Shown here: positions 1 through 64,000 of the stretch, in pieces
How positions within the stretch are numbered: the stretch's first letter is position 1
Layout of the letters: each line of letters starts with the position of its first letter
Virus record (IMG/VR): IMGVR_UViG_3300045988_067909
Source of the DNA: a virus
Strand: one strand, 5' to 3'
Length of the DNA stretch: 64,000 nucleotides
Notes under the pieces: model-generated
Seen by the model: the letters and a program-made list of their open reading frames with translations, nothing else
Database searches by the model: none
What the model was told of the DNA's origin: nothing
Program-made: the position numbers and the translations under genes

Positions 1-3000
1 ATAATCATATAGTCATCAGTTAACTCTGTAATTACACCTTTGTATTTAGCTTTAAAAGCAAATGTATCAGATGTCATATAAGGTAATGCTTGGTCTGCAC
101 CATTAGTTACTAATAATGGGTCACTACGTCTAGTTCTCATACCATGCTTAGAAGTTTGGATGAATGTCATAGCTGTACGGAATGGGTCATCATGTGTAGA
201 ACCGAATGGTGTTAACGCTTCAGTAATAGATAACGTATTAACGTCATTCATCTTACCTTCTTCGTTTTTATTATTATAGATATAACCACGTGTATCATTA
301 ATAGCCATATTAATCGTAGTCTGTCTATTAATACCAACGTTACCAGCAAAGCCTGTAGACATAGCTAGTTTATTAACCATAGATTTATCATATGTACGTT
401 TCTCTAGATTATAAGATCTATCAGAGTTCAAACCAGATAAGCCTTTGAATGTAACTGTATTAGCAGTTTCCATTTCAAGTAATGGTGTTAAGATACTTAA
501 GTCAGATGCTGTGGAGTCTGCTAAAGTCAAGTCTATAACAGCAGAGCGTTTCATAAACATCTTGCTATCAGTTCTACCATTCTTATATTCAGCTAAGAAT
601 AATTGATATGCTGTAGCCAAAGACTTATAAACAAAGTGAGCTAAACGTTCATTAGTACGGAAACGGTTACCAGTAATATCAGTATGCTTATTATACTGAT
701 TATCTGCTAATAGACTACTAGCATAACCTAATGCTGTAATATAATCAGTTGGAAGATTATACTTCTTACATACTTCAACAGTGATAGGGTCCATCATTAA
801 GTTATAGAATGCATCTAAACCATTGGCTTTAATTCTACCACCATATTGGTCTAATACATCTAACCACATAGCTACACCATTAGTTTCAGCTATAGTATAG
901 TCTTCTGTATTGATTTCAAATAATCCAGATACTAATAACGAAGTCTCTGGAGAATCATCATACTCTAAGAAACCATCTTTAAACTTAATATAGTTCTTTG
1001 TACCTGTAGGTCTCTTTTCATATACATTCCATTGTACCTTAGCTCTATTTAATGCTTCAGATAACCCTACAGAATATGCCATTACACAGATAACTGGGAT
1101 ATTCATTTGGTTGATAGATGCTCTAGCATGTGCTACTGTTTTACCTTGTTTATAATACTTCTTGAACTGTTCCTGATAAGCAGCATCAGTCATAAGCTTA
1201 CTATTAATCATTCTAACTACATCATCATCTTCAGCAGCTAATACAGTCTTATCTTTAGTATTAATACCATAAGCTAGTATACCCTCACCTGGGTCTTTAA
1301 ATTTAGGTGCATTATGTAATTCATCTTGGTTGAATAAGATCTTAGTACCATCTTTAAATTCAATATAAGAGAACTGTGATGAAATATCAATGTATTCCAT
1401 AGGAAGAATGTATTTAGCAGTAATCTTTAAGTTAGAGCCTATAGCTATTTTCTTAATAGTAGTACAACCCTTATACTTATTTTCCAATATCTTATATAAT
1501 GATCTAATAATAGCTGCGGTAGTGTTTGTAGACTTACCTTGTTGACCATACTTATTAATCATAATTTTATTATAGTTAGTAACCAACTGTGATGTAGTCG
1601 GACCTGTCTTAATAATAGGAAGATTAATCAATTGACCAGATATAGTCTTATCATTACCACGTAATCTCATAAAACGATTATCAATTAACTTAGGCACATC
1701 GAATGTAAGATTATGTCTAGTACCATTGGCATCTTCAAGCTGAACTCTATATGTCCATACTGAATCTTCAGATGTAGATGTATCATCTTTGTCTATCTTA
1801 ATAATAGACATAGGGATTGTTTTATTTTCAGTAAATGCATGTATAGCTCTAACTATATCAGCATCTAAATCATATTGTTTATCAAAGTTGATTTTCTTTA
1901 AACCATCCCATTGCTCATCGATAGTCTGTACTTCTGGAATGTCAGTAGATCTTAATGGTTGGTCAGCTTCATCTTCAAGTAATTGAGAGATAGGTTTATT
2001 ATTTAGACTAGATTTCAAGAACTTATCATTCAATAGGCTCATACGTTTACGTCTAGCTTGTGAAATATCTATAGTTGTATGTCTAGTCTCTTGTGCTTTA
2101 AGTAAAGCCACTTTAAGATTAACTTCTTCTTCAGCTTTCTTAATAGCTTCTGCTTCATCTGAAGAAGCATTTACTATATCATTAAGCTGATTAGATACAT
2201 CTTCTTGAGCTTTCTCTTCTTCTTTAGAAGACTGAGGATCTAAAGGTTTAGTTTCTGGTTCTTTAGGTTTATCCATATCTAACACATCAGCTTTTCTAAC
2301 GTCTTTAACTATATTAGATTTAGAACCATCTACGTTATTGATTTGAATACCAGATTGCTTTTCAATAGCATCAGCAACTTTGATTTTGATTTCTTCTTTG
2401 TTTTCACGTTCAGTGTCTTCTACTGGTTCTCTCATAATAAGTTTACGGATATTTTGTTTAAACTTAGAGATAGCGTAGTTATCGAAATCATCAAAGTTAA
2501 CTTTGAACCAACCTGTTTTACCTAGGAAGATAAAATCAACCCCTTTGAAGTACTCTAGTTCATATGAACTAGTAGTATATAATCTAGTTATAATGGAGAA
2601 GATATTGATATCTTTAGTGATACTAAATAAACTAGATAGGTCAGCGTCTTTAGCCCAATCATGTACTGGAACTATAACAGTTTTCTTTGTATAAGAACCA
2701 AGACGTTTATCATTAACGAATCTAGCCATTAATGTAAATAAGATATCAGTCCCATAGTCTTTAGGGAACTTCTTATTATACTTATTAGTAAAGAATGCGT
2801 CAGTGTAATAAGTCAAGTCATAGAATAAGTTTCTATTCATATACTTATCTATAGATAGTTTGGTAAATACAATATTAGGGAACTTCTCTCTAATAGTATC
2901 GTAGTATGCCATGATTTCTTTTCTATTTCTAAAACGCTCTCTATATAGCATTTTAGATAGACGTTTATTAGTCATAGGGCCTTCGACAGATTCACCAAAC

Positions 3001-3341
3001 AAGATTAAATGATCACAAGTTTGGATATAGTCTTCTGTAACTATATGGTCACCCTCAAGCACAAGATCTAAGTCTGGTTGATAATCTAATAGTTCGCCAG
3101 ATTCACTTTGTACTTGTCTTAATGGTGTAACGTAATAGCTATAGTTTGGTTCCACATAGTATGAACTAAACATAGCTAAGTTCTCTACTAATGGTGAATC
3201 CATTATATCTTTTACACCATCAAATGATTTAGCCATAAGAAATATACAACTACCAAATCGTTTATTCTTCTTATTGATAGGAGTATAAAACTTAGAGTTT
3301 ATCAATCGTAAAGGTTGTATACGGTCTACTAAGATAGCCAT
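1..3341 (-). CDS. Large hypothetical protein, possibly virion-associated. N-terminal 1113 codons; the C-terminus lies beyond the window start.
   Basis: Uninterrupted minus-strand reading frame from an ATG at 3339-3341 to the window edge. GGAGG sits 8 nt upstream (reverse complement of 3350-3354). The plus strand has no ORF over 60 aa across 1-1788. No family recognised. Confidence 0.5.
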   Translation of the reverse strand, partial: MAILVDRIQPLRLINSKFYTPINKKNKRFGSCIFLMAKSFDGVKDIMDSPLVENLAMFSSYYVEPNYSYYVTPLRQVQSESGELLDYQPDLDLVLEGDHIVTEDYIQTCDHLILFGESVEGPMTNKRLSKMLYRERFRNRKEIMAYYDTIREKFPNIVFTKLSIDKYMNRNLFYDLTYYTDAFFTNKYNKKFPKDYGTDILFTLMARFVNDKRLGSYTKKTVIVPVHDWAKDADLSSLFSITKDINIFSIITRLYTTSSYELEYFKGVDFIFLGKTGWFKVNFDDFDNYAISKFKQNIRKLIMREPVEDTERENKEEIKIKVADAIEKQSGIQINNVDGSKSNIVKDVRKADVLDMDKPKEPETKPLDPQSSKEEEKAQEDVSNQLNDIVNASSDEAEAIKKAEEEVNLKVALLKAQETRHTTIDISQARRKRMSLLNDKFLKSSLNNKPISQLLEDEADQPLRSTDIPEVQTIDEQWDGLKKINFDKQYDLDADIVRAIHAFTENKTIPMSIIKIDKDDTSTSEDSVWTYRVQLEDANGTRHNLTFDVPKLIDNRFMRLRGNDKTISGQLINLPIIKTGPTTSQLVTNYNKIMINKYGQQGKSTNTTAAIIRSLYKILENKYKGCTTIKKIAIGSNLKITAKYILPMEYIDISSQFSYIEFKDGTKILFNQDELHNAPKFKDPGEGILAYGINTKDKTVLAAEDDDVVRMINSKLMTDAAYQEQFKKYYKQGKTVAHARASINQMNIPVICVMAYSVGLSEALNRAKVQWNVYEKRPTGTKNYIKFKDGFLEYDDSPETSLLVSGLFEINTEDYTIAETNGVAMWLDVLDQYGGRIKANGLDAFYNLMMDPITVEVCKKYNLPTDYITALGYASSLLADNQYNKHTDITGNRFRTNERLAHFVYKSLATAYQLFLAEYKNGRTDSKMFMKRSAVIDLTLADSTASDLSILTPLLEMETANTVTFKGLSGLNSDRSYNLEKRTYDKSMVNKLAMSTGFAGNVGINRQTTINMAINDTRGYIYNNKNEEGKMNDVNTLSITEALTPFGSTHDDPFRTAMTFIQTSKHGMRTRRSDPLLVTNGADQALPYMTSDTFAFKAKYKGVITELTDDYMI

Positions 3342-3908
3342 TCTATTAACCTCCAATTTGTTAATTCTGAGTATATTATTCGTTTAATAGCTTGTTAAGG
3401 CTATACTATATAGCTTACTCCAAAATAATCTAACACTTATATAGAGTAAATAATATAAGCTGGTTATATTATTTAATACTATACAAAATCCATGGAGTAA
3501 AGTTAAGCTTAGAATGGAAGTTTATATTATAAGTGTAATAAGATCATTTTTATTTATCTATTTCCCAATAGAAATCCGAATTGAAAAATGTTATGACATA
3601 ACCAAACTTGAAATATTATAGTTTCATACTTAGTTTTTAACTAAGCTATATTATATAACTTTCTTATGATCTCATTAGCTATTAGTATAAATCATATTCC
3701 AAGTCAAGTAAGGGGATAAATAGTTAGTATTAAACAATTATAGGTATCTTATACGACGTTACTCATTTTCTTTATTTATTGCGGTGATAACTTCAATTTC
3801 AAAATATACTAACCCGTAATACAATATTTACAGCTAGTCACCACAATAAAAAATGTGCAGGGTTATGATACTCAACCTTGTAGTATACTTGATCTCAAAA
3901 ATAAAGAT

Positions 3909-3950
3909 CCCCTATAGGATTATGAGTCCTATAGGGGTTCTTTCTGCTTT
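3909..3950. terminator. Bidirectional intrinsic-terminator-like hairpin CCCCTATAGG-loop-CCTATAGGGG
   Basis: 10-bp GC-flanked stem with T-rich tracts on both sides (TTCTTTCTGCTTTT on the plus strand; ATCTTTATTTTTGAG on the minus-strand reading). It belongs to a recurrent stem family in this window. Confidence 0.5.
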
Positions 3951-4011
3951 TAATAAATTATTACTAGATAAACAAGTTATTAATCTTATATAGCCTAAGT
4001 GAGGTACAGTT

Positions 4012-4158
4012 ATGACTGATAAGAGCAAAAAAGATATGTTAGAAAATGGAAATATGAGCTTTATTGATTTCTTAAATCAAAGCACACCTATTGAGTTAAA
4101 TGAGTTTCTCAAATCTAAAGGGAAACGAAAAGTAAGATCAATGTTTATACGTCTATAA
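4012..4158 (+). CDS. Possible small ORF, 48 aa, Lys-rich
   Basis: ATG preceded by GTGAGGT 7 nt upstream. It lies between a terminator and the next gene. It is short and has no homology signal, so it is speculative. Confidence 0.2.
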   Translation: MTDKSKKDMLENGNMSFIDFLNQSTPIELNEFLKSKGKRKVRSMFIRL

Positions 4159-4202
4159 GACTTATAATATAAAACTAATTTTCTTTATGGAGGAAACAAA
4201 AC

Positions 4203-4733
4203 ATGAGTACTGTAAAAGAATTAATGGGACAAATCAAAGCTGAATTGAAACACGCTTCTGCTTCTAATAAAGATGAAGCACGTGTAATGGCGGCTATGCT
4301 TAATGACACTAATTTCAAAGTTGGTGTATATGATTCCACTGGTAAAGTTGGTGAAGTATGCATCGCTGATGACTATCGTAATATCTTAGCTAATGCAATC
4401 TCTTCTACAACTAAAATCTCTAAAGAAGAAGCTACTGTATTGGCCGCTGGTTATGAAGCTAAGAAAGCTGATGCTGAACGTATGTTAAACATCGTTAAAA
4501 CATTCCCATTTGAATATATGCGTAATACTGGCCGTACTTTCAAACTAGGTGGTCGTGAAAAATCCAATATTACTTTATCTTTCAAAGATGTACAAGCTTC
4601 TACTCGTTCTTTCCCTAAACAAGAGGGTATTGATAAAGATGGTAAAGCTATCTACGTTAAAACCGAAGTTAAAGTACCTGGTTATGAAAGTATTAAAGTT
4701 CAAAACCCTTGCCCAGCTTGGGTTAAAAAATAA
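4203..4733 (+). CDS. Hypothetical 176-aa protein, probably abundant and possibly structural. Monocistronic, lying between two terminators.
   Basis: Strong ribosome-binding site (GGAGGAAACAAAACATG). Codon usage looks like that of highly expressed genes. Hairpin terminators upstream (3909) and downstream (4938). Confidence 0.75.
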   Translation: MSTVKELMGQIKAELKHASASNKDEARVMAAMLNDTNFKVGVYDSTGKVGEVCIADDYRNILANAISSTTKISKEEATVLAAGYEAKKADAERMLNIVKTFPFEYMRNTGRTFKLGGREKSNITLSFKDVQASTRSFPKQEGIDKDGKAIYVKTEVKVPGYESIKVQNPCPAWVKK

Positions 4734-4937
4734 TACAGCTATAACAAAATAGTGAGTAGAAATATAATGCCATCGCCAAGAATACGAGCAATTATAATTA
4801 TACTCACATTGAATTTCTTCCTAGTTAGTAAGGTGCTTTCATACCTCTAGCCAACCTTACTATCTAGGTAGGATTCCTCTTATAGTTATTACATTTAACT
4901 CCAATTTTCTAACTTAACTGACTCCAAACACAAATAT

Positions 4938-4970
4938 CCCCATATAGGCACTGTCCTATATGGGGTATTT
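4938..4970 (+). terminator. Hairpin CCCCATATAGG-cactgt-CCTATATGGGG followed by TATTTG
   Basis: 11-bp perfect stem directly after the 4203-4733 gene. Member of the CCCATATAGG stem family. Confidence 0.5.
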
Positions 4971-5018
4971 GCCGTATGTCAAGAACACACCATTAATCCA
5001 AGAAAGGAGGAATTACAC

Positions 5019-8000
5019 TTGGCAAAAGTTAAAATTACTAATTATCTAAAGAACCTTGGTAAGTCTTTAGTATTTGCTACAGTAGAAGATACTATTAAAG
5101 CTGAAATGCCTTCGGCTACAGAGTTTATGTCTACTAATGCTGATACTATGAAACAAGTATACCATGGTATAAAAGATTATAAAAGTACAGTTAAACGTGC
5201 TGGTCAAATGATCTCCAATACTGGTCTTTACCAGGCAGGGGACTTTGCTTTTAAGTCTGCTTTAGAGGATTTAAAAACTGGTAATTTCTATAACCAACAA
5301 CGTGGCGATGACTTAATGATGAAGTCAATGGGTATGGACGATTTCGATATGGATTTCGATGATGATTTCTCTATGGAATCTGATAATAAGCCTAGTCTTG
5401 ATCATGATACAGAAGCCACTATACAAACTATAGAAGCTAGTACTGCTGCTAGTACAAATGCTATTGCTGGTGCTACTGTAAAAAGTGCTGAGCATGTAGC
5501 TGGTACTGTACGTCAAAGTACAGCACTGATGTTTGCTCAACAAGAGAAACTATTCTCTGGGTTAAATAATAATATCTTAGGTATGCATGGTACTCTAAGT
5601 AATATTATGTCATTTAACCAAAATAACTTACAAGCTCATTTAGAGAACTCTCGTAAATACTTCGAAGAGTCTACTAAATTGAATCGTGAAAACAATGCTA
5701 TCTTAAAAGAAATGCTAGATATGCAACGTCATGATTTCCAAGCTAGACAGAAAGCTCAAGAAGAAGCAGCTAAGAGAACTAAAGAAAAATTTGATATCAC
5801 TAATTTGGTTGGACCAAATGGTGGTATAAATTTAGCTAGTTATTTTAGTAATATCAAGAAGAATGCTACTGATGAATTAGAATCTTCTGAACTTGGTATA
5901 TTAGCTGGAATGGAACCAGACCAATTAAAGATGATGGTAGCAAATCCATTATCTATCATTCCTATTGCTATTGGTCAAGGTATCATTGGGAAGAACGTTC
6001 GTGCTCAAATGAAGAAACTAGATAAGACCTTATCTGGTACATTCGCACATATGCTTGCAGAGCTTCATAAGGCAGGACAAGAACGTGATGGTATAGCTGG
6101 TATTATAGGTCGTATCTTTGGTGCTAAACAAGAGATGACTACTAAACTCAAAACTGACAAGTTTGAGAAAGGCCCTGTACCATTCGATGGTATTACTAAG
6201 AAAGCTATCATTGATGTAATCCCTGGTCATTTAGCTAGAATTGAAGCAGCTCTTACAGGTAATTCAGCACCAGTGTATGACTATGAATCTGGTAAGTGGA
6301 CAACTATGGCTAAAATTAAAGAACGCCGAGACAATATGGAAAAAAGTGCTAAACAAATTGGCTTGGCTGAATTTAAAAAGCAAATGGAAAAGGGTGCCAT
6401 TACTAGTGGTGTAACTAAAGACATAGACTCTATCGGTAGTAAGAAAGAGTTCATGGAAGAATTATCTGAATACTTCTTTAAGAATCAGACTTTATCTGGT
6501 TATGACGGTAAGTATAAAGATGCTGCCAATAAAGCATGGGATAATGCTGATATGTCTTTAGCTGCTAAAGAAATCCATGATGCTATGTCTAACTTTAATA
6601 GTATGATGCATTCTATCGAGAATACACCACATGATACTATGCTTAAGTTATTTGATGGATCTCAAAAGTTTGCTGGTAAACAAGGCAAAGGTGGCAATCT
6701 TTCTGGGGTTAGCTTATTAACAGATGATGATGGTAATGGAGCAATCTATTACTTAAAGAATATCTGGGAAGAACTTAGATCAATTAGAGCTGGTGCTTCG
6801 TTTGGTGGCGCTGGTAAACGTAAGAAACCTGCTAAAGCTAAATATAAGAGAGGCTCTAATACCAATAAAGCTCACGTTAGTGGAGAGTCTAAATCTAAAA
6901 GTTCTTCAGAAGATGGAGAAGGTCCCATACTTGGTACTGCTGATCAATGGGCTAATTCAGCAGATGAAGTTGGGTATGAAGATCCAGATGAGTTAAAGCC
7001 AGATCCTAATAATATCTTAGAAGAGATATTCAGTGATACTGATGCATCTGCTGCTGATAAGTTTAAAAACGTACTTAAAGCACTATATAAATCTCCACGT
7101 AGTGTAGTAGCTGGTGCTGTAGGTATGGTTGATAAGCACATCTATAAATTCTTCTTTAAACAAGATACAGGTCTTAAAGATAAAGAAGGTAAACCTATAG
7201 TTGGTTTCTTTAATCGTATGGCTTATCAATTAGATAAGACATTTGATAGCGTAGTTGATACTTTAAAGAAGAAACTTCTTAACCCTATTAAAGCTAAAGC
7301 TAAGAAAGCTTGGAAAAAAGGTAAGGAATTCTTTGGTGGATTCGTTGATGAAGAAGACCAAGAAGAGTTTACTAATACATTTAAAGATTCTAAAGATGGT
7401 TTTATTGGTTCTATTAAAGAGCAATTTGCATCTGTAAAGAAAGATATCTTTAAAGAAGATACTGAGATGAAATTAGCTTCTCAATCTAAGCAATCTCGTA
7501 GTGTATTTATGAATAAACTAGAGAGTATGCTTGATAATGCGGTAACTAAAGATGAAGCTGATAGTATCAAGAAGCGTATCAATAAAGCTAAACGTCTATT
7601 CAAAGAAAAAGAAAATGAAGAAGACAAAGAAGAAAAAGCTAAGTTAGAGCAAAACTATAATGGTACGTTAAATGTACCAGCATATTCTTTGACTACAGTA
7701 TCACCTGGTGAAGCTATTATTCCAGCTGACCAAAACCCATTTAATCCTGATAGAGATAAAGCTGATCGTAGTAAAGATCGCTATGAGGAAGATAAATTAA
7801 AACGTAAATTTATTGGTGCTGATGGTCAAGAGATTTTATCTCATGCAGACGGTACATCATCTTTTGGTAAGGCTGGTAAGTTTGCTCGTGGTAAATTAAA
7901 TGCTTTATGGAAAGATGGTTTTGGTCGTATCGGTGATATGATCAAAGAAACCCTAGGTTCTGATGCATTTAAAAACTGGAATGAAAAAGACCGTGACTTA

Positions 8001-11000
8001 TTCATGAATCCTGCTAAACTTGCTGGTAAAGGTTTAGCTGGTGGTGGTGCAGGTGCTTTAATTGGTACATTATTTGCTCCAGGTGTCGGTACTATTATTG
8101 GTGGTTTAGCTGGTGCTGCAGGTAATATCCTAAGAGAATCTGAAACCGTTAAAGGTTGGCTATTTGGTCAAATAGGTAAAGATGGTACTCGTCAAGGTGG
8201 TGTATTCTCTCGTAAGACACAAGCCTTAATGAAGAAATATCTTCCTGATATGGGTGCATGGGGTACCGTAGGTTCTGTAGCTGGTTTATTAACTGGTTTT
8301 GGTCCTGTTGGTGGCGCTATGCTTGGTGCTGCTATAGGCTTTGCTAAGAATAACCAATCTATTTCTGATAAATTATTCGGTACACAGTTAAAAGATAAAG
8401 ATGGTCATATTATTGGTCGTGCTAATAATGGTATCTTATCTAAGAAGCAACAAGCATTCTTGAAGAAATCTTATAAGACTATGCTTCCTGGTGCTTTAGC
8501 TGGATTAGTTTTAGACCCTACAGGTGGTTTCTTAACTAATATCGCATTTGGTGCTGGTGGTAGTTTATTACTTACATCTGACAAATTCCAAAACTTCATG
8601 CTAGGTAAACGTGGATTTGATGGTAAACGTCGTGGTGGTGTAGTTGGTAAACTAGAGTCTGCTCTTACTGCACCAATTAAGCTATTTGCTAAATCCATTA
8701 CAGATACCAAGGAAGGTTGGATAGGTAAATCTATCGTTAAACCAACAGCTACACTCTTCAAAGGTTTAGCTGGTGAGATTAAAATGGCTTGGCGTAAAAC
8801 TAATATCATGGATGTAATAGGAACTGCTTGGAGAAAAGCTATCGAAAAGACAGTTGGTATTCCATTTATGCATAAATTAGAAGAAAGCTTCTTAAAACCA
8901 TTAAAATCTAAAATTGGTAGCTGGATAGGTTCTATATTCAAACCAATTAAAGCTGGTGGTAGTTGGCTTAAAGGTAAAGTAGCTGCTGGATTTGGTAAGC
9001 TAGGTGAAGCTGGTGACTTACTAATTGACCGTCAACAAATGCAAGGTCTTGGTGCTGCTTTAGGTATGTCTGCTAGAGAACGTCTAGAACGTGGACAACA
9101 ACGTGGATTAGACGGATATAAATACCAAACTATGGATACTAAGTTAGTTGGTATGGATGCTGGTCAGTTAAATACTTATCGTAACTCCTTATATGCTATG
9201 CTTGATGGTGATCAAATTCATGACCATAAAGTTGATACTATTAAAGCTGCTAGAGAAAGATTCTATGGTAATAAACGTGACTTAGAAAATGGTTGGACTA
9301 AGAAAGGTGCAGATGAAATCGCTGTAGCTTTAGATAAGGGAGAACCATGGATTAAGATTAAGAAAATTATCTTAGATCATCACTTACCATCAGAAACTGA
9401 AGAGTTCTTATTAAGAGAAGCAAGAAAAACTTATGATGAAGTCACTGCAATGACTGATATGCAAAAGATTTCTGCAGAAGAACGTGCTAAGATTCAAGCA
9501 GAAACTGAAAAATCTCTTGGTCTTGAAGAAGGTGCGTTAAATTCTCGAAGCACAACTAATGATATATTATCTACAGTCAATAATGAACTTAGTGAACGTG
9601 ATGTAGATGAAACATTAGGTTCTAAAACTGAAGTTGTAAATGAAAAGATAGTTACAGCTATGGATACATCTGTCCAATACTTGGATAAGATGAATCTACA
9701 ATTGGCAAATATCGCTAGTCTTATTTATTCTGGTAAACCTATCAATGATGATATCATGAGGGAATACAATATAAATAAGAATGGTACAGCAACTCCAGAA
9801 GATGCTGCTTCTGCTGATGCATCATTACCGACAGGGTATACTAAATCTGGTGATAAATATTATGATGCTCAAGGACGTGAAGTAGTTAAAACTACTGATG
9901 GCGGTTTCAAATTAGCCGATACCGAATCTAATAGTGATATTAAGAAAGAAGCTGAAGCTAAAGAGAAACGTGAAGATGAACGTTTTGAAAAACTAGAAGA
10001 GAGCATCGATAAGAAGAATGGTAAAGATGACGATAAGAAGAAAGATAAAGACAAAGGTGGTATCTTTGGTAAACTTAAAGGTGCATTAGCTGGTCTTATA
10101 GGCCTTGGTGGATCTATGGGTGGTTTATTAATGAACCTAGGTAAAGGTGTTGCTGGTGCTGGTATTGTTGGTTTATTTGCTCCTCAATTAATTAAAGCTA
10201 TGCCTGCTATTATCGAAGCAGTAAAAGAGAATGCCAAACCTATTGCTGATTCTGTATCTTCTGTAGTCACTGAAGTCATTCCTCAAATTACTAAGAACTT
10301 ATTCCATAGTATGGCTGACTTTATTACTGACCCTAAAGTTGGCATAGTATCTAAGTTAATCGGTACAGTTGCTGTTGGTGGTCTTATGGCTAAAGCTGTA
10401 TGGCCTCTAGTTAATGTAGGTAAGACTATATTCTCTATGGGTAAAGGTCTATTCACTTGGTTTAGAGGTTCTTCTAAGAAGACTGAAACTGAGATGGCTA
10501 TTGCTGCTAATGCTATGAATCGTGCAGCTGCTGCTATGGAACTTATGGCTGCCACTGGTGGTAAAGGTGGACCTAACTATTCTCAAATGGCTAAGAATAT
10601 GGGTCTTAGTGGTGATATATCTCCTGGTGGTGGTTATGGTAAACCTGGTAAGAAAGTCCCAGGAAAGAAACCTGGTGGTCTTAAAGGTAAACTAGGTGGA
10701 TTCTTTAGTAAGTTTGGTGGACCTAAAACTAAACTTGCTGCATCTATAGCTGCTACTGTTGGTTTGGATTATGCTCTTGATTCTATGACAGCAAGTGCAG
10801 CTGAACCAGAAACTATGGATCCTAGTATGGCCGGTTACGATACAACTGGGAACGGTGATATTCCTGTAGGAGCAAATTACGATGCTTCCAGTGAGGAAGT
10901 ACAGCAAGCCACTCAAAACGTCGATTCTGACGATAAAGGTGGTTATGGTGTAACTGACATAGCTATGGATGCTGGACAATGGTATCTCACCGATAAAGCT

Positions 11001-14000
11001 GTCGGTGCTGTATTGGATAAAGCTACAGGTGGTGGTTCTACTGCAGCTGAAGCTGGTGGTGGAGCTGTTACTGATGCAGGTAAAGCTGCTGTTAAGAATG
11101 AATCCAAATTATCTCAAATTGCAAATAAGATGAGTAAAACTGCCGAATCCACTAAAGGTATTGCTGGTAAGATATTCAGCTGGGTTTCTAACGGTGTAAC
11201 TTCCATGCTTAATAAGATTGGTAGTGTTATGCCTAATAAAGAAGTTGCTGGACGTATAGCTAAGATGGCAGGTGAAGCTGGTAAACGTGTAGCTGGTACT
11301 TTGATTAAACGTGCTGCTGCTGGTATTGCTAAGCTAGCTTCTAAAGCATTAGCTGTTGGTGCAGGTGTCGGTGCTGTATGGGTAGCTTATGACGTTATCT
11401 CTGGTATCGTTGGTGGTGTATGGGATTGGTATAATATTGCTGATATCGCATATGATGCTAATGTGGATACTGGTGTTAAAGTTATAGCTGGTGCTTCTCG
11501 TACTATCAGTAATATTTGTCTTAACTTAATCGACGAACAAGATATCTTTAATGTATTGGCCGGTATATTCTATGATATGACACCATTCCGTGAAGATATT
11601 AAACGTCGTATTCAAGAGTACAATGATAATCCTGATACTCACCCTAAAGGTGCTCCATCTAAAATCTCTACAGCTAAAGAATACAATGATATCTTTGCTA
11701 AAGGACTTTGGGATAAAGCTAAAGAAACTGCTAAAGATGTCAAAGACTGGGTTAGCGATAAAATCGATAGTGCTAAAGAAACAGTTAAAAGTGTAGCTGC
11801 TAATCTAGCTGGTAAAGCATCCAACGAAGCTCAATATGTATGGAATAAAGCTAAAGATGTAGCATCTTCGGCAACTAACGCTATAGGTAACGAGCTATTA
11901 TATATTGGTGGTAAAGCTATGACTGGTGTCGAATGGTTATCAGCCAAAGCTCAACCAATCTTAACCATGTTTGGTAAAGCTGGTGAATTAGTAGTTAACG
12001 GTATGAAAGCTGTCGGTATTACAGTAAAAGACACTGTCGGTAAAGTTACAGGATTCTTAGGTGATATGGTACAAGGCGCAAACCAATGGCTCAAATCCAA
12101 AGGTATTGATATTGGAGCTATTCCTGGTAAAGTAACTCAAGCTGCTGGTGATGCTTGGTCATTCTTGAAAACTGGTGCTAGTACTATAGCTGATAAAGTT
12201 TCTAATGAGTATACCTATGTAAAAAATGGTATAGCTAATAACTTAACTTGGGCTAAGAATGGTCTAATGTCTATTGGCCAAGGTATAGCAGACCGTATAG
12301 GTGGTAACCAAACATCTAAAACAGGTCAAAGTAAATATGGTCGTGGTGCTTTCTTTAAACAAAACGATCCATTATTTGCTAACTTACCATATCAAAACTC
12401 TACTGAGTCTACTGGACAAACAATTGGTGATTCTGGTTGTGGTCCTATAGCTGGTGTTAATGCTATTATAGCAGCTAAACATGGTATGGGTGGTGCTGAT
12501 CCTGTATCTGCAGTAAATTATGCTGCTAAGAATGGTTATAAAGAAACTAATGATGGTACTAAACCTGGATTCTTTAAATCATATGCTAAATCCCAAGGTA
12601 TGGATGCAGATAACTTGTCTAAATCCAATGTAGCTGATAGCTTAATGAGTGGTGGTTCGGTTGTATTATCAGGTAAAAGCCGTAATGGTAAATTATCATC
12701 TGATCATCCATTTGGTCCTAACCCTCACTATGTAACTGCTACAGACTATGATGCTAAGTCTAAAACTGTAACTATCCAAGACCCTGAAGAACCTGGCGAT
12801 AACTATAGATACCCTATTGGAAGTGTATTGAATAATACTGATACCGCTATTGGTATTAGTAAACGTGGACGTTCTAAGAATACTCTTCGTCGCTTAGGAC
12901 ACGGTAAATGGGGTATGGGTAGAACATTCGTTCCTCGTTGGGGCCATGGTAAGTTCGGCAGAGGTGATGGTGGTGCTGGTCCACAAATTCTTCAAATGCT
13001 TACACAGTTAGGATTTAATAAGATTGCTGCTTGTGGTATCCTTGGTAACATGATGCAAGAATCTAAATTATATCCTGATATTGTTGAGGGTGGTAGTCAT
13101 GCTCCAGAAATTAGTGTAGATGGTGCTACAGGTTATGGTTTATGCCAATGGACAGATGCTGGTCGCCAACAAGGATTGGCTGATTTCGCTAAATCTAACG
13201 GTAAATCCTCATCTGACCCAGGCGTACAGTGCTCTTACATTGCTCAAGAATGTAATAAAATGGGTATTACTACTAGCTTGAATGATTGTGCTAGTGCATC
13301 CGATGCAGCATACTTATTCCATAAAGAATATGAAATATCTTCTGATAGTAAAGAAGCAATACAAAGTCGTCTAGACTGGGCTGAAGAAGCTTATGCTAAC
13401 GATGGTGCAATAGCTGGTTCTAATGGTAACCTTTCCTCTAGTGGTGTTATCGGCGGAGCTGCTGGTGGAGCCGGTGGTGGTCAACAAGGTAACTTATTGA
13501 TGAAAGCTATCTTTGGTGATGCTGGTGATAAGATTACTCAAGCTTATAATGCTTTCTTCGGTTCTCCTGGTGGTGGAGCCGGTGGTGGTATGTCTGGTGG
13601 TGTAGTTGGTAGTGGTAATACTAAAGCCGCATCTAACTGGGCAGACTCTATGGTTAATAGCCAAGGGTATGGTAATAACGGTTGTAGTACATTCGTTAAT
13701 AAATACCTAGAGCAAGCTGGTGTAAAACAAATCAATATGTACGTTCCGACTGCAGAAGAAGAGGCTAAACAAAACAAGCCTTACTCATTTAAACCTGCAT
13801 CTGCTGGCGGTAATGAAGGTGACGTAGCGTTAATAAATACTTTGACTAGCGATGCTGAGGCTGACCATGTAGTTATCGCTGACGGTAAAGGTGGTTATTG
13901 GGGTAACTCTTCCAGTAAAAATCTTATCGTTAAAGGTGATATTGCTAACGACTTCGGTGCTGAGAATATCAATGGTTATATCGCTACTGGTGGTGATGGA

Positions 14001-14609
14001 CAAGGTGCTGTTGCTACAGGTAGTGCTACAAGATCTCAAGCGGATATTCTTAGAGACTCTTCATTGGATTATGGTGCTGGTAAATACGGTAGAGCTAAAG
14101 GTATCAGTAAATCTAAACAAATTAAGATTGAAGGTAATGCTGCGGTTAAAGCGGCAGCTGCTTATGCTAAACAGCAAAAGAAATCTAAATTTGGTAAAGG
14201 TTCTGGTATCTGGGATGCTGTATTGTCTGGTGTATCTTCATACTATACACAAAAACAAGCATCTCAATCTACAGGAGATACAGCTAATATCAATGTGACA
14301 CAAACACCAGCTACTGGTAGTTTAACACCAGAGCAAATCATGCAGTTATTACAAGCTATCATTTCATTGCTTGGACAAATTGCTACTAACACTGCAGGAG
14401 GTAATGCACAAACAGCTCCGGCAGGATCTCAAGCAGCAATAAACCCAGCTGGTGATATCAGTAATATCTTACAATCCGTCCAAGGATTATTAGGTCAAAA
14501 CAACCAAAACTTATTATCTAAGATTGGTGGTATGATTTCTGCATTCGGTGGTGGTATGTCTGCTCAAGATAAACTATCATCTAATTTAAGAACTCTAGCT
14601 GCTAAATAA
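5019..14609 (+). CDS. Tail tape measure protein, 3196 aa, with three embedded peptidoglycan-hydrolase-like domains
   Basis: TTG start 9 nt after AAAGGAGG. N-terminal coiled-coil and Lys/Glu-rich region. Several Gly-rich hydrophobic segments (GGGAGALIGTLFAPGVGTIIGGLAGAAGN) typical of tape measure proteins. GDSGCGPIAGVNAI...H Cys/His peptidase-like motif around nt 12420-12800. Phage-tail-lysozyme signature ACGILGNMMQES...GYGLCQWTD around nt 12980-13400. CHAP-like C...H motif (NGCSTFVN...GDVALIN...ADHVVIADG) around nt 13660-13920. Gly-rich linkers and a Gln-rich C-terminus. Confidence 0.65.
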   Translation: MAKVKITNYLKNLGKSLVFATVEDTIKAEMPSATEFMSTNADTMKQVYHGIKDYKSTVKRAGQMISNTGLYQAGDFAFKSALEDLKTGNFYNQQRGDDLMMKSMGMDDFDMDFDDDFSMESDNKPSLDHDTEATIQTIEASTAASTNAIAGATVKSAEHVAGTVRQSTALMFAQQEKLFSGLNNNILGMHGTLSNIMSFNQNNLQAHLENSRKYFEESTKLNRENNAILKEMLDMQRHDFQARQKAQEEAAKRTKEKFDITNLVGPNGGINLASYFSNIKKNATDELESSELGILAGMEPDQLKMMVANPLSIIPIAIGQGIIGKNVRAQMKKLDKTLSGTFAHMLAELHKAGQERDGIAGIIGRIFGAKQEMTTKLKTDKFEKGPVPFDGITKKAIIDVIPGHLARIEAALTGNSAPVYDYESGKWTTMAKIKERRDNMEKSAKQIGLAEFKKQMEKGAITSGVTKDIDSIGSKKEFMEELSEYFFKNQTLSGYDGKYKDAANKAWDNADMSLAAKEIHDAMSNFNSMMHSIENTPHDTMLKLFDGSQKFAGKQGKGGNLSGVSLLTDDDGNGAIYYLKNIWEELRSIRAGASFGGAGKRKKPAKAKYKRGSNTNKAHVSGESKSKSSSEDGEGPILGTADQWANSADEVGYEDPDELKPDPNNILEEIFSDTDASAADKFKNVLKALYKSPRSVVAGAVGMVDKHIYKFFFKQDTGLKDKEGKPIVGFFNRMAYQLDKTFDSVVDTLKKKLLNPIKAKAKKAWKKGKEFFGGFVDEEDQEEFTNTFKDSKDGFIGSIKEQFASVKKDIFKEDTEMKLASQSKQSRSVFMNKLESMLDNAVTKDEADSIKKRINKAKRLFKEKENEEDKEEKAKLEQNYNGTLNVPAYSLTTVSPGEAIIPADQNPFNPDRDKADRSKDRYEEDKLKRKFIGADGQEILSHADGTSSFGKAGKFARGKLNALWKDGFGRIGDMIKETLGSDAFKNWNEKDRDLFMNPAKLAGKGLAGGGAGALIGTLFAPGVGTIIGGLAGAAGNILRESETVKGWLFGQIGKDGTRQGGVFSRKTQALMKKYLPDMGAWGTVGSVAGLLTGFGPVGGAMLGAAIGFAKNNQSISDKLFGTQLKDKDGHIIGRANNGILSKKQQAFLKKSYKTMLPGALAGLVLDPTGGFLTNIAFGAGGSLLLTSDKFQNFMLGKRGFDGKRRGGVVGKLESALTAPIKLFAKSITDTKEGWIGKSIVKPTATLFKGLAGEIKMAWRKTNIMDVIGTAWRKAIEKTVGIPFMHKLEESFLKPLKSKIGSWIGSIFKPIKAGGSWLKGKVAAGFGKLGEAGDLLIDRQQMQGLGAALGMSARERLERGQQRGLDGYKYQTMDTKLVGMDAGQLNTYRNSLYAMLDGDQIHDHKVDTIKAARERFYGNKRDLENGWTKKGADEIAVALDKGEPWIKIKKIILDHHLPSETEEFLLREARKTYDEVTAMTDMQKISAEERAKIQAETEKSLGLEEGALNSRSTTNDILSTVNNELSERDVDETLGSKTEVVNEKIVTAMDTSVQYLDKMNLQLANIASLIYSGKPINDDIMREYNINKNGTATPEDAASADASLPTGYTKSGDKYYDAQGREVVKTTDGGFKLADTESNSDIKKEAEAKEKREDERFEKLEESIDKKNGKDDDKKKDKDKGGIFGKLKGALAGLIGLGGSMGGLLMNLGKGVAGAGIVGLFAPQLIKAMPAIIEAVKENAKPIADSVSSVVTEVIPQITKNLFHSMADFITDPKVGIVSKLIGTVAVGGLMAKAVWPLVNVGKTIFSMGKGLFTWFRGSSKKTETEMAIAANAMNRAAAAMELMAATGGKGGPNYSQMAKNMGLSGDISPGGGYGKPGKKVPGKKPGGLKGKLGGFFSKFGGPKTKLAASIAATVGLDYALDSMTASAAEPETMDPSMAGYDTTGNGDIPVGANYDASSEEVQQATQNVDSDDKGGYGVTDIAMDAGQWYLTDKAVGAVLDKATGGGSTAAEAGGGAVTDAGKAAVKNESKLSQIANKMSKTAESTKGIAGKIFSWVSNGVTSMLNKIGSVMPNKEVAGRIAKMAGEAGKRVAGTLIKRAAAGIAKLASKALAVGAGVGAVWVAYDVISGIVGGVWDWYNIADIAYDANVDTGVKVIAGASRTISNICLNLIDEQDIFNVLAGIFYDMTPFREDIKRRIQEYNDNPDTHPKGAPSKISTAKEYNDIFAKGLWDKAKETAKDVKDWVSDKIDSAKETVKSVAANLAGKASNEAQYVWNKAKDVASSATNAIGNELLYIGGKAMTGVEWLSAKAQPILTMFGKAGELVVNGMKAVGITVKDTVGKVTGFLGDMVQGANQWLKSKGIDIGAIPGKVTQAAGDAWSFLKTGASTIADKVSNEYTYVKNGIANNLTWAKNGLMSIGQGIADRIGGNQTSKTGQSKYGRGAFFKQNDPLFANLPYQNSTESTGQTIGDSGCGPIAGVNAIIAAKHGMGGADPVSAVNYAAKNGYKETNDGTKPGFFKSYAKSQGMDADNLSKSNVADSLMSGGSVVLSGKSRNGKLSSDHPFGPNPHYVTATDYDAKSKTVTIQDPEEPGDNYRYPIGSVLNNTDTAIGISKRGRSKNTLRRLGHGKWGMGRTFVPRWGHGKFGRGDGGAGPQILQMLTQLGFNKIAACGILGNMMQESKLYPDIVEGGSHAPEISVDGATGYGLCQWTDAGRQQGLADFAKSNGKSSSDPGVQCSYIAQECNKMGITTSLNDCASASDAAYLFHKEYEISSDSKEAIQSRLDWAEEAYANDGAIAGSNGNLSSSGVIGGAAGGAGGGQQGNLLMKAIFGDAGDKITQAYNAFFGSPGGGAGGGMSGGVVGSGNTKAASNWADSMVNSQGYGNNGCSTFVNKYLEQAGVKQINMYVPTAEEEAKQNKPYSFKPASAGGNEGDVALINTLTSDAEADHVVIADGKGGYWGNSSSKNLIVKGDIANDFGAENINGYIATGGDGQGAVATGSATRSQADILRDSSLDYGAGKYGRAKGISKSKQIKIEGNAAVKAAAAYAKQQKKSKFGKGSGIWDAVLSGVSSYYTQKQASQSTGDTANINVTQTPATGSLTPEQIMQLLQAIISLLGQIATNTAGGNAQTAPAGSQAAINPAGDISNILQSVQGLLGQNNQNLLSKIGGMISAFGGGMSAQDKLSSNLRTLAAK

Positions 14610-14662
14610 GTTTTGTTGTAAATTATTACAATACTAACAAATTCAGTAATTGTATATCTCAT

Positions 14663-14720
14663 ATATGGGTAGGGTATCTACTATTATTCTACCCATATAC
14701 TACTTTTGTAACTTTTTACA
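14663..14720 (+). terminator. Hairpin TATATGGGTAG-loop-CTACCCATATA followed by a T-rich tract
   Basis: 11-bp stem 54 nt after the tape-measure stop, followed by CTACTTTTGTAACTTTTTAC. The ATGGGTAG/CTACCCAT stem recurs at 30352 and 59413. Confidence 0.55.
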
Positions 14721-14842
14721 AGCTACATAACAAAAAAATACAATCTTCTAAGATAATCGTTATAGAATATGGTATTCATATTCTACGATGGAGCCTGTCT
14801 CAAAGAATAACTGTCCACGTTAATCATTATTATCTTAGAGCT

Positions 14843-15075
14843 GGGCGAAAATATTAAAGTATTTATGTATTTTCTCCCCCACTTGTCCACTGCTCTCAAG
14901 CGTCTTATTCTCCTTTTGTCTCCTGGAAAAACACATGTTTTTCATGGGGGAGAGAGGGAGGTAGGGGGCTTGGGGGTGGTGGGCAAGTGGGGGAAGAAAA
15001 TACGTAAGTATTTTCGAGCGGCCTTGAAAGCCGGGCGAGAAAATACTTACGTATTTTCTAAAAATTTTTTATTGA
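14843..15075 (+). ncRNA. Candidate structured RNA or regulatory element. A long G-rich imperfect hairpin (14867-15003) followed by two 20-nt perfect palindromes.
   Basis: The pyrimidine-rich arm (TTTTCTCCCCCACTTGTCCACTGCTCTCAAGCGTC...) pairs with the purine-rich arm (...GGGGGCTTGGGGGTGGTGGGCAAGTGGGGGAAGAAAATAC) over about 48-58 bp. Many pairs are G.U wobbles, which form only in the plus-strand transcript. The apex loop is AAAAACACATGTTTTT. GC content here is far above the roughly 35% of the window. The element ends in the T-run at 15065-15070. Confidence 0.35.
14996..15058. promoter_or_regulatory. Two copies of the 20-nt palindrome GAAAATAC-N4-GTATTTTC (14996-15015 and 15039-15058) flanking a 23-nt GC-rich mini-hairpin spacer
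   Basis: Copy 2 is the exact reverse complement of copy 1. A third, degenerate copy (GAAAATA-N14-TATTTTC) lies at 14847-14875. The repeats look operator-like, or form a large stem-loop immediately before a T-run. Confidence 0.4.
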
Positions 15076-15179
15076 AAAAGATAAAAAATGTAGTATAAAA
15101 TTAGTACAAAATATAGAAAAAGTATAAACCTCTATAGTATATAAAATAAGCTACTGTATATAAAATTATTACAAAGAAA

Positions 15180-15208
15180 CTCAGATAGAATAATATATTC
15201 TATCTGAG
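15180..15208. repeat. Perfect 29-nt palindrome CTCAGATAGAATAATATATTCTATCTGAG
   Basis: Seen directly. It lies in a non-coding region that also carries GTATATAAAAT direct repeats (15137-15165). Confidence 0.6.
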
Positions 15209-15542
15209 ATAATTTTTCTATATAGAAGATAAAATAAAACTCTCTATAGAAAGAAAGTGTATATACTCTACTCAGGAGATAAACAAACTACTTCTATTTT
15301 GTAGAGTATCATAATACTTAGGAAATTATATAAGGGTGGACTTACGTCGAGTCGCAGCTTCTAAGGCTGCTCCTCTCCTAGTCCACCATTATCTAATTAT
15401 CTTAAGTAGTATCATGATCTATTTTTTACTTTATGCTGACGCAGTTAAATTATATAACTATAGGGGTAAACAGTTTGTCTCTGTAGCAACTAATTATTAT
15501 ATAAGCAAAAATTATTCTACACAAAGAAAGGATATTCTAATT

Positions 15543-16445
15543 ATGCAATTTGATTATGAGATTCTAGATAGAATAGAATTAGATAGACCAATGATTATTG
15601 TATTCGAAGGAGTAGATGGAAGTTTTAAGAATACTCAAGCTAATCTACTAATGGATTATATCGAAGAGAATATTACAAGCAAAGTAGTTATGTTTCAGTT
15701 TCCTAACTATGGTAGTCCATCCAGTTATAATCTAACAGATTATTTCAAATCTAGTAAGCTATACAAATCTGAAGATAACTTCGAGTATGTAATCAGTCCA
15801 TTAGCAGAGTCTGCATTATTCATTACAGATATCTTCACTACGTTTAATAGTAAACAAGAACTAGATAACGTACGTACATTCTTTAATGATAACTATATTA
15901 TCATTATGGACAGATACTTCTATTCAAATATCTATTACCAATTAGCTAAACGTGTAGTAAGCAAGATGAAGCATATGCCTAGTGGATATTTGAGTTCAGT
16001 TAAATATAAAGAATCCCAAGGAATAGATTTCTCCATTATGAAAGAGATGGTAAAGAAACTAGCAGATGGATTCTTATTACCTAAAGCAGACTTAATCTTT
16101 AAGATGCATTACAAAGATACTAGTGTATTGAAAGAGACTATCGAAGCAAGGGCTAAAGAACAGACTGACCGTAATGATGAAATTAATGATGGTCAATATA
16201 CGATGCTAGATATAGCAAATGATATCTTAGCTAGATCTTTATTAGATGAAGAGCAATGTTTAGAATCCAAAGAAACAGATGTAGTCGTAGATATCCAACG
16301 AATGGATATGGAATCATCTAAGATTGTATACAGAACCAAAGAAGATATTAACAATGAAATCGTTAAAGTATTCTTAGAAAGAATTGGACAAGATGAAGAT
16401 ACTAAAGAAGATACAGAACTTAATGTCCACCAAGGAGAAGAATAG
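15543..16445 (+). CDS. Thymidylate kinase or dNMP kinase-like protein with a degenerate P-loop
   Basis: IVFEGVDGSFKNTQ aligns to the thymidylate-kinase P-loop (IVIEGLEGAGKTT), but GK[ST] is replaced by FKN. KVVMFQFPNYGSPSS matches the TxEPGG region. MDRYFYSNIYYQ matches DRhxxSSxAYQ. PKADLIF matches the LID segment PDLTLYLD. ATG at 15543 follows AAAGGA. The in-frame upstream extension back to the GTG at 15336 has no kinase homology. Confidence 0.55.
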   Translation: MQFDYEILDRIELDRPMIIVFEGVDGSFKNTQANLLMDYIEENITSKVVMFQFPNYGSPSSYNLTDYFKSSKLYKSEDNFEYVISPLAESALFITDIFTTFNSKQELDNVRTFFNDNYIIIMDRYFYSNIYYQLAKRVVSKMKHMPSGYLSSVKYKESQGIDFSIMKEMVKKLADGFLLPKADLIFKMHYKDTSVLKETIEARAKEQTDRNDEINDGQYTMLDIANDILARSLLDEEQCLESKETDVVVDIQRMDMESSKIVYRTKEDINNEIVKVFLERIGQDEDTKEDTELNVHQGEE

Positions 16446-17241
16446 ATTAATCACAGAAGATATTGAGACTACAAGTCAAACAGTATCCTTGCTATTCTTT
16501 CCAGACTTACCAGAGAAATATCCAGTAGCATCAGCAGAGAACTATCACTTCTTATTCGCTGTAGATGGAGATACCATAAACAAAGAACAAAAGATGTACT
16601 TACAGTTATACCAAATATCAGATAACTTAATATCTTTGAATCTTAAAGAGTATATAGATATCATTACAGATATACGTATACAGAATGAGGACTCCATCTT
16701 ATATAGACTAGCTACATACTTTGGGGTTATAGAAGAAGATACCATCGAAGGGATATATGAGTTCATTCGTTTACGTGGTTATGTAAATACTTTAGAACCA
16801 GTAGAAGAAGATGACATCTTATATTTTAATATACCAGACATAGAAGACATATCCAAGAACTACATGGTTGGTAGAGAAGATACAGATTGGATATTAGACC
16901 CTTCGATGATATATCTGCAAGTCAGACTAATGGACATTAGATTAATTGATTTATTAATTCTATCTACATTAGCCAAGAATTGCATCTACAAGCAATTATC
17001 TACATCTTCCAGTGGGGATACACAGGAGACATCGTATATTTGCGAATTAGCAATATCATACCGTTCTATTCTTACCAATAAAGATACAATTGGGAAGACT
17101 ATATTAAAAAATATATACAAAAATATTGAAAATATAGACTATTTTGAGAAGTATTTAGATAGTAAGATACGTACAGAGATTTATAATGCAAAGCTAGCTA
17201 ATGGTAGTGAAGTAGAAGAAGTATTGGAGGACTTAGACTGA
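16393..17241 (+). CDS. Hypothetical protein, acidic
   Basis: 283-codon ORF overlapping the end of the kinase-like gene by about 50 nt in another frame. The start is uncertain: ATG at 16393 or at 16423. Confidence 0.5.
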   Translation: MKILKKIQNLMSTKEKNRLITEDIETTSQTVSLLFFPDLPEKYPVASAENYHFLFAVDGDTINKEQKMYLQLYQISDNLISLNLKEYIDIITDIRIQNEDSILYRLATYFGVIEEDTIEGIYEFIRLRGYVNTLEPVEEDDILYFNIPDIEDISKNYMVGREDTDWILDPSMIYLQVRLMDIRLIDLLILSTLAKNCIYKQLSTSSSGDTQETSYICELAISYRSILTNKDTIGKTILKNIYKNIENIDYFEKYLDSKIRTEIYNAKLANGSEVEEVLEDLD

Positions 17242-18413
17242 TGAGAAAATACGCACAGATTTATAAACAAAAAGTCGTATTCTTAACAGAAACAACTCTT
17301 ACCTTAGATGAGGTAAGAAGTAACTTCGGTGACGAAGCTATTTGGCTAGACGTAACTGGTTTAGCTGATGTCGGTATTGGTTACATTCAAGGGTTAGATG
17401 CTGATGGTAAATTTACATTAGTTCCACCAACAGTTGATGATATGAATAATGTAACCGAAAAAGAACGTAGAGCTAAGATTATGCTTATTCTTATGACTAA
17501 TCTTAAAGCTAAGTATAATAAGATTGCTATGGAAAATGGATTTGTATCCATTGACGATGCTTTAATCGCAACTATTATTAATGATGCTATGGAAGCAGAT
17601 ACATCTGTAGCAAGTAAACTTGGAGAAGACTATTATAAACAACGTGCATTAGTACGTAATTACTTCTCCACTGAGCATTACCAATATTACAAAGGAGATT
17701 ACCAATTCTTCCGTTTAGGTGATATTGATAGAATTCTTGAAGATGCTAAACCAGCTGTAGTTGAAAAAGAAAAACCTGAAGTACATGAACCTGTAGCAGG
17801 TACACCATCCCCAGCAAACCCACCAGGATTTGATAATCATAATAATATCGTTGACGATATTCCTGAATTACCACCATTACCTGAAGAAAGTCATCATAGC
17901 GTACCTACAGTTCCTACGAATGATGATAATACTGGTGATATCCCTGAACTTCCACCATTACCTTCTGGTGATACTAATGATGCTACAGGTGGAGATATTC
18001 CTGAGTTGCCACCATTACCACCTACAGATGGAAGTACAGAAACTACTCCGCATGAAAATGAACCAGGTAGTGCATCTCCAGCTGAACCTCCAGCTCCTCC
18101 TAGTGAAGATGAAACTGTTCCAGAATTACCTAAAGAACCTGATGCTGGTACAGTAGTTAAACCACCTACAGTTGGTGATGATGATATTCCACCATTACCA
18201 CCAACAGAAGAGCTACCTAGTACAGGAGAACCAGGAACTGTTCCAACTGAATCTAAACCTAAGATTCCTACAACAATGCCAGATGGTTCTCCTATTCCAC
18301 CTAATGCTACAGTAGATCCTAAGACTGGTATCATTACAGTTGATTCTGAGGACTTTGTAACTGAATATTATCCAGATGGTAGAACGTCTGTGTCTGCCAA
18401 GGACCGTTTATAG
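17241..18413 (+). CDS. Hypothetical protein with a C-terminal Pro-rich tandem-repeat region (DIPELPPLP, 4 copies)
   Basis: ATG overlaps the upstream stop (ATGA arrangement). Globular N-terminal 170 aa, then four DIPELPPLP repeats in a Pro/Thr/Glu-rich tail. Confidence 0.7.
   Translation: MRKYAQIYKQKVVFLTETTLTLDEVRSNFGDEAIWLDVTGLADVGIGYIQGLDADGKFTLVPPTVDDMNNVTEKERRAKIMLILMTNLKAKYNKIAMENGFVSIDDALIATIINDAMEADTSVASKLGEDYYKQRALVRNYFSTEHYQYYKGDYQFFRLGDIDRILEDAKPAVVEKEKPEVHEPVAGTPSPANPPGFDNHNNIVDDIPELPPLPEESHHSVPTVPTNDDNTGDIPELPPLPSGDTNDATGGDIPELPPLPPTDGSTETTPHENEPGSASPAEPPAPPSEDETVPELPKEPDAGTVVKPPTVGDDDIPPLPPTEELPSTGEPGTVPTESKPKIPTTMPDGSPIPPNATVDPKTGIITVDSEDFVTEYYPDGRTSVSAKDRL
17856..18210 (+). 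repeat. Coding tandem repeats GATATTCCTGAATTACCACCATTACC (period about 57-80 nt, 4 copies)
   Basis: Direct nucleotide repeats encoding DIPELPPLP. Confidence 0.7.
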
Positions 18414-18462
18414 GCCTTGGAGAACATCACTATAAGCTCACACCAAAAGGAGGTGGTTTGTA

Positions 18463-19191
18463 GTGAGAAACCCAAATATGCTTAATCAGGTTTCTACCGT
18501 AGATAAATCTATTCTAAAAATGGATTATGTCCCTCAGTATGATTTACAAGACTGGGAATTGAATGATCCTAAGGAATTTGATAAATTTATTAAGCAAATT
18601 GAGAAGAATGTACGTAATAGTATTGAATATAGAGAACTTATTCAATACTTACGTCTTTCTTTCAATATGGATACTTGCTCTTTCTATAAGAACGTATCTA
18701 ATAGAGATAATACAAGTATCAAGATTCATATCCATCATGATCCAATTACGTTATATGATATTTGTATGGTAGTATATCGTAAACAGCAAGCTTCTGGGCA
18801 AGAGTTTGATGAAGAAACTATTGCTAAAGAAGTTATGTGGATTCATTACAATGGTATGGTTGGTTTAATCCCACTATCAGAGACAGTACATGAACTAGTA
18901 CACAATAACTACTTATTTATCCCGACAACTCATGTTTACGGGGAATATAAGAAATTTGTAGAGATGTATGAACCATACTTTACAATAGACCAATTGGAAA
19001 ACTTACATGAGATTGAGAAAGCTACGGCTTCATATGATCATGCTAAGAGCCAAGAGCTATTGAAAACTAAGTACATGTATATCGATGATAGTGGTGCTTA
19101 TGACTTACCTAGAAAAGAATTCATACTTGAATTATTGAAGAAACGTAAGCAAGAGATAATTAACACTTTAAATCCTAGAACACGTTATTAA
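18463..19191 (+). CDS. Hypothetical protein, 242 aa, His-rich
   Basis: GTG start 7 nt after AAGGAGGTG (an alternative in-frame ATG lies at 18478). No family recognised. Confidence 0.6.
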   Translation: MRNPNMLNQVSTVDKSILKMDYVPQYDLQDWELNDPKEFDKFIKQIEKNVRNSIEYRELIQYLRLSFNMDTCSFYKNVSNRDNTSIKIHIHHDPITLYDICMVVYRKQQASGQEFDEETIAKEVMWIHYNGMVGLIPLSETVHELVHNNYLFIPTTHVYGEYKKFVEMYEPYFTIDQLENLHEIEKATASYDHAKSQELLKTKYMYIDDSGAYDLPRKEFILELLKKRKQEIINTLNPRTRY

Positions 19192-19228
19192 TTGGATATA
19201 GAATTTATATCCAAAGAAAGGATTAAAC

Positions 19229-19690
19229 ATGAAAGACTTTGACGTATTACAAGAATTATCTATGCAATATGATTTAGGTCATTTTAATACCTTGCAAGAA
19301 GACGAAATTAAAGCAAAAGCTATTACAGTAACTGAAGCCGTGGAATCTTTAGACTCTGCATTGAAATTTGATGCTACTATGATTCCTGTCGTTGAGTATA
19401 CTCAAGACAATGGCGAAAAGTTAGTTGTAATTGCAGCGAATGATTTGGCTCATTATATGGAATGCGCTAACTGTGCAGATTCTTTAGTAGCAATTGGTGA
19501 CATCTGTGATAAGAACTTAGTTCCAGATGATGCTACGTTCACTAAAGCCGTTCTTGTTGATGATTCAAAAGTTAAATTCATTAAGGAAGCAACAAAACAA
19601 AATACATTCTCTAAAGAAGCAGCTGAACTAGTGGGTTTATTAGAAAACTTACAAAGCAATGGTATTAAGATTGTCACTAAACACAAATAA
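19229..19690 (+). CDS. Hypothetical protein, 153 aa
   Basis: ATG preceded by AAAGGA. Acidic protein. Confidence 0.65.
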   Translation: MKDFDVLQELSMQYDLGHFNTLQEDEIKAKAITVTEAVESLDSALKFDATMIPVVEYTQDNGEKLVVIAANDLAHYMECANCADSLVAIGDICDKNLVPDDATFTKAVLVDDSKVKFIKEATKQNTFSKEAAELVGLLENLQSNGIKIVTKHK

Positions 19691-19777
19691 CTATTGATTC
19701 TTATAATAACTATCCAGTAAGGCCGTTATTGGTCTTACTGGATATTTTTGTATCACACTAAAGGGGGTGTATAGAAA

Positions 19778-20566
19778 GTGTTTGATATTTACGACCCAAG
19801 AACTTTGAACTTATTTACTGATGCATCTGTCAATAAGAAGAGTCATACTAAACAGAATAACGATGTAGTCGCAGGATGTCTACCATTATTCTACTCTGAC
19901 CAGATGCAATATCTCGATAGATGTGGAAAATTTTGGATGTTAGAACCAACCTATCAGTATATACGTAAGACAACTAATAACTATGGTGAGCTATATGGTC
20001 TTCTTTTAGCCTTTATGTATATAGAGCAAATGACTACAGGAAGACAAGTATGTCCATTTACCACATTTAATATCTTTAGTGATAGTAAGATTAGTGTATG
20101 TGCTCTTCGTGATTGGCTACCAGGTTGGTTAAGAAACATGGATGAGAATGGTATTATGTATAACTCATCTGGAATTCCTGTAGCAAATCAAAGTCTTTAT
20201 CATCATATCTTAGCAGTTATATCTAATATACCTGATTGGGTAAATATTAGAATATCCCACATCAATGGGCATATAGATACAAGAAAATTATTGCATATTA
20301 AGAAAGCCTATAATAACTTTTTGAATTCTAATAGCTATAATCAAGAATTTGTATCATTTAAAGAGTACTTTGAATTGGCTGATGATTTACATAAAGCCAA
20401 TAATTATATCGATAATTACACTAGACAGATGCTATACAATAGTAATAGTACTGGTGTATATGGTAGACGTATAGAAGCAAATATGCCTATTATAACTGAA
20501 AGATACCCATACCCAGACTTCAGAAGAATATCAAAGATATTTAGTTTTAAATATAGTAATCTTTGA
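19778..20566 (+). CDS. RNase H-like protein
   Basis: LFTDASV matches the RNase H motif (TDGS). TTNNYGELYGLLLAFMY matches TNNRAEL...A. IFSDSKISVCAL matches the STDSQYV region. ISHINGHIDTRKL matches the WVKGH region. GTG start 9 nt after AAAGGGGGTG. Confidence 0.5.
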   Translation: MFDIYDPRTLNLFTDASVNKKSHTKQNNDVVAGCLPLFYSDQMQYLDRCGKFWMLEPTYQYIRKTTNNYGELYGLLLAFMYIEQMTTGRQVCPFTTFNIFSDSKISVCALRDWLPGWLRNMDENGIMYNSSGIPVANQSLYHHILAVISNIPDWVNIRISHINGHIDTRKLLHIKKAYNNFLNSNSYNQEFVSFKEYFELADDLHKANNYIDNYTRQMLYNSNSTGVYGRRIEANMPIITERYPYPDFRRISKIFSFKYSNL

Positions 20567-20634
20567 GAAACACTATCATAAGCACTTATACTTAGTTCAT
20601 TTACTAAAATACATATAACTGAGGAGAAAGAAAT

Positions 20635-21144
20635 ATGGCTAAAGCAAAAGTAAAAGAAGATACTAATAAAAAGAAACCAGTAAGTGGTGACCGTTTTACA
20701 GTTGCCGAAGTACGTGAACAGTTATTAGCTACGATGATTAAGAATAATCAAGACATTATGCAATGTGTAGCCAATTCTGAGCAACTACTAGAAGAGCTAA
20801 ATGACATTAAAACTAAAATGGCTATTCTAGAAGAAAATCAAAAAGATAGTACTACATTGATTGAAAAGCAAGCTTCTAAATTAGATGAGTTTGCTGAATT
20901 CGATGGAGAGATTTCAACTAAAGTTGATACTATGGCAGCTACATTAGTTGATCATATTGATAAATATGATAGCAATGTAAAAGCTGAATTAGAAGATAAG
21001 GCTAAACAGCTTAAAGATATCTTGAATGTAGCAGAACCTCTTGAAATGGAAGCTATTAAACCAGTGTCTGTAAACTTAAAAATTGTATATGTCTTAATCG
21101 TTATTATGATCATCATGGATGCATTAATCTTATACCGCATCTAA
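20635..21144 (+). CDS. Coiled-coil protein with a C-terminal transmembrane helix
   Basis: ATG after GAGGAGAAAG. The C-terminus IVYVLIVIMIIMDALILY is strongly hydrophobic. Confidence 0.65.
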   Translation: MAKAKVKEDTNKKKPVSGDRFTVAEVREQLLATMIKNNQDIMQCVANSEQLLEELNDIKTKMAILEENQKDSTTLIEKQASKLDEFAEFDGEISTKVDTMAATLVDHIDKYDSNVKAELEDKAKQLKDILNVAEPLEMEAIKPVSVNLKIVYVLIVIMIIMDALILYRI

Positions 21145-21154
21145 AAACAAAAGT

Positions 21155-21190
21155 CCCATATAGGTCATTGACCTATATGGGTAACTTTTT
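21155..21190 (+). terminator. Hairpin CCCATATAGG-tcattga-CCTATATGGG followed by TAACTTTTT
   Basis: Perfect 10-bp stem 11 nt after the stop, with a T-run. Confidence 0.65.
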
Positions 21191-21243
21191 ACTTTAGATA
21201 TCACATATAAGAAACAATCTTTTCTTATAGGAGGTAATGAGAG

Positions 21244-22017
21244 ATGAAAGAATTAAACATCGAATTTATTCTAATGAATGACTACAGTGGTAAGGGTTCT
21301 ACTACTGAAGAAGCTATTGAAGATTACAAAAAAGGTAAGACAGAGTTTCTTGCTTATCATACTGAAGATGGTAAGACTAATTTAGTTATAGCTAATCAAT
21401 TACAATACTTATTTGTAACTGATCTTACTATCGAAGAAGTTAATAAGCAATTCTCCACATTATTAAAACTATCAGTCAATACTGTATTTGATGAAGTAGT
21501 TGAAATCACTTCACCATACTTTGAAGTGACTAATGATAAGCTAGTAGCATATGTATATGTAAATGGTAGATTTAGAATATTGATTCTTGATGCTGCTAAT
21601 GTAACTAATATCGTAATGGAACCATATGCTGAAAATGCTAATCCTATGGAATTAACCAATCCAAACTTTATTAAGAAAACTATGGCTGATTTAATGGCTA
21701 GTACAGACAAAGCTCAAACCCATGAAGACCTAGTACAAGGTGTTATGGCTAGAGTTAGATACGGATATAATGGAATCGTATTATTCGGAGACATGTTCTT
21801 CAATAATAGATATCAGCTAGACAGTAAAGAGCTAGTTGATTTATTCAAGAAAGCTCTTATGGATATAGTTAATCCACCAGAAGAAGAACCTATCCAGACT
21901 AACAATGATCCAGTAGAAGAGCCTACTGAAGAAAATCATGTACATTGTAGATGGTCCTATGAGGAGCCAGAAAGTGAAACAATTAACGCAGAAGATTTAG
22001 ATAATTCCGAAGACTAA
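21244..22017 (+). CDS. Hypothetical acidic protein, 257 aa
   Basis: AGGAGG ribosome-binding site. ATG start. Confidence 0.7.
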   Translation: MKELNIEFILMNDYSGKGSTTEEAIEDYKKGKTEFLAYHTEDGKTNLVIANQLQYLFVTDLTIEEVNKQFSTLLKLSVNTVFDEVVEITSPYFEVTNDKLVAYVYVNGRFRILILDAANVTNIVMEPYAENANPMELTNPNFIKKTMADLMASTDKAQTHEDLVQGVMARVRYGYNGIVLFGDMFFNNRYQLDSKELVDLFKKALMDIVNPPEEEPIQTNNDPVEEPTEENHVHCRWSYEEPESETINAEDLDNSED

Positions 22018-22178
22018 TACATTTAATAGCACACTGGGCACTTATGGCTCAGTGTGCTTAATAACCCCCTCAGAAATGATAAATGAACTTAATTTATAGA
22101 TGTATATTATAGCTGTGATATTGAACAGCTATTCTTTTGGCTGATGTTTTTTATTTCCATTAAGAAAGGAGAAAGTCT

Positions 22179-25100
22179 ATGGATAAGTTCAGTATTGATA
22201 GTTATTATACACCCCATGGACAGATGGGAGTACAAACTATCACAAGAGAAGAGTATGAAGCCTCACCTAGCATGGGTGAACAGTTCATATCCATTTCAAA
22301 AGTAGAGGGGAACCCTCATGTGTTTAAAGAAACAAAAGGAGAAAGAAAAATGTATTTCGATGCGTTGCGGACACGCAACAGACAACAACAGGTGCAACCT
22401 ATGCCTGTTCAACAACAAGTACCTACACCAACTGTAGATACTACAACAAGCTTCCAATGTGAAGTAATCACCAATAAGATTGAAGCTCTCAAAGCAAAGA
22501 ATAGAGAGCTAATGAAACATGGAGAGAAGTATATACAAACAATCTTTGACAATGCAGACAAGATTGAAGATCTTAAGAAAGAGTTAGCTGCACTCAAAGG
22601 TGAAGTATATAAAACGAAATCGATGTTCATCTCATTGGCAGGTGAGGCAAAAGAAGAAGAGGTGGTTATCGAACCACCTAAACCTGTGGAACAACCACAG
22701 CAACAACAGGTGCAACCTAATATTGCTAATCCAAGCAATTTTACACCTGAAGAGCTAGCATTCATTAATGAGAATGCAGAAGCTTTCAATCAGTTGACTA
22801 ATCAAATGCTTCAAATGCAAGCTCAAGGTCAACATGTTCCATCTCTAGGAGAGATGATGAATGGTGGTCATCCAGTACAACACCAACACAGTCAAAACTG
22901 TGGATGTGGACATAACCACCATCAACAACCTGTACAACAACCTGTACCACAGCAACAAGCACCTCAGCAACAGGGGAGAATGTCTTGGGCTGATATGGCG
23001 CAAATGGTAAACCAAGATATAGCAGATAAACAAATGCAATATCAACAACCCGTACAGCAACAACAATGGCAACAACCACAACCTGTAATGCAACAAGTTC
23101 AAACAGTTCCAGCAGGTGTATGGTATGGTATGCAACAACAAGTACAACAACCACAATGGCAACAGCCAGTACAACAAATGCAAATGACTCAACCTCAAAT
23201 GCAATATCAACAACCTATGCCACAACAGCAAGCACCTCAACAACAAGGAAGAATGTCTTGGGGTGATATGGCACAAATGGTGAATCAAAGTATAGTAGAT
23301 AAGCAAATGCAAGATAGAGGCGTTGACCCTAATGTGCATTTTGACTTCCAAGATGCTGTACCATTGTATAAAATCTATGAGGCTCAAGCACAACGTGATG
23401 CTATGATGGCTCAACAAATGCAAATGCAATACCCACAACCTCAGCCACAAGCAGCAATGTCTCAAAATATGGCTATGGGTAATGCACCTAAATTTGATTT
23501 TGAAACAGCAGTTCCATTGGATTATGGGTTTAATAATCAACCACCGATGAGTGGTATGAATACATTTATCCCACCAACTGCTAGCAGAATGCAACCAGAT
23601 GCAAGTGGTTGGCATAGACCACTAGACAACTACAGTAAAAAACAAAAACGTACATTAGCTGAAATTGCTGCAAACCGTGGTGTAACTGAAGAGTCTTTAA
23701 AGACTCCGACCCAAATGACTTGGCAAGAAGCAGCCCAAGCTGAGGCTATTGCTGCTACACCAATAGTTCTTAATAGACTTCAACAGATAGCACATGAGAA
23801 AGGATACAAGGATATTCAGACTCTAATTACAGCTGGTGAAGTTGACTTTGATGCTATACTTGAACAAGTAGCACAAGAAATGACTGACAAGGTGTATAGT
23901 GAACTACAATCTACACCTAAAGATGATAGTCTACATTTAGCAGATATGCTCCCTGATGTATATGATGCTAAGAAATGGTTAGGTTTTGCTAACCGTCCAG
24001 AAGAAATTGAAAATGATATCCATATCAGAAATATGTATATCAATCGTCTTAATGATATGGTTTGTGGTATTCCTCATAACGTACCATGGAAACCAGAAAA
24101 CACATATGACGATGTATTATCATTTCTAAATGCTTATCCAGATCGTGCTGATTTGGAACAAGAATTTGTATTAGAACTATACGAAGACTTGTTATTATCT
24201 CGTGGTCAAGACCCTACTGAGGGTGTATTCCCACAACTCCCTAAAGGACAACGTATCATTAGTAGCCCACACCGTACATATTTCCATGGTGCTGGTTTAC
24301 CTAATATTACATCTAATACTACATCTGCTGCTCAACAGCAACTAGGTATGCAATACCAAGGACAGATGGTAGATGCACAAATGTTGGCATATGAAGACCA
24401 ACGTCGTAACTGGGAGATGATGACTACAGTTGGTGGTCATCCATTAGCAGGTTATCCCGTAAACCCTAACTGGCAAGTTATGGTTACACCTAAAGACTCC
24501 AGTTGTCTTAATATTTTAGTGGACAAATTCTATGTTCCTGTATACGATGTAGGGTATATGGAAGCTCCACCTAATGATAAAGCTATTGCTGATATGCTTA
24601 ATAATCCTAATCTTACTCCAGAGCAACGTGACTCTAAAGTTAAAGAAATCAATGATTATAAAGCAAGATACAATGAATGGCTTAAACGTTATAACTGGGA
24701 ACAAAACAAGCAAGCTTTATTTGATAAGTTACAACTATTAGTAGATAAGCGAGGCATCTACGTTAAGCAAGTAAACAGTGCAAGATATGACCAAGATACT
24801 TATAATCTATTAATGGATAGTATCGGATCTTGTGACCGTGGTATTGCTAAGATGCAAGCAGAGCTACCAACACCAAGACCAGAAGATCCTGCTTGGTGTG
24901 ATGAGCAAAACTTATTGTATGCCAATTACTTGATCGAACAATACAACCAACGTCGTGAAGAATTTGAACGCCGTGCATTGCGTAGATCTTGGCAAGCTCG
25001 TGGTAATAGATTGGGATGGACATTCCCAATGGACGAAGTTAAAGCACAAGTACAACAAAATGACATGCTTAAACACTTTATCCCTAATACTAATGTATTA

Positions 25101-26120
25101 ACTCCAGCAGAAGCATATCTCTTCAATAAAGAATCTGCACGATTCGCTAAAGAAGAGTACGAATCTAAACATGAGAATGCTCGTAAGTTCCATGAAGATA
25201 AAATGGCTTGGTGGAAAAGTATGTGGGTAGCATCCTATATGGTAACAAACCAAGTTAGCAATGAAGAAGCTTCTAAAGTATATGATGAAGAAGATCCATA
25301 TGGCTTGATTCATCAATACATCTATGACCCAAGACTCCAAACAGAATCTTCAAGAAAGCTTCGTAAGATGGAAGATTGGGAATATCCTGATTGGGATATG
25401 TTAACACAAAAACGTCGTATTGATTTCGATGAAAAAGAATTACGACTTTATAACTGGCGTATGAAGAACCAACGTTTCCGTGATGCGGTTATTCCTGTAC
25501 GTCCAGCACCTGAATGGTCTGCATTCCAAGGAAGAAATGGTCAACCTATTATGATTCCTACGAACTTCTACCCATGGGCTACAGCATTCAGTAACTATAA
25601 AGCTACAGGCGATAAAGAAGTCGACAATAAGAACTTCGAAGCATGTATAGCTAGAGCAGAAATGCTAGAGAAAGCTCACCGTAGACCAACTGACTTATCT
25701 GAAGATGCTGGGTATTATAAACGTGCCCCATTCCAAGAAGCATTAAGCAGTTATAAACACAAGACTCGTATCGGTCAAGTATCTGACTTACTTGAGGAAT
25801 ATGAAGATGATGAGCAATTCAAAGATATGATGAATAATTATATCTACTTAGAAGAGACTGGCAAACTAGCTGGATATGATTATAATAAAGATAGAGTCAA
25901 CTTTGAGAACTCTATTCTAGAACAATTCCTAGCTGTCGGTCAAGAATTACCTAAAGGGTCTTGTCTAAAAGATCCTGAATTTGATACTTACAATGGTAAA
26001 TCTATGGAATCTATTGCTAAGCATCAAGTCGAATTAAATATGCAAGCTAACGATGCAATCAAAGCATATCTATCTCCAGAACTAGGAGGCACATATGATA
26101 GTAGCAAGCACATTAGCTGA
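22179..26120 (+). CDS. Large Gln-rich protein, 1313 aa, with an internal tandem duplication and a His/Cys cluster. Function unknown.
   Basis: AAAGGAGAAAG ribosome-binding site. A 250-aa low-complexity Q/P-rich region. CGCGHNHH motif. The C-terminal 800 aa are of normal composition. Confidence 0.7.
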   Translation: MDKFSIDSYYTPHGQMGVQTITREEYEASPSMGEQFISISKVEGNPHVFKETKGERKMYFDALRTRNRQQQVQPMPVQQQVPTPTVDTTTSFQCEVITNKIEALKAKNRELMKHGEKYIQTIFDNADKIEDLKKELAALKGEVYKTKSMFISLAGEAKEEEVVIEPPKPVEQPQQQQVQPNIANPSNFTPEELAFINENAEAFNQLTNQMLQMQAQGQHVPSLGEMMNGGHPVQHQHSQNCGCGHNHHQQPVQQPVPQQQAPQQQGRMSWADMAQMVNQDIADKQMQYQQPVQQQQWQQPQPVMQQVQTVPAGVWYGMQQQVQQPQWQQPVQQMQMTQPQMQYQQPMPQQQAPQQQGRMSWGDMAQMVNQSIVDKQMQDRGVDPNVHFDFQDAVPLYKIYEAQAQRDAMMAQQMQMQYPQPQPQAAMSQNMAMGNAPKFDFETAVPLDYGFNNQPPMSGMNTFIPPTASRMQPDASGWHRPLDNYSKKQKRTLAEIAANRGVTEESLKTPTQMTWQEAAQAEAIAATPIVLNRLQQIAHEKGYKDIQTLITAGEVDFDAILEQVAQEMTDKVYSELQSTPKDDSLHLADMLPDVYDAKKWLGFANRPEEIENDIHIRNMYINRLNDMVCGIPHNVPWKPENTYDDVLSFLNAYPDRADLEQEFVLELYEDLLLSRGQDPTEGVFPQLPKGQRIISSPHRTYFHGAGLPNITSNTTSAAQQQLGMQYQGQMVDAQMLAYEDQRRNWEMMTTVGGHPLAGYPVNPNWQVMVTPKDSSCLNILVDKFYVPVYDVGYMEAPPNDKAIADMLNNPNLTPEQRDSKVKEINDYKARYNEWLKRYNWEQNKQALFDKLQLLVDKRGIYVKQVNSARYDQDTYNLLMDSIGSCDRGIAKMQAELPTPRPEDPAWCDEQNLLYANYLIEQYNQRREEFERRALRRSWQARGNRLGWTFPMDEVKAQVQQNDMLKHFIPNTNVLTPAEAYLFNKESARFAKEEYESKHENARKFHEDKMAWWKSMWVASYMVTNQVSNEEASKVYDEEDPYGLIHQYIYDPRLQTESSRKLRKMEDWEYPDWDMLTQKRRIDFDEKELRLYNWRMKNQRFRDAVIPVRPAPEWSAFQGRNGQPIMIPTNFYPWATAFSNYKATGDKEVDNKNFEACIARAEMLEKAHRRPTDLSEDAGYYKRAPFQEALSSYKHKTRIGQVSDLLEEYEDDEQFKDMMNNYIYLEETGKLAGYDYNKDRVNFENSILEQFLAVGQELPKGSCLKDPEFDTYNGKSMESIAKHQVELNMQANDAIKAYLSPELGGTYDSSKHIS
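22948..23310 (+). repeat. Two copies, about 270 nt apart, of a roughly 95-nt coding repeat (PQQQAPQQQGRMSW[AG]DMAQMVNQ.I.DKQMQ)
   Basis: Near-identical nucleotide and protein segments at about 22948-23040 and 23218-23310. Confidence 0.7.
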
Positions 26121-27882
26121 TGATGTAAGACTCAATCTGACAAATAGTAATGTAGACGTAAGAAAAATTCATCTAAATGCTATGTATAGGTCATTAGCTT
26201 ATACAGTACCATTAGAGAGAGCTTTCGATGATCTACAAGGGCCTATGGTTGAGGACTTATTCGATGCAGAGACAATCAAATCTATTAAGTTAGTAGTGAC
26301 TAATCCTAAGATTAAATTCTTCAAAGATAAGTTTAGAATCTTAGCAGGAATACTAAACCCACTCGGTTATATACTAGCGCATGCTGGTACTAACCGTGTA
26401 GTGTTCCAACCACAGTTTGATGATTCTTTCGTAGTTAAGATTGGTTTAGATATTGCTGGGCGAACTAATAATCCGAATGAGATTGTTAACCAGAAATATC
26501 TTAAACCATTCGTATGTAAGTGCTTTGATACCACGGATGATGGTGTTATAGGTACTTTCGAACGTGTAGTTCCTATAGAGAATTTATACCAACTATGGTC
26601 TGTACGTGAAGATATCTTTGATATCATGCGTGCTATAACTAAGAGATTTATAATCGATGATTTCGGTACTGAAGCTTTTAAGAACTGGGGAGTTCGTAAA
26701 GGCTTTGGTCCAGTATTACTAGACTATGCTGATATGTATATTCTAGATAAAGATACGGCATATTGTCGTAAACCTATAGACTGGCATAGTACTGCTGTGT
26801 GTGGTGGTGAGCTAGGCTACACTCCTGGATATAATAAGATTATGTGTAAGAAGTGTGGTGGTATAGGTAAAGCTAAGCAATACAAAGGAAAAGAAAAATT
26901 ATCCGTTTATGTTCCATCTAGGGGGATTGACATGGGAATCAAATGTACTATTAAAGTTGGTGGTAGAACTGTATTCAGTACTGAAGAAGGTTTCACTAAC
27001 CAAATCAATGAAAGTAAAGAAGAATTCGTAGCTCCACATGAAGTAGTTCTCAATGATTATCGTCAAGCTATTGATGATATGAAAACTGAGACTGAAAAGA
27101 CAAGAGAGCATAACGATGAATACTTAAAAGCTCTTCTTAAAGAAAGAGAAGAACGTGAAGCACTTAAAGCTGAAGAAGAAAAGAAAAAGAATGATGCTAA
27201 GGTACGCATCATTGTTACAGCTAATGGTGTAAAAGTGATTCGACCAGAAGATAAGAAAGAAGAACCAGTTATTGAGAAACCAATCAAATTGATTACTCAT
27301 GATGGTAAACCAGTAAACGTAGTTGACACTACAAATGGCAAAATCTATGACTTTACTGAGCCTGTAGAAACTAAACAGGAAGAAAACACTAAAGTAGAGT
27401 CTAAAGAGATTGAAAACAAGGAGACTGAAGAAGATATGAATGCTAAAATGCTAATGAATATGCCAGACATCAAATATTTTAAGCAAGTATTACAAGATCG
27501 TATTAACGATTTCATGAGTGAAATCGAAACTTATGATGATAAAGAGCTTAAAGACTTAGTTAAGAAGCTAAATGAAGTCAAAGGTAAGAGTGAGCTAAAC
27601 AAACCAATGTTGCTTACAGAAATCTTGCCAGACTTCTTATGTATTGATCTTGAAAAAGATGGATTCAAAGAATTAGATGGTCCAGTAATGTATACTGTAC
27701 GTGTAAACTCTTTGAAACTATATGACACAATCAAAGAAGATATTGAACGTCTAATCAAAGACATTGAGGATGTACGTATTGAACGTGAAGCAGAAGCTCA
27801 AGAGTCTCGTGTAGTTAGCAATAAAGCTGGTAAACACAAAAAAGTAAAATATAGTAATAAGAAGTTTGATGCAAACTTCTAG
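26095..27882 (+). CDS. Hypothetical protein, 595 aa, with a Cys-cluster (zinc-ribbon-like) and a C-terminal charged coiled-coil
   Basis: GGAGG ribosome-binding site. Start overlaps the upstream gene by 26 nt. CRKPIDWHSTAVCGG...CKKCGG motif. Confidence 0.7.
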   Translation: MIVASTLADDVRLNLTNSNVDVRKIHLNAMYRSLAYTVPLERAFDDLQGPMVEDLFDAETIKSIKLVVTNPKIKFFKDKFRILAGILNPLGYILAHAGTNRVVFQPQFDDSFVVKIGLDIAGRTNNPNEIVNQKYLKPFVCKCFDTTDDGVIGTFERVVPIENLYQLWSVREDIFDIMRAITKRFIIDDFGTEAFKNWGVRKGFGPVLLDYADMYILDKDTAYCRKPIDWHSTAVCGGELGYTPGYNKIMCKKCGGIGKAKQYKGKEKLSVYVPSRGIDMGIKCTIKVGGRTVFSTEEGFTNQINESKEEFVAPHEVVLNDYRQAIDDMKTETEKTREHNDEYLKALLKEREEREALKAEEEKKKNDAKVRIIVTANGVKVIRPEDKKEEPVIEKPIKLITHDGKPVNVVDTTNGKIYDFTEPVETKQEENTKVESKEIENKETEEDMNAKMLMNMPDIKYFKQVLQDRINDFMSEIETYDDKELKDLVKKLNEVKGKSELNKPMLLTEILPDFLCIDLEKDGFKELDGPVMYTVRVNSLKLYDTIKEDIERLIKDIEDVRIEREAEAQESRVVSNKAGKHKKVKYSNKKFDANF

Positions 27883-27895
27883 TCAGGAGGTTTCA

Positions 27896-28624
27896 ATGAA
27901 TTATGCACCACAAGCTCCAAGTCCATTTATTATAACCAACTCTACTATTATGGTAGATAACTTATTAGCTAGTGGACGCCCTTCGAGGGTTATTGCAATT
28001 ACAGATGAACCTATGGATGGTGGTGGGATATTAACTATCCCAGCCTATCTTCCACCATTTGAATTGGTAGCAGAATACTTAGATGCACAAGAACGCTACA
28101 ATGGTAATGTAGCAGACCAAGTATTTAGAGACCAATATATGGCATACTTGCAATCTAATAACACTGTCGTTTTGAACAGTGCATTGCTTGTAGCCACAGG
28201 TTTACTTACAGGTAAACAAATACTACTATATTTTCCTAAAGATGAATGGGATAGTTTCAATCTAATCCCTGAAGTCTTATTGGCATTCTTCCAAGAGAAG
28301 CTCCAAAGTAAAGTTCCGATTGAGAATATGAACTTGGGCCACTCTGATGATGCTTATGCTATTTATCCTGATATGGGTGCTGGCTTTGATGCATTGATTT
28401 GGTTACAGCAAAGCAATAATATTTCCTATGAGAACTTTATTGCTTTATTCAATAGAGCCCAAGCATCTCAAGCATTCATTCAAAACGTCTTGTACAATCA
28501 ACAACCGATGCTTATGGCTAGATATGGTGATAGACTATCTTTCGAAGATGCTAACCGTATTGCTAAAGCCACATATGAAGCATCTTTACGTGGTACAAGA
28601 CCATCTATGTTTGTAAGGAGTTAA
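27896..28624 (+). CDS. Hypothetical protein
   Basis: ATG at 27896 lies 6 nt after GGAGG. The ORF-track start at 27866 is an upstream TTG. Confidence 0.65.
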   Translation: MNYAPQAPSPFIITNSTIMVDNLLASGRPSRVIAITDEPMDGGGILTIPAYLPPFELVAEYLDAQERYNGNVADQVFRDQYMAYLQSNNTVVLNSALLVATGLLTGKQILLYFPKDEWDSFNLIPEVLLAFFQEKLQSKVPIENMNLGHSDDAYAIYPDMGAGFDALIWLQQSNNISYENFIALFNRAQASQAFIQNVLYNQQPMLMARYGDRLSFEDANRIAKATYEASLRGTRPSMFVRS

Positions 28625-28628
28625 GATT

Positions 28629-29180
28629 ATGAAACTAATCTTTACAGACACAATCACTTCTAGATTATATGAAGATCTCTTTAAGCTAAAAGAAGATATT
28701 CATATAACTAGACTAGAGTCTCTTGAAGGTGTAGCTGAGATTATATATGCATTACGTAATTATGATCCAGCTACAAAGGACTATGATTTCATGTTTGGTG
28801 ATAGTGTAATGAATCAATCTCAAAAAGCTTTTAAAGAGTTATTTGAAATTGCTACATGTGTCATCAATAACAATACAGCTATCATAGTAGTTGATATGTA
28901 TAACGATTGGTTATACAATATTGCTGAAGTAATAGGAGACTTCTTTAAAGAAGAATGGGGTATTGAACCAATCTATATCCGAGATGTAACTGATCAAAAA
29001 TTGTTACAAGAATATGACTATTTTGAGTCAGCAGAAGATTTAGACTTCTCAAGCATCAATCAATCGTCTGGTCTATACGCTCAAATATTACAACAAATAG
29101 CAGAGCATAAACCTCTAAGAGGTATGCCATCTACATATGGCGTACAAGTAAGGAGTATGTTTACTAATGAGCTTGTATGA
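28629..29180 (+). CDS. Hypothetical protein, 183 aa
   Basis: AAGGAG ribosome-binding site. ATG start. Confidence 0.7.
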   Translation: MKLIFTDTITSRLYEDLFKLKEDIHITRLESLEGVAEIIYALRNYDPATKDYDFMFGDSVMNQSQKAFKELFEIATCVINNNTAIIVVDMYNDWLYNIAEVIGDFFKEEWGIEPIYIRDVTDQKLLQEYDYFESAEDLDFSSINQSSGLYAQILQQIAEHKPLRGMPSTYGVQVRSMFTNELV

Positions 29181-29949
29181 TGAGGTATTAACCAGACGAG
29201 ACTACGTATCAGATATAAGAATGGTAATCGATAGTAATATCGTGGAGTACGATATTGAGAAAGCCAATCTTAATATACTATACAAGTACAGAAAGATTGA
29301 TGATAAGACATATGATATGGTTTATCATATGGATAGATATAATAGACAATACTTTATGGGGAATTTTATACGAGACAACCATCTCAGTTCTACCTTAGCT
29401 GAGGGGATTAAGAAGGCCAAGTTAGCCTTTCTCGAGAAAAATGAAGTTCCCTTAGTATCCCTACTGGAGATACGTAATGATGCGTTATTTCTCATAAATC
29501 CTAGTATATTATACCCAGAACTTGATGGTATAACTTTCAAGGCAAAGTCTATATACTATGATTACTTAGAGTTAAATAATATGAGTATCTTCTTTACTAG
29601 AGATATGCTTATGACATATTTCGAAGTTAAGGGTATGCCTAATAGGGTTGTGGATTTACACATCCCATATCTATTGAAGTCTTTTGATAATATAATCAAT
29701 ATTTATAAGAGAGATAAGCGTAATGCTATTAAACAGCTCCATGGATTGTATAATGATTATATTGAACGTAAATTGGATATAGGATATTATAGACCATTCA
29801 ATATATTCTCTCAGTATGAGTTTAGAACTAGTTGTAGTCAATTCAATCTAAACTATGTACCTGAGCAATATAAGAATGCAATTGATATTTCATTTAATGA
29901 AAGAATCTTAAGAGAGTTTCATTCATTACTTCTTCAAGATACATTATGA
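29167..29949 (+). CDS. Hypothetical protein, 260 aa
   Basis: 14-nt overlap with the upstream gene. A terminator follows. Confidence 0.65.
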   Translation: MSLYDEVLTRRDYVSDIRMVIDSNIVEYDIEKANLNILYKYRKIDDKTYDMVYHMDRYNRQYFMGNFIRDNHLSSTLAEGIKKAKLAFLEKNEVPLVSLLEIRNDALFLINPSILYPELDGITFKAKSIYYDYLELNNMSIFFTRDMLMTYFEVKGMPNRVVDLHIPYLLKSFDNIINIYKRDKRNAIKQLHGLYNDYIERKLDIGYYRPFNIFSQYEFRTSCSQFNLNYVPEQYKNAIDISFNERILREFHSLLLQDTL

Positions 29950-29962
29950 GACAAAAGATATA

Positions 29963-30002
29963 CCCCATATAGGCAATGCCTATATGGGGTATTTTGTTTT
30001 TT
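29963..30002 (+). terminator. Hairpin CCCCATATAGG-caatg-CCTATATGGGG followed by TATTTTGTTTTTT
   Basis: Perfect 11-bp stem 14 nt after the stop, with a T-run. Confidence 0.7.
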
Positions 30003-30030
30003 ATAGTAAAAGTTAATACTTACGATTATA

Positions 30031-30134
30031 TACTATAATTGTGTATGGTAGATACAGCCACCTACAGTAGCTGTATCTAAATATAACCATACACTTGTAG
30101 ACATAAGTCTACTTGCCGAAAGGAGGTGACTCCT
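30031..30134 (+). promoter_or_regulatory. Conserved cassette leader, copy A. Promoter-like TATACTATAAT, then nested inverted repeats (GTGTATGGTAGATACAGC-N11-GCTGTATCTA-aatataa-CCATACAC; GTAGAC-ataa-GTCTAC), then AAAGGAGGTGA.
   Basis: About 90% identical to 59085-59191 and 59478-59584. The stems are conserved while the central loop differs among copies. Confidence 0.6.
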
Positions 30135-30341
30135 ATGGCACAACCTGGTTGCGTAGGAAACTACGCCAATCAGTTAGCTGAACGTAATTCCAATTTAGAA
30201 TGGAAAATACGTGTAGCTAAAACTTTGGTAGCCGATCGATATCTTGGCATTAATAATGTCACTCATCATGAAGCTATCATGGCTTACCGATTCCTCAAAG
30301 CTGTAGGAATCAAAATGACTATAACTGAAAATCACTTATAG
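30135..30341 (+). CDS. Small paralogous protein A (68 aa; MAQPGCVGNYANQLAER...NVTHHEAI.AYRFLKA.GIK..ITENHL), unknown function
   Basis: ATG lies 8 nt after GGAGG. Paralogous to 59192-59398 and 59585-59785. Own promoter and terminator. Confidence 0.7.
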   Translation: MAQPGCVGNYANQLAERNSNLEWKIRVAKTLVADRYLGINNVTHHEAIMAYRFLKAVGIKMTITENHL

Positions 30342-30351
30342 TCATTAATAT

Positions 30352-30397
30352 ACATGGGTAGTGTTACACCACACTACCCATGTATTATTTTTTTTTT
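30352..30397 (+). terminator. Hairpin ACATGGGTAGTGT-tacacc-ACACTACCCATGT followed by a run of about 10 T
   Basis: 13-bp perfect stem 11 nt after the stop. Strong T-run. Confidence 0.75.
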
Positions 30398-30578
30398 GTA
30401 ATAATAACACGGTTGCAGGGAGAGTAGTCTGCAACCGTGTCACTATAAGGAGAGTAATTAGTTGATTGCGTATTCAACTAACCATGAAAGAATTTATAGG
30501 ATGATTATCCTATGAGTGAATGTAATAGAAGAAGTGGATGGGTTCCGTCTTCTATTACAATCTTTGTTATATTAGTTA

Positions 30579-31394
30579 TTAATAATAAATTTGATAAGTG
30601 ATATCGATACCTTTGTTGAGTTCGATTAATTGTTCATTAGGGAAGTTTAATTTAGTCAAAGGACGGATATCTTGGTAATGCATTACGCCGTCGATTTCTT
30701 TACGCCAAGCATAGCATAAGGAGATAGTATTAATACGTGCTTCATTAAGACCTACAGTATTAACGAAGAATTCACGACATTCATCTTCAGTGATTTTAAG
30801 ATGGATTTCCACTACAGTTTCTACATCTAAGTTTTTATTAGTATTGTAGATCTTAGCATCGATAGGAGTACCATCTTCGAAACGACGAATTAATACAGGT
30901 TCAGTTTCGAATGTTTTAAAGTAATAAGCAACACGATTACCAATTACTTTACGACCATGATAAGTCATTTTCTTAGCATCACTAATGTCTTCAGTTACTA
31001 ATGGGTAACGGAAAGGAACCAATGCTTCAGGAGTAATCCATTTAGCATAATTAACTTCACGTACTTGAGAGTTTTCACGACCACAGCCATCAGTACCTAC
31101 ACAGAATAGCATAACTTTTTCTGCTTCTGCTGGAACTTCGAATACACTGTTTTCTAATCCTAGTTCAGTATTATAGGAAGGAGTGATTTCAGTAGTTGGT
31201 GCAAATCCGAAATGTGCTCGAGCTGTGAATTCAGCACCAGGTAAAACAATTTTATTTTTGCCACGGAATAATACTTTATCAGTACCCAAGGCTCTAATTA
31301 CAATATCAGTATCACGGTATGCATGAGAGCGAATAGATGCTTTCTCTTCAGTACCGTTAAACTCGTTAAAAATGAGTTCTTTAGTATTGGACAT
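30579..31394 (-). CDS. Hypothetical protein, 271 aa, probably structural
   Basis: Minus-strand ORF. The start is taken at the ATG 5 nt after GGAGG (reverse complement of 31401-31405) rather than the track ATG at 31406. It is the last gene of the minus-strand block. Confidence 0.6.
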   Translation of the reverse strand: MSNTKELIFNEFNGTEEKASIRSHAYRDTDIVIRALGTDKVLFRGKNKIVLPGAEFTARAHFGFAPTTEITPSYNTELGLENSVFEVPAEAEKVMLFCVGTDGCGRENSQVREVNYAKWITPEALVPFRYPLVTEDISDAKKMTYHGRKVIGNRVAYYFKTFETEPVLIRRFEDGTPIDAKIYNTNKNLDVETVVEIHLKITEDECREFFVNTVGLNEARINTISLCYAWRKEIDGVMHYQDIRPLTKLNFPNEQLIELNKGIDITYQIYY

Positions 31395-31453
31395 GTCGAC
31401 CTCCATAAATATATTTATCGTTATTTAAGCTTAAACTTTATAACTATGTTAAA

Positions 31454-34400
31454 CTAGGCTTTATAGAACGGGTTAAGCCATATATGGTCATGAGCCCTTG
31501 CTGTATCTTTAACTTTGAAGTGTACATTACTACCCATAGTATCATAAATGAATAAAGAGTTGATGTGATCATCAAGCATCAATTTAATATCTAGGTTAAG
31601 TTTATCATGTACACCATCTAAACCGTCAATCTCATCTATTAATGGTTTCAATACAATGTATTTAATGATATCCTTAGGAAGAATATCATACATATCAGCA
31701 AGAATAAGAGTTTTATACCACCAGTTACGTAAGTACATCTTATCACAGAAATGTACAGCATCTTTAGCTAAAGATTTGATATGTGTATTTACTATACCAT
31801 CAACTATATCAATACTGTCATCGTCTTTAATCTTACAGATATACCAGATATCATCTATGGCTCTAATGGTTTCAAATAGTCTACTATCAAATTTATAGAT
31901 GGTATTAATACCCATAACCTCGATCTTATAAGATTTAAAGAAGTTTATAACTTTAGCTACGTATTGTTTGATAAAGTCTAGACCAACACCTGGGAATGAG
32001 TTAAACAAGTATTGGTATTCATTACTATTAAAGTATCTTTCTACGTATTTGGTAATGTCAATACATGTATTGATGATACGTTTTCTTTTTTCTGTAAGAT
32101 CACCTATATTACGTACACTATCGATAAGTCCAGATAAGTCTTTATCCCTATAAGTCAAGAAATTATAGTAAGACTTATTAGGTTCTTTACCTCGATCTGC
32201 ATCAAATGGCATCTTAAAGAAGTCATTATTATATTTGATTTGCATCAATGCTTCATAAGTCTTCTTATAAGCATTATATTCACGATAGTTATTAGCATCT
32301 TTCATGTGTTTAAGAAGATCATTACGTAATGCTAGGTTATTATTGAATATCTTGAGTAGCTGTTTAGCCGAAGTCAATGGAGTCTTATAAGATTCAAACT
32401 TATCTGCACCAGTATAATCTAGATCTTTATAATATCTAGGACCACGAAGCATCTTTTGTAATACCCCTAAGTCTGCATCAAAGTTAAAGCCCATAATATA
32501 CATAATCTTTTCAGGATCTTGCATGATATCATCTTCAAGATTATAGTATTCGTACATTAGAGAGAATAGTGTACACATAATATCACTAAGTCTAAACATT
32601 TTAAACTCACGAATAGATGGTACTTGTAGCATAAGTCTATCTTCAAGTTTGACTTTATCGAATAATAAGTTAAAGAAGTAAGGCATATCAAATGCAATCT
32701 TAGTCATAGACATTACAGAATCAATAGTAATATACTTTGTACGTACATAGTTAAACTCTTTATCAAGAATCTCTCTATATACATCTTCTTTATCCATTTC
32801 ACCAGTCCATAGCCCATCACCCTCAGTCATTTTATCATAAGGGATATGATTATTTTTATCTTTGATATACTTATCACCAGATTCAGTTAATGGAATCTTT
32901 ACGAATTTCAAATCATAGTTCTTTTCATTATCTTCAACTAGTTTCTTATTAATCTTAGCATTAATATAGTTAAAGATAAACTTGATTTTGGAACCATGTT
33001 TTGCCATCTTAGCTTTATCAGTTAAGAAGATTTTACCATTAATTATTTCATAGTCATTCTTAACTAGTACATATCCATCATCCATAACCATCATCATACG
33101 GTTATTATTAGGAGATTCCAAATATCCATCAAATGGGAATGGAATAGTAATACCTGTAGCATCATCAGCTATATCAGCCATTACCATCTCAGATTTGATA
33201 TACTTATTATACTTCCGGAATATAGTATTGTATACGAAAGTGATATTGAATCCTCTAGTAGCATCAATAACTGTACCATCGGTAAATTCAAAGATATCAC
33301 CACTGATTCTATAACGTTCTGGAGATACTAGTGTACTACCAATAGTTACAAATAACCCATTATGCGATTTCATATAGTTAAAGAATGGGAATATGATTTG
33401 GAATTTATTAGTACCCTCAATAGGTGTAGTTATAAACTGGTCTTCTATATTGATAGAAAACTCATTCTCTGGATAGTCATAGTAGTAGCATACGACATTA
33501 TCAGCTATATTCAATAAGAACTTAGTATCAGTAATCTCTATACCAGTATTAGTATATCTAAATCTAGACTCTTCTAGACGTCTACCATTAACTAGTAGAA
33601 TAATCTTATTCTTCTTAGGTATATATCCGTCATATGGATACTCAAGAGATAGTACACTTTGTTTATTATTATCAACTGCAACTGTTTTAACTTTCTTATT
33701 AGTTACAGTTTGGTCTTCTGGATATGTATATATCACTTCTATAGTAATACCCTTACGCATCAATAAGTTTTGTTTATTAATATGGAGAGTATTCTTAAGA
33801 ATAGTATACTCAGTAAATGCTAATGGGTCTCCATTTACATACACTTCGATGACATTGTTATTATTTATATATCCAGCAAATGGGAAATTAAGTTCATACT
33901 TAGTTTCACCAGGTGTAGTTACAGTAATAGTTTGAGTTTCTGTATGTAATGCTACTGGTCTAGTATTAGAATATATAAAGTTAGTATTGACCACACGGTC
34001 ATTAATAAACTTATCATCATTATCTATATTAGTGATATTAAGTTTATTGTCTGATGTCAATGTAGAGAAATATCTATCTTTTTGAAGATATACTGATGCG
34101 GTATCAGCAAAGTATACACCATGGTCTACATAGTCAATATCTTCTGGGACTTCGGTAATGATAGTATTAGATGTATCTTTGGCTTTAGTTTGAATAGTTT
34201 TAAACTTAAATTTGTATTTATCAGAGTAGATAAATACGGCTACAAGTTCTCTATTGGCATTAGTATCACTAATATTCCAATCTATATCATCAGTAAAGAT
34301 AATCTTAGTAAAGTCATCATTAAATCTATATCGTGTTGGGTCTATAAATGTAGAACCGACTGACAATCTTAAACCAAAGCCCTTTTCAAAGTAAGTATCT

Positions 34401-35851
34401 TTATCTACAGGGAATTCTATAGGAACTTCACGTGTGTTATTATCCACTATAGTGATAAACTTAGTCTCAGTTTTAATAGTATAGTCATTAATATTAGCAG
34501 GGATATCTGGGGTCTTATTACTCAAGAAGTCAAACTTAAGTGTAGTCTTACCGTCAAGATAATGCTCATTTTCAAATACTATCTTATGCTCGATCACATT
34601 ATATTCAAATGGTGGTATTAGTAAGTCATCAGCATACAGATGTATATAATTACCCTTGTCTAAGAACTCTGTATCATTATTAGGGTATGGTATAGGGATA
34701 TTATTATGGTCAGTTATAGGCATAGTGCTTGTAGCAGTATCCATAACCTCTTCGGTATCTAAGTAAGTTTTGTATTTATAGTTAAATACATAGTCACCAG
34801 TATCAGGATCAGACTTTCTGTCTTTAAGAAGATAGTATTTAAAGATTCTAATATCATCAAACCCAAATAATGAGCATATATCAACCATACAAGTTGGTGT
34901 AGATTTGAATTTCAATAGCTTATTAAGATTCTTAACCATAGCTATTTGATATTTCAAAGGAATCTCATCATAGTATGGTACATCATGCCATTCAAAGATA
35001 TAACGAATACATCTTTCATCTAATACATCTAGTTTGATAATATGCTCCCCTGTTTCAGAGATAAGATCAATCATAGTTTGTAATAGAATGAAGATAGTAA
35101 TAAAGTTAGTATAGTAATCACTATCAAATCTATAGGCTTCTGCATACACAGTTGCCATAGTATAAGCACGGTTTACTATATAACGATTCTTAAATTTATC
35201 AGATAAAACTTGTTGATCTATACGTGGTAAGTATAATAACTCAAAGTTATCAGCTTTACGTGCAGCATATGCAGTAATACCTGATGCTATATAGTTTAGA
35301 TAAGCATATGCTGGACCAATATACCTAGAACGTAGTTCATCCATTATGCCATGATCTTCTAGTATATTTAATTCAAACTCAGACATTTCATGCATAGGCT
35401 TACTAAAGTCTACACCAATATTATCTTTACGTAAATCTGCATCTACATATAAGAATGGCATACCTAATGGTGGTTTACCCATAATCATACGATAGTATTC
35501 ATTATATTCTACATAGTGATTTACAAAGTATTCGGATGCAAACTTACGACAAGTTTCACGTTTATTTAATGGTATGAGTCGTGGATCTTTCTTAATACCC
35601 ATCCAATATTCTCTACCTATTTCGCAGCGAGATAAGATAAGATCATTATACTCATAAGCATCATATGGTGCTTTACCTTCGATAGATTGAATATATAGGT
35701 CAGCATAATACATAGATGCTTCATATTCTTTAGAATCAGCTAAGTCTTTATCTTTTACTACTGCACCTAATGCTAAGATTTTACTGTAGTACACAGTATT
35801 ATCTACAAAAGGCTCAGGTGAGATTGCTTTAATAATATGAGAAAGTCTCAT
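31454..35851 (-). CDS. Large hypothetical structural protein, 1465 aa, probably tail or baseplate
   Basis: ATG 11 nt after AGGGAGGA. Long ORF with normal composition within the minus-strand virion block. Confidence 0.65.
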   Translation of the reverse strand: MRLSHIIKAISPEPFVDNTVYYSKILALGAVVKDKDLADSKEYEASMYYADLYIQSIEGKAPYDAYEYNDLILSRCEIGREYWMGIKKDPRLIPLNKRETCRKFASEYFVNHYVEYNEYYRMIMGKPPLGMPFLYVDADLRKDNIGVDFSKPMHEMSEFELNILEDHGIMDELRSRYIGPAYAYLNYIASGITAYAARKADNFELLYLPRIDQQVLSDKFKNRYIVNRAYTMATVYAEAYRFDSDYYTNFITIFILLQTMIDLISETGEHIIKLDVLDERCIRYIFEWHDVPYYDEIPLKYQIAMVKNLNKLLKFKSTPTCMVDICSLFGFDDIRIFKYYLLKDRKSDPDTGDYVFNYKYKTYLDTEEVMDTATSTMPITDHNNIPIPYPNNDTEFLDKGNYIHLYADDLLIPPFEYNVIEHKIVFENEHYLDGKTTLKFDFLSNKTPDIPANINDYTIKTETKFITIVDNNTREVPIEFPVDKDTYFEKGFGLRLSVGSTFIDPTRYRFNDDFTKIIFTDDIDWNISDTNANRELVAVFIYSDKYKFKFKTIQTKAKDTSNTIITEVPEDIDYVDHGVYFADTASVYLQKDRYFSTLTSDNKLNITNIDNDDKFINDRVVNTNFIYSNTRPVALHTETQTITVTTPGETKYELNFPFAGYINNNNVIEVYVNGDPLAFTEYTILKNTLHINKQNLLMRKGITIEVIYTYPEDQTVTNKKVKTVAVDNNKQSVLSLEYPYDGYIPKKNKIILLVNGRRLEESRFRYTNTGIEITDTKFLLNIADNVVCYYYDYPENEFSINIEDQFITTPIEGTNKFQIIFPFFNYMKSHNGLFVTIGSTLVSPERYRISGDIFEFTDGTVIDATRGFNITFVYNTIFRKYNKYIKSEMVMADIADDATGITIPFPFDGYLESPNNNRMMMVMDDGYVLVKNDYEIINGKIFLTDKAKMAKHGSKIKFIFNYINAKINKKLVEDNEKNYDLKFVKIPLTESGDKYIKDKNNHIPYDKMTEGDGLWTGEMDKEDVYREILDKEFNYVRTKYITIDSVMSMTKIAFDMPYFFNLLFDKVKLEDRLMLQVPSIREFKMFRLSDIMCTLFSLMYEYYNLEDDIMQDPEKIMYIMGFNFDADLGVLQKMLRGPRYYKDLDYTGADKFESYKTPLTSAKQLLKIFNNNLALRNDLLKHMKDANNYREYNAYKKTYEALMQIKYNNDFFKMPFDADRGKEPNKSYYNFLTYRDKDLSGLIDSVRNIGDLTEKRKRIINTCIDITKYVERYFNSNEYQYLFNSFPGVGLDFIKQYVAKVINFFKSYKIEVMGINTIYKFDSRLFETIRAIDDIWYICKIKDDDSIDIVDGIVNTHIKSLAKDAVHFCDKMYLRNWWYKTLILADMYDILPKDIIKYIVLKPLIDEIDGLDGVHDKLNLDIKLMLDDHINSLFIYDTMGSNVHFKVKDTARAHDHIWLNPFYKA

Positions 35852-35976
35852 TCTTTGTAGTTCCTCCCTTCGGAATGGAATTATTCGATTACTACTATGT
35901 ACTGACCGTAATAGCCTATTTAGCCCAACATCAAGTTAATCGTACCTATTTGAATAACAACAGGAGTGTTTAGAAT

Positions 35977-36663
35977 ATGAGTCAACCATTTCCGGACTTA
36001 AGCATTATTACAAGTCCAAATAATCCAGTTATAAAATCTCCTTTTGTACCATACCAATTGGAGTTCTATCAAACTAAATATTCCCTAATGGATATTGATA
36101 GATATACAAGTTTTGTAAAGAATGCTGTATCTAGATTTAGAGCATCTAGAGCTTATAAGAATTATAAGTTCTTCTTAATGAATCTAGGTATGGATAGATG
36201 CCAAATCAATAATAATATCACTATGGATATGGCTACTATTGAGATGCATCATAATATGCTAACTATCTTTGATATTGCTTTTATCATTACAGAGCATATC
36301 ATTAATACTACAGGGTATATTACTTCATTTGACTTAGTACAGCATTTACGTAAAGTTCATCATGAGCATAAGGTAATGCTTGTAATGTTAAATTTAACAG
36401 CTCACCAACTTTATCATAATACAAATAATTTCTTCATTCATCCAGATATGTGTTTTGGTAACTGGGGAGCTTTCCTAGAAGAGTATAAATATGGTATCAC
36501 CATTGAGATTGCCAATAAAGTTATACGCTACTTAGATGAAGCTATTAAAGTCGGTTCCACACAAGATAATGGATTGATGGAAGTTCGTGATCATTTAGTG
36601 AATTGGAGTCGATACAATGAGTACAACCTTGGAAATCAGTCTTACGGTAATACTAACTATTAG
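35977..36663 (+). CDS. Hypothetical protein, 228 aa
   Basis: AGGAG ribosome-binding site. A plus-strand islet inside the minus-strand block. Confidence 0.6.
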   Translation: MSQPFPDLSIITSPNNPVIKSPFVPYQLEFYQTKYSLMDIDRYTSFVKNAVSRFRASRAYKNYKFFLMNLGMDRCQINNNITMDMATIEMHHNMLTIFDIAFIITEHIINTTGYITSFDLVQHLRKVHHEHKVMLVMLNLTAHQLYHNTNNFFIHPDMCFGNWGAFLEEYKYGITIEIANKVIRYLDEAIKVGSTQDNGLMEVRDHLVNWSRYNEYNLGNQSYGNTNY

Positions 36664-37054
36664 TATTATAGCTTTCTTCTTTACAGTTAGTGTAATCATT
36701 AACCGTGTTACATACTTCTATGAACAACAAATGGCGTTCAAACGTTCTCGAATTAAGATCGATGTACGTGAAGTCGATAATATGATTGATAATATGATTC
36801 AAGAGGGTATCAATGAATTCTTAGTCATTAATAACCTAGCATTCAATGATGATAACTATATTAGAGAAGATATAGAAAAGCAAATGCGTAAATACGTATC
36901 TGATTATATCATAGCTAGAACTACTCCAGTATTCTTGGAGAAAGCTCACTATGTATATAGAAAAGAGTCTTTTACTAATATAGTAGCTAATAAGATCATT
37001 ATTGGTGTAACCTTGTATGTAGCAAAAAACAATGCTGAAATGAAGAATAGATAG
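36617..37054 (+). CDS. Hypothetical membrane protein, 145 aa
   Basis: N-terminal hydrophobic segment LTVILTISIIAFFFTVSVII. Overlaps the upstream gene by 47 nt. Confidence 0.55.
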   Translation: MSTTLEISLTVILTISIIAFFFTVSVIINRVTYFYEQQMAFKRSRIKIDVREVDNMIDNMIQEGINEFLVINNLAFNDDNYIREDIEKQMRKYVSDYIIARTTPVFLEKAHYVYRKESFTNIVANKIIIGVTLYVAKNNAEMKNR

Positions 37055-37060
37055 AAAGAA

Positions 37061-37087
37061 CCCCATATAGACAATGTCTATATGGGG
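37061..37087. terminator. Bidirectional hairpin CCCCATATAGA-caatg-TCTATATGGGG
   Basis: Lies between the plus-strand gene (stop at 37054) and the minus-strand gene (stop at 37168). A U-rich tract follows on the minus-strand reading (TTCTTTCTATCTATTC). Confidence 0.55.
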
Positions 37088-37167
37088 ATTCATTCTGCTA
37101 ATTGCTTTATCGAGGTTTACCATTGAACTGTCATTGCAGACCAATGATACTATAGTGTTATATAAAA

Positions 37168-37755
37168 TTAAATATCTAATCTATAATTTTCATTATAGTT
37201 CTGTAGTTCTTCCTCTGACATATAGTTCTTAAGTAGCTTATCTAAAGCAAGATCACCAACCTTGTCTTCGAATAAACCACGTACGTGATTATGGAATGTA
37301 TTCAAGAAGAAGTATTTCTTATTCTTTATACATCTAATCATGAATGCTTTATATAAATCCAAGATAGCATTTGTAACACCAGTATGCTTATACGCTCGGA
37401 ATAAGATACCAGTTAAACTAGAGAAAGCAAGTATATCAGAATAATCTAATTCATCAATAGCTGTAAGTATTACACTAGTGATATTATAGTCATTCTTAAT
37501 ATTGAACCAAGCCTGATTACAAGACTCTAGATAGATTAAGATATTAGAAGCCTTGTGTTTAACACAAAGACCCAATACTGTACCATCTAGCATATCTAAG
37601 TATTGCTTAGCATAGAACTTGTATAGTGCTAAATCATCATCAGCAATAATAGACTCTAAGATGAGGTCTAGAGAGACCCCATCTTTAGTTAAGTCATGAA
37701 TATATAATATTCTTTCTGCAGCTGAAAGATTCTTTAGTTTAGCTGAATATTCCAT
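37168..37755 (-). CDS. Hypothetical protein, 195 aa
   Basis: ATG after GGGGAGA (reverse complement). Confidence 0.65.
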   Translation of the reverse strand: MEYSAKLKNLSAAERILYIHDLTKDGVSLDLILESIIADDDLALYKFYAKQYLDMLDGTVLGLCVKHKASNILIYLESCNQAWFNIKNDYNITSVILTAIDELDYSDILAFSSLTGILFRAYKHTGVTNAILDLYKAFMIRCIKNKKYFFLNTFHNHVRGLFEDKVGDLALDKLLKNYMSEEELQNYNENYRLDI

Positions 37756-37778
37756 TTGATTCTCCCCTAATATACTTA

Positions 37779-40097
37779 TTATACCTCTACAACGTCAGTC
37801 AATTTAGCAAACTCTTCTGGGAATAGTTCTGCAAATGTAGCAGTATCTCCAGTATAGGATGCAACTTCTTCCCAAGTCTTAGTTGTGTAGTTATAACGTT
37901 TAGTTTTATCTTTAGTAAATAAAGCTAAACGATAACGGCAAGCATTAGCACTAGTCACTAGAGGATTAGTTTCATCTACTAAGATATGAACGTACTTAGC
38001 ATTATATTCACCCTTTTCTGGTGTGATGATATGATGCTTACCAGTACGGTCATAGTATAAACCACCTTGCCATGCAGATACTGCACAGTTACCATCTAAG
38101 ATAATTTCCATAGGAGCTTCTGGTACAGCAACTTCATCCGAAGTTACACCAGTAACTTTACCTTGTTTATCTTCTAAACGGAAAGGCACAATTGTAATAT
38201 CGGTACCTTTGATAGTTTTGATGCTACGGTTATAGAAGTATGGTACGTATTTAGTATATTTACTTGGTTCGCCATATACTGTTTCACCAACAATAACTAA
38301 GTTTTCAATATCACTTAAAGAACCATCATGTGTTTTATGTTTAAGATAAACACGATAGTCTGATTCTAAGTAGTATTGTGCTAAGACATTGTCATAAGTT
38401 GTATATGTTTTAGTATCAGCATCATATCCACGATCTGATTCAACTAATAGATGAACATCTGCATTTTGTCTATCGATAAGATTATTCTTATAGAAATCAA
38501 CGAGATGGTACATTGATGGTGTATTGATAGGATCAGGAGAGATGTTTAAGCTATAAATGCTTCTACCATCACTTGTAGTATTTTCGCTTGCCCCATCATT
38601 AACTTCACTACCATCGAATGGGAAATCTGCATCACAATATACTGCTTTAGTGAAATCCCAAGCGTATTTCTTATTAGGGATAATCATAGTATTTGTTTTA
38701 TTATGGTATAAACCACTACTATCACCTAAAGCATATACCGTTTGACCATACTCAGTGTTGGCATATTTCAATGCGCTAGCATCAGTAAGTGTAACAGTAT
38801 AATCTGTAGCTGTTGGGTTATAGTTCTTAAATGTATTTTGTGCTACATCATCGTTAAATTTATAATACTTATAATCTTCTTCTGTAGGAACAAGATAATC
38901 GAACCATTGTCTGTACATATAATGGAACTCTTTATCTTTATTTACGACCCATTCTAATTGACAATAATCGAAGTATTTAGTAAAATCATGGGTCACTACA
39001 GATACGCTTAATTTAACTAGCTTGTCGGCTTCTTTAATTAAGAACGCTGTCATTTCTTCTGTAGGTTCTACAGCAATAAGTGTATAGTATTGGAAACTTA
39101 CATCTGCAATAGTAGCATAGTCAGAAATCTTACTAATATTATTCTTAACGTATTCATTATCAGGATTCAAAGTAGAATTGATAAGATTGAATTTAGATTT
39201 CCCTTTAGGTACATAGATTTTGAATGCTGATGTTTTATTACCACCATGAATACCAATTACGCCAATAGTATTTTGTCTACCATATTGACCCATACCAGCA
39301 CGGTTACGTAGAATAAGTTCTTCGTCCATGATAATAGTATCAGTAACAACTGCTTTTACATTAGGGTTACCAGACACAACAAATTGGTCACATTTAATTA
39401 CTGCAGCATATGGAGACTTGCCATTGATATAGAAGTCAGATGTATATTCAGGTAAAGATACTGTTCCTTTACATTCGAAAACATCACTGGTATCTTCTAT
39501 TTCAGCAGTGCTTAACATAGTTAATTCATCTTCAGTAAGATCTGCTTTTGTTTTCAATACGATGCTATCATCATTAAGATTTACTCTAAGACTATATGTA
39601 GGCTCATCATTATACAAATCAGTATACTTAGGCATACGATAGCAAGTATTGCATAATTGACCAAAATGACGTTTACCGAAGTTAATAGTAATATTACGTT
39701 TATCCGAAGGTGTTTGTTCCATAAAGGATTTTGTTGGCCATTGGATAAGATAGTTCTTATCGTCTGGTACTGTATATGTAGTCAATCCAGGAATAGCACC
39801 AATACTATTATGGTCAATCATTTCAGAAGAAGCAGAATACATAAAACCATTACTGATATTTACAGAGCCACCAGCTAAGCCAGTAACCACATCAGCAGCT
39901 TTAATCTTTTCTTCTACTTTATTGGAGATTTTCTTTACATCATTAGCTAGACCTGCTGTAGTATTAGCAGCTGCTACCCCTGTTTCAGAGATAGCTGCTT
40001 TTACATTTTCAAGATCTTTTTTAATTTCTTTAAACCCATTTTTGATATTTTCTAAAATGAGTTCAGTAGTATTTTTTGTATTTTCAATTTCTGCCAT
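37779..40097 (-). CDS. Putative tail spike or receptor-binding protein, 772 aa (paralog of 40118-42487)
   Basis: GGAGGT ribosome-binding site. N-terminal 120 aa and C-terminal 40 aa are similar to the 789-aa neighbour, while the central regions are divergent. Confidence 0.55.
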   Translation of the reverse strand: MAEIENTKNTTELILENIKNGFKEIKKDLENVKAAISETGVAAANTTAGLANDVKKISNKVEEKIKAADVVTGLAGGSVNISNGFMYSASSEMIDHNSIGAIPGLTTYTVPDDKNYLIQWPTKSFMEQTPSDKRNITINFGKRHFGQLCNTCYRMPKYTDLYNDEPTYSLRVNLNDDSIVLKTKADLTEDELTMLSTAEIEDTSDVFECKGTVSLPEYTSDFYINGKSPYAAVIKCDQFVVSGNPNVKAVVTDTIIMDEELILRNRAGMGQYGRQNTIGVIGIHGGNKTSAFKIYVPKGKSKFNLINSTLNPDNEYVKNNISKISDYATIADVSFQYYTLIAVEPTEEMTAFLIKEADKLVKLSVSVVTHDFTKYFDYCQLEWVVNKDKEFHYMYRQWFDYLVPTEEDYKYYKFNDDVAQNTFKNYNPTATDYTVTLTDASALKYANTEYGQTVYALGDSSGLYHNKTNTMIIPNKKYAWDFTKAVYCDADFPFDGSEVNDGASENTTSDGRSIYSLNISPDPINTPSMYHLVDFYKNNLIDRQNADVHLLVESDRGYDADTKTYTTYDNVLAQYYLESDYRVYLKHKTHDGSLSDIENLVIVGETVYGEPSKYTKYVPYFYNRSIKTIKGTDITIVPFRLEDKQGKVTGVTSDEVAVPEAPMEIILDGNCAVSAWQGGLYYDRTGKHHIITPEKGEYNAKYVHILVDETNPLVTSANACRYRLALFTKDKTKRYNYTTKTWEEVASYTGDTATFAELFPEEFAKLTDVVEV

Positions 40098-40117
40098 TTA
40101 TACCTCCATATATTATA

Positions 40118-42487
40118 TTAACCACCTACTGGGCCATTACCAGGTTCAGAACTGAATGCACCAATAGGTTTAGGATCAAATTCATCTGGTGTTACATTAG
40201 CGATTTCTTCCCATACTTGTTTCTTATAGTTATATTTCTTAGATTTATCCATAGTGTATAATGGTAAACGTAAGAATCTGAATTTTTGATCATTAACGAT
40301 AGTATCATTTTCTTCTACTAATACATTAATGAATTTAGTATATTCAGTTACATAAGCGTCTGGTGTATAACGATCATTTTCATTTGTACGATCTTTATAA
40401 GGGCCATCGATAACATCACCAAATTTACAATTATGAAGTTTAATAACCATAGGTTGTGCGGGTGTTTTAAAATATAGATCATTATCTGTAATATTTAATA
40501 TAGTCATTGCACCACCTTGAGTGATACACTTACCAATCCTACAGTTAGTCAATTCCATGTCTTTAATATGTCTATTATAGATAATAGGAACCATATTACT
40601 TTCTTCTATATTTTGACCTGTACGATCAATTACTACATGTTCGATAGGAGTCTTACTAACTGTCAAATACCTAAATTCACTATTAGCATTGAGCATATCA
40701 ATATCATTATTAGATAAATGCGAACCATCAGTAGCCGACAATACAATATCAACACGCCCGGTATCTCCAGTTTCTACATATAAGCCAGACAATGGGAATT
40801 CTTGGCTACTATATAATGGTCCAGGCATTACACTTAAATCTAATGTAATAGTGTGTTTACCATTAACTTCAGGAGCCGCATTAATATCAAATCCGGCAGC
40901 AAAGAATTTAGGGAAGTCTTGTTCGCACATTTCTAGACGTTTGTTTAATTTCCAAGTGTAGTTAGGGTTTTGGAAGAATATTGTAGTAGATTTACGTATA
41001 CCATATGCTCCATCTAATTTATAGAAATTTGCATTATCAGCTTTAGCATTATTTACAATATCCTCAAAAAATGAAATATTGTTCCAATCAGTGATATCTA
41101 ATTTCACTCTATCACTACCATCAGCAGTAATATCAAAACGATTTTTTAATCTTTGTACCATTGACGCAAGTGCATTTACATAGACAAATGGTGGATCAAT
41201 AGCTCTATTATTTACCGGCAACCAATTAACCCATGAACGTGTTTCATCTACCAAATCTGCTGAATTAATCCATTTCATACTATTGAAATCGAATATTTCA
41301 CTACGATCATAAGTATACACATCAATATCTAAATAAGCTAATTTCTTGATATTAGCAATAATACTATCTGTCATAGCATCAGTTTTCTTTACTAAGATAT
41401 TCATTAATGGATCTTTGATATTTTCACGTACTAAACATAACCATTCAGATGGATCTGGATATGTAAATGTAGGATTAGTTGGGCCATATCCATCAATAAC
41501 TAATGTTTCTGCATCAATGTACACATCAGTTTTAGTATGGTCATATGTTACCGTTTGATAGCCACCGGATGCAGGATCATATTCTAAACCATCTTCACGT
41601 TTAGAATGAGCAAAACCGGCAACTAGATAAAGACCATTAATTTGCACAGATTTACAAATTACAGCTTTGAGTTTACCATGATGACCAGCTACAAAATGGT
41701 CAGCAATAGCAATGGAGTTTCCAACTAGGTTATTATTGATATACCATTTACAATCATACTTAGGAACTGATAATTGGTTTTCTTCCGGTAAAGATGTAGA
41801 GATGTCGAAATGGATCACATTATCATCTGTAGTTACACCAGATTTTTCTAAATGGAAAGTGTCTATAGTTGTTTGATCAACTTTAGTATCTGTAGTGATA
41901 CGGTCATCGGTAAGATGTACTTCCAAATCAAAATCAGAACCACGGTAAACATCAGTTTTAAAATCTGTAATATCTTGACCAAAACCAGTATTACTTAGAC
42001 GATTTGTATTATTTTTACTGAAGTGTAATTTTATCAATGGTTTCTCTAAATTACCATATATAGATGCAACTATAGGATCACTACTATTTTTTAAATCCAT
42101 CAATAATCCTCTATCGTTAGTAATAGCACTGTTTGTAGGCCAAGTCATTTGATACATCATATTATCAGGAACCACATAATCAATTTTATTACTAAGGATT
42201 TCTGTATTATCAGCTTTCATATAATTGTAGCTATTATGGAAGATAAAACCACCAACCATATCAAGAGTACCATTATTTAAACCTCTGATTTCGCTAGTAG
42301 ACTTAATTACATCGGTAACTTTAGTTTGGATTTTAGCTATTTCTTCAGATAAGTTTTTTGTAGTACCACTGGATGGAACACCAGCAGCCTCAATAGCTTT
42401 CTTAGCTTCAGTGATATCTTTTTGTACATCAGCAAAACCAGCAGCGATATTATCAAATATTTTACTAGTTAATGTTTCTTTCGCCAT
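40118..42487 (-). CDS. Putative tail spike or receptor-binding protein, 789 aa (paralog of 37779-40097)
   Basis: GGAGGAGAATA ribosome-binding site. TAATG stop/start overlap with the upstream gene. Shared terminal modules (e.g. ...YNYxxKxWEE...). Confidence 0.55.
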   Translation of the reverse strand: MAKETLTSKIFDNIAAGFADVQKDITEAKKAIEAAGVPSSGTTKNLSEEIAKIQTKVTDVIKSTSEIRGLNNGTLDMVGGFIFHNSYNYMKADNTEILSNKIDYVVPDNMMYQMTWPTNSAITNDRGLLMDLKNSSDPIVASIYGNLEKPLIKLHFSKNNTNRLSNTGFGQDITDFKTDVYRGSDFDLEVHLTDDRITTDTKVDQTTIDTFHLEKSGVTTDDNVIHFDISTSLPEENQLSVPKYDCKWYINNNLVGNSIAIADHFVAGHHGKLKAVICKSVQINGLYLVAGFAHSKREDGLEYDPASGGYQTVTYDHTKTDVYIDAETLVIDGYGPTNPTFTYPDPSEWLCLVRENIKDPLMNILVKKTDAMTDSIIANIKKLAYLDIDVYTYDRSEIFDFNSMKWINSADLVDETRSWVNWLPVNNRAIDPPFVYVNALASMVQRLKNRFDITADGSDRVKLDITDWNNISFFEDIVNNAKADNANFYKLDGAYGIRKSTTIFFQNPNYTWKLNKRLEMCEQDFPKFFAAGFDINAAPEVNGKHTITLDLSVMPGPLYSSQEFPLSGLYVETGDTGRVDIVLSATDGSHLSNNDIDMLNANSEFRYLTVSKTPIEHVVIDRTGQNIEESNMVPIIYNRHIKDMELTNCRIGKCITQGGAMTILNITDNDLYFKTPAQPMVIKLHNCKFGDVIDGPYKDRTNENDRYTPDAYVTEYTKFINVLVEENDTIVNDQKFRFLRLPLYTMDKSKKYNYKKQVWEEIANVTPDEFDPKPIGAFSSEPGNGPVGG

Positions 42488-44532
42488 TATTCTCCTCCAC
42501 GAAGATCTCTAACCATCTTTTCTAATTTAGATAGAGAAGAATTTAATTCATCTCTGGTAATGTATTCGCTAGTAGAAGCAGTTGTTGAACCACCACTAAC
42601 AGGAACCCAACCAGATGCTGTTTTAGTATAGATTGTATTTGTAGATGTAACTAAGCATACAGACCCGTTAGGTGCAGTAGCATCTAGATCAGATACGTTA
42701 GCTACAGGGGCTTTCCAAGTACTAACTGTAGTTACACTAGCACCAGCAGAACCAGATTCGGATAATTCATTAGCAACGAATAAACCATTAGTACCTAATG
42801 TAGCTTTAATGGTGTCATTATACACGAAGTCTAATGCACCACCAGTACCAGGTTTAATAGTCCAGTTTTCACCAATAGTTGCCTTATTAGTAGCAGCATC
42901 GAGTTTAGCTAAGAATTTAAGATCAGCTTCAGCTTTAGTATATGTATCATTCCAACGAGTCTTTTCATCTGTAGTTACAAACTTATGAGTTGCATCTTCA
43001 GTAATCATAGTAGCTGGATGTGTAGCAGGATGCTCATAATTAGTAGCACCCTCTTCGATGCCATCTAATTTAAGCTTATCTTCTTTAGACATCTTACCAT
43101 CAATGGTATTAGTAGCTAATGGGATATTTACGCTAGAGATAGTATCCCATGTAGTACCATTATAACGATAGATAGAACCAGTACTAGTTACAGGAACTAC
43201 CATACCTTTCTTAGGTGTAGTATATGTAGTTGCAATATCACTATAATTAGCAACACCAGGTTTCCAATCCATAGAAGAAGCAACTGCATCAAGTTTAGCA
43301 GTCAATTCTGCATTAGATGGTAAATCACTAAGTTTAGATTTTTCATCTGGAGTCATGAATTTACGATTAGTATCTTCAGTGACAATAGCAGATGGGATTG
43401 CTGTTACATTAACTACAGTTTCAGTTTTACCATCAATGATAGATTCAGAAGCAGTGATACCACTGAATTTCATTTTATATGGTGTAGCTAATGCTGCTGC
43501 TTTAGCTGCTGTACCAGTGATATTAATATCCATGCTACTAGGGTTAGCACCAGCAATAACATGTCCCTCACGGTCTACTAATACTTGACTAAAACTACCT
43601 GCAGTTAGGTCAGTAGAAGTCTTAGGATGTACATATACAGTATCTGTGAATTTAGCATTAGCTGGTACACTAGAACCAACAGTAAACCCACGTACAGTAT
43701 CAGCATCAATATTACCTAAAGATGATCGATCAATTTGTAAATTAGTTACATTAAGATTGATATTACCATTAGCATCAGGTCCTGTAGATGCTGCTGTAAT
43801 TTTACCAGAAGCACTTACAGTCTTTATACTATTAACTGCATTATTGTTTCTCTTAACCCAATCTTTAATACGTTCAACTTCGATATTAACGAATGATGTA
43901 TTAGCAATTTTAGAAGAGATATCTCCAGCAGCAGCTGTTGGTACAGTTGGAGTACCAATGAAGTTAGGAGAATCTTTTAATGCAATATCACCAGCATTAA
44001 GACCAGCAATAGATTCAGCAGACTTAGCTTTAGCTGCAATACCACTAATATTTATATCATAAGTACCAGCTGATAAGTTTGATGGACCAAATTTACCATT
44101 AATAGCACTAGCATCAATAGATGTGACATTTAAAGTTACATTATTAGAACCGTCGAATAAAACAGATGGAGCCGTTACCCCACCTGTAAGTGCAAAGGTT
44201 ACAGTACCTTTAAGTCTGTCAGCAGTCTTAGCTCTCTCTGGAGTAAGACCATATAGAGCATTGTGCACAAATCTAGTAGTAGCAATAGTATCATTCCGAG
44301 TATTCAACTCAGGAGTAGGTGCTGTTGGTCTACCAGTAAATGCTGGATCATTAATAGGTGCTTTGGAATTCCAAAACATTTTTTCGATACCAGTTACATG
44401 AACCTCATTATCATTCATATGTCGATTCAAACTCTTTTGGAGATTTTTATCAGAGCTATTAATGAGTTCCCTCAAATCTGGGGATAAATCATTATAGGTT
44501 ATCAGATCGTATTTTTCATTGAAATCTGGCAT
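42487..44532 (-). CDS. Tail-fibre-like protein, 681 aa, with the family N-terminal motif (HVTGIEKMFWN)
   Basis: Start taken at the internal ATG 7 nt after AAAGGAGG (reverse complement of 44541-44548) rather than the track start at 44571. The motif is shared with the fibre paralogs at 45705-54272. Confidence 0.6.
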   Translation of the reverse strand: MPDFNEKYDLITYNDLSPDLRELINSSDKNLQKSLNRHMNDNEVHVTGIEKMFWNSKAPINDPAFTGRPTAPTPELNTRNDTIATTRFVHNALYGLTPERAKTADRLKGTVTFALTGGVTAPSVLFDGSNNVTLNVTSIDASAINGKFGPSNLSAGTYDINISGIAAKAKSAESIAGLNAGDIALKDSPNFIGTPTVPTAAAGDISSKIANTSFVNIEVERIKDWVKRNNNAVNSIKTVSASGKITAASTGPDANGNINLNVTNLQIDRSSLGNIDADTVRGFTVGSSVPANAKFTDTVYVHPKTSTDLTAGSFSQVLVDREGHVIAGANPSSMDINITGTAAKAAALATPYKMKFSGITASESIIDGKTETVVNVTAIPSAIVTEDTNRKFMTPDEKSKLSDLPSNAELTAKLDAVASSMDWKPGVANYSDIATTYTTPKKGMVVPVTSTGSIYRYNGTTWDTISSVNIPLATNTIDGKMSKEDKLKLDGIEEGATNYEHPATHPATMITEDATHKFVTTDEKTRWNDTYTKAEADLKFLAKLDAATNKATIGENWTIKPGTGGALDFVYNDTIKATLGTNGLFVANELSESGSAGASVTTVSTWKAPVANVSDLDATAPNGSVCLVTSTNTIYTKTASGWVPVSGGSTTASTSEYITRDELNSSLSKLEKMVRDLRGGE

Positions 44533-44611
44533 TATATAGCCTCCTTTCACCAATTTACTACTATGTTTCAACAGTACTATAATCGTTGACTATAGGAGGT
44601 TAATAATAACT

Positions 44612-45169
44612 ATGGCAATTAGAAAAGTATTTTTAAATCCTGGCCACGACCCTAAACTTAATGGAAGTGGCTATGCTATCGACCCAGGTGCTGTAGGCTC
44701 TCGCACTACAGAAGCCGAAGTTGTTAAAAAAATTGGTGCATTAGTAAGCCAATATCTTCAAGCTGTAGGTTATGAAACTTACATTATGCAAGATGATGAC
44801 TTAGACGCAGTATGTGAAGCAGCTAACCAATGGGATGCTGATATCTTTGTATCTATTCACTGTAATAGTGCAGAAAATCCAGCAGCTGAGGGTACTGAAA
44901 CATTTACTCATACTAGTGCAGGTCCTAACTCCTTATCTACTAAATTGGCTATTAATATCGACAATCAATTAGTTAATTCTTTAGACTTATATGATCGTGG
45001 TATTAAATCTGCCAACTTCTGGGTATTGCGTAAAACTGATATGCCAGCAGTATTGGTTGAAACAGCATTCATCAATAACCCAAAAGAAGAAGATAAGCTT
45101 ATTAATCAAGTAGATGAGTTTGCTAAAGCTATTGCTCGTGGCATCTCTGATACTGCAGCTCAAGTATAA
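44612..45169 (+). CDS. N-acetylmuramoyl-L-alanine amidase (Amidase_3 family), probable endolysin catalytic module
   Basis: FLNPGHD...DPGA, IHCNS, ETFxHT, DRGIK...NFWVLR...MPAVLVETAFINN match MurNAc-LAA / CwlA-type signatures. GGAGG ribosome-binding site. Confidence 0.7.
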   Translation: MAIRKVFLNPGHDPKLNGSGYAIDPGAVGSRTTEAEVVKKIGALVSQYLQAVGYETYIMQDDDLDAVCEAANQWDADIFVSIHCNSAENPAAEGTETFTHTSAGPNSLSTKLAINIDNQLVNSLDLYDRGIKSANFWVLRKTDMPAVLVETAFINNPKEEDKLINQVDEFAKAIARGISDTAAQV

Positions 45170-45177
45170 TCTATATC

Positions 45178-45612
45178 ATGAATACTGCTGCCGATGTAGA
45201 AAAAGCTCTCCAAATAGATACCGTACCGTCATTAAATTCAGAAGAAATTCAATATAATGGTAATATAGTAGCCTATCAAGGAGACTATTATATCTTTATC
45301 GACGGTAAATGGTCTAAGTTAGGTAAACAGGTATCATCTAGTACTAGTAGCCTAACTGAAAATGAAATAGAAGATATGGAGCCTGAAGAAATGGATGATA
45401 CTGGTAAACCATACTACAAATCTAGAGTATACTTTTACCCTCTAAATATAATTAAGATAGTAACTGTAATATTCTGTGGTATAGCTTTAATGTATTCTTT
45501 ATTCATTCAATCAGAGACTGTAGCGGCTACACTTGCTGGTGGGTTATTAACCTATTTGAGCCGTGGTAGTTCTGGATCTACTACAAACAATTATCAAAAG
45601 AATGATAAGTAA
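45178..45612 (+). CDS. Membrane protein, 144 aa (candidate holin-like partner of the amidase)
   Basis: Hydrophobic helix IVTVIFCGIALMYSLFI. Weak ribosome-binding site. Adjacent to the amidase. Confidence 0.45.
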   Translation: MNTAADVEKALQIDTVPSLNSEEIQYNGNIVAYQGDYYIFIDGKWSKLGKQVSSSTSSLTENEIEDMEPEEMDDTGKPYYKSRVYFYPLNIIKIVTVIFCGIALMYSLFIQSETVAATLAGGLLTYLSRGSSGSTTNNYQKNDK

Positions 45613-45704
45613 GAAAGATATAAGCCCTAATGGTTATATGCCATTAGGGCCATCTTTTGGCTTACTTGAACATCCCAGTAATTCTAAAATAGGAGGTTAA
45701 AACT

Positions 45705-46736
45705 ATGCCAGAGCAAATCAATTATGATTTAGATAGAGACAAGCTTGGTTTAAATGAGCTTAGTCTTAAACTGCGTGATATGGTTACAAAATCATTTAAT
45801 CATACTAAAGATGATGTAATACATATCACTGCAGAAGAGCGAGCATTATGGAATACTGTAGCAACTATTCCTAATGTAAGCAATAATAATAATGGCTTTA
45901 TGTCTATAGCTGATAAAGTTAAATTAGATGGAATAGAAGAGCAAGCCAACCATTATGTACACCCTAAGAAACCTAATGCTGTTCCTGGTAACTATATTAC
46001 AGTAGATATTGATGATGAGGGCCATGTCACTCGTGGATATAACCCAACTAAGTTGCCTATTACTGTAGATAATGCTGATAGATTAGGTGGGTTAGTACCA
46101 GGAGACTTTGCTCCTATAGCTAATCCAATCTTCTTAGGTAAACCACAAGCACCGACTCCAGTAATTAGTGCTGACAGTACCAAGATGGAAATAGTCAATG
46201 TGAAGTATTTAGAATCTCATATCTTCCCTTATGTAAGATCTCGTGTAGAACCAACTGGTGATGGAGAAAATCTATTCTGGATTGATTCTACAAACATCTT
46301 AAGCTCTTATAGTAAAGAAAAGAAATGGCATTCTGTATATACAGAAGCTAGTAAGTATATGCTTGCATTAAATGAAAAGATTGATGTAAATACTCAGCCA
46401 TCTGACTATGCAGCATATCTAAAGTTCTATGGACAAAAGAAATTATCTGCATTAAACTTAGATACAACTATTACTGGTGCTAGAACTGAAGAGTTTGCTA
46501 CAGTAATGGGTATGAGAGCTGTTGACCAAGATATCTCCCATGAGTTTATCTTTATTGGTAACGACTTATTCATCCGTAGTGGTGCAGATAACTGGGATAG
46601 CCTAGTTAAAATCTTTGATAGCAACGATGAAACTATAGCAAAAACTAAGAAAGCTATGGAATTTGATATAGATAACGGAAGCCTAGTAGTTAATAGTGGT
46701 GGTAAGAAATATAAAGTCACCCTAACTGAGGTATAG
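45705..46736 (+). CDS. Tail fibre or receptor-binding protein paralog 1 (343 aa)
   Basis: AGGAGG ribosome-binding site. N-terminal HITAEERALWN then FMSIADKVKLDGIEEQANHYVHP then GHV..GYNP module shared with four neighbours. Confidence 0.65.
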   Translation: MPEQINYDLDRDKLGLNELSLKLRDMVTKSFNHTKDDVIHITAEERALWNTVATIPNVSNNNNGFMSIADKVKLDGIEEQANHYVHPKKPNAVPGNYITVDIDDEGHVTRGYNPTKLPITVDNADRLGGLVPGDFAPIANPIFLGKPQAPTPVISADSTKMEIVNVKYLESHIFPYVRSRVEPTGDGENLFWIDSTNILSSYSKEKKWHSVYTEASKYMLALNEKIDVNTQPSDYAAYLKFYGQKKLSALNLDTTITGARTEEFATVMGMRAVDQDISHEFIFIGNDLFIRSGADNWDSLVKIFDSNDETIAKTKKAMEFDIDNGSLVVNSGGKKYKVTLTEV

Positions 46737-46746
46737 GAGGTTTATT

Positions 46747-48054
46747 ATGTCATATCATGATAGACAAAGTCTAAATCAAACTATTCCTAGGCATATATCC
46801 AAACAGGAACTATCTCCATCATTACGTAATCGTATACAAGATGAGTATGATCATATATACAATCATACTCTACATATTACAGAAGAAGAACGTTATAGAT
46901 GGAATCAATCAGCTAAACGTGTACTTAAACCAGCTACTGTATATGCTGATGGGTTAATGACTAAAGAAGATAAAGCTAAATTAGATAGTATCGAAGTTAA
47001 AGCTAATAAATACGTGCACCCATTCTCTAATGTAACACCTGGTAGTTATCTTGAAGTGACTACTGATGGATTAGGGCATGTAATATATGGTAATAACCCA
47101 GCTAGACTTAATATAAGAGCTAGAAACGCTACTAAGTTAGGTAATATAAACCCAGATGAATTTGTATCACCTAATAATGCATTCCTAAAGGGTAATGTAT
47201 CATTTAGAAAGTATCCTAATGATATAGATCATCTTAATTACCCTATAACTAAGAAAGATCTAGTTGACCAATCATTAACTACAAGCTATTATATTAGTGA
47301 TGACACTACGCCTAATCTGAATAAGATTAGAATTAGTCCGACTACAAATGTAGCATCTTATTATGATGCTGACTCTAATAGCTGGGTTAATATAACTCTA
47401 CCTAATAATATTGCTAGATTAGATTCTAATGGTAAAGTTCCATTGAATCTTATGCCAACACAAGGTCTTCCTATAGGAGCTATTATACCAACACTAAGTG
47501 CTAGTATAGATCTTATGAAAATAGATGGATTCTTACCATTAACTGGTATTGAAGTGATGAAGAATGAATACTTAGATTTATATAACTTTGCTAAGTCATC
47601 TAATATACTTGTACCATATTCTGAATATAGTAAGTTTGAACGATTACCATCTATTGGATTCTTCTTTGATAATGGTAATACTTTCATATTACCTAAGTTA
47701 AACGATTTCTTATGTGCTACTAGCAATATTAGTGATACTGGTAGATACACTCCATCATGTACACCTAGACAGACTAGTACGTTTAATACTATGGCTAAGA
47801 ATGACTTCCTAAAAGAGTTTGACTATAATAATAGAAATGCTGTAAATGAAAGACTATCTTGTTATACTGGTGCATTTAGAATGGTGGACAGTTTAGGTCA
47901 GGCAACTAGTGGTGGTGGTTTTGTAAGAGCTAGAAATATTAATAATAATATATTACTTACAAAGTTCAATTCCAATGAAGGAAATGATAATGACTGTACT
48001 ATAAATGAACCAGCTCATTTTAATACTATATACATGATTAAAGCTAAATACTAA
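46747..48054 (+). CDS. Tail fibre or receptor-binding protein paralog 2 (435 aa)
   Basis: HITEEERYRWN, GLMTKEDKAKLDSIEVKANKYVHP. C-terminus ...IYMIKAKY. Confidence 0.65.
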   Translation: MSYHDRQSLNQTIPRHISKQELSPSLRNRIQDEYDHIYNHTLHITEEERYRWNQSAKRVLKPATVYADGLMTKEDKAKLDSIEVKANKYVHPFSNVTPGSYLEVTTDGLGHVIYGNNPARLNIRARNATKLGNINPDEFVSPNNAFLKGNVSFRKYPNDIDHLNYPITKKDLVDQSLTTSYYISDDTTPNLNKIRISPTTNVASYYDADSNSWVNITLPNNIARLDSNGKVPLNLMPTQGLPIGAIIPTLSASIDLMKIDGFLPLTGIEVMKNEYLDLYNFAKSSNILVPYSEYSKFERLPSIGFFFDNGNTFILPKLNDFLCATSNISDTGRYTPSCTPRQTSTFNTMAKNDFLKEFDYNNRNAVNERLSCYTGAFRMVDSLGQATSGGGFVRARNINNNILLTKFNSNEGNDNDCTINEPAHFNTIYMIKAKY

Positions 48055-48068
48055 AGAAAGGAGAAGCT

Positions 48069-49445
48069 ATGTCTAAAGAGCAAGATGTAATAAAGTGGTG
48101 GCTATCCTATTCTGAAGAAGAAGCTAAACGTCGTAAAGAAGAATGGCTAGATGAGCACAATAAGTCTAGGCTATATAATGAAGTATTAGATAAGCTAACA
48201 GAGAAAGAGTTTAATACTGTATTACATAATACCATCAACGATATAAGATTCCATATGACTGATTCTTTTATGCATATATCTAAAGAAGAACGTGATACTT
48301 GGAATAAAGTCACATATGAATCTTTAACCAAGACAGTATCCGCAGAATCTGATGGTCTTATGTCTAAAGAAGATAAAAAGAAGTTAGATGATATACATGA
48401 AGGTGCTAATAACTATACTCACCCTAAATATAGACCAGTAACGTCTTATAAATTTAAGAAAGTTGATGAGTATGGTCACATCTATGGTTCATCTGAACCA
48501 GATGTATTACCAGTGACTGTAGACTCTGTAGATACATTGAATGGTAAACCTATTGAGTATTTTGCTAAGAATAATAACCAAATATTCAATAATATAACTG
48601 TGCCAGATGTAGATATCTCTACAGCTAAAGATAATACAGCTATTAATTATAAGACAATGAAGTCTTATGTATTAGATGGTGCTATACAAGTTACTAATAG
48701 TAATACAAATCTTGATACAAGAAAGCTTTGGTATAATACTAAAGATAATAAAGCATACTATTATCAAAGTAATATATGGAAACCATTCTCTATACCAGAT
48801 AAACCTGTGACATATAATGATAATGGGGTTATAGACAGCTCTTTATTACCATTAGTAGGATATCCTATAGGGTCTGTAGTTACTGTATATGGTAATACTA
48901 TCCCTCAAGGGTGTTTATTATTAGATGGATCCATTATATCTAAGGCAGACTACCCTAAATTATGGGATAGAGTATCACGATACTATAAGATAATATCTGA
49001 TAACGAGTATAACTCTTTACCATATGAGCATGCTACTACATACTTCTCACTTGTAGCATCAGATTCTGATAAATTTAGATTACCTAATTTATACAATCTA
49101 CATTTAAGACCTACGAGTGAAACTAATAAGCAAGGTGCACTACAACCTAACGCTAAACGTGCTAATATATATGGTACATTCCCAGTGACCCCATTTAATG
49201 GATATTCATTTCCGGAAGATATCGCACTCTATAATAAATATCCTATCGTTAAATGTGAACAAAGACCGATGACTACGTTTAGTTATGGGTCACCATATTA
49301 TAATGAATGGGGTTATATGGGTTATGAATATGCTAATAAGAATCGTGAATCATTAGACAATTACTATAAGCCTATAATAAATGAATCTAGTCAAGGTTTC
49401 TCTCCTAGATCTGTAACTGTTTTGTATTGTATTAAAGCTAAATAG
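48069..49445 (+). CDS. Tail fibre or receptor-binding protein paralog 3 (458 aa)
   Basis: HISKEERDTWN, GLMSKEDKKKLDDIHEGANNYTHPKY. C-terminus ...LYCIKAK. Confidence 0.65.
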   Translation: MSKEQDVIKWWLSYSEEEAKRRKEEWLDEHNKSRLYNEVLDKLTEKEFNTVLHNTINDIRFHMTDSFMHISKEERDTWNKVTYESLTKTVSAESDGLMSKEDKKKLDDIHEGANNYTHPKYRPVTSYKFKKVDEYGHIYGSSEPDVLPVTVDSVDTLNGKPIEYFAKNNNQIFNNITVPDVDISTAKDNTAINYKTMKSYVLDGAIQVTNSNTNLDTRKLWYNTKDNKAYYYQSNIWKPFSIPDKPVTYNDNGVIDSSLLPLVGYPIGSVVTVYGNTIPQGCLLLDGSIISKADYPKLWDRVSRYYKIISDNEYNSLPYEHATTYFSLVASDSDKFRLPNLYNLHLRPTSETNKQGALQPNAKRANIYGTFPVTPFNGYSFPEDIALYNKYPIVKCEQRPMTTFSYGSPYYNEWGYMGYEYANKNRESLDNYYKPIINESSQGFSPRSVTVLYCIKAK

Positions 49446-49454
49446 GAGGTAGCT

Positions 49455-51167
49455 ATGGGTGACTTTAATAATGAACTAGATAAAATTAATAAAACCGAAT
49501 TAGCTTCCCCGTTATCTAAGCTAATTAATGATGGCTATGCTCATATGTATAACCAAAATATGCATACATCTGAAAATGAACGTGATGTATGGAATAAAGC
49601 AGCTAATACTGTACTGTATAAAGCTAATATAGATTTGAATGGATTACTATCTAAAGAGGATAAAGAGAAACTAAATTCTATAGAGAGTGGTGCTAATAAC
49701 TATACTCACCCTAAATATATACAATCTAATGCTGGTACGTATATATCTACAGTATCAGATGATTCTGGTCATGTAATATATGGTAGTAATCCAACGTTCT
49801 TAGATTGTACTGTAGAGAATGCAACTAAGCTTAAAGATACAATCTTTGGTGAATTTGTACGTGCATCTAATCAAGTATTTGGGGATAATGTAACAATAAA
49901 TCCTAATAGCGATGTATATGATGGAACACCTGTTACATTTAAAAACTTTAATGATTATAGATTGGATAAAGCATTCAATAAATCTATAGCTATATCTACA
50001 GATGACGATTCATTATTTGCTCAAGATGGTACATCTAAGTCTATACATTATGGACTAAATAATGATATTGTAATATATAAACGTACTGTATCATCATTAA
50101 CAAGCTATTCATTGGTTAATTCAGCAAATACTATAAAACTAGTAAATGGTAAAATACCAATTAGATATATTCAAGATGATGGTGTGCCTATTGGTACTAT
50201 ACTATTCTGGTTAGGTTCTAATATACCTGATGGATATTTGCCTATGAATGGTATGGCTGTACAAAAATCATTAGTACCAGAGCTTATTGAATATGCTAAT
50301 ACTAATGGTCTATTAGAAAACTGGAATAATATGATGGAAAATAAGTACTACAATGCTAAGTTTGTACTAAAAGATGATAAGTTATATATGCCGACTTTTA
50401 ATAGAGCCATTACTGTATCAGCAAATAATAATAGAACGCTATCTGGTAATATTTCTGAATGGATTACTAAATATATCCGTGGTACATTCCAAGTAGCATC
50501 TGGTGCTATACAGTGGAACCCTGGTCCTAATGAGTTCAACTCTAAACAGGATACTGGTGAGATTCACGTAAAGAACGATGATGGTACAGATAAATTCTTA
50601 ATTCCAGATCCATCTACAGATATTGGGCAAACATATTTAACTATGTATGATAGTGGTGCTGTAGTATCAGCTGGTGATGATATGGCACCAGCTATGATGA
50701 CTGTAAATTATATTATCAAAGCATCATCTACAGGGCTAAAACTAAATTACGTTAAACAACTAAGTTACGATTATTATAATATAGATAATGGTAACCAGGT
50801 TAGATTTAGCGATGTATTAGACCATATCAAGTGTAATAATCATAGACCTATTGTTGATGTGACTATAAGTAATAGAGGTATAGCTTTTAGTAACTCAGCA
50901 GAGATTGATGGGGTCTATGATAAATTACGTTATGAACGTTTAAATCCATATAGACAGTTGATTATTCGAGGTTTGGGCAAATCAATCTACTATCCATATA
51001 GTGTAGATTTAAACGAAAATAACTTAATTACTATTGCAGAAAACAAGGTTCCTAATAGTACATTTACTATTCAGGTGTCAAAGGCCGATCCATATGATAG
51101 AATGGAAAAGTTTGACAGTTTAAAAACTAGACTTGCTAGTTATGGAGTAACGCTAGTAAAAGTATAA
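49455..51167 (+). CDS. Tail fibre or receptor-binding protein paralog 4 (570 aa)
   Basis: HTSENERDVWN, GLLSKEDKEKLNSIESGANNYTHPKY. ...NYIIKAS segment. Confidence 0.65.
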   Translation: MGDFNNELDKINKTELASPLSKLINDGYAHMYNQNMHTSENERDVWNKAANTVLYKANIDLNGLLSKEDKEKLNSIESGANNYTHPKYIQSNAGTYISTVSDDSGHVIYGSNPTFLDCTVENATKLKDTIFGEFVRASNQVFGDNVTINPNSDVYDGTPVTFKNFNDYRLDKAFNKSIAISTDDDSLFAQDGTSKSIHYGLNNDIVIYKRTVSSLTSYSLVNSANTIKLVNGKIPIRYIQDDGVPIGTILFWLGSNIPDGYLPMNGMAVQKSLVPELIEYANTNGLLENWNNMMENKYYNAKFVLKDDKLYMPTFNRAITVSANNNRTLSGNISEWITKYIRGTFQVASGAIQWNPGPNEFNSKQDTGEIHVKNDDGTDKFLIPDPSTDIGQTYLTMYDSGAVVSAGDDMAPAMMTVNYIIKASSTGLKLNYVKQLSYDYYNIDNGNQVRFSDVLDHIKCNNHRPIVDVTISNRGIAFSNSAEIDGVYDKLRYERLNPYRQLIIRGLGKSIYYPYSVDLNENNLITIAENKVPNSTFTIQVSKADPYDRMEKFDSLKTRLASYGVTLVKV

Positions 51168-51195
51168 TTTTTAATCAACCGGAGGGTTAGTGTTT

Positions 51196-51828
51196 ATGAA
51201 CTATTTAATCAATCAAGTGAAAGCTCACTTGAAGATTATTATTGCTTTTATCGTGATTATCTTAATTTCTTTACTGACTATATTGTATTTTAAGCATGAA
51301 GCTAATGTAGAAGCTAATCGTTATAGAGAGATTCTTGATAACGTAACTAAGACTGCAGAATACAATAAAGAGTTAGCTAAAGAAAATAAAATAGTGATGG
51401 CAGCTATTGATGACTTACGTAATAATAAGCCAGTAAAAGAAACCATTACTAATAATAATACAGATACTATAAGATACATCGAGAAGACTTCACCAGAAGA
51501 TCCTGATGTAGTTGTCAATAAAGAAAAAACTGCCAGTATTAGATATAATGGAGAAACTTTCAGTACACCCTTACAATCTTCTGCGGCATCTAGTGTAGCC
51601 AAGGAAGATGGTACAGTAGAAATTAAACAAAAAGACGAAGTTGTTATTGACGTAACTGATATAGCTAATAGACAAATTGCTGCTCATGATTTAATGAGAG
51701 ATAAAGTCGAACAAGAGCTACGTGATGACGTCAAGAAACTTAAACATGAAAACAGAAATTACAAGATAGCTGGTGTAGCTTTAGGTACCGCTGGTATAGG
51801 GTATGCAATCTATAAGGCAAAGAAATAG
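51196..51828 (+). CDS. Membrane-anchored coiled-coil protein, 210 aa
   Basis: ATG 9 nt after GGAGGG. N-terminal transmembrane segment IIIAFIVIILISLLTILYF and C-terminal hydrophobic IAGVALGTAGIGYAIY. Confidence 0.55.
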   Translation: MNYLINQVKAHLKIIIAFIVIILISLLTILYFKHEANVEANRYREILDNVTKTAEYNKELAKENKIVMAAIDDLRNNKPVKETITNNNTDTIRYIEKTSPEDPDVVVNKEKTASIRYNGETFSTPLQSSAASSVAKEDGTVEIKQKDEVVIDVTDIANRQIAAHDLMRDKVEQELRDDVKKLKHENRNYKIAGVALGTAGIGYAIYKAKK

Positions 51829-51884
51829 GTCAATTAGGTGAAACATAAAAATAAGTCTTTATTTTTATTAAAGGTGGTGATGAA

Positions 51885-52682
51885 GTGGACTTTGAAGGTG
51901 CTACTGGTGTACTTTCTATGGTTAAAGATATAGGTGCTATAGAATTTATTCTAATCTTGCTAGTGGCATATGTAATCTACTCCAACCATACCAATACCCG
52001 AGCAATTCTACAATTATCAAGAAGAGAAGAATCAGCTAAGCCTTCTGATAAGTCAGTACAATCTGAAGAAGCTAGAATGATCAATACTATGATTGATGAT
52101 ATGAATCAGCACCCATATACATTAAATAAACTAAATGAGACATATACCAAAACAAATACATTAATCAAACACAAACTCAAAGAGACTGCTGATACACTTG
52201 GAGCTGAACGTATTTGTGTGTATATGTTTCATAATGGTGAGCATTCGGTTAATAATATACCTTTCTTAAAGACCACTTGTATTTGTGAATACATAGATAG
52301 ACATAAAGGGGCAACCAGTCTACTTATGACTCACAAAGGTGTACCTATTAACTTAGCTAGTGACTTATTTAAGCGTATCAATAATCATCAGATTACAGTA
52401 TTGTATCCTGATGATGAAAACGTTATTGATAGAGTCATGGCAAACTTCTTCTATAGAGAGAATGATAATAGAACTACAATAGTGGTTACTATATATGACT
52501 CCTCTAACCAACTGGATGAAAAACCAGTTGGTTTTCTAAGTGCAGATTTTGAATTTGACCATAGGTTAAAAAGTGAAGAACTTAAAGACTACTTCACTGA
52601 ACTTGAAGAGCTAGCAGACTACTTATCAGTATCTGTATTAATTAGCTATCTTTTCTTTCAAACTAAAAAGGAAAAAGAATAA
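51885..52682 (+). CDS. Hypothetical membrane protein, 265 aa
   Basis: GTG 5 nt after AGGTGGTG. N-terminal transmembrane segment. Confidence 0.5.
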   Translation: MDFEGATGVLSMVKDIGAIEFILILLVAYVIYSNHTNTRAILQLSRREESAKPSDKSVQSEEARMINTMIDDMNQHPYTLNKLNETYTKTNTLIKHKLKETADTLGAERICVYMFHNGEHSVNNIPFLKTTCICEYIDRHKGATSLLMTHKGVPINLASDLFKRINNHQITVLYPDDENVIDRVMANFFYRENDNRTTIVVTIYDSSNQLDEKPVGFLSADFEFDHRLKSEELKDYFTELEELADYLSVSVLISYLFFQTKKEKE

Positions 52683-52697
52683 GGAGGAAGTTCTTTC

Positions 52698-54272
52698 ATG
52701 TCTAAACCCCAATTACTTAATAGACTGAAAAACAAAACTGATTTAGTTACCTCTGGTAATCTGTTACAGTATTCTGATACTACGGGTAGATTAGTAGAAG
52801 ATACTGGTTTAAATGCCCAGCAGATTAAAGCAGCAACGCTAAACAATGCCAATATCGTTAGTCACTTAGCTAATGATGGTATCCATGTAACTAGAGAAGA
52901 AAAGAAGTTTATTACACAAGATCATACAGATCTTAATAACCACTTAGTAGACGCATCCTCACATATTAGCCCGACAGATAGGGCTAATTGGGATGCCAAA
53001 GAAACCCCTGAAGGTGCACAAGCTAAAGTTAATATGGCTGCTGCATCTTTTAATAGACATATGGCTACCAAATCTATTCACGTTTCTAATAGTGATAGAT
53101 TGTCTTGGGATGATAAATATACTAAAGCTGAGATTGATAATAAGTTTGTACAGCTAGAATCTAATAATACTTGGAAAGAAGCTGTAGATACTTTTAGTGA
53201 GATTGATATTATGTATCCTTCTCCTCAGCGTGGTTGGACTGTATCTGTAAATGATACTAATATTACATTCCGTTATGATGGTGATAACTGGATTCCTATC
53301 TCTAGTAACGCTGTACCTATGGCTACAGCTGCAGTAGATGGTCTTATGTCTAAAGAAGACAAAGCTAAATTGGATACAGTAGAAATGGGTGCTAATAACT
53401 ATGTGCACCCTAATAATCCATCTACAAGACACGTATCTGATAAGGAGAAAGCATTCTGGTCAGCTAAGGCTGAAGACCGTAATGCTACTTATCAATATGC
53501 TGGTCTTATGTCTAAAGAAGATAAGTATAAATTAGACAATATTGAAACTGGTGCAACTAACTTTAGTATGCCTAGCAAATTAGACCCAACTATTATTGAA
53601 ACTGATAATGATCATTTATTCGTTACATTGGAAGAAAAGACTAATTGGTCTAATAAAGCAAGCAATAACTTAGTTACACCAAATGTAAATGGTATTATGT
53701 CTAAAGAAGATAAGATTAAACTTAACTCTGTAGATATGAATGCCAACTATTACATTCATCCACAAACGCATGACCCTTCTATTATCTTAGAAGATGCTAG
53801 TCATAGATTTGTAACTGATGAACAAATCTTAGCATGGAATAATAAATTAGATGGTTCTTTAGCTACAGCCACTTCTAATGGTGGTATGTCTAAAGAAGAT
53901 AAAGCTAAGTTAGATTCCATCGAAGAGGGTGCTAATAAATATAAGCTCCCAGCACAATTACCACCAACTATCATTGCTCAAGACCCTAATAATAGATTCT
54001 TTACTGATCAAGAAAGACAATCTCTTGCTGATAAGAAAGACTCTAAAGCAATCCTATTAGGTACAGCAGAGTTCAATGGTAGAACTGGTACTATTATCCC
54101 ACATAGCTTTGAGAATACATCATTCTCTGTAGCTATTACTCCAACAGCAAACCCTAATGGTTTGATTGGTGAAGTATGGGTTAAGAAAACTAATACAGCA
54201 TGTATCGTATACTGCTCTGGTGCAGGGGATGCTAAAATCCCATTCGATTATATGCTGATTTATTATAACTAA
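52698..54272 (+). CDS. Fibre-like protein made of 5-6 tandem copies of the family repeat unit (524 aa)
   Basis: Repeated H[IV][ST]xx[DE][RK]xxW[ND] and G[LIG]MSKEDKxKL[DN]x[IV][ED]xGA[NT]x[YF]xxP units. Confidence 0.65.
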   Translation: MSKPQLLNRLKNKTDLVTSGNLLQYSDTTGRLVEDTGLNAQQIKAATLNNANIVSHLANDGIHVTREEKKFITQDHTDLNNHLVDASSHISPTDRANWDAKETPEGAQAKVNMAAASFNRHMATKSIHVSNSDRLSWDDKYTKAEIDNKFVQLESNNTWKEAVDTFSEIDIMYPSPQRGWTVSVNDTNITFRYDGDNWIPISSNAVPMATAAVDGLMSKEDKAKLDTVEMGANNYVHPNNPSTRHVSDKEKAFWSAKAEDRNATYQYAGLMSKEDKYKLDNIETGATNFSMPSKLDPTIIETDNDHLFVTLEEKTNWSNKASNNLVTPNVNGIMSKEDKIKLNSVDMNANYYIHPQTHDPSIILEDASHRFVTDEQILAWNNKLDGSLATATSNGGMSKEDKAKLDSIEEGANKYKLPAQLPPTIIAQDPNNRFFTDQERQSLADKKDSKAILLGTAEFNGRTGTIIPHSFENTSFSVAITPTANPNGLIGEVWVKKTNTACIVYCSGAGDAKIPFDYMLIYYN

Positions 54273-54358
54273 TCAACAAAATAATATAGACTTGGGATGA
54301 ACACGGATCCTAAGAATATCTCTTTTTACTACAATATTACTAAAACTTTTTTAGATGA

Positions 54359-54383
54359 CCCATATAGGCATTGCCTATATGGG
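54359..54383 (+). terminator. Hairpin CCCATATAGGC-att-GCCTATATGGG
   Basis: 11-bp perfect stem after the 524-aa gene. A T-run lies upstream and a modest T-content downstream. Confidence 0.45.
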
Positions 54384-54485
54384 TTATCTACTGTCTCAAT
54401 ACAATGAAATATAATTTTGGATATATATTATAACTGTGTAGTAATTATAGTAAATTTGTTTTATAGTTAAGGAGGAACAATTACT

Positions 54486-55070
54486 ATGGAAAAGCAAAAA
54501 TTTAATTTAAGAGAACTAATTGGTCAATTCAGAACATTTGACTTTGCGTCTTATGATTTGAATTGCAGTTCCAAAAGAACAGCTGTTTACTCAGCTAAGA
54601 AAGGTAACACACTTGTTACTGTATGGACTAATGAGTATGAAACCGAAGATGGTTTCATTACACCATTAATCAAAGTTAAAGAAAAAGAGAAAGTAGATGT
54701 AACTACAGAAGTCTATAAGAGCACTACATTAGAAGATATCTTAGCGGTAGCCAATACTGGTGAATTTTGCATTAGTCAAGACACAGACCACAAGACACTA
54801 TTGAAAGTATCTTGCCGTGCATCTGCTAAAGTATTGGCAACGAACTCCAAAGGTAAACCTATGTTTAGATATACAGTTACTTTTGATACATTCGTTCCAG
54901 TTAATGGGTACTTTAACCCTAAAATCATCATTAGTAAAATTAAACCACGTGGACCAGTCTTCTTTAACTGGAAACATGATGACTTCTCTGATAAAATCAC
55001 ATTAGAGAATGCTGGTTTTGCATTTGTAGATGAAGCAGTCAATGCATTATTAGAATCCGAGGAATGGTAA
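54486..55070 (+). CDS. Hypothetical protein, 194 aa
   Basis: GGAGG ribosome-binding site. Confidence 0.65.
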   Translation: MEKQKFNLRELIGQFRTFDFASYDLNCSSKRTAVYSAKKGNTLVTVWTNEYETEDGFITPLIKVKEKEKVDVTTEVYKSTTLEDILAVANTGEFCISQDTDHKTLLKVSCRASAKVLATNSKGKPMFRYTVTFDTFVPVNGYFNPKIIISKIKPRGPVFFNWKHDDFSDKITLENAGFAFVDEAVNALLESEEW

Positions 55071-55071
55071 T

Positions 55072-55851
55072 ATGACAGTCAGTATAAAAGATAATAAAGC
55101 ATTTGTTAGACGTATAGCTGCATCCATAATACCACAAAAATTGGTAACTAGAAAAGAATCAGTATATGTAGGTGATGATGCACTAGTAGTTAACTCATCA
55201 ATATATATTAACAACAGCACGACTTCTGAATACAGCTCAACTGGTCCAAATATTATTTTGTCTAGTATGATGATAAGACCATTCGAATTATTAGAAATGA
55301 ATGGTGTTGCTGTAGATGATATTACATCATCTAAAATTCGCATCTATGATGATAAAAAATATGTGATTGCTGATGGACATAACACATCATCTTTTATAGT
55401 AGATGATGAATACACAGATACCTTGATATTTAGTGATTCATATAATGAGTTTATGAATATGATCCAGGTTAAAAATAAAAAAGTCGGATCTGTTATGAAT
55501 ACCCTATGTAGCCGTAAGTTACACCATTCTATTGAATATGAAGTAAATAGTAAACTATATTCTGCTACATTGAAATCAGAAGTCGAAATGGGTAAAGACT
55601 TAGACACCTATTCTATGTATATAGAAGATTCTACTAATGTATATACACATACTTCGGCTAAAGATATTATAGATGAATTATTAGCTTTACCATATGAGTT
55701 TCATGGTACATGTATAAACTATAGTGCTATAGATTGTACTAGAAGCTATGGTAAATTTGTAATTGATAAAATGCGATCTGAAGCCGAAGCCAATCAAATA
55801 ATATTATACGTAGATAATAATACAAACAATATTGCTAGACGTCTTATTTAA
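55072..55851 (+). CDS. Hypothetical protein, 259 aa
   Basis: Tightly packed with the neighbouring genes. ATG start. Confidence 0.6.
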   Translation: MTVSIKDNKAFVRRIAASIIPQKLVTRKESVYVGDDALVVNSSIYINNSTTSEYSSTGPNIILSSMMIRPFELLEMNGVAVDDITSSKIRIYDDKKYVIADGHNTSSFIVDDEYTDTLIFSDSYNEFMNMIQVKNKKVGSVMNTLCSRKLHHSIEYEVNSKLYSATLKSEVEMGKDLDTYSMYIEDSTNVYTHTSAKDIIDELLALPYEFHGTCINYSAIDCTRSYGKFVIDKMRSEAEANQIILYVDNNTNNIARRLI

Positions 55852-55865
55852 CCAGGAGGATAACC

Positions 55866-56513
55866 ATGTTTGATTTCAAAGAGAAATTGAGTGAAGTTAA
55901 AACTATGATTGTCAATAGTGTGAATATAGAATTCACACCAGACATCAAAACTATAAACTATCTTTATATCAATAAAGAGAATATGTCTGTCGAAGTCAGA
56001 ACAAAAGAATCTTGTCGAGAAGATTTAATGGATTACTATGATAAAGCAGAATATGAGTTTATAAATAAAGATGACTTAGCTGAAGATTATGTTAAAGGCC
56101 TAGGTGTAAATATCTTAGACGTAGTAGACATATCTAAACATGTAATTGCTACTGATAAAGATAAACCATTCACACTATATGATGCTTTAGATAATCTTAC
56201 TGCAGGGACTTTAGATATCGTATATGATAGAACTAATAAAGTCATTAAGTTTGGTCTTAGTCATTTTACCTGTATTACTGATGCTATTGGTGACTATGGT
56301 GTACAAATCAATACAGACTTACATTATAAGCTACAAGTATTTAGTGATCTAACTAATACTGAAATCTTCAGTAAGTTAGAAAACTATGGTGGTGACACAG
56401 CTTTTACTGTAATGCCATATAATGATGACGGTAATATCACATATAGATTTACTGTATATGATGTAGAAGATACTTTCGATATCATTAACGATATCGTGAA
56501 TTCACTTATTTAA
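55866..56513 (+). CDS. Hypothetical protein, 215 aa
   Basis: AGGAGGATAACCATG. Confidence 0.65.
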   Translation: MFDFKEKLSEVKTMIVNSVNIEFTPDIKTINYLYINKENMSVEVRTKESCREDLMDYYDKAEYEFINKDDLAEDYVKGLGVNILDVVDISKHVIATDKDKPFTLYDALDNLTAGTLDIVYDRTNKVIKFGLSHFTCITDAIGDYGVQINTDLHYKLQVFSDLTNTEIFSKLENYGGDTAFTVMPYNDDGNITYRFTVYDVEDTFDIINDIVNSLI

Positions 56514-56525
56514 GGAGAGACAGTA

Positions 56526-57272
56526 ATGGCTAGAAAAAGCAAGAATATTAAAGTGCAATCAATTGAAGAGATTGCAGATATTGAAACACCTAAAGAGGAA
56601 CCAACTACAGTAGTGGAATCTACAGAAGAAGAAACTGTAGAAGAAGCTACTACACAAGCACCTCCATTAGAAGATCTTATTAACGAAGAACCACGTGAAG
56701 TATTGACTTTCGACAATCTTTCTACTTATAACGATAAGTTTCTTCGTGATAAGATGATTGACTTATTAGACGCAACTAATGAAGTTGATTTCCGAATCAA
56801 TGACAATAATATACCTAATAAGTATTACATTACCAAAGGTAATGCCAGAGTATGCTTCTTCTCTAAAGATATAGAAGTGACTTCGTTAAGTGATACTAGA
56901 AAAGCTATTCTTGATGCTCTATCTAAAGTAGGTCACGATGATAAATTACTTGGTATCACTGTAGATACAGATCTTAGTTATAAATACTATGAAGATGAAT
57001 CTATGCTACCAGCTTTAAATATCACACGTACCATTAGTCTTGTAGATGCAGACAATAAATTTGTAACTATTGTATCTCAATACGTTATTGAGACAGCTAT
57101 AGCAGTAGCCCATATGTTTAAAGCATTATGTCGTGAACTATCTCAACGTAAGTTGAATGGTAAAGTTGTGGCTATTAACTATGCTAAAGATATTGGCTTA
57201 GTTGTATTGCATGATAAGTATATCGGTATTGAAGAAGTAATTAATACTTTGGATGATATGTATCGAGGCTAA
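56526..57272 (+). CDS. Hypothetical protein, 248 aa, acidic N-terminus
   Basis: AAGGAGAGACAGTAATG. Confidence 0.65.
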   Translation: MARKSKNIKVQSIEEIADIETPKEEPTTVVESTEEETVEEATTQAPPLEDLINEEPREVLTFDNLSTYNDKFLRDKMIDLLDATNEVDFRINDNNIPNKYYITKGNARVCFFSKDIEVTSLSDTRKAILDALSKVGHDDKLLGITVDTDLSYKYYEDESMLPALNITRTISLVDADNKFVTIVSQYVIETAIAVAHMFKALCRELSQRKLNGKVVAINYAKDIGLVVLHDKYIGIEEVINTLDDMYRG

Positions 57273-57273
57273 T

Positions 57274-57636
57274 ATGAAATCTGTGTTACATTTTGAGTTA
57301 GAGGGTGAGTTAGTCACCCTCACTCGATATGATGATTTCGGGAATACTATTGGTATAGAAGAAGCGATGTATCCCGATATCTGTATGGAAGAAGAGCTTA
57401 TCTGTTGTATGATGGAGATATTCGATACTGTAGTTAAAGGATATAATAGTGAGATAGTAAAGCTGACTACGATGTATGATGATAAATTTATTAATGTGGA
57501 AATCAATACTAGGAATGACACTATTACATTTGACAACTACTATGACGAATTTCAAATGGCTGATATAATGGATACAATCATAGAGTCTAATATGACTATG
57601 GATAACTTTAGATTTCTTCGAGGTGAAATGATATGA
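57274..57636 (+). CDS. Hypothetical protein, 120 aa
   Basis: ATG directly after the upstream stop, with GAGG 7 nt upstream. The track start at 57253 overlaps the upstream gene. Confidence 0.55.
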   Translation: MKSVLHFELEGELVTLTRYDDFGNTIGIEEAMYPDICMEEELICCMMEIFDTVVKGYNSEIVKLTTMYDDKFINVEINTRNDTITFDNYYDEFQMADIMDTIIESNMTMDNFRFLRGEMI

Positions 57637-58139
57637 CGGATAGAGAAACATATGATGGTATATACAAGACCGTAGCAGATATAGTATTCGAGAAAGGATT
57701 AGCTAGAACACAATCCACTTCAGTATACTTAGATGGTAATGGTCATGTAGGTATTACATATTCCACAGGAGCTATGCATATTACTGATAAAGAATATTGC
57801 TTAGGCTCTAATATGGAAATTAATGTATTTGATACAGATCTTAATAAAGATACAGTAGAATCATTAAAAGATATGCTATTGATTTTACACTCAGATGCAT
57901 ATGAAAGATATGGTGATGTAGAAGTCAAAACTAATACATTATGTGCATTACCTGATACTATTGAGTTTGATGAAATATATGAAACCAATAATCACTATGC
58001 ACCGACAGCATATCTATTTTATGACGATATAAAAATCTATAGTATAGATTTATCTGGGTTTGTAACACCAGAAGATATCCTCAAGATTAAAGATAGTCTA
58101 ATTGACTATTTCAAAGGTTTTGAATATGAGTTCTATTAA
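57633..58139 (+). CDS. Hypothetical protein, 168 aa
   Basis: ATGA overlap with the upstream gene. Confidence 0.6.
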   Translation: MTDRETYDGIYKTVADIVFEKGLARTQSTSVYLDGNGHVGITYSTGAMHITDKEYCLGSNMEINVFDTDLNKDTVESLKDMLLILHSDAYERYGDVEVKTNTLCALPDTIEFDEIYETNNHYAPTAYLFYDDIKIYSIDLSGFVTPEDILKIKDSLIDYFKGFEYEFY

Positions 58140-58193
58140 AATTTACTAACATATTTGTATCTTAATCATATACAAATAGGAGTAAATAGAACG

Positions 58194-58313
58194 ATGGATA
58201 TTTTTATAATAGGTTTATCGTCTACAGCCTTAGTATCCCTACTGGTATATGCTAGTATTCACTTTGATTGTAGATATAAACATGATTTTTACGAATCTAT
58301 ATATAAGAAATAA
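58194..58313 (+). CDS. Possible 39-aa single-transmembrane peptide (MDIFIIGLSSTALVSLLVYASIHFDCRYKHDFYESIYKK)
   Basis: ATG 11 nt after AGGAG. Hydrophobic helix. A terminator follows immediately. It is short and therefore speculative. Confidence 0.25.
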   Translation: MDIFIIGLSSTALVSLLVYASIHFDCRYKHDFYESIYKK

Positions 58314-58320
58314 GTAAAAT

Positions 58321-58357
58321 CCAGGTATAGGAAATTCCTATACCTGGTATATTTTTT
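58321..58357 (+). terminator. Hairpin CCAGGTATAGG-aaatt-CCTATACCTGG followed by TATATTTTTT
   Basis: 11-bp stem with a T-run. Confidence 0.65.
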
Positions 58358-58368
58358 AGGAGGCAATT

Positions 58369-59010
58369 ATGTTAGATACAGATACATTAATAAAAGGATA
58401 TAGTTTTGAAAAGTTTACTGAAAAGATTAGAAACCTAACCAACTCTGAAGTTGGTAATTATAAGAATAAGCAAGTTTTTATTACTGAACGTGTTGATGAC
58501 TTCAACCCAGAAGTACTAATTACTAGAGCTATTCTTTTAGATAAAACTGAAAAGGATAAAGAATATGATGCATCAATAACTGTACGCCGAAACTCTAAGA
58601 ACTTCTGTCCTAAGATGGATACTATTACCGCATTTCGTGTACTATATGAAACTGATTGGGCTGATAATGGTAGATTTAATGTTATAGATTGCAAGTTTAG
58701 TGTAGCATTATCATATAATGCTGATAATAAAAGCTTGACATATACTCATCTATATAGTAAATACAGAAAAAATAGACTGATTCATACTGTATGCTATAGT
58801 GTAACAGAACGATTAGACGAAGCTGCCAATTTATACATAAGCAGCGTATTCAATTCAGCTAAGAAGTATGATGGTATACATAATACAGCATACAAAGTTT
58901 TATATACGGATTTAGATACTATTCATATTCTACCACCAGCACCCATATTCGACTATGGTATATCTGAAGCTTTAGATTTCTTATGTGATACTATAGTTTT
59001 AAATAATTAG
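58369..59010 (+). CDS. Hypothetical protein, 213 aa
   Basis: AGGAGG ribosome-binding site. Confidence 0.65.
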   Translation: MLDTDTLIKGYSFEKFTEKIRNLTNSEVGNYKNKQVFITERVDDFNPEVLITRAILLDKTEKDKEYDASITVRRNSKNFCPKMDTITAFRVLYETDWADNGRFNVIDCKFSVALSYNADNKSLTYTHLYSKYRKNRLIHTVCYSVTERLDEAANLYISSVFNSAKKYDGIHNTAYKVLYTDLDTIHILPPAPIFDYGISEALDFLCDTIVLNN

Positions 59011-59021
59011 TAATAAGAAAT

Positions 59022-59060
59022 CCCAGTATAGTCATTGACTATACTGGGTATTATTTTTTT
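59022..59060 (+). terminator. Hairpin CCCAGTATAGTCA-t-TGACTATACTGGG followed by TATTATTTTTTTT
   Basis: 13-bp stem with a strong T-run. Confidence 0.75.
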
Positions 59061-59084
59061 TGTAAAAGTTAATCTTTATAGTTA

Positions 59085-59191
59085 TATACTATAACTGTGT
59101 ATGGTAGATACAGCTATTCGTAGTAGCTGTATCTAAATATAGCCATACACTTGTAGACTATAAGTCTACTTGCCGAAAGGAGGTGACTCCT
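59085..59191 (+). promoter_or_regulatory. Conserved cassette leader, copy B (TTGTAA -35-like, TATATACT -10-like, nested inverted repeats, AAAGGAGGTGA)
   Basis: Near-identical to copies A and C apart from the loop of the large inverted repeat (tattcgtagta). Confidence 0.6.
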
Positions 59192-59398
59192 ATGGCGAAT
59201 CCGGGATGCGTAGGTAACTACGCTAACCAATTAGCGGAACGTTCAGCCAATGTTGGCTGGATGATCCGCTATTGCCAAGATATAATCTATGATTATGTCT
59301 ATGGTAATAACGGTGTAAGTTTAGCCGAAGCTAAAAAAGCTGAAGCTTACTTGCTCCAACACGGTATTAGTCTCACTGTTGATCTAGACAAAGTCTAA
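59192..59398 (+). CDS. Small paralogous protein B (68 aa; MANPGCVGNYANQLAERSAN...), unknown function
   Basis: Same N-terminal 25 aa as A. The remainder aligns at about 35% identity. Confidence 0.7.
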   Translation: MANPGCVGNYANQLAERSANVGWMIRYCQDIIYDYVYGNNGVSLAEAKKAEAYLLQHGISLTVDLDKV

Positions 59399-59412
59399 TA
59401 CCAATTAATATA

Positions 59413-59455
59413 CATGGGTAGGTGTTCACTCATCTACCCATGTATTATTTTTTTT
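59413..59455 (+). terminator. Hairpin CATGGGTAG-loop-CTACCCATG followed by TATTATTTTTTTT
   Basis: 9-bp stem with a T-run 15 nt after the stop. Confidence 0.7.
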
Positions 59456-59477
59456 GTAAGTAAACTGTTTTACAATT

Positions 59478-59584
59478 ACATACTATAACTGTGTATGGTA
59501 GATACAGCTGGCAGGCTATAGCTGTATCTAAATATAACCATACACTTGTAGACATAGTCTACATGCCGAAAGGAGGTGACTCCT
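59478..59584 (+). promoter_or_regulatory. Conserved cassette leader, copy C
   Basis: Same architecture as A and B. The loop of the large inverted repeat is tggcaggctata and the small palindrome is GTAGAC-ata-GTCTAC. Confidence 0.6.
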
Positions 59585-59785
59585 ATGGCAGGATGTGTTA
59601 TGAATTACCATAATACATTAGCAGAAAGATCTACCAATTTAGATTGGCAGATCAGAACTGCTATAAGCCTAGTGATTGATCGTTACTTTGATATTAACAA
59701 TGTAACGCATCATGAAGCTATTAAGGCTTATCGATTCCTTAAAGCACAAGGAATCAAATTACCTATAACTGAAAATCACTTATAG
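59585..59785 (+). CDS. Small paralogous protein C (66 aa; MAGCVMNYHNTLAER...NVTHHEAIKAYRFLKAQGIKLPITENHL)
   Basis: About 65% identical to protein A. Confidence 0.7.
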   Translation: MAGCVMNYHNTLAERSTNLDWQIRTAISLVIDRYFDINNVTHHEAIKAYRFLKAQGIKLPITENHL

Positions 59786-59806
59786 GTAATAATAAAAATA
59801 ATACTT

Positions 59807-59846
59807 GGTGTGGTAATTTACAAACCCACACCTTGTATTATTTTTT
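59807..59846 (+). terminator. Hairpin GGTGTGG-N12-CCACACC followed by TTGTATTATTTTTTG
   Basis: 7-bp GC-rich stem with a T-run. Confidence 0.5.
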
Positions 59847-59860
59847 GTGTTATATGTGTA

Positions 59861-61084
59861 TTATTTTAAACCAAATGCTTCCATAGGATCCATCTCAACC
59901 ATTCTAACTTGGCTATCATGGAATGCTTTCATGGCAACGTTCTTAAGTTTAGATGCTATTTGTGGAGCAGCAGCACCAATATTCTTTACTCCTAGACGAT
60001 AGAAGATATTACCAGCACACGCATTACAAACACCATTCTCAGCCTCACATAAAGAAGCAAATCTAAACTGTACTGTTTTACCAATATATTGATTCATATT
60101 CTCAGAAGTCAACTCTACCAGTTTATTTCCTTCTTTCATAAAGCAATAGATGTATTCTTTTATATTGTCTTTATTTAGAGTGATTGTAATAGTACGTTTA
60201 GTACCACAGTCACTACCCTTGTCTAATGTCTGAATGTGTTGACATGCTGGCAGTAATAGTTTTTCCCAATAGCCACCAACTTCTGTACGGCTAGCACGAG
60301 AGTAAGGACCTTCGGCTAGAGAGTTAGCAAAGTCAGCATAGTCTTCTTTAGATATACCTGTCATATAGTTAGACATAATGATATTATAACCCTTAGTCGG
60401 ATCTGGGTTTTTAGTAATACCACGAACAACAAACATGTTTTTGAAATGGTTACTCATATTAGATTTAGCACCACTATTATAAGTATCCATAGCTGGGTCG
60501 TCTTTAAGAATCTCTTCAGCTAAGTCTAATAGTTCTTCTTGAATCTTCAATACTATTTTAGGATCTTTAGCATCTAACTCTTTACGATATTTCTTAATAA
60601 GTTCTTCTTTAGCCTTATTGATTTTTGTCGTAATAGTCAATAGTTTCATACTATAACTAGTAGACAATATATTTACATAAGGCATGAACTTTTGACCTTT
60701 CATAACAAAGTCTTGCATAACTTTAAGAGTCTTTCTATTCTCTAGAATAGCATATGAGATCTCTTGCATAATATTACCAACCATCTTCTTGGTAATTGGT
60801 TTATTGATATACCCAAACATATCAAACAAGTCTTTCTCGATGAATACTCTATTGAATACCCATAACCCTACAGTTGTAACAAAAGCATTCTTATTCTTTT
60901 TTCCTTCTGGTCCATATGAGCCAGCTGGAATAGTAACTAAATCATATGTATTGAATCTACGTTTACCGTTAAATTCACCAAACATGCCAATTACTGTAGA
61001 AGTCTTAGCACCCATATCTTGATCTATAGATAGGATATAATCTATATCTTTAGCATTAGTAATTCTATTAGATGTACGTTTCAT
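59861..61084 (-). CDS. Hypothetical protein, 407 aa, with a C-terminal Cys cluster (C-x5-C-x2-C)
   Basis: AAGGAGGTAATACGATATG ribosome-binding site on the minus strand. Confidence 0.65.
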   Translation of the reverse strand: MKRTSNRITNAKDIDYILSIDQDMGAKTSTVIGMFGEFNGKRRFNTYDLVTIPAGSYGPEGKKNKNAFVTTVGLWVFNRVFIEKDLFDMFGYINKPITKKMVGNIMQEISYAILENRKTLKVMQDFVMKGQKFMPYVNILSTSYSMKLLTITTKINKAKEELIKKYRKELDAKDPKIVLKIQEELLDLAEEILKDDPAMDTYNSGAKSNMSNHFKNMFVVRGITKNPDPTKGYNIIMSNYMTGISKEDYADFANSLAEGPYSRASRTEVGGYWEKLLLPACQHIQTLDKGSDCGTKRTITITLNKDNIKEYIYCFMKEGNKLVELTSENMNQYIGKTVQFRFASLCEAENGVCNACAGNIFYRLGVKNIGAAAPQIASKLKNVAMKAFHDSQVRMVEMDPMEAFGLK

Positions 61085-61169
61085 ATCGTATTACCTCCTT
61101 ACGGTTTACTATTATGTAAAGTCAATACTTTATGTCACCAAAAACATCTATGTAATTCTAACTATTCTA

Positions 61170-61187
61170 CCCCAAAATGGGGTTTTT
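61170..61187 (+). promoter_or_regulatory. Short GC hairpin CCCCA-aaa-TGGGG plus TTTTT, immediately upstream of the 61203 ribosome-binding site (possible attenuator or terminator)
   Basis: Seen directly. Located 16 nt before GGAGGAG. Confidence 0.3.
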
Positions 61188-61202
61188 ACGGAGGAGAAAT
61201 AA

Positions 61203-61820
61203 ATGGACTCTAATTTTAATAAAGAAAATAAAGTCTCCTATCAAGAGCTGGCCCCTAGTTTACAGGCGATGCTTGATGGTAAGGCTAGTGTTACAGTTCT
61301 TAATAATCATATTAATGACAATGCACGACATATCACTAACGATGAACGTGCTAAATGGAATGCTACATTACAAGACGCTAATACATGGGCTAAGAACTAT
61401 GTAAATGGTCTTTTAGGTGACTTTGGTGGTCAAGGTGTAACTTTGATGGATGTAGTCAAATCTAAATTAGATAAGACTGAATTCGAAAACTTTAAACGTA
61501 CATTAGCACGTATTGCTTTTACTGGTTCGTATAATGATCTTATTGATAAACCATCTGGTATCTCTTTCTCTGATACTGCAAATAAAGCTTTGAATGCTGA
61601 TCGTGCAACTTTAGCAGATAGAGCTACTGTAGCTGACCGTGCAACTAATGCTGACTTAGCGGAAAATGCTAAACGTGTTGGTGGTATTCGTGTAACTATT
61701 GATGGTACTGCTCCAGCTAACCCTGAAAATAATAAAGAAATCTGGTTCAATACCACAAACTTGACAGTTTACTTCTACGTAAATAATCAATGGAGAATGA
61801 CTCGTTGCGCTGTTGCATAA
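61203..61820 (+). CDS. Small tail-fibre-like protein, 205 aa, with the family N-terminal motif (HITNDERAKWN) and ADRAT tandem repeats
   Basis: GGAGGAGAAATAAATG. NADRATLADRATVADRATNADLAENA. C-terminus ...RMTRCAVA overlaps the radical-SAM start. Confidence 0.65.
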   Translation: MDSNFNKENKVSYQELAPSLQAMLDGKASVTVLNNHINDNARHITNDERAKWNATLQDANTWAKNYVNGLLGDFGGQGVTLMDVVKSKLDKTEFENFKRTLARIAFTGSYNDLIDKPSGISFSDTANKALNADRATLADRATVADRATNADLAENAKRVGGIRVTIDGTAPANPENNKEIWFNTTNLTVYFYVNNQWRMTRCAVA

Positions 61821-63010
61821 GTCCTTTAGAGGAGACTTTCTACAATCTAACTAACGTGCAACTAATGATGTCAACAGGGTGTAATCTTAGTTGCAGGTAC
61901 TGCTATCAGGATGATAAGAAGAATAAGAATATGTCTAAAGAAGTTATGGAATCTTTTATAGACTTCTTATGTGATACAAATCCTGATGTCCCAGTTTTAA
62001 TAGATTTCTTTGGTGGTGAACCATTAGTAAACTGGCCGATAATGAAATATGGTTTAGAACTAATGGATGATTTAGGTTTAACTGAAAAGAAACTATATTT
62101 TATGGTATCCACTAATGGTACACTTATTACTGATGAGGTAGCTGAATACTTCAGAAAGTATAATGTCCATATCAATATATCTATAGATGGTACACCAGAG
62201 AAACACAATTACGAACGTAATAATTCTTACGATAAAACTATAGAGGGATTACATAAGTTATATGACCATGGTCTTTGTAGAGACATTACTGCTAGACTTA
62301 CATTCCCAAACAATTATTTTGGTAGTATAGAAGAGCATGTAAGAAGTGTATTAAACTTAGGTATCCCTGAAGTTACATTTGCAGCTATCTTAGCTGGTGG
62401 TATAACTGATGAAGAGTTAGCCACTTATGAGGAATCTATGTATAGAACTGCTATACTTATTCTTAAGTATGTAGAATATGGCTTAGCAGTTATTCCTAAG
62501 TATATGAGAAACTTCATAATGATGGAACACATAAATCAAGATTTCAAACCTAGACAACCATGTCATTTTAAAACCAATAGAGGTATTGTAGTAGATACTG
62601 ATGGGGTATTATTCGGATGCTCTATTGTCCCAAATTCAGATTTTAAAGAATATTCTTCTAAAGTGTATTCAGATACCGTAATTGGTAATGTCAAATACGG
62701 TATAGCTTATAATCGGAATATTGGGGACAAATACCCTTGTACTACGGCAAATGCTAAAAATGACTGTATCAATTGTGAAGCCAAGAGTATGTGTTTACCA
62801 TGTGCTATGGAAAATATGCTATCATCAACAAGAGACTATCATTTAGTTGCTGATGATAAATGTAAATTAATTAAGGCTAGATATAGAGTTGCATTACGTA
62901 TTCATAATTGGATACTACGAAATAAATTCGGAAGTGTTGCAATGTCTAGGCTAAAAGAAAATCATCTTCTTGGGGAAGATAAGTATAGCATAAGTTCATT
63001 AATAATATAG
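61790..63010 (+). CDS. Radical SAM enzyme with a C-terminal SPASM domain
   Basis: CNLSCRYC (CxxxCxxC) near the N-terminus. FFGGEPL. CHFKTNRGIVVDTDGVLFGC (Cx13Gx4C) and CINCEAKSMCLPC (Cx2Cx5Cx2C) SPASM motifs. Start uncertain: ATG at 61790 overlaps the upstream gene, and alternative ATGATG lies at 61865. Confidence 0.7.
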   Translation: MENDSLRCCISPLEETFYNLTNVQLMMSTGCNLSCRYCYQDDKKNKNMSKEVMESFIDFLCDTNPDVPVLIDFFGGEPLVNWPIMKYGLELMDDLGLTEKKLYFMVSTNGTLITDEVAEYFRKYNVHINISIDGTPEKHNYERNNSYDKTIEGLHKLYDHGLCRDITARLTFPNNYFGSIEEHVRSVLNLGIPEVTFAAILAGGITDEELATYEESMYRTAILILKYVEYGLAVIPKYMRNFIMMEHINQDFKPRQPCHFKTNRGIVVDTDGVLFGCSIVPNSDFKEYSSKVYSDTVIGNVKYGIAYNRNIGDKYPCTTANAKNDCINCEAKSMCLPCAMENMLSSTRDYHLVADDKCKLIKARYRVALRIHNWILRNKFGSVAMSRLKENHLLGEDKYSISSLII

Positions 63011-63044
63011 AGTCAGTAACTTTAAGGGGAATTTTAGGAAAGAA

Positions 63045-64000
63045 ATGTTTTTAGAGTTTAAAGAAATAGGGAATGATGTAAGAGAAGTAGTATTCTATCT
63101 TACTAATGATAATAATATTGATTGTGACTATCTACCACCTAAGGGTAGACAATATATGTCTACCAGGGTGATAGATGCTATGATAGAGAAGATTACTAAG
63201 ATCTTTAAGGATTATAGACGTGTATATACTATCACATTCAAAGGTGGAGAACCTTTGATGTGTTGGGATAAGATTGTCTATATCATAGATAAACTAAAAG
63301 CTAATAATGTAATATGTAGATACAAACTATATACGAATCTGACTTTGATGACATTAGCTAAAGCTAAAGTTATTAAAGCTAATGCTATAGATGTAGTAGG
63401 TTATCTTGATGGTGAAGTAGAGCATAATAGTAAACATCGTACTGGGTATAAAGAAGCTATACGTGGACTAACTTGTTTACGTGAACTTAATATACTTAAG
63501 ACACATGTAACTATCCATATGACATTAATGGAAGATACTATTAAATACTTTGAAGATAACTTTGATTTCATTAGTAAGCTTGGAGTAAAGAGTATCTTAT
63601 TTGAACCAGCAGAATCTATAGATATAACTGGTAAATTTAAGACCTCTCTAAAGAAAGCTACTAAGTATGCTTATGAGCAATACTTCAAGTTTACTAAGAA
63701 TAGATTTGATGCATTATATCTTATATCATATTTAGATTATATAGTTCCAGATTATAAAGATACATCTGCTGATAGTAACTTCTTTACATCTGGACAACTA
63801 TATGTATCGCCATATGGTAAGTTATATGCTAATAGATTGGCATTGGTTAATGGTATTAGGCATATTGGTAATGTATACAGTAACCAATTAGTATTTCCTG
63901 ATACTATTGATATCCATAGCCACCCAAAATGTCGTGGATGTGTAGCTAAGAATGTATGTCAATCCTGTAGTGACATTGCTACATTCGATTCTAAATATCC
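63045..64000 (+). CDS. Degenerate radical-SAM / SPASM paralog lacking the CxxxCxxC triad (partial; continues past the window end)
   Basis: TFKGGEPLMCW, YTNLTLMT and GYLDG align with the preceding enzyme's FFGGEPLVNW, STNGTLIT and ISIDG. C-terminal CRGCVAKNVCQSC (Cx2Cx5Cx2C). There is only one Cys in the N-terminal 70 aa. Confidence 0.55.
   Translation, partial: MFLEFKEIGNDVREVVFYLTNDNNIDCDYLPPKGRQYMSTRVIDAMIEKITKIFKDYRRVYTITFKGGEPLMCWDKIVYIIDKLKANNVICRYKLYTNLTLMTLAKAKVIKANAIDVVGYLDGEVEHNSKHRTGYKEAIRGLTCLRELNILKTHVTIHMTLMEDTIKYFEDNFDFISKLGVKSILFEPAESIDITGKFKTSLKKATKYAYEQYFKFTKNRFDALYLISYLDYIVPDYKDTSADSNFFTSGQLYVSPYGKLYANRLALVNGIRHIGNVYSNQLVFPDTIDIHSHPKCRGCVAKNVCQSCSDIATFDSKY

What the first reader, a model, noticed from the sequence alone, without database searches (positions are those of the whole stretch)
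5019..14609. Exceptionally long (3196 aa) tape-measure-like protein carrying three cell-wall-hydrolase modules
If this is a siphovirus-type ruler at about 0.15 nm per residue, it predicts a tail of roughly 450-480 nm, which would be very long. Alternatively it is an ejected multi-domain virion protein. The C-terminal third concatenates a Cys/His peptidase-like domain, a phage-tail-lysozyme domain and a CHAP domain, separated by Gly-rich linkers. This is a multi-enzyme cell-wall-penetration device. No chaperone (G/GT-like) genes precede it, and the frameshift-containing pair usually seen upstream of tape-measure genes is absent.
Basis: partly seen in the sequence, partly recalled or inferred. 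Interest (0 to 1): 0.55.

Follow-up and report, generated by a model that had tools for sequence, protein, structure and literature searches.

The report
Jumbo-phage tail tape-measure protein with lysin cassettes
This 3196-residue gene is the counterpart, in an uncultured ~260-kb jumbo contractile-tailed phage, of the giant tail protein known from phiKZ (gp181), SPN3US (gp239), AR9 and phiR1-37; it carries three exchangeable cell-wall-cutting enzyme modules near its end, so it is an ordinary member of a very large and poorly described family rather than an exceptional oddity.

Summary
The ORF is real: 5019-14609 on the + strand, 3196 aa, with a TTG start 8 nt after AAAGGAGG. Its N-terminal ~570 aa are collinear with AR9 g204, phiR1-37 g083 and Fusobacterium phage JD-Fnp1_176. 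By profile they also match phiKZ gp181, which is collinear with SPN3US gp239, a protein lost from tailless mutants. A conserved neighbour gene (gp182-like, beside RusA) and the order giant gene, thymidylate kinase, RNase H support orthology.

All three enzyme calls hold at superfamily level. These are a C39-like cysteine peptidase (Q/C/H/D invariant), a phi29-gp13-type lysozyme (Glu invariant), and a Cys/His/Asn hydrolase whose fold is NlpC/P60 rather than strictly CHAP.

The length is not exceptional. The N-module defines 1271 clusters at 50% identity, and among the 134 best-scoring full-length members the median is 3509 aa and the maximum 5883 aa.

The virus is a myovirus relative, not a siphovirus. 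Four cultured orthologs give 0.09-0.15 nm per residue, which predicts a tail of about 290-480 nm, most likely near 340 nm.

Two further observations came out of the work. Modules 2 and 3 are swapped as cassettes among near-identical relatives. A delimiter motif, K-[YFW]-G-[RK]-G, marks every module boundary and is about 7-fold enriched across the family.

The parts
5003..5010 (+). Shine-Dalgarno AAAGGAGG, 8 nt upstream of the TTG start
5019..14609 (+). Giant gene, 3196 aa: ortholog of phiKZ gp181 / SPN3US gp239 / AR9 g204 / phiR1-37 g083
5019..6728 (+). Conserved N-terminal module (aa 1-570). It defines the family and always begins at residues 1-10 of homologs.
6180..6248 (+). Signature stretch PFDGITKKAIIDVIPGHLARIEA (aa 388-410), shared with phiKZ gp181 ([20 protein letters not shown])
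8019..9218 (+). Second core module (aa 1001-1400) with glycine-zipper / TM-like hydrophobic segments at aa 1009-1033 and 1084-1108; conserved in 135 of 149 representatives
10083..10412 (+). Hydrophobic Gly/Ala-rich segments (aa 1689-1798) with a weak, sub-threshold SseC translocon-like match
11334..11423 (+). Further TM-like hydrophobic segment (aa 2106-2135)
12351..12893 (+). Module 1: C39-like papain-fold cysteine peptidase (aa 2445-2625). Q2448, C2474, H2570 and D2588 are conserved in 94-100% of 116 sequences. It is a core module, present in 108 of 149 representatives.
12984..13397 (+). Module 2: Phage_lysozyme2 (aa 2656-2793), phi29 gp13-like, with catalytic E2681 invariant. It is replaced by a divergent allele in some near-identical relatives.
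13398..13640 (+). Gly-rich linker containing the conserved stretch NLLMKAIFGDAGDKITQAYNAFFGSPGGG; upstream junction of the module-3 cassette
13641..14033 (+). Module 3: NlpC/P60-fold (CHAP clan) Cys/His/Asn hydrolase (aa 2875-3005; C2889, H2950, N2963 invariant). It is replaced by a Peptidase_M23 cassette in five of the listed relatives.
12333..12347 (+). Delimiter motif copy 1, (S)KYGR(G), aa 2439-2443, immediately before module 1
12906..12965 (+). Delimiter motif copies 2 and 3, (G)KWGM(G) at aa 2630 and (G)KFGR(G) at aa 2645, between modules 1 and 2
14082..14096 (+). Delimiter motif copy 4, (G)KYGR(A), aa 3022-3026, after module 3
14187..14201 (+). Delimiter motif copy 5, (S)KFGK(G), aa 3057-3061, at the downstream junction of the module-3 cassette
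14196..14606 (+). Conserved C-terminal tail (aa 3060-3196) with the amphipathic helix IMQLLQAIISLLGQIATNT and terminal LRTLAAK; retained across cassette swaps and recognisable by eye across the family
4203..4733 (+). Upstream 176-aa gene, conserved in relatives, with no family hit; not a G/GT-type frameshifting chaperone
4938..4965 (.). GC-rich palindromic hairpin between the 176-aa gene and the giant gene
14662..14699 (+). Terminator-like hairpin downstream of the giant gene
15336..16445 (+). Thymidylate-kinase-like gene, syntenic with phiKZ gp188 downstream of gp181
19778..20566 (+). RNase H gene, syntenic with phiKZ gp199

Best explanation
The gene encodes the giant tail-internal 'tape measure' / virion-associated lysin of an uncultured ~255-268 kb jumbo myophage. 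It is the ortholog of phiKZ gp181, SPN3US gp239, AR9 g204 and phiR1-37 g083. The following is shown here: orthology through a collinear N-module, a conserved neighbour gene and conserved gene order; three catalytically intact wall-degrading modules; conserved glycine-zipper hydrophobic segments; and a conserved C-terminal tail. The mechanism is inferred by analogy with T4 gp29, lambda gpH and T5 pb2, and from the tail location of SPN3US gp239. During tail assembly the conserved C-terminal helix would anchor in the baseplate hub. The ~2400-residue body would fill the tube lumen and contribute to setting a long tail of roughly 300-400 nm. The N-module would engage the tube-terminating end. On sheath contraction the protein would be expelled C-terminus first. 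The lysozyme would then cut glycan strands, and the C39-like and NlpC/P60-like peptidases would cut peptide stems or cross-links. The glycine-zipper segments would insert into the cytoplasmic membrane to help form the DNA conduit. Modules 2 and 3 are exchangeable cassettes, presumably matched to host wall chemistry.
For: N-terminal collinearity from residue ~9 with AR9 g204 (E 2e-18), JD-Fnp1_176 (E 2e-25) and phiR1-37 g083 (E 7e-17). The family N-module profile hits phiKZ gp181 (hmmsearch E 1.1e-10; hhalign probability 94.6%). gp181 is collinear with SPN3US gp239 (E 1.9e-34), and gp239 is missing or depleted in tailless mutants. phiR1-37 g083 is a virion structural protein. The neighbour gene is conserved: a 663-aa protein next to RusA in relative L004 matches AR9 g205, phiR1-37 g085, Fnp 175/102, phiKZ gp182 and SPN3US gp238. 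The gene order giant gene, thymidylate kinase, RNase H is the same as in phiKZ. Other virion proteins in the window match the same phages. Every cultured ortholog carries a wall hydrolase 300-450 aa from its C-terminus: C39, SLT or VgrG3-like lysozyme. gp181 has measured muralytic activity. Catalytic residues are invariant across the family. The hydrophobic module aa 1001-1400 is conserved in 135 of 149 representatives. The cultured relatives have long contractile tails of 200-383 nm.
Against: No curated tape-measure HMM (Pfam or NCBIfam) recognises this protein, gp181 or AR9 g204. The protein has no internal repeats and no aromatic periodicity. Length and tail length correlate only weakly among the four cultured orthologs (r = 0.52, ratios 0.089-0.150 nm/aa), so a strict ruler role is not demonstrated. 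The older literature places gp181 in a baseplate 'cell-puncturing device' rather than along the tube. No solved structure locates any family member. The direct profile match to SPN3US gp239 is weak (E ~1e-3), so that link is transitive. Three folded enzyme domains per chain are hard to fit inside a tube lumen of about 4.5 nm (dimension).
Confidence: 0.72

Rival explanations
1. It is a baseplate hub or cell-puncturing device component rather than a tube-filling ruler. The protein, or at least its C-terminal third, sits at the centre of the baseplate as a needle-like lysin complex, and tail length is set by something else.
For: Reviews citing Briers 2008 and Fokine 2008 assign phiKZ gp181 to a 'needle-like cell-puncturing device' on the baseplate. 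Length and tail length correlate poorly in cultured orthologs. AR9 g204 carries a T6SS VgrG3-like C-terminal domain, which is a spike-associated lysin type.
Against: About 2400 residues of non-enzymatic, partly hydrophobic sequence with conserved N- and C-terminal ends is far more than a spike needs. No OB-fold, gp5 or VgrG spike domains were detected. The SPN3US authors classify the ortholog as the tape measure. The cultured relatives with the longest proteins (JD-Fnp1 and JD-Fnp4, 3026 and 2978 aa) have long tails of 300-335 nm, though phiR1-37 (2553 aa) has the longest at 383 nm.
Confidence: 0.15
2. It is an auto-processed polyprotein. The conserved C39-like protease is not, or not only, a wall hydrolase. 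It cleaves the giant protein at the K-[YFW]-G-[RK]-G delimiters and releases separate lysin modules during maturation or after ejection. This is an add-on to the tape-measure reading, not an exclusive alternative.
For: The five motif copies sit exactly at the module boundaries, where 0.12 copies are expected (0 of 5000 shuffles reach 5). Family-wide, the last 30% of the proteins hold 148 copies against 20.2 +/- 4.6 expected, with no enrichment elsewhere. The copy number scales with the number of enzyme modules, and the motif is almost absent from members that lack C39. C39 is the only enzyme module that belongs to the family core. The related C70 protease AvrRpt2 cuts within PxFGxW, an aromatic-Gly site, and the JD-Fnp1 domain has a sub-threshold C70 hit.
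Against: There is no experimental evidence of cleavage. Classical C39 enzymes cut after Gly-Gly, which is not this motif. C39-like domains are established wall-cleaving modules in mycobacteriophage Lysin A. The motif is absent from JD-Fnp1, which does have a C39 domain, and from AR9, phiKZ and phiR1-37. The motif coincides with the cassette recombination junctions, which could be a different reason for its conservation. The conserved C-terminal anchor must stay attached during assembly.
Confidence: 0.2
3. It is a capsid-packaged ejection protein of the T7 gp16 or N4 type. It would be stored in the head and extruded to form a trans-envelope channel, with no role in tail length.
For: It has large size, lysin domains and membrane-active segments, as T7 gp16 does. 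phiKZ-type heads do package many ejection proteins (abstracts listed).
Against: SPN3US gp239 is absent from tailless, head-only particles in two mutants. The protein has a conserved tail-type neighbourhood.
Confidence: 0.04
4. One reading: a siphovirus-type ruler at 0.15 nm per residue, giving a non-contractile tail of 450-480 nm.
For: phiR1-37 gives exactly 0.150 nm/aa (383 nm, 2553 aa).
Against: All cultured relatives are myoviruses. Three of the four calibrations give 0.09-0.11 nm/aa. About 750 residues are enzymes, linkers and anchor rather than ruler.
Confidence: 0.05

Closest known systems
phiKZ gp181 (2237 aa, virion-associated peptidoglycan hydrolase) and its SPN3US ortholog gp239 (2372 aa, 'tail tape measure protein')
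   Same: They share a homologous N-module including the IPG[HY]L[AS]R signature. The gp182/gp238-like neighbour gene is conserved. The order giant gene, thymidylate kinase, RNase H is the same. A wall hydrolase is embedded a few hundred residues before the C-terminus. An amphipathic helix lies near the C-terminus.
   Different: gp181 has a single lytic transglycosylase domain related to gp144. It has no C39-like, gp13-type lysozyme or NlpC/P60 modules and no delimiter motif. Similarity outside the N-module is not detectable by sequence. The window protein is about 1000 aa longer.
Fusobacterium phage JD-Fnp1 gp176 and JD-Fnp4 gp101 (3026 and 2978 aa, annotated 'papain-like cysteine protease')
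   Same: This is the best cultured match (E 2e-25 over aa 65-573, plus aa 975-1144). The size is similar. A C39-family peptidase sits near the C-terminus. The phages are myoviruses with tails of 300-335 nm.
   Different: No lysozyme or NlpC/P60 cassettes were detected. The peptidase fits classical PF03412 better than PF13529. There is no delimiter motif. The gene lies next to the portal gene.
AR9/PBS1 g204 (1925 aa, 'tail tape measure protein') and phiR1-37 g083 (2553 aa, 'putative tape measure')
   Same: The N-module is collinear from residue ~9. The neighbourhood 'giant gene, virion protein, RusA' is shared. g083 is a proven structural protein, and the phiR1-37 tail is 383 nm.
   Different: They carry different single enzymes: a VgrG3-like lysozyme in AR9 and SLT in phiR1-37. 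They are shorter and have no C39 module.
Tape measure proteins with embedded lysins in smaller phages (T5 pb2, mycobacteriophage TM4 Tmp, Staphylococcus phage TMPs with M23 or lysozyme domains)
   Same: The same design principle applies: a long body, hydrophobic segments and a peptidoglycan-hydrolase motif that acts during entry.
   Different: There is no detectable sequence homology outside the enzyme domains, no match to curated TMP models, no upstream G/GT chaperones, and three enzymes instead of one or two.
phi29 gp13 (tail-knob morphogenesis protein: lysozyme plus M23 endopeptidase)
   Same: Module 2 aligns to the gp13 N-terminal lysozyme, including the NMxxES catalytic motif. Variants of this protein pair that lysozyme with an M23 peptidase, the same two-enzyme combination as gp13.
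   Different: gp13 is a 365-aa tail-tip protein of a podovirus. Here the modules are embedded in a 3196-aa chain.

Membership tests
Jumbo-myophage giant tail protein family (phiKZ gp181 / SPN3US gp239 / AR9 g204 / phiR1-37 g083) | Conserved N-terminal module starting at the protein's N-terminus, with the FDG-T...IPG[HY]L[AS]R signature | tested here: met
   BLASTP E values of 1e-17 to 1e-25 against AR9, phiR1-37 and Fnp1. Profile against gp181: E 1.1e-10, hhalign probability 94.6%. 1271 family clusters.
Jumbo-myophage giant tail protein family (phiKZ gp181 / SPN3US gp239 / AR9 g204 / phiR1-37 g083) | Conserved neighbourhood: a gp182/g205-like virion protein gene and RusA nearby; thymidylate kinase and RNase H downstream as in phiKZ | tested here: met
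   The L004 663-aa protein matches g205, g085, Fnp175, gp182 and gp238 at E 1e-16 to 1e-31, with RusA adjacent. In this lineage the pair lies upstream and is inverted, beyond the window edge. The thymidylate kinase and RNase H order is shown.
Jumbo-myophage giant tail protein family (phiKZ gp181 / SPN3US gp239 / AR9 g204 / phiR1-37 g083) | Peptidoglycan hydrolase domain embedded a few hundred residues from the C-terminus | tested here: met
Jumbo-myophage giant tail protein family (phiKZ gp181 / SPN3US gp239 / AR9 g204 / phiR1-37 g083) | Physical presence in the tail of the virion | not testable with these tools
   Known only for SPN3US gp239 and, as a structural protein, for phiR1-37 g083.
Canonical tape measure proteins (curated Pfam / NCBIfam TMP models; lambda gpH, TP901-1, T4 gp29 types) | Match to a curated TMP profile | tested here: not met
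   No TMP family at E <= 0.1-1 in Pfam or NCBIfam. The same holds for gp181 and AR9 g204.
Canonical tape measure proteins (curated Pfam / NCBIfam TMP models; lambda gpH, TP901-1, T4 gp29 types) | Gene preceded by a G/GT frameshifting chaperone pair | tested here: not met
   The only upstream ORF has no family hit, and no frameshift extension is possible. The pair is also absent upstream of the AR9, phiR1-37, phiKZ and JD-Fnp orthologs.
Canonical tape measure proteins (curated Pfam / NCBIfam TMP models; lambda gpH, TP901-1, T4 gp29 types) | Protein length proportional to tail length | tested here: inconclusive
   Four cultured orthologs give 0.089-0.150 nm/aa, r = 0.52. Measurements come from negative-stain EM in different laboratories.
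Phage_lysozyme2 (PF18013; phi29 gp13 N-terminal lysozyme type) | Profile match above the gathering score and a conserved catalytic Glu | tested here: met
   97-105 bits against a cutoff of 28.2. Alignment to PDB 3csr includes NMxxES. E2681 is 100% conserved.
Peptidase C39-like (PF13529 / PF03412, clan CA) | Profile match above the gathering score | tested here: met
   29.2 bits against 24 on the isolated segment, but only 22.5 bits in the full-length scan. The JD-Fnp1 ortholog scores 40.7 bits on PF03412. Many relatives carry precomputed PF13529.
Peptidase C39-like (PF13529 / PF03412, clan CA) | Gln / Cys / His / Asp catalytic set | tested here: met
   Q2448 94%, C2474 100%, H2570 100% and D2588 96% of 116 sequences.
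Peptidase C39-like (PF13529 / PF03412, clan CA) | Bacteriocin-processing context (fusion to an ABC exporter, double-glycine leader substrate) | tested here: not met
   No ABC-transporter domains were found in the protein. The context is a phage virion protein, so the function is inferred to be wall peptidase or self-processing.
CHAP (PF05257) | Profile match for this sequence | tested here: not met
   No CHAP hit for the window copy at E <= 1. 8 of 14 diverse homologs of the module do hit CHAP, best E 1.9e-6.
NlpC/P60 (PF00877) | Profile match above the gathering score | tested here: not met
   14.9 bits against a cutoff of 23.
NlpC/P60 (PF00877) | Papain-like NlpC/P60 fold with a Cys-His-polar triad | tested here: met
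   The AF2 model has pLDDT 89.9. Foldseek top hits are 4xcm, 7cfl, MepS, LytE and CwlO at probability 1.0 and TM 0.55-0.65. C2889, H2950 and N2963 are invariant.

The most novel reading that the evidence does not exclude
The giant tail protein is a self-processing lysin polyprotein. The family-core C39-like protease would cut at the conserved K-[YFW]-G-[RK]-G delimiters that bracket every enzyme cassette. After ejection, or during tail maturation, the tape measure would then release a set of free, host-matched wall hydrolases. The same delimiters and linkers would serve as standard junctions for cassette exchange between phages.
Probability: 0.2. Interest if true: 0.7.

Novelty: new variant of a known kind. 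Interest (0 to 1): 0.42.

Why it matters
It ties an abundant uncultured jumbo-phage lineage to the experimentally studied phiKZ gp181 / SPN3US gp239 protein. More than 900 close homologs sit on contigs of about 260 kb, possibly from the human oral cavity or gut.

It shows that this protein family is far larger and longer than the cultured examples suggest: 1271 clusters, typically 3000-4500 aa and up to 5883 aa. Public records annotate its members inconsistently as 'tail fiber', 'endolysin', 'papain-like protease' or 'tape measure'.

The cassette-like exchange of lysin modules between near-identical proteins, and the conserved delimiter motif, give a ready-made natural toolkit of virion-associated lysins. 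They also give a testable hypothesis about processing of tape measure proteins.

The finding also cautions against applying the 0.15 nm/residue ruler rule to jumbo myophages.

Tried and rejected
- **Megablast against phage records** found nothing, so there is no close cultured relative.
- **PHROGs** recognised only the lysozyme part.
- **AF2 on the whole enzymatic region** (aa 2440-3010) with a 4-sequence alignment failed (pLDDT 36.7). I discarded the model and ran no fold search on it.
- **PDB sequence searches** with aa 1-1400 and with phiKZ gp181 found no structure beyond the lytic transglycosylase domain.
- **NCBIfam** gave no hits for the protein, the upstream 176-aa protein, gp181 or AR9 g204.
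- **Internal repeats and 11-residue aromatic periodicity**, which are typical of some siphophage TMPs, were absent.
- **The upstream 176-aa protein** shows no similarity to the small virion proteins that precede the AR9 and phiR1-37 orthologs. Its role is unresolved.
- **An apparent 'ORF desert' at window 1-4100** was a false alarm. It is the 3' part of a 1445-aa minus-strand gene running off the window edge.
- **The weak SseC (T3SS translocon) and Cas_Cmr5 Pfam hits** are below their cutoffs and lie in compositionally biased regions. I did not rely on them.
- **The 1313-aa neighbour** (22179-26120) has no match in any phage record or family library, so I could not use it to identify a sheath gene.
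- **The host hint** is one 8-kb contig binned into a Solobacterium MAG, which is too weak to use.
- **The AvrRpt2 PxFGxW analogy** for the delimiter motif is suggestive only.
- **The literature searches I ran** found no description of C39 domains in jumbo-phage tape measures; I did not search for the delimiter motif itself. The library covers open-access papers only.
Full report
**1. Observation**

The ORF at 5019-14609 on the + strand is real. It is 3196 codons long with no internal stop. Its TTG start lies 8 nt after a strong AAAGGAGG site. Hundreds of metagenomic relatives were called with the same start, MAKVKITNY. Hairpins flank the gene at 4938-4965 and 14662-14699.

The window has 30-40% GC and no tRNAs. 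It has no close DNA relative among 50,697 deposited phage genomes.

**2. The three enzyme modules**

*Module 1 (aa ~2445-2625).* This module is a C39-like papain-fold cysteine peptidase.
- It scores 22.5 bits, just under Pfam's cutoff of 24, in the full-length scan, but 29.2 bits when the segment is scanned alone.
- Many relatives carry PF13529 in precomputed annotation.
- The JD-Fnp1 ortholog hits classical Peptidase_C39 at 40.7 bits.
- Q2448, C2474, H2570 and D2588 are 94-100% conserved in 116 family sequences.

*Module 2 (aa 2656-2793).* This module is an unambiguous Phage_lysozyme2 domain.
- It scores 97-105 bits.
- It aligns to the phi29 gp13 lysozyme domain, including the NMxxES motif.
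- E2681 is invariant.

*Module 3 (aa ~2875-3005).* Pfam does not call this copy as CHAP, and its NlpC/P60 hit is sub-threshold.
- Of 14 diverse homologs of the module, 8 hit CHAP (best E 1.9e-6) and 5 hit NlpC/P60.
- A profile of these homologs finds the C. difficile NlpC/P60 autolysin 7cfl.
- A confident AlphaFold model (pLDDT 89.9, pTM 0.88) matches NlpC/P60 D,L-endopeptidases best: 4xcm, 7cfl, MepS/Spr, LytE and CwlO, at probability 1.0 and TM 0.55-0.65. CHAP structures rank lower.
- C2889, H2950 and N2963 are invariant.

For module 3, 'NlpC/P60-fold, CHAP clan' is a better label than 'CHAP'. The Gly-rich linkers are confirmed.

**3. What the protein is**

*Homology to cultured jumbo-phage proteins.* tblastn links aa ~370-460 to giant genes of cultured jumbo phages. 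These genes are:
- AR9/PBS1 g204, 1925 aa, annotated 'tail tape measure protein'.
- phiR1-37 g083, 2553 aa, annotated 'putative tape measure'.
- Fusobacterium phages JD-Fnp1 gp176 (3026 aa) and JD-Fnp4 gp101 (2978 aa), both annotated 'papain-like cysteine protease'.

Pairwise BLASTP shows the similarity is a collinear N-terminal module that starts at residue ~9 in both partners, with E values from 7e-17 to 2e-25.

*Link to phiKZ and SPN3US.* A profile of this module detects phiKZ gp181 (hmmsearch E 1.1e-10; hhalign probability 94.6%, E 6.6e-8). The two share the signature ...FDGITKKAIIDVIPGHLARIEA / [20 protein letters not shown]. gp181 is in turn collinear with SPN3US gp239 (E 1.9e-34). The direct match between the window-family profile and gp239 is weak (E ~1e-3), so this last step is transitive.

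*Gene context.* The neighbourhood supports orthology.
- In the 86%-identical relative L004, a 663-aa protein next to RusA is the homolog of AR9 g205, phiR1-37 g085, JD-Fnp 175/102, phiKZ gp182 and SPN3US gp238.
- In those phages that gene directly follows the giant gene. In this lineage the pair sits about 7 kb upstream on the opposite strand, just beyond the window's left edge.
- Downstream, the window has a thymidylate-kinase-like gene and an RNase H gene in the same order as phiKZ gp188 and gp199.

*Phage type.* The window also encodes a split RNAP beta subunit. Its virion proteins match the same set of jumbo myophages.

**4. Experimental anchors from the literature**

- SPN3US gp239 (259 kDa) is called the tail tape measure. 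It is absent or more than 10-fold depleted in tailless particles from two mutants (PMC5105663, PMC10052503).
- phiKZ gp181 is a 246-kDa virion-associated lysin with measured muralytic activity. It was assigned to a baseplate 'cell-puncturing device' (PMC5380687).
- phiR1-37 g083 is a virion structural protein (PMC4848604).
- No solved structure contains any family member beyond the lytic transglycosylase domain, so the exact position in the tail is unresolved.
- No curated tape-measure HMM recognises any of these proteins. The 'tape measure' label rests on size, tail association and architecture.

**5. Is it exceptionally long, and how long is the tail?**

An exhaustive search with aa 1-600 found 1271 clusters at 50% identity with E <= 1e-3, and 600 with E <= 1e-30. 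The match always starts at residues 1-10 of the subject.

Among the best 149 representatives, 134 are at least 1500 aa long. Their median is 3509 aa, 90 of the 149 are longer than 3196 aa, 28 exceed 4000 aa, and the maximum is 5883 aa. The window protein is therefore ordinary for its family, although it is longer than any cultured ortholog.

Tail lengths of the cultured orthologs give the following ratios:

| Phage | Protein length (aa) | Tail length (nm) | nm per aa | Source |
|---|---|---|---|---|
| phiKZ | 2237 | ~200 | 0.089 | |
| JD-Fnp4 | 2978 | 300 | 0.101 | |
| JD-Fnp1 | 3026 | 335 | 0.111 | |
| phiR1-37 | 2553 | 383 | 0.150 | |

The correlation across these four is r = 0.52. Applied to 3196 aa, the ratios give 286-479 nm with a median of 338 nm. 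The best cultured match by sequence, JD-Fnp1, suggests about 350 nm.

All these phages have contractile tails. The data do not demonstrate a strict ruler function.

**6. Architecture across the family**

Using the window's segments as queries against the 149 representatives:

| Segment | Representatives with a match (of 149) |
|---|---|
| N-module | 149 |
| aa 1001-1400 (glycine zipper and TM-like segments) | 135 |
| C39-like module | 108 |
| Lysozyme module | 62 |
| NlpC/P60-like module | 13 |

The family core is therefore the N-module, the hydrophobic module and the C39-like peptidase. The lysozyme and NlpC/P60 modules are accessory.

The cultured orthologs carry other single enzymes at the equivalent position: SLT in phiR1-37, a VgrG3-like lysozyme in AR9, and C39 in JD-Fnp1.

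The extreme C-terminus keeps an amphipathic helix (window IMQLLQAIISLLGQIATNT). The metagenomic members also end in a hydrophobic-x-x-hydrophobic-A-[AST]-[KEQ] pattern. Both are recognisable by eye across the family, and the helix also in AR9, phiR1-37, phiKZ and SPN3US, but the pattern is not significant by HMM.

**7. New observations**

*(a) Cassette exchange.* Five of the listed relatives are 85-97% identical to the window protein up to residue 2847. Beyond that they carry a Peptidase_M23 cassette in place of the NlpC/P60-like module. They regain near-identity in the last ~130 residues. Other relatives carry a strongly divergent allele of the lysozyme module between conserved flanks.

*(b) Delimiter motif.* The motif K-[YFW]-G-[RKMA], with consensus G-x-[GS]-K-[YFW]-G-[RK]-G, has these properties:
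- It occurs five times in the window protein, at aa 2439, 2630, 2645, 3022 and 3057. These positions are the module boundaries. The expectation in that region is 0.12, and 0 of 5000 shuffles reach 5.
- Across 129 long representatives, the last 30% of the proteins hold 148 copies against 20.2 +/- 4.6 expected. The first 70% show no enrichment: 70 against 60 +/- 8.
- The motif lies within 60 aa after 11 of 13 NlpC-like modules and within 40 aa before 20 of 65 lysozyme modules. The background rate is 3.4%.
- Its copy number rises with the number of enzyme modules: 0.1, 0.87, 1.26 and 2.75 copies for 0, 1, 2 and 3 modules.
- It is almost absent from members that lack C39.
- It is absent from the cultured orthologs.

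**8. Mechanism**

The following are shown: orthology to tail-located giant proteins, three intact hydrolase active sites, conserved hydrophobic segments, conserved termini, and exchangeable cassettes.

The following are inferred by analogy with T4 gp29, lambda gpH, T5 pb2 and TM4 Tmp, partly from my own knowledge:
- The C-terminal anchor engages the baseplate hub.
- The body fills the tube and helps set a long tail.
- On contraction the chain exits C-terminus first.
- The lysozyme cuts glycan strands.
- The two cysteine peptidases cut peptide stems. C39-like domains are known wall-cleaving modules of mycobacteriophage Lysin A (PMC3314691).
- The glycine-zipper segments insert into the membrane.

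The delimiter motif could mark processing sites for the core C39-like protease. The related C70 protease AvrRpt2 cuts within PxFGxW (PMC3661340). Alternatively the motif could be a structural or recombinational junction. I cannot decide between these readings with the tools available.

**9. Verdict**

The protein is a new variant within a known kind: the jumbo-myophage gp181-type tail tape measure and virion lysin. Its length and its missing chaperones are normal for that family.

The family's size, its C39 core, the cassette swapping and the delimiter motif are, as far as my limited open-access literature searches show, undescribed. They give the finding moderate interest.

Noticed in passing
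window 1-3340 (minus strand): This stretch looks ORF-free in the ORF listing. It is actually the 3' part of a 1445-aa minus-strand gene that runs off the window's left edge. In relative L004 the gene is followed by 214-aa and 663-aa (gp182-like) genes and by RusA.
   Followed up: yes
window 12984-13397 and 13641-14033; relatives P0021, P0023, P0047, P0048, P0094 and P0059, P0065, P0090, P0109: Lysin cassettes are exchanged among 81-97% identical proteins. The NlpC/P60-like module is replaced by Peptidase_M23, and the lysozyme module is replaced by a divergent allele. Both swaps have sharp junctions at a conserved linker and at the delimiter motif.
   Followed up: yes
window 12333-12347, 12906-12965, 14082-14096, 14187-14201: The short motif K-[YFW]-G-[RK]-G marks every module boundary. 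It is about 7-fold enriched in the C-terminal 30% of family members, and its copy number scales with the number of enzyme modules.
   Followed up: partly
window 18463-19191 (+) and 35977-36663 (+): Two paralogous genes both match phrog_12252, a family of unknown function (E 2e-47 and 2e-25).
   Followed up: no
window 42487-54272: A cluster of tail-fibre-like genes (42487-44571 on the minus strand; 45705-51167 and 52698-54272 on the plus strand) shares a short repeated N-terminal motif (phrog_38707, 36886, 6907, 13589). This suggests a family of paralogous fibres with a common attachment domain.
   Followed up: no
window 59861-61084 (-) and 61790-63010 (+): A split multisubunit RNA polymerase beta subunit (phrog_2962, E 4e-71) lies next to a radical-SAM protein gene. 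The RNAP subunit is a hallmark of phiKZ/AR9-type jumbo phages.
   Followed up: partly
window 22179-26120 (+): A 1313-aa protein has no match in PHROGs, Pfam or any deposited phage genome by tblastn. It is an orphan large gene that is conserved in relative L004.
   Followed up: partly
window 15180-15208: A 13-bp-stem AT-rich palindrome scores as a bidirectional terminator-like hairpin in the gap between the giant gene and the thymidylate-kinase-like gene. That gap (14610-15335) is unusually long for this genome.
   Followed up: no
window 9915-10400 (aa 1632-1794 of the giant protein): A weak, sub-threshold Pfam match to SseC, a type III secretion translocon family (23.4 bits against a cutoff of 30.2), falls in a hydrophobic Gly/Ala-rich stretch. 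It may be compositional, but it fits a membrane-inserting role.
   Followed up: no
L009 (CALISH010000051.1); samples ERZ783839, SRR1160357, SRR1161261: The only genome-collection relative is an 8-kb contig binned into an 'uncultured Solobacterium sp.' MAG. The exact window protein occurs in at least 10 contigs, and the three shown come from three different samples. Close relatives sit on contigs of 250-268 kb, so this is an abundant uncultured jumbo-phage lineage of unknown host.
   Followed up: partly
one search hit list (212 cultured phage records): Orthologs of this protein in public phage genomes are annotated inconsistently as 'tail fiber protein', 'endolysin', 'putative chitinase', 'peptidoglycan hydrolase', 'soluble lytic murein transglycosylase' or 'hypothetical protein'. 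This is a systematic annotation problem.
   Followed up: no

Follow-up and report, generated by a model that had tools for sequence, protein, structure and literature searches.

The window analysed here, the whole 64,000-nt stretch of virus record IMGVR_UViG_3300045988_067909, carries a non-coding interval between a 3196-aa tape-measure-like gene (tail lysozyme domain and tape-measure-like PHROG in domain searches), whose stop lies at 14609, and a thymidylate-kinase-like gene that starts at 15543. An RNase HI-type gene (PF00075) is located at 19778-20566, 4.7 kb downstream of the element. Few of the neighbouring proteins are recognisable in Pfam, PHROG, NCBIfam, and PDB sequence searches, most being unassigned, and these domain and sequence searches point to no partner protein or target among the neighbouring genes. 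The genes flanking the element on both sides have the same orientation, and the GC skew of the window tracks gene orientation and is uninformative. Relatives of the element occur in two clades of uncultivated metagenomic phages, clade A (about 257-270 kb) and clade B (about 234-239 kb). An initial annotation, made from the letters alone, had described a long hairpin, G tracts, palindromes, a mini-hairpin, and a T-run between the terminator of the tape-measure gene and the next gene; all of these are present at the coordinates it gave, bracketed by the terminator at 14662-14699 and the gene start at 15543. The features are as follows.

14662..14699, + strand: intrinsic-terminator-like hairpin of the tape-measure-like gene, a 15-bp stem followed by CTACTTTTGT (terminator scan)
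14704..14744, + strand: promoter-like region, 10/12 consensus positions (scan)
14752..14874, + strand: 5' domain in its clade-A form, with a hairpin at ~14758-14790 and a degenerate palindrome copy at 14847-14874 (fold)
14876..14925, + strand: C/U-rich 5' strand of helix P5 (pair table)
14927..14944, + strand: apical hairpin of P5, GAAAAAC-ACAU-GUUUUUC, invariant across all clade-A sequences (fold)
14947..14995, + strand: G-rich 3' strand of P5, with four G5 runs and the only canonical G4 motifs of the window
14995..15059, + strand: hairpin 2 (P6), with a perfect 21-bp stem (fold, inverted-repeat search)
14996-15015: palindrome 1, GAAAATACGTAAGTATTTTC, 8-bp arms around GUAA
15016-15038: GC mini-hairpin of 23 nt between both palindromes
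15039-15058: palindrome 2, GAAAATACTTACGTATTTTC
15053..15335, no strand: AT-rich spacer adjoining the element, including the window's lowest-GC 150 nt (16% GC)
15060..15075, + strand: A/T run TAAAAATTTTTTATTG after hairpin 2, a possible (predicted) transcript 3' end

The + strand RNA of the locus is predicted to be exceptionally stable. The segment 14843-15075 folds at -128.2 kcal/mol, compared with a mean of -61.8 for shuffled sequences (z = -15.4; 0 of 200 shuffles as stable), and its reverse strand reaches merely -85.5. Within this segment, positions 14876-14995 of the + strand are predicted to form P5, a 54-bp helix including 12 G·U pairs. Taken alone, the hairpin (14875-14997) contains 24 G-C, 18 A-U, and 12 G·U pairs and folds at -89.8 on the + strand versus -50.0 on the - strand. 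In a 140-nt sliding scan, P5 is an extreme outlier of the whole window (-92.5 versus a mean of -26.7, sd 7.3) and the most stable local fold of the 64 kb. Its uninterrupted pair runs are predicted to reach 27 bp in one clade-A haplotype (A1) and 43 bp in the other (A2). The same asymmetry is found in clade B, where P5 contains 8-12 G·U pairs on the + strand versus 0-2 on the - strand and folds at -41 to -53 versus -28 to -30 kcal/mol. The helix is imperfect as a DNA inverted repeat, and when folded as single-stranded DNA it retains a smaller asymmetry (-35.1 on the + strand versus -25.7 on the - strand). Only the G·U (or G·T) asymmetry singles out one strand, and single-stranded + DNA would share it; Watson-Crick compensatory changes would preserve a DNA cruciform equally well.

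The element has the same synteny in both clades and was present in every relative found; neither loss from relatives nor a lack of pairing-preserving changes, two of the refuting outcomes named in the initial annotation, was seen. Neither the element nor the 20 kb around it matched any known phage in INPHARED (blastn and megablast), and searches with the thymidylate-kinase-like gene as the query recovered clade A only. Sequence similarity between the clades is weak (best local alignment z about 2.3), and the case for homology between A and B is made by shared synteny, shared architecture, and the match of a covariance model. This model, built from clade B, finds a single strong match in the window at 14969-15085 (32.3 bits, E about 3e-6; next match 16.8 bits). 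In both clades the order of features 3' of the tape-measure-like gene is terminator, promoter-like site, 5' domain, P5, and P6, the last laid out as a palindrome / GC hairpin / palindrome unit.

Conservation of the element exceeds that of the surrounding genes, with 91-100% identity versus 70-92% for flanking genes. Within clade A, identity is 98-100% in the apex, G arm, and P6 versus 78-92% in coding sequence; within clade B, it is 91-98% in the element, falling to 70-84% in the coding sequence on either side and to 68% in the AT-rich spacer. The clade-B island of conservation extends from the terminator and promoter to a downstream terminator-like hairpin, as a transcription unit predicts. 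Judged by these identities, purifying selection on the element is stronger than on the neighbouring proteins. Conservation peaks at the G arm and P6 in both clades. The C/U arm is only 82% identical between the clade-A haplotypes, with substitutions at 9 of its 51 positions. Haplotype A2 pairs at every one of these nine positions and A1 at eight, and helix stability is kept or improved (-89.8 to -92.8); when substitutions with an equal transition/transversion mix were drawn at random, only 0.05% of the sets did as well (p about 5e-4). The clade-B alignment, of 94 pairs in 22 sequences, has 99.8% of its cells paired, and 12 pairs show double compensatory changes versus 0-1 in slid controls; the covariation score is 0.119 versus at most 0.031 in controls, and none of 500 shuffles equalled it.

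This comparative evidence shows that pairing is conserved for whichever + strand nucleic acid folds into the predicted 5' domain, ~54-bp rod (P5), and P6. The strand energies and the predicted G·U-preserving and compensatory changes among the relatives bear out the earlier proposal of a strand-specific structure under selection rather than a DNA palindrome, and it is highly probable that the locus encodes a selected + strand RNA structure within its own predicted transcription unit. Neither the G·U asymmetry nor a drift that preserves pairing and is confined to the C/U arm would have any meaning for duplex DNA, and both weigh against the idea that the functional object is double-stranded or extruded DNA and its RNA folding incidental. 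Under that explanation, the palindromes and their degenerate copy would bind a dimeric protein (a regulator, partition protein, recombinase, or terminase), and the G-rich tract would act as a DNA G-quadruplex or structural signal.

Palindromes 1 and 2 are the sole matches to their pattern within the 64 kb, with 0.09 expected by chance, and they pair with each other as a perfect 21-bp inverted repeat around the 23-nt GC mini-hairpin; the third copy, at 14847-14874, is weaker. P6 is 98% conserved between the clade-A haplotypes and shows compensatory double changes in six pairs in clade B. Each 20-mer is self-complementary in both clades despite the difference in sequence (GAAAATAC/GTATTTTC versus GTATAAAC/GTTTATAC), a property that the long hairpin 2 does not need and that therefore places the palindromes under a constraint of their own. 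In clade B3, all four outer palindrome positions have changed together, from G..C to A..T in both palindromes, and this four-way change is easier to reconcile with local mini-hairpins, or with sites at which a dimeric protein binds DNA, than with a plain long stem. All clades keep a loop of the C-G(N)AA-G type in palindrome 1 (GUAA, GAAA, GAA). Other observations compatible with a DNA function are that the palindromes lie just upstream of promoter-like hexamers, that clade-A conservation reaches across AT-rich DNA, and that short-read contigs break at the element. Near-identity in clade A runs ~480 nt past the predicted RNA 3' end, which suggests DNA-level constraint or a recent recombination tract. 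Short-read assemblies break reproducibly inside the element, where short-read contigs "always" end, though several assemblies read through (at least 7 contigs in clade A and many in clade B), among them the 259,967-nt contig OEJR01000001.1. The ends are scattered over the window equivalents of 14936-15075 and 14958-15038 (~140 nt), and one 264,781-nt contig has the same 16 nt at its start and end, inside the G arm. A hairpin telomere, protelomerase site, cos site, or fixed genome end was rejected on the imperfection of P5 as DNA and the scatter of contig ends, and the packaging signal suggested in the initial annotation is disfavoured by this scatter and by read-through. A dispersed operator was likewise rejected, the palindrome being absent elsewhere in the 64 kb, and the neighbourhood has no recognised integrase, ParB-like, protelomerase, or terminase gene. 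The DNA explanation as a whole is judged very improbable.

The predicted transcription unit has candidate boundaries on both sides. On the left, the terminator-like hairpin at 14662-14699 has a stronger counterpart at the equivalent place in clade B (CCCCTTAGGATCATAGTAATCCTAAGGGGA followed by a T-run). It is followed by a promoter-like arrangement of TTTTGTAA, a -35 hexamer TTTACA (14715-14720), an 18-nt spacer, and a -10 hexamer TACAAT (14739-14744), which is predicted to promote rightward transcription from near 14751. Clade B aligns with the same layout (TTTTGTAA..TTACA..N18..TAAAAA), and in a natural variant (L040) a 79-nt deletion that begins 2 nt past the -10 hexamer leaves the promoter-like site untouched and removes part of the 5' domain. 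The 5' domain has a possible long-range GCCYG/UGGGC pairing and is 94% identical between the two clade-A haplotypes. In clade B it is larger, with four helices (P1-P4) that show compensatory changes and are 94-97% conserved.

On the right, P6 may terminate the unit in the proposed model. It provides the stable G-C-containing stem-loop of a terminator, the 3' strand of its stem ends in UUUUCU, and an interrupted U-run (AAAAAUUUUUU) follows; a simple terminator scanner did not call it, and a U-run directly 3' of P6 is absent in clade B. Positions 14856-14880 can pair with 14990-15014 in competition with hairpin 2, a pairing that is not kept in clade B, and an antiterminator was dropped as a core feature for this reason. 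The modelled unit is about 320 nt long in the window and about 350-450 nt in clade B. Rather than the discrete 150-230-nt element originally proposed, the hairpin and palindrome unit are P5 and P6 of a larger conserved unit with a promoter-like site and a 5' domain. An antisense role, also raised at that stage, lacks support, as nothing is encoded opposite; an sRNA or other regulatory RNA and a replication signal are both kept as candidate roles.

Downstream, the lowest-GC 150 nt of the window start 6 nt before the end of hairpin 2, and the AT-rich spacer contains short direct repeats (GTATATAAAAT-like) and a promoter-like site (TTGAAA-18-TAAAAT) at 15072-15101. The spacer is 98.9% identical between the clade-A haplotypes, and the equivalent region is only ~68% identical within clade B, where it contains three 57-nt promoter-like modules and 15 TATCARTATA boxes in 740 nt (24 in the locus versus 7.4 expected). 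The operon downstream is probably controlled from this spacer, which may also include an unwinding region.

The position of the element, with a terminator on one side and the tandem promoter-like sites of the following operon on the other, is also what would be expected of a cis-acting RNA boundary without a trans function, in which P5 and P6, at the junction of two operons, would block read-through, shield RNA from exonucleases, and offer an RNase III processing site, much like the RNase III hairpins between T7 cistrons and lambda sib. The exceptional stability of P5 and the A-run / stem / U-run symmetry of hairpin 2, which resembles that of a bidirectional terminator, are consistent with such a role, as are the long uninterrupted stretches of double-stranded RNA, which are typical of RNase III substrates. 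However, in both clades the gene upstream is already provided with a terminator, and a conserved promoter-like site intervenes between that terminator and the element. A simple insulator would also leave unexplained both the highly conserved four-helix 5' domain of clade B and the self-palindromy of the two 20-mers, and we consider this explanation quite unlikely.

A different role is suggested by the G arm. Its four G5 runs start at 14946, 14964, 14972, and 14989, neither strand of the 64 kb has a canonical G-quadruplex motif elsewhere, and the arm gives the G4Hunter maximum of the window (2.24; runner-up 1.36). The G arm is 98% identical between the clade-A haplotypes, which differ by one C-to-G change and one inserted G. 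At the homologous place, clade B has a 98% conserved TGTG-G8AG7-C, so that the G-quadruplex alternative put forward in the initial annotation is a legitimate one. An exact search for this motif in IMG/VR returned clade B and three unrelated contigs of ~70% GC, with no further clades. In mitochondria, CSB II has the form G5-6AG7-9 and terminates both POLRMT and T7 RNA polymerase (PMC5027508; see also PMC3488243 and PMC4176368).

These G tracts raise the possibility of a transcript-primed replication origin, in which the transcript would be a pre-primer that forms a persistent R-loop at the G arm. The G strand would stay on its C-rich template or form a hybrid RNA-DNA G-quadruplex with the displaced G-rich + strand, transcription would stop at P6 and the T-run, and the RNA 3' end, perhaps after trimming by the RNase H of the phage, would prime into the AT-rich region; the C/U arm, an RNA antagonist built into the transcript, would gate the R-loop and mask the G tract. 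Several observations fit this scheme: the window's only G4 motifs lie beside its lowest-GC 150 nt; the G-rich strand would be the non-template strand, as an R-loop or G-loop needs, given the orientation of the predicted promoter; the G arm and P6 are the best-conserved parts in both clades; the PF00075 RNase HI-type gene is encoded 4.7 kb downstream; and iteron-like TATCARTATA arrays follow the element in clade B. The C-GAA-G and C-GAAA-G loops of palindrome 1 resemble the very stable DNA mini-hairpins found at some phage origins. The G8AG7 tract of clade B matches the GnAGm form of mitochondrial CSB II (PMC5027508). Against these points, an R-loop or G4 should have to compete with the RNA hairpin, the AT-rich region of clade B is poorly conserved (68%) and resembles tandem promoter modules, and no replication initiator, helicase, primase, or polymerase was recognised adjacent to the element. 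Furthermore, GC skew merely follows gene orientation, with genes on both sides in the same direction, and a simple primer would not need the complex, highly conserved 5' domain of clade B. An origin is regarded as unlikely, though it is the alternative given the most weight.

In the reading preferred here, P5, the long G·U-rich hairpin, belongs to a hitherto undescribed non-coding RNA transcription unit that a family of uncultivated phages (genomes ~235-270 kb) carries; its working is proposed as follows. Transcription of the tape-measure-like gene would terminate at 14662-14699, and a host-type RNA polymerase would start rightward from the sigma-70-like site at 14715-14744. The + strand would fold into the 5' domain, the ~54-bp rod P5 with its C/U-rich and G-rich strands, and P6, which together with the U-run would end the transcript at ~15060-15075 to give an RNA of ~320 nt. 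Placing G against C or U would allow a very long RNA helix where the DNA is only an imperfect inverted repeat, would leave the antisense strand unable to form the helix, and would leave the pyrimidine arm free to drift between C and U with pairing retained; such drift is observed. RNase III substrates require at least about 20 bp of largely uninterrupted double-stranded RNA, a length that the predicted P5 runs of both clade-A haplotypes exceed. The 27-43 uninterrupted pairs would be expected to be cut by the host enzyme, which would leave a 5' fragment and a G-rich 3' fragment with P6 as its cap. The processed, nuclease-protected RNA might then act as an RNA, most likely, if speculatively, by binding a phage or host protein. 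This mechanism of a processed, trans-acting RNA, taken as a whole, is put forward at somewhat less than even probability, well below that of the selected + strand RNA structure within its own unit.

Searches for known identities were negative. No Rfam 15 family reached the gathering threshold anywhere in the window; a permissive scan of 14000-16000 gave generic miRNA-hairpin noise (best 34 bits versus 171 needed), and a permissive scan of the clade-B element gave terminator noise only. ARAGORN finds no tRNA or tmRNA gene in the window. The ORF at 14865-15098 (77 aa) was rejected as coding on the basis of a 1-nt insertion in the G arm of haplotype A2 and the unrelated sequence of clade B at that place. 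A retron msr-msd was dismissed for want of a reverse-transcriptase domain in the flanking ORFs, where searches of Pfam, PHROG, and NCBIfam yielded nothing beyond dTMP-kinase-like and RNase H matches. The 20-mer palindrome had seven single chance matches among 185,579 reference genomes, all without the G arm, and no description of this element was found in the literature.

If the preferred reading is correct, the element adds a new family to the few large, highly conserved structured RNAs of phages, its source being an uncultivated jumbo-phage lineage with few recognisable proteins. The 54-56-bp helix would illustrate how G·U wobble pairing can provide a long RNA duplex without a long DNA palindrome, one that is strand-specific and buffered against C/U drift. 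Should the G tract work like CSB II, the phage would offer a tractable model of G-quadruplex and R-loop priming, and should the origin explanation be true, mitochondrial priming would have a counterpart in a bacterial virus. The element is also a recurrent short-read breakpoint, which bears on the completeness and termini that are deduced from contig ends.

Comparison with known systems places the element near several of them. ColE1 RNA II, T4 oriF/oriG, and the mitochondrial LSP-CSB II region direct a structured transcript toward an AT-rich region, as is predicted here, and the element shares with such transcript-primed origins a predicted G-rich RNA segment on the non-template strand and the presence of an RNase H gene in the genome. 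It differs from them in having no adjacent replication genes, no sequence homology, and a G tract that is predicted to be sequestered in a long RNA helix. Bidirectional Rho-independent terminators resemble hairpin 2 in their A-rich 5' flank, stable stem, and U-rich 3' flank, whereas hairpin 2 has a 21-bp AU-rich outer stem made of two self-complementary 20-mers and an interrupted U-run. The T7 R-sites and lambda sib are also long, imperfect, strand-specific RNA hairpins between cistrons at operon boundaries; however, P5, at 54-56 bp, has roughly double their length and an unusually high content of G·U pairs (12-16), and it belongs to a multi-helix RNA with an apparent promoter of its own. GOLLD and ROOL (PMC12286853) are likewise phage-borne, multi-helix, highly conserved RNAs of several hundred nt to which no function is assigned. 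The RNA proposed here is smaller and matches no Rfam model, and it is distinguished from them by the dominance of one long G·U helix and a palindrome-flanked hairpin, and by its fixed syntenic place after the tape-measure-like gene.

The GC-rich region at 14843-15075, where the sequence is as the initial annotation described it, is best explained as part of a plus-strand transcription unit for a non-coding RNA. Folded as RNA, the plus strand of this region reaches -128.2 kcal/mol, compared with a mean of -61.8 for dinucleotide shuffles (z = -15.4), and the minus strand -85.5 kcal/mol. Its long hairpin, P5 (14876-14995), contains 54 pairs, including 12 G·U, with an energy of -89.8 kcal/mol on the plus strand versus -50.0 on the minus strand, and is an extreme outlier in a 140-nt sliding fold across the 64 kb (-92.5 versus a mean of -26.7, sd 7.3). 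The strand gap is smaller when the region is folded as single-stranded DNA (-35.1 plus, -25.7 minus). The 20-mers at 14996-15015 and 15039-15058, which have no other occurrence in the window (0.09 expected by chance), pair as a perfect 21-bp stem enclosing a GC mini-hairpin, together forming hairpin P6. The next most stable folds of the window belong to three paralogous cassettes (30010-30340, 59060-59400, and 59460-59785), each consisting of a terminator, a promoter-like TTGTAA-17-TATACT, a conserved structured leader (containing GUGUAUGGUAGAUACAGC..GCUGUAUCUAAAUAUARCCAUACAC, GUAGAC..GUCUAC, and GCCGAAAGGAGGUGACUCCU-AUG), and an ORF of ~65 aa.

The element occupies part of ~930 nt of non-coding DNA, in the following setting.

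5019-14609, upstream of the element: 3196-aa ORF with a tail-lysozyme domain and tape-measure-like PHROG matches
14662-14699: terminator-like hairpin of the 3196-aa ORF
15543 (start), downstream of the non-coding DNA: dTMP-kinase-like gene
19778-20566: RNase HI-type gene

A C39-like peptidase match in the 3196-aa ORF is weak and below threshold. Should this ORF be a tape measure, the tail would have to be exceptionally long. Several genes without assigned function separate the dTMP-kinase-like and RNase HI-type genes, and since further virion and tail-fibre genes lie at 30-51 kb of the window, the element is not a clean border between late and replication modules. No resembling sequence was found in the INPHARED phage collection, no Rfam family matched, a tRNA search returned none, and the element is a member of no curated RNA family. 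Tests of membership placed it with neither the retrons nor the telomeres, and a 77-aa ORF over the hairpin was rejected as a gene, being frameshifted in A2, one of two haplotypes (A1 and A2) in the window's own clade.

Upstream of the dTMP-kinase-like gene, a second GC-rich hairpin (15336-15392; GGGUGGACU...AGUCCACC) folds at -28 kcal/mol (z = -5.2) and carries a 7-nt loop, UUCUAAG, on an inner 5-bp stem, resembling a tRNA anticodon loop (anticodon CUA); no tRNA is called there by ARAGORN. Clade-A sequences conserve this hairpin at 97-100%, the length of its pyrimidine tract varying, and at the equivalent place in clade B lies another GC hairpin (GUUGCCAUUUGCCC-UUAC-GGGCAUGGCAAC), which co-varies. 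A 72-nt segment present in all six of the other clade-A contigs compared is missing from the window between 15474 and 15475; it is flanked by the direct repeat GTCTCTGTAGCAACTA, a pattern suggesting either deletion mediated by the repeat or repeat collapse.

One scan for an exact pattern and two seeded with proteins recovered ~90 related loci from IMG/VR and ENA metagenome contigs, and these fall into two clades. Over the C-terminus of the large protein, amino acid identity is 85-99% in clade A, which includes the window and whose near-complete contigs measure 257-270 kb, and 45-66% in clade B (contigs 234-239 kb). Both have the large gene, the non-coding region, and the dTMP-kinase-like gene in synteny, and clade B retains the architecture in a different sequence, as follows.

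Terminator, then a promoter-like stretch, TTTTGTAA..TTACA..N18..TAAAAA
5' domain (helices labelled P1-P4), 140 nt
Long hairpin (P5), whose basal 3' strand TGTG-G8AG7-C pairs with GCCCCUGCGGUUCCUCACA
P6: GTATAAAC-GAAA-GTTTATAC, a hairpin with a GC stem and a conserved loop rich in purines, GTATAAA..TTTATAC

A covariance model built from only the clade-B G tract and second hairpin, searched against 128 kb of strand, gave a single strong match, at window 14969-15085 on the plus strand (32.3 bits, E ~3e-6), and the clades are therefore treated as one family. The second-best match (54334-54400, minus strand; 16.8 bits, E 0.025) looks like a common intergenic terminator hairpin, its outer stem rich in A and U. 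Three unrelated, visibly GC-rich viral contigs (L095, L098, and L100; 3300043331_000537, 3300043331_001419, and 3300036842_000014) carry the identical 20-mer, TGTG-G8AG7-C, in intergenic DNA, followed by short tandem repeats; no other likeness to the element was seen in them.

Changes between relatives indicate that plus-strand pairing has been maintained. The two clade-A haplotypes share 78-92% identity in flanking coding DNA, 98-100% in the apex, the G arm (14947-14995), and P6, and only 82% in the opposing C/U arm. The nine differing positions in the C/U arm comprise five C/U transitions and four transversions, and are paired in nine of nine cases in A2 and eight of nine in A1; the G arm differs by one C-to-G change and a one-G insertion, which shifts the pairing register. 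P5 has 54 bp in A1 (-89.8) and 56 bp in A2 (-92.8), and the antisense fold is weaker in A2 (-41.1) than in A1 (-50.0). In 2000 simulations with substitutions matched in number and type, stability dropped to an average of about -68 to -72 (sd 6.5), and only 0.05% attained the observed value. For 22 distinct clade-B sequences, RNAalifold predicted 97 pairs, and a cleaned 94-pair structure is paired in 99.8% of cells. Both sides have changed in 12 pairs (61 cells), versus 0-1 pairs in controls with partners displaced by 1-3 columns, and the covariation score of 0.119 (versus ≤0.031) was attained by none of 500 shuffles. The G·U strand asymmetry of P5 recurs in clade B, with 8-12 such pairs on the plus strand versus 0-2 on the minus strand, and energies of -41 to -53 versus -28 to -30 kcal/mol. 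The proposal of a plus-strand-specific structure is thus borne out, by pairing-preserving changes in clade A and compensatory ones in clade B. Since either C or U can pair with G, transitions in the pyrimidine arm would do no damage, in agreement with the observed pattern; at the same time the DNA is an inverted repeat of imperfect match only, and an antisense RNA would be unable to fold. A functional site at the DNA level could draw on the self-complementarity of each palindrome in both clades and on palindrome outer bases that co-vary four ways in the clade-B subgroup B3, but it accounts for neither the G·U asymmetry nor the pairing-preserving drift, and is very improbable.

We consider it highly probable that this is a selected plus-strand RNA structure lying inside its own transcription unit. 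The unit would be driven by a predicted promoter, TTTACA-18-TACAAT (14715-14744), which agrees with the consensus at 10 of 12 positions, has a counterpart at the same position in clade B, and is kept in a natural deletion variant (L040). In that variant, 79 nt (equivalent to window 14746-14824) are missing from 2 nt past the predicted -10 hexamer, taking out most of the clade-A 5' domain; another relative, L047, has a tandem duplication of ~53 nt spanning the promoter-like stretch (~4860-4960). Clade B contains an island of 91-98% identity (coding flanks 70-84%, AT-rich repeats 68%) that extends from the terminator/promoter to a terminator-like hairpin ~110 nt past P6, the footprint expected of a transcription unit. 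The transcript would end at P6 and its U-run, not a textbook terminator, and P5 would presumably be cut by RNase III, given the enzyme's general property and predicted uninterrupted helices of 27-43 bp. That the product is a processed, nuclease-protected RNA working through protein binding is offered tentatively. A pure boundary or processing element would suit the position and stability, yet it leaves the internal promoter and conserved 5' domain unexplained and seems rather improbable.

The most interesting rival, although an unlikely one, is a transcript-primed replication origin with a G-quadruplex or R-loop. The G arm contains four G5 runs, consistent with the earlier suggestion of quadruplex formation, and neither strand of the window has canonical G-quadruplex motifs anywhere else; those of the G arm directly adjoin the window's most AT-rich stretch, the lowest-GC 150 nt (16% GC), which begins at 15053 beside the second hairpin. 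The clade-B G8AG7 is of the same type as mitochondrial CSB II (G5-6AG7-9), at which a G-quadruplex, of RNA or hybrid, terminates POLRMT and T7 RNA polymerase and which yields the replication primer (PMC5027508; PMC3488243, PMC4176368). An RNase HI gene is close by, iteron-like TATCARTATA boxes lie 3' of the element in clade B, and in each clade conservation is highest in the G arm and P6. However, the G tract should be hidden within the RNA helix, the AT-rich DNA is unconserved in clade B and resembles tandem promoters, no recognisable replication proteins are nearby, and GC skew is uninformative. In the clade-B locus L024, TATCARTATA occurs 24 times versus 7.4 expected; the spacer past the element (7290-8026) has ~15 copies, mostly in one orientation, and three 57-nt promoter-like modules (AATTGAAT..GTTATCCGGTATATTATTATATATAAG), and these repeats could be iterons or tandem early promoters.

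Short-read assemblies break inside the element, as at the ends of L001-L021, L041-L043, and L072-L081. All IMG/VR clade-A contigs that reach the element end or start inside it (from the left in 12 of 12 cases, from the right in 10 of 10), at scattered points equivalent to window 14936-15075 and 14958-15038. One contig of 264,781 nt has the same 16 nt of the G arm at its start and end, as expected of a circular or terminally redundant assembly broken there. Seven ENA clade-A contigs read through the element and three break, several clade-B contigs stop just past the G run, and poly-G length varies by assembly (G8AG7, G17, or junk in contig L022). The breaks are read as technical coverage or sequencing failure at the hairpin and G tract, not as a physical terminus, and contig ends at the element should therefore not be taken for genome ends.

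As a non-coding RNA unit, the element belongs among phage-encoded structured non-coding RNAs, in which its 54-56-bp G·U-buffered helix is unusual. Its likeness to known systems is one of mechanism, and extends to transcript-primed origins (ColE1 RNA II, T4 ori, mitochondrial CSB II), to the hairpins at which RNase III processes phage transcripts, and to the large structured RNAs of unknown function that phages carry.

Follow-up and report, generated by a model that had tools for sequence, protein, structure and literature searches.

Tandem fibre genes with a common N-terminal module and variable heads in an uncultivated jumbo phage: a probable receptor-binding repertoire

Why would a phage encode, side by side, four proteins that begin alike and end differently? 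This question is raised by the window analysed here, a 64-kb stretch of viral DNA, in which g45705 (45705–46736; 343 aa), the first gene of an array, is followed by the collar-fibre genes g46747 (46747–48054; 435 aa), g48069 (48069–49445; 458 aa) and g49455 (49455–51167; 570 aa), the last with a C-terminal extension, and, further downstream, by the repeat-rich fibre gene g52698 (52698–54272; 524 aa). All five are open reading frames on the plus strand, each preceded by a strong AGGAGG or GGAGG ribosome-binding site. The intergenic gaps among the four tandem genes are 9–14 nt, and terminator-like hairpins are present only at 45623–45651 and 54291–54314, an operon-like layout. An uncultivated jumbo phage of about 260 kb, distantly related to AR9/PBS1, probably has its cluster of fibre (receptor-binding) genes here.

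The sequence-only reading had described the four tandem genes as paralogs with a common N-terminal module, and the alignments bear this out. The module comprises about 150 aa with 28 invariant columns, 34–38% pairwise identity and BLASTP E-values from 1e-18 to 1e-39. It covers residues 1–150 of g45705, residues 1–156 of g46747 (46747–47214), 48156–48620 in g48069, where a 29-aa N-terminal extension precedes it, and 49455–49910 in g49455. In a six-frame regular-expression scan of all 64 kb, its three motifs were found only in the five genes named above, in 42487–44532 on the minus strand and in g61203; at the DNA level, the GLMSxEDKxKLD unit forms a direct repeat family of eight copies with 62–74% identity, plus one inverted copy in g42487. 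The scan and the repeat family rule out a low-complexity coincidence.

The central motifs of the module are a widespread fibre-stalk repeat, present in 8008 cluster representatives, usually internally and in several copies; only the first ~20–40 aa are specific to the clade. Six genes, g42487 and g61203 among them, open with a short common N-terminal element. Because most of the module is a generic repeat, its presence in several proteins is no proof of a common anchor such as had been proposed; only its first ~20–40 residues could serve as a specific docking element, and the remainder occurs in thousands of proteins. The N-terminal structure is predicted to be helical in low-confidence AF2 models of g46747 and g45705. 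The central motifs are related to the stem of the phi29 head fibre, to Listeria phage PSA Gp15 and to monocin FtbO. The match to Gp15 (6r5w; 3.6e-07), the receptor-binding domain of PSA (PMC9710869), is at the level of the ...HVTATDKTNWNAKE motif, and that to the side-fibre protein FtbO (9j1l; 1.7e-04), a trimeric rod (PMC11830787), involves the motif ...GF(M/L)SxxDKxK(I/L)D. In phi29 gp8.5 (PF11133; stem 3QC7), the counterpart of the GLMSxEDKxKLD unit lies in the fibrous stem, residues 117–280 of which form a helix-turn-helix supercoil (PMC6542822).

The C-terminal domains had been called unrelated, which holds only for the C-terminal half of g45705. The proteins g46747, g48069 and g49455 align with one another up to residue ~290–380, and all contain the Pfam Collar domain (PF07484) or its profile (E=6.3e-06 for g48069, above the gathering score; E=0.0057 for g49455), which was also found in 9 of 11 alleles. 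With a profile of the heads, matches were obtained to the collar of the T4 gp37 tip (2xgf; 2.2e-05), to a short tail fibre (9cuy; 3.6e-05) and, weakly, to T4 gp12 (1pdi/1ocy; E 0.36–0.4). They include the PIGxI...P.G.L..G start as well as the final NYIIK strand. Judged by these profiles, the three heads are homologous collars of the T4 gp12/gp37 type with an inserted variable tip. In g46747, the N-terminal part of the collar begins after a spacer at GLPIGAI (residues ~240–320; 47464–47706), and is followed by the tip (residues ~321–421; 47707–48009) and the closing strand ...NTIYMIKAKY (48010–48051). In g48069, the collar starts with GYPIGSV at ~48864, the tip lies at ~49104–49403 and the closing strand is ...VTVLYCIKAK; in g49455, the respective elements are GVPIGTI at ~50187, ~50430–50687 and ...TVNYIIKAS (YIIKA at 50709–50723). 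Thus the ending Y[MC]IKAK noted earlier is the closing strand of the collar; g46747 and g48069 do end in this way, but in g49455 YIIKAS is internal (residues ~419–424) and a conserved extension of ~146 aa without a family match follows (50728–51164). The AF2 model of g46747 has pLDDT values of 76–90 in the collar region and below 40 in the tip. Overall the monomer models were poor (51.6 for g46747, 42.6 for g45705), and Foldseek yielded nothing significant, the top match being T4 gp12 (chain 5iv5_AI) at E=0.63.

The resemblance to the T4 gp12 and gp37 tips thus comprises the PIGxI...P.G.L..G start, the insertion of the receptor-binding tip, which is the variable part, into the collar, and the return of the chain to a final ...NYIIK(V/A)K strand. 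However, none of the seven proteins of the cluster has the HxH metal-binding motifs seen in the stalks of gp37, gp12 and FtbO, no similarity could be detected between the tips and those of T4, and the stalks consist of helical repeats of a Gram-positive type instead of β-structured shaft repeats. Furthermore, unlike in T4, three collar genes stand in tandem behind a common N-terminal module, and one of them continues far past the closing strand.

The fibres encoded by g45705 and g52698 are conserved between strains. In g45705, the module is followed by a fibre motif of the PxFxGxPxAPT type (residues ~140–170) and a clade-specific C-terminal half without a match in Pfam, PHROGs, the PDB or by hhalign. 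It has an orthologue in every related locus, shortened to 191–211 aa in two of them (L019 and L002), with omega values of 0.03–0.08. For the g52698 protein, 5–6 tandem motif pairs had been described; it in fact has four pairs and three additional first motifs: a unique N-terminus leads into three units of the HxS/TxxD/ExxxW type (residues 63–138), a small β domain (~150–205) similar to the N-terminal part of 7chu, the tailspike of GVE2, four units of 54–63 aa (207–445; GxMSKEDKxKL[DN]...AN/TxY/F plus H/RxFxTxxE...) and a β-rich C-terminus of ~75 aa. Repeats cover roughly 320 of the 524 residues, and the GHVxxGxNP unit is absent from this protein. It matches the structures 6r5w and 7chu and the Pfam family Phage_head_fibr (PF11133; E=1.7e-10) at profile positions 203–239, that is, the stem; a weak match to this family was also seen in g45705. 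Orthologues of g52698 occur in all related loci (46–60% identity; omega 0–0.11).

Two genes outside the array share parts of the module. The large composite fibre protein g42487 (42487–44532, minus strand; 681 aa from the ATG at 44532, with GGAGG upstream) had been listed as a carrier of the module; it contains all three motifs, dispersed and not as an N-terminal module. An element of ~55 aa in common with the array genes, including the first motif, forms its N-terminus, YVHP...GHVIAGANP is found at ~300–338, and GKMSKEDKLKLD at ~478 belongs to its single GKMSKEDKLKLD + HKFVTTDEKTRWN unit; two PxFxGxPxAPT...IAxTxFV motifs, two 7chu-like β domains and a C-terminal helix are also present. It matches the tail-fibre PHROGs 7032, 2631, 4209, 454 and 4549, and its orthologues range from 603 to 1678 aa, with up to 16 module stretches in one relative (L039). 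The small fibre-like protein g61203 (61203–61820, plus strand; 205 aa), which matches tail PHROGs, has only the N-terminal ~55–70 aa (…HITNDERAKWN; E 1.5e-6 to g46747 and 1.5e-5 to g42487; profile positions 11–70, 30 bits) and nothing of the module beyond; after it come a GSYNDLIDKP motif and ADRAT repeats, and a short β domain forms the C-terminus.

Lysis genes are embedded in the cluster, encoding an Amidase_3 endolysin (44612–45169, plus strand; E=2e-42, endolysin PHROGs) and a holin-like membrane protein (45178–45612, plus strand); the hairpin at 45623–45651 comes next, and this synteny is kept in relatives. Two conserved plus-strand genes (51190–51828, 212 aa; 51885–52682, 265 aa) always separate the variable array from the g52698 orthologue. 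Their products match no family and carry hydrophobic segments at the N-terminus; orthologues are 29–46% identical (L002, L018, L019 and L050). On the minus strand, a second paralog family (37779–42487) comprises g37779 (772 aa) and g40118 (789 aa), which share 24% identity across ~800 aa and have no match in Pfam, PHROGs, the PDB or isolated phages. In otherwise near-identical genomes, the g40118 slot is swapped whole for one of three alleles of another class, or for two. Nearby genes include matches to virion structural protein PHROGs and a protein of 3196 aa with a tail lysozyme domain. No hub or adaptor protein for the fibres was identified, and no orthologues of the fibre genes were found in isolated phages with known proteomes. 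The only hint at a candidate host is a contig that was binned in a Solobacterium MAG.

Comparison with related phages of about 260 kb revealed a conserved frame with one to four N-module genes per array, intact in about 20 independent contigs. Across these relatives, the module is joined to Collar, Gp10_C (1.4e-17), Gp53-like_C or unknown heads. To this extent, the proposed cassette system stands; in the window itself, three of the four heads are homologous, and the DNA repeats, invertible segments or nearly identical borders that would mark a programmed cassette system were not found. Nothing points to a programmed switch. When near-identical strains are compared, replacement affects the collar-fibre genes, most strongly their tips, and g45705 and g52698 are conserved; the collar fibres are 61–70% identical, compared to 89–99% for g45705. 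In one such strain (L006), the flanks outside the fibre block are 98–99% and the g46747 module 94–100% identical to the window, but amino acid identity of the tips is about 24–50% (24–45% for g46747), and alignable identity drops to 13% at 47501–48000 (g46747) and to 14% at 49001–49500 (g48069). For g49455, the last ~100 residues are 94–100% and the tip 48–60% identical. In the tips, pS and pN are both raised, which points to imported diverged segments, with omega values of 0.1–0.5 versus 0.03–0.11 in g45705 and g52698. The average omega remains below 1, so that these values do not demonstrate diversifying selection.

The matches to Collar, tail-fibre PHROGs, T4 gp12/gp37, PSA Gp15 and FtbO support the assignment of the array products as fibre or receptor-binding-type proteins. 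In the best reading, to which we assign a probability of roughly 60%, the phage has a repertoire of several receptor-binding fibres whose evolution proceeds by recombination. The four tandem genes would be ancient duplicates, each most likely encoding a homotrimeric short fibre of three parts. The N-terminal element of ~20–55 aa, also present on g42487 and g61203, probably docks all of them at similar sites, on either the baseplate or a further fibre. The stalk would consist of generic fibre repeats, namely a helix-turn-helix-type HxTxxERxxWN unit and the GLMSxEDKxKLD unit, continued by a YxHP...GHVxxGxNP β hairpin and a PxFxG-type unit. In the distal head, which in three genes is the T4 gp12/gp37-type collar, the chain exits the collar, forms the variable tip and returns, so that the ...YxIKAK strand closes the collar; the tip would touch the host surface. 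Conserved members of the set are g45705 and g52698, the latter with a stem of four repeats like those of the phi29 head fibre. On this reading, diversity arises by homologous recombination that imports diverged blocks or patches, anchored in the conserved flanks, and by gain or loss of whole array members between lineages. The comparisons establish homology, the domains present, variation of the array and mosaicism among strains; from these we infer a location in the virion, the trimeric state, docking by the N-terminus, binding of receptors and an effect on host range.

Alternatively, the four proteins could be mainly structural parts of the baseplate periphery, like T4 gp10-gp11-gp12, with the module serving assembly; they would then not be alternative receptor binders, and one or none would set host range. 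The Gp10_C baseplate domain in an array member of a relative, the match of the collar heads to gp12, a baseplate-bound short fibre, and the strong conservation of g45705 favour this view, as does the likewise tandem arrangement of the three T4 genes, the C-terminal domains of which are related. We nevertheless consider it unlikely: few loci differ as much between near-identical genomes as the collar genes, and above all their tips, which would be unexpected for purely structural parts, the number of genes varies from one to four, so that individual genes appear dispensable, and gp12 is itself a receptor binder. Even less probable is that the proteins, or g52698 at least, are capsid or decoration fibres like phi29 gp8.5, with no role in tail-mediated adsorption. 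Phage_head_fibr matches in g52698 and g45705, and PF11133 on many distant homologues, agree with this idea, but the matches span only profile positions 186–239, the fibrous stem, and the capsid-binding base of gp8.5 (residues 1–110; PMC6542822) is unmatched in the window proteins, so capsid attachment is not implied. Moreover, these proteins have 343–681 aa with other domains attached, Collar and the PHROGs matched are tail-fibre families, and the stem motif also occurs in tail side fibres such as FtbO.

Quite improbable, too, is a single long composite fibre of the four proteins joined end to end, like T4 gp34-gp35-gp36-gp37, although tandem, co-oriented, tightly spaced genes with common repeat motifs recall the T4 long-tail-fibre operon. 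Three of the four proteins have a collar with an inserted tip, closed by a C-terminal strand, an architecture that in T4 is confined to gp37 and gp12, both distal and terminal, the N-terminal element is alike in all four, suggesting one docking partner and not a head-to-tail chain, and relatives manage with one, two or four members. Least probable of all is that the similarity is a by-product of generic repeats and old duplications, with no set function and some copies decaying or unexpressed. The ubiquity of the central motifs and the low identity of the paralogs would fit; however, all copies have intact reading frames and strong ribosome-binding sites, are retained intact across the independent contigs, and are under purifying selection by their omega values, well below 1 in every segment.

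For the receptor-binding repertoire favoured here, the monocin side fibre offers a parallel: in it, one hub is the docking site of several distinct trimers whose N-terminal latch domains are alike (PMC11830787). Its arrangement of the FtbN hub, FtbO and three FtbP trimers resembles that inferred for the window, although an FtbN-like hub was not found in the window, the N-termini are predicted, at low confidence, to be helical instead of β-hairpin latches, and the paired-histidine iron sites are missing. Furthermore, unlike monocin and PSA, the window belongs to a jumbo phage of the myovirus type, related to AR9, and not to one with a siphovirus-type tail. Phages with several receptor-binding proteins and conserved N-terminal attachment modules, such as CBA120 (TSP1–4), Klebsiella phages PhiK64-1 and RaK2, and SP6/K1-5, likewise have tandem receptor-binding genes with conserved N-terminal parts and divergent distal parts that are exchanged between relatives. 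Those proteins are β-helix depolymerase tailspikes, whereas the heads in the window are collar-plus-tip fibres, three of the four being paralogs of each other, and T4 gp10-like attachment domains were not detected at the N-termini. Such a multi-fibre strategy is ordinary among phages, and it is the lineage that is new for it; the concentration of strain-to-strain variation in the heads is the pattern expected of a host-range repertoire.

The seven open reading frames that the sequence-only reading had named as fibre genes proved to be real, with ORF calls of 205 to 681 aa. Four of them form a tandem array on the plus strand, namely g45705 (45705-46736, 343 aa), g46747 (46747-48054, 435 aa), g48069 (48069-49445, 458 aa) and g49455 (49455-51167, 570 aa), and the repeat-rich fibre gene g52698 (52698-54272, 524 aa) lies downstream on the same strand. 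The large composite fibre g42487 (42487-44532, 681 aa) is encoded on the minus strand, and the small fibre-like protein g61203 (61203-61820, 205 aa) on the plus strand, where the last 31 nt of its gene are overlapped by the start of a gene for a radical SAM/4Fe-4S protein (61790-63010, +, 406 aa). All seven ORFs have an AGGAGG or GGAGG site 6-9 nt upstream, the gaps between the four tandem genes are only 9-14 nt, and terminator-like hairpins precede the array (45623-45651) and follow g52698 (54291-54314). Together, these ribosome-binding sites, gaps and flanking hairpins make it plausible that the genes from 45705 to 52698 are transcribed as one unit. A sigma-70 promoter scan was uninformative, with 69 sites versus 75.6 expected. 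A 19-nt palindrome is present at 54352-54390, downstream of g52698. An Amidase_3 endolysin gene and a holin-like gene occupy the region 44612-45651 between the divergently oriented fibre genes and are followed by the 45623-45651 hairpin, which is strong and bidirectional. Two conserved proteins with hydrophobic N-terminal segments, for which no family match was obtained, are encoded at 51190-51828 and 51885-52682 (both +); in all relatives, their orthologues separate the variable fibre array from the orthologue of g52698.

The four tandem genes are paralogs. Over the first ~150 residues, their products share 34-38% identity with 28 invariant columns, and the BLASTP E-values for this module range from 1e-18 to 1e-39. 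In a six-frame regular-expression scan of the 64-kb window, the motifs HxTxxERxxWN, GLMSxxDKxKLD, GHVxxGxNP and YxIKA were confined to the named fibre genes. Thus, the common N-terminal module that had been noticed by eye is not a chance resemblance, although its extent differs from gene to gene: the homologous part covers 150 aa in the four tandem genes, and its first ~55 aa are found in six genes. Of the further proposed carriers, g61203 has the first ~55-70 residues in common with the array and nothing further of the module, and g42487 contains the motifs, but dispersed along a composite fibre protein. The g52698 protein had been described as 5-6 tandem copies of the motif pair; the actual count is four, each consisting of a GxMSKEDKxKL[DN] unit followed by an H/RxFxTxxE-type unit (residues 207-445). 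Three more HxS/TxxD/ExxxW-type units are located at residues 63-138, the GHV unit is absent from this protein, and the repeats account for about 60% of it. At the DNA level, the GLMS unit forms an 8-copy direct repeat family with 62-74% identity and has one inverted copy in g42487.

The centre of the module has a very wide distribution. When 1.84 billion cluster representatives were searched exhaustively with a profile, 8008 proteins matched at E<=1e-3 and 322 at E<=1e-30. The majority contain many copies (up to 20) of profile positions ~40-125, in chains as long as 2900 aa. Given these thousands of multi-copy matches, the centre of the module is a generic fibre-stalk repeat. HxTxxERxxWN matches the receptor-binding protein Gp15 of Listeria phage PSA (6r5w, 3.6e-07; PMC9710869), and GLMSxxDKxKLD matches both FtbO (9j1l), a side-fibre protein of monocin that forms a trimeric rod (PMC11830787), and the stem of the phi29 head fibre family (profile positions 186-239). 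In the related locus L039, the g42487 orthologue (2737-7773, -) is enlarged to 1678 aa and matches the module profile in 16 stretches, which shows stalk-repeat expansion inside one protein. Only the first ~20-40 residues of the module, found at the N-terminal end of six genes in the window, are specific for this clade. This segment, of which the first ~40 aa had no match in Pfam, PHROGs or PDB, is the sole plausible candidate for a dedicated docking element.

Beyond the module, the C-terminal domains had been described as unrelated. This is true for g45705, but the other three array proteins are mutually alignable past the module, to residues ~290-380, and have collar heads. The Pfam Collar family is matched by g48069 (E=6.3e-06, 26.5 bits; cutoff 24) and, under the cutoff, by g49455 (E=0.0057). 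Taken alone, g46747 falls under the Pfam Collar threshold, yet it is alignable with both, and 9 of the 11 alleles from the window and related strains have a Collar match. The head profile matches the collar of the T4 gp37 long-tail-fibre tip (2xgf, 2.2e-05), a short tail fibre (9cuy, 3.6e-05) and, more weakly, T4 gp12 (1pdi, 1ocy). The correspondence with the solved collars is found in two places. One is the start of the collar, where the profile PIGxI...(I)P.G(W/F/Y)L..(D/N)G...K..YP.L is present and where the 2xgf and 9cuy matches fall. The other is the terminal strand, where the protein ends ...IYMIKAKY, ...LYCIKAK and ...NYIIKAS align with ...LNYIIKVK of gp12, ...MYIIKT of 9cuy and ...NYIV of gp37; across the 11 alleles, I431 and A433 of this strand are invariant, with Y429 and K432 almost as constant. 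In gp12 and gp37, the chain exits the collar, forms the receptor-binding tip and comes back to close the collar. Together with the strand alignment, this chain path identifies Y[MC]IKAK as the collar-closing strand, which leaves the ~90-100 residues that separate the two collar halves as candidate tips.

The resemblance to T4 gp12 and gp37 has limits. The HxH metal sites of the T4 proteins have no counterpart in any of the seven fibre proteins (0/7), and g49455, unlike gp12 and gp37, continues for ~146 residues past the closing strand (50728-51164, +). The last ~100 residues of this extension are 94-100% identical even where the adjoining upstream tip has been replaced; no family match was found for it, and a role in assembly or as a chaperone-like domain is conceivable but speculative. 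Among the four array genes, the sole truly different head is that of g45705, whose C-terminal half had no match in Pfam, PHROGs or PDB by sequence or profile, and hhalign found no relation to the collar heads. A similarity of the g45705 and g49455 ends in a MAFFT alignment (FDIDNG/YNIDNG, VTLTEV/VTLVKV) was dismissed as chance (local score 30 versus a shuffle mean of 29.9). An AlphaFold2 monomer model of g46747 from 16 sequences had a mean pLDDT of 51.6, with 76-90 in the collar and below 40 in the inserted segment, and Foldseek against PDB returned nothing below E=0.6, so that no fold is assigned on this basis; the pLDDT for g45705 was 42.6.

The collar-fibre genes are the variable part of the array, and the tips are their most divergent segments. 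In strains with flanks 97-99% identical to the window, the g45705 protein retains 89-99% identity, and the g46747, g48069 and g49455 proteins drop to 61-70%. Compared with the related locus L006, the g46747 N-module is 94-100% identical and the head only 24-45%; the alignable DNA identity is a mere 13-14% in 47501-48000 and 49001-49500 and recovers sharply, to 97-100%, over the final ~270 nt of g49455. Altogether, a diverged block of ~3.6 kb has been exchanged. In the closer strains L007 and L009, the tips hold small patches at 82-85% DNA identity. Nei-Gojobori omega ranged from 0.03 to 0.11 in g45705 and g52698; in the collar fibres it was 0.1-0.5 and peaked in the tips, where synonymous divergence (pS) was also raised. 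This combination indicates that recombination has brought in diverged segments; positive selection was not demonstrable, with omega below 1 in all segments. Between 37000 and 55000, there are no long near-identical DNA repeats, direct or inverted, only motif-level repeats with 62-74% identity; for want of suitable DNA repeats, programmed switching by an invertible segment, a shufflon or a DGR was discarded as an explanation.

Among the relatives, both the number of module genes and their heads vary within a conserved frame, which consists of a g42487-like fibre gene (-), the lysis genes, the g45705 orthologue, 0-3 more module genes, the orthologues of the 51190 and 51885 genes and the g52698 orthologue. 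The window type has four module genes (343, 435, 458 and 570 aa; three Collar heads and one unassigned), as has L039 (355, 803, 493 and 662 aa; three Collar heads). Six relatives (L018, L049, L050, L054, L061 and L062) have two, of 293 and 350-378 aa, the second of which carries Gp10_C in L050 (1.4e-17). L002 also has two (211 and 424 aa), with Gp53-like_C in the second (1.2e-3), and L019 has a single gene of 191 aa in which no head was identified. With one to four genes combining one N-module with different heads, and with genes gained and lost, the proposed cassette system is borne out at the clade level.

The clearest whole-gene cassette replacement in the region is found next to the fibre genes. 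The neighbouring minus-strand paralogs g37779 (37779-40097) and g40118 (40118-42487) encode proteins of ~780 aa each with 24% identity over ~800 aa. Neither has relatives in Pfam or PHROGs; g40118 had no match in PDB, and a tblastn search with g37779 found no match in isolated phages. The g40118 slot is 98-100% identical to the window in L009 and fully replaced (0% alignable DNA) in L003, L006, L007, L011, L014 and L020. The family comprises four allele classes, A to D, with 24-43% mutual identity, and in genomes otherwise 97-99% identical the slot holds class B, C or D, with C and D together in some. For host range, this replacement may be as important as the fibre array.

The source is an uncultivated, distant AR9-like jumbo phage, as judged from a fragment-sized beta-type subunit of a split multisubunit RNA polymerase (59861-61084, -, 407 aa) that shares 33-36% identity with its counterparts in Bacillus phages AR9, PBS1 and BpSp. 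Two small adjoining ORFs in its vicinity (59183-59398 and 59576-59785, both +; 71 and 69 aa) both start with MTPMA and look paralogous. The window has a G+C content of ~33% and contains no tRNAs. In a 3196-aa ORF (5019-14609, +), a Phage tail lysozyme domain (E=1.2e-27) was detected along with a weak Peptidase_C39-like match near residues 2500-2800; its product is probably a giant tail-associated lysin or a tape-measure-type protein. Compared by megablast with 50,697 records of isolated phages, the region had no near DNA match; tblastn against isolated phages gave no match for g46747 and only short motif matches for g52698 and g42487, and no orthologue with proteome support was found among them. 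Many related contigs, of up to 260-269 kb, are present in IMG/VR, Logan and NCBI, and this clade of ~260-kb phages recurs in human-associated metagenomes. The sole host hint, a weak one because binning can misplace phage contigs, is Solobacterium: a 12.9-kb contig with a 95%-identical N-module locus (L066, CALISH010000151.1) was binned in an 'uncultured Solobacterium sp.' MAG.

The region is a receptor-binding gene cluster with multiple fibres, of a type that is already familiar. Its building blocks, Gram-positive-type stalk repeats and T4-type collar heads, are known ones, here combined in a jumbo-phage lineage that had not been characterised before. The array proteins would be homotrimeric virion fibres, their N-terminal element would dock them at a common site, the inserted segments would contact host receptors, and the set as a whole would widen or retune host range. 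Several other arrangements are less well supported. Capsid fibres are suggested by the stem repeat (a helix-turn-helix supercoil unit) in common with phi29 gp8.5, whose family PF11133 is matched by g52698 at positions 203-239 (E=1.7e-10, 41.3 bits; cutoff 24.6). However, residues 1-110 of gp8.5 form the N-terminal double beta-barrel base that binds the capsid (PMC6542822), and none of the fibre proteins matches the profile before position 186; with this base lacking a counterpart, they are not classed as head fibres. Functionless sharing of the repeats would suit the generic stalk, but every copy has an intact ORF, a strong ribosome-binding site and an omega below 1. A baseplate structural set like T4 gp10/11/12 would agree with the gp12-like heads and with the Gp10_C domain of a relative, but less with the high variability of the three collar genes between near-identical genomes. 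A composite fibre assembled end to end is likewise less favoured, given the common N-terminal element of all four array proteins and the collar-plus-tip heads of three, an architecture that T4 has only on its distal proteins gp37 and gp12. Several fibre genes with a homologous N-terminal part are found in monocin (FtbN/O/P) and in phages of the CBA120/RaK2 type, and likewise here. The Pfam, PHROG and PDB searches with the N-terminal ends recovered neither gp10-like XD domains nor latch hairpins as in these systems, Gp10_C was seen only at the C-terminus of a relative's protein, and no hub candidate was identified.

Altogether, the multi-fibre interpretation is partly supported, and the observations behind it were largely correct, with errors of detail. 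In its most far-reaching form, the N-terminal ~20-55 aa would be a universal plug docking up to seven fibres on one branched hub (the four array proteins, g42487, g61203 and perhaps g52698), and host range in natural human-associated populations would be retuned by exchange at two independent levels, that of blocks and patches within the collar fibres and that of whole genes in the g37779/g40118 family. We consider this reading unlikely, with a probability of roughly 0.2; if it were true, the g40118 family would represent a novel type of receptor-binding protein.

In conceptual terms the advance is modest, because multiple fibres with common proximal and variable distal parts are already well known. 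The analysis explains HxTxxERxxWN and GLMSxxDKxKLD as a generic stalk repeat and ...YxIKAK as a collar-closing strand, signatures otherwise open to misreading as specific anchors or tags. It also provides a first domain-level annotation of the adsorption apparatus in the uncultivated ~260-kb AR9-like clade. The resulting map separates the strain-conserved parts (g45705, g52698 and the stalk module) from the variable ones (the three collar tips and the g40118 slot), and shows candidate binding-probe segments and natural recombination joints for host search or host-range engineering.
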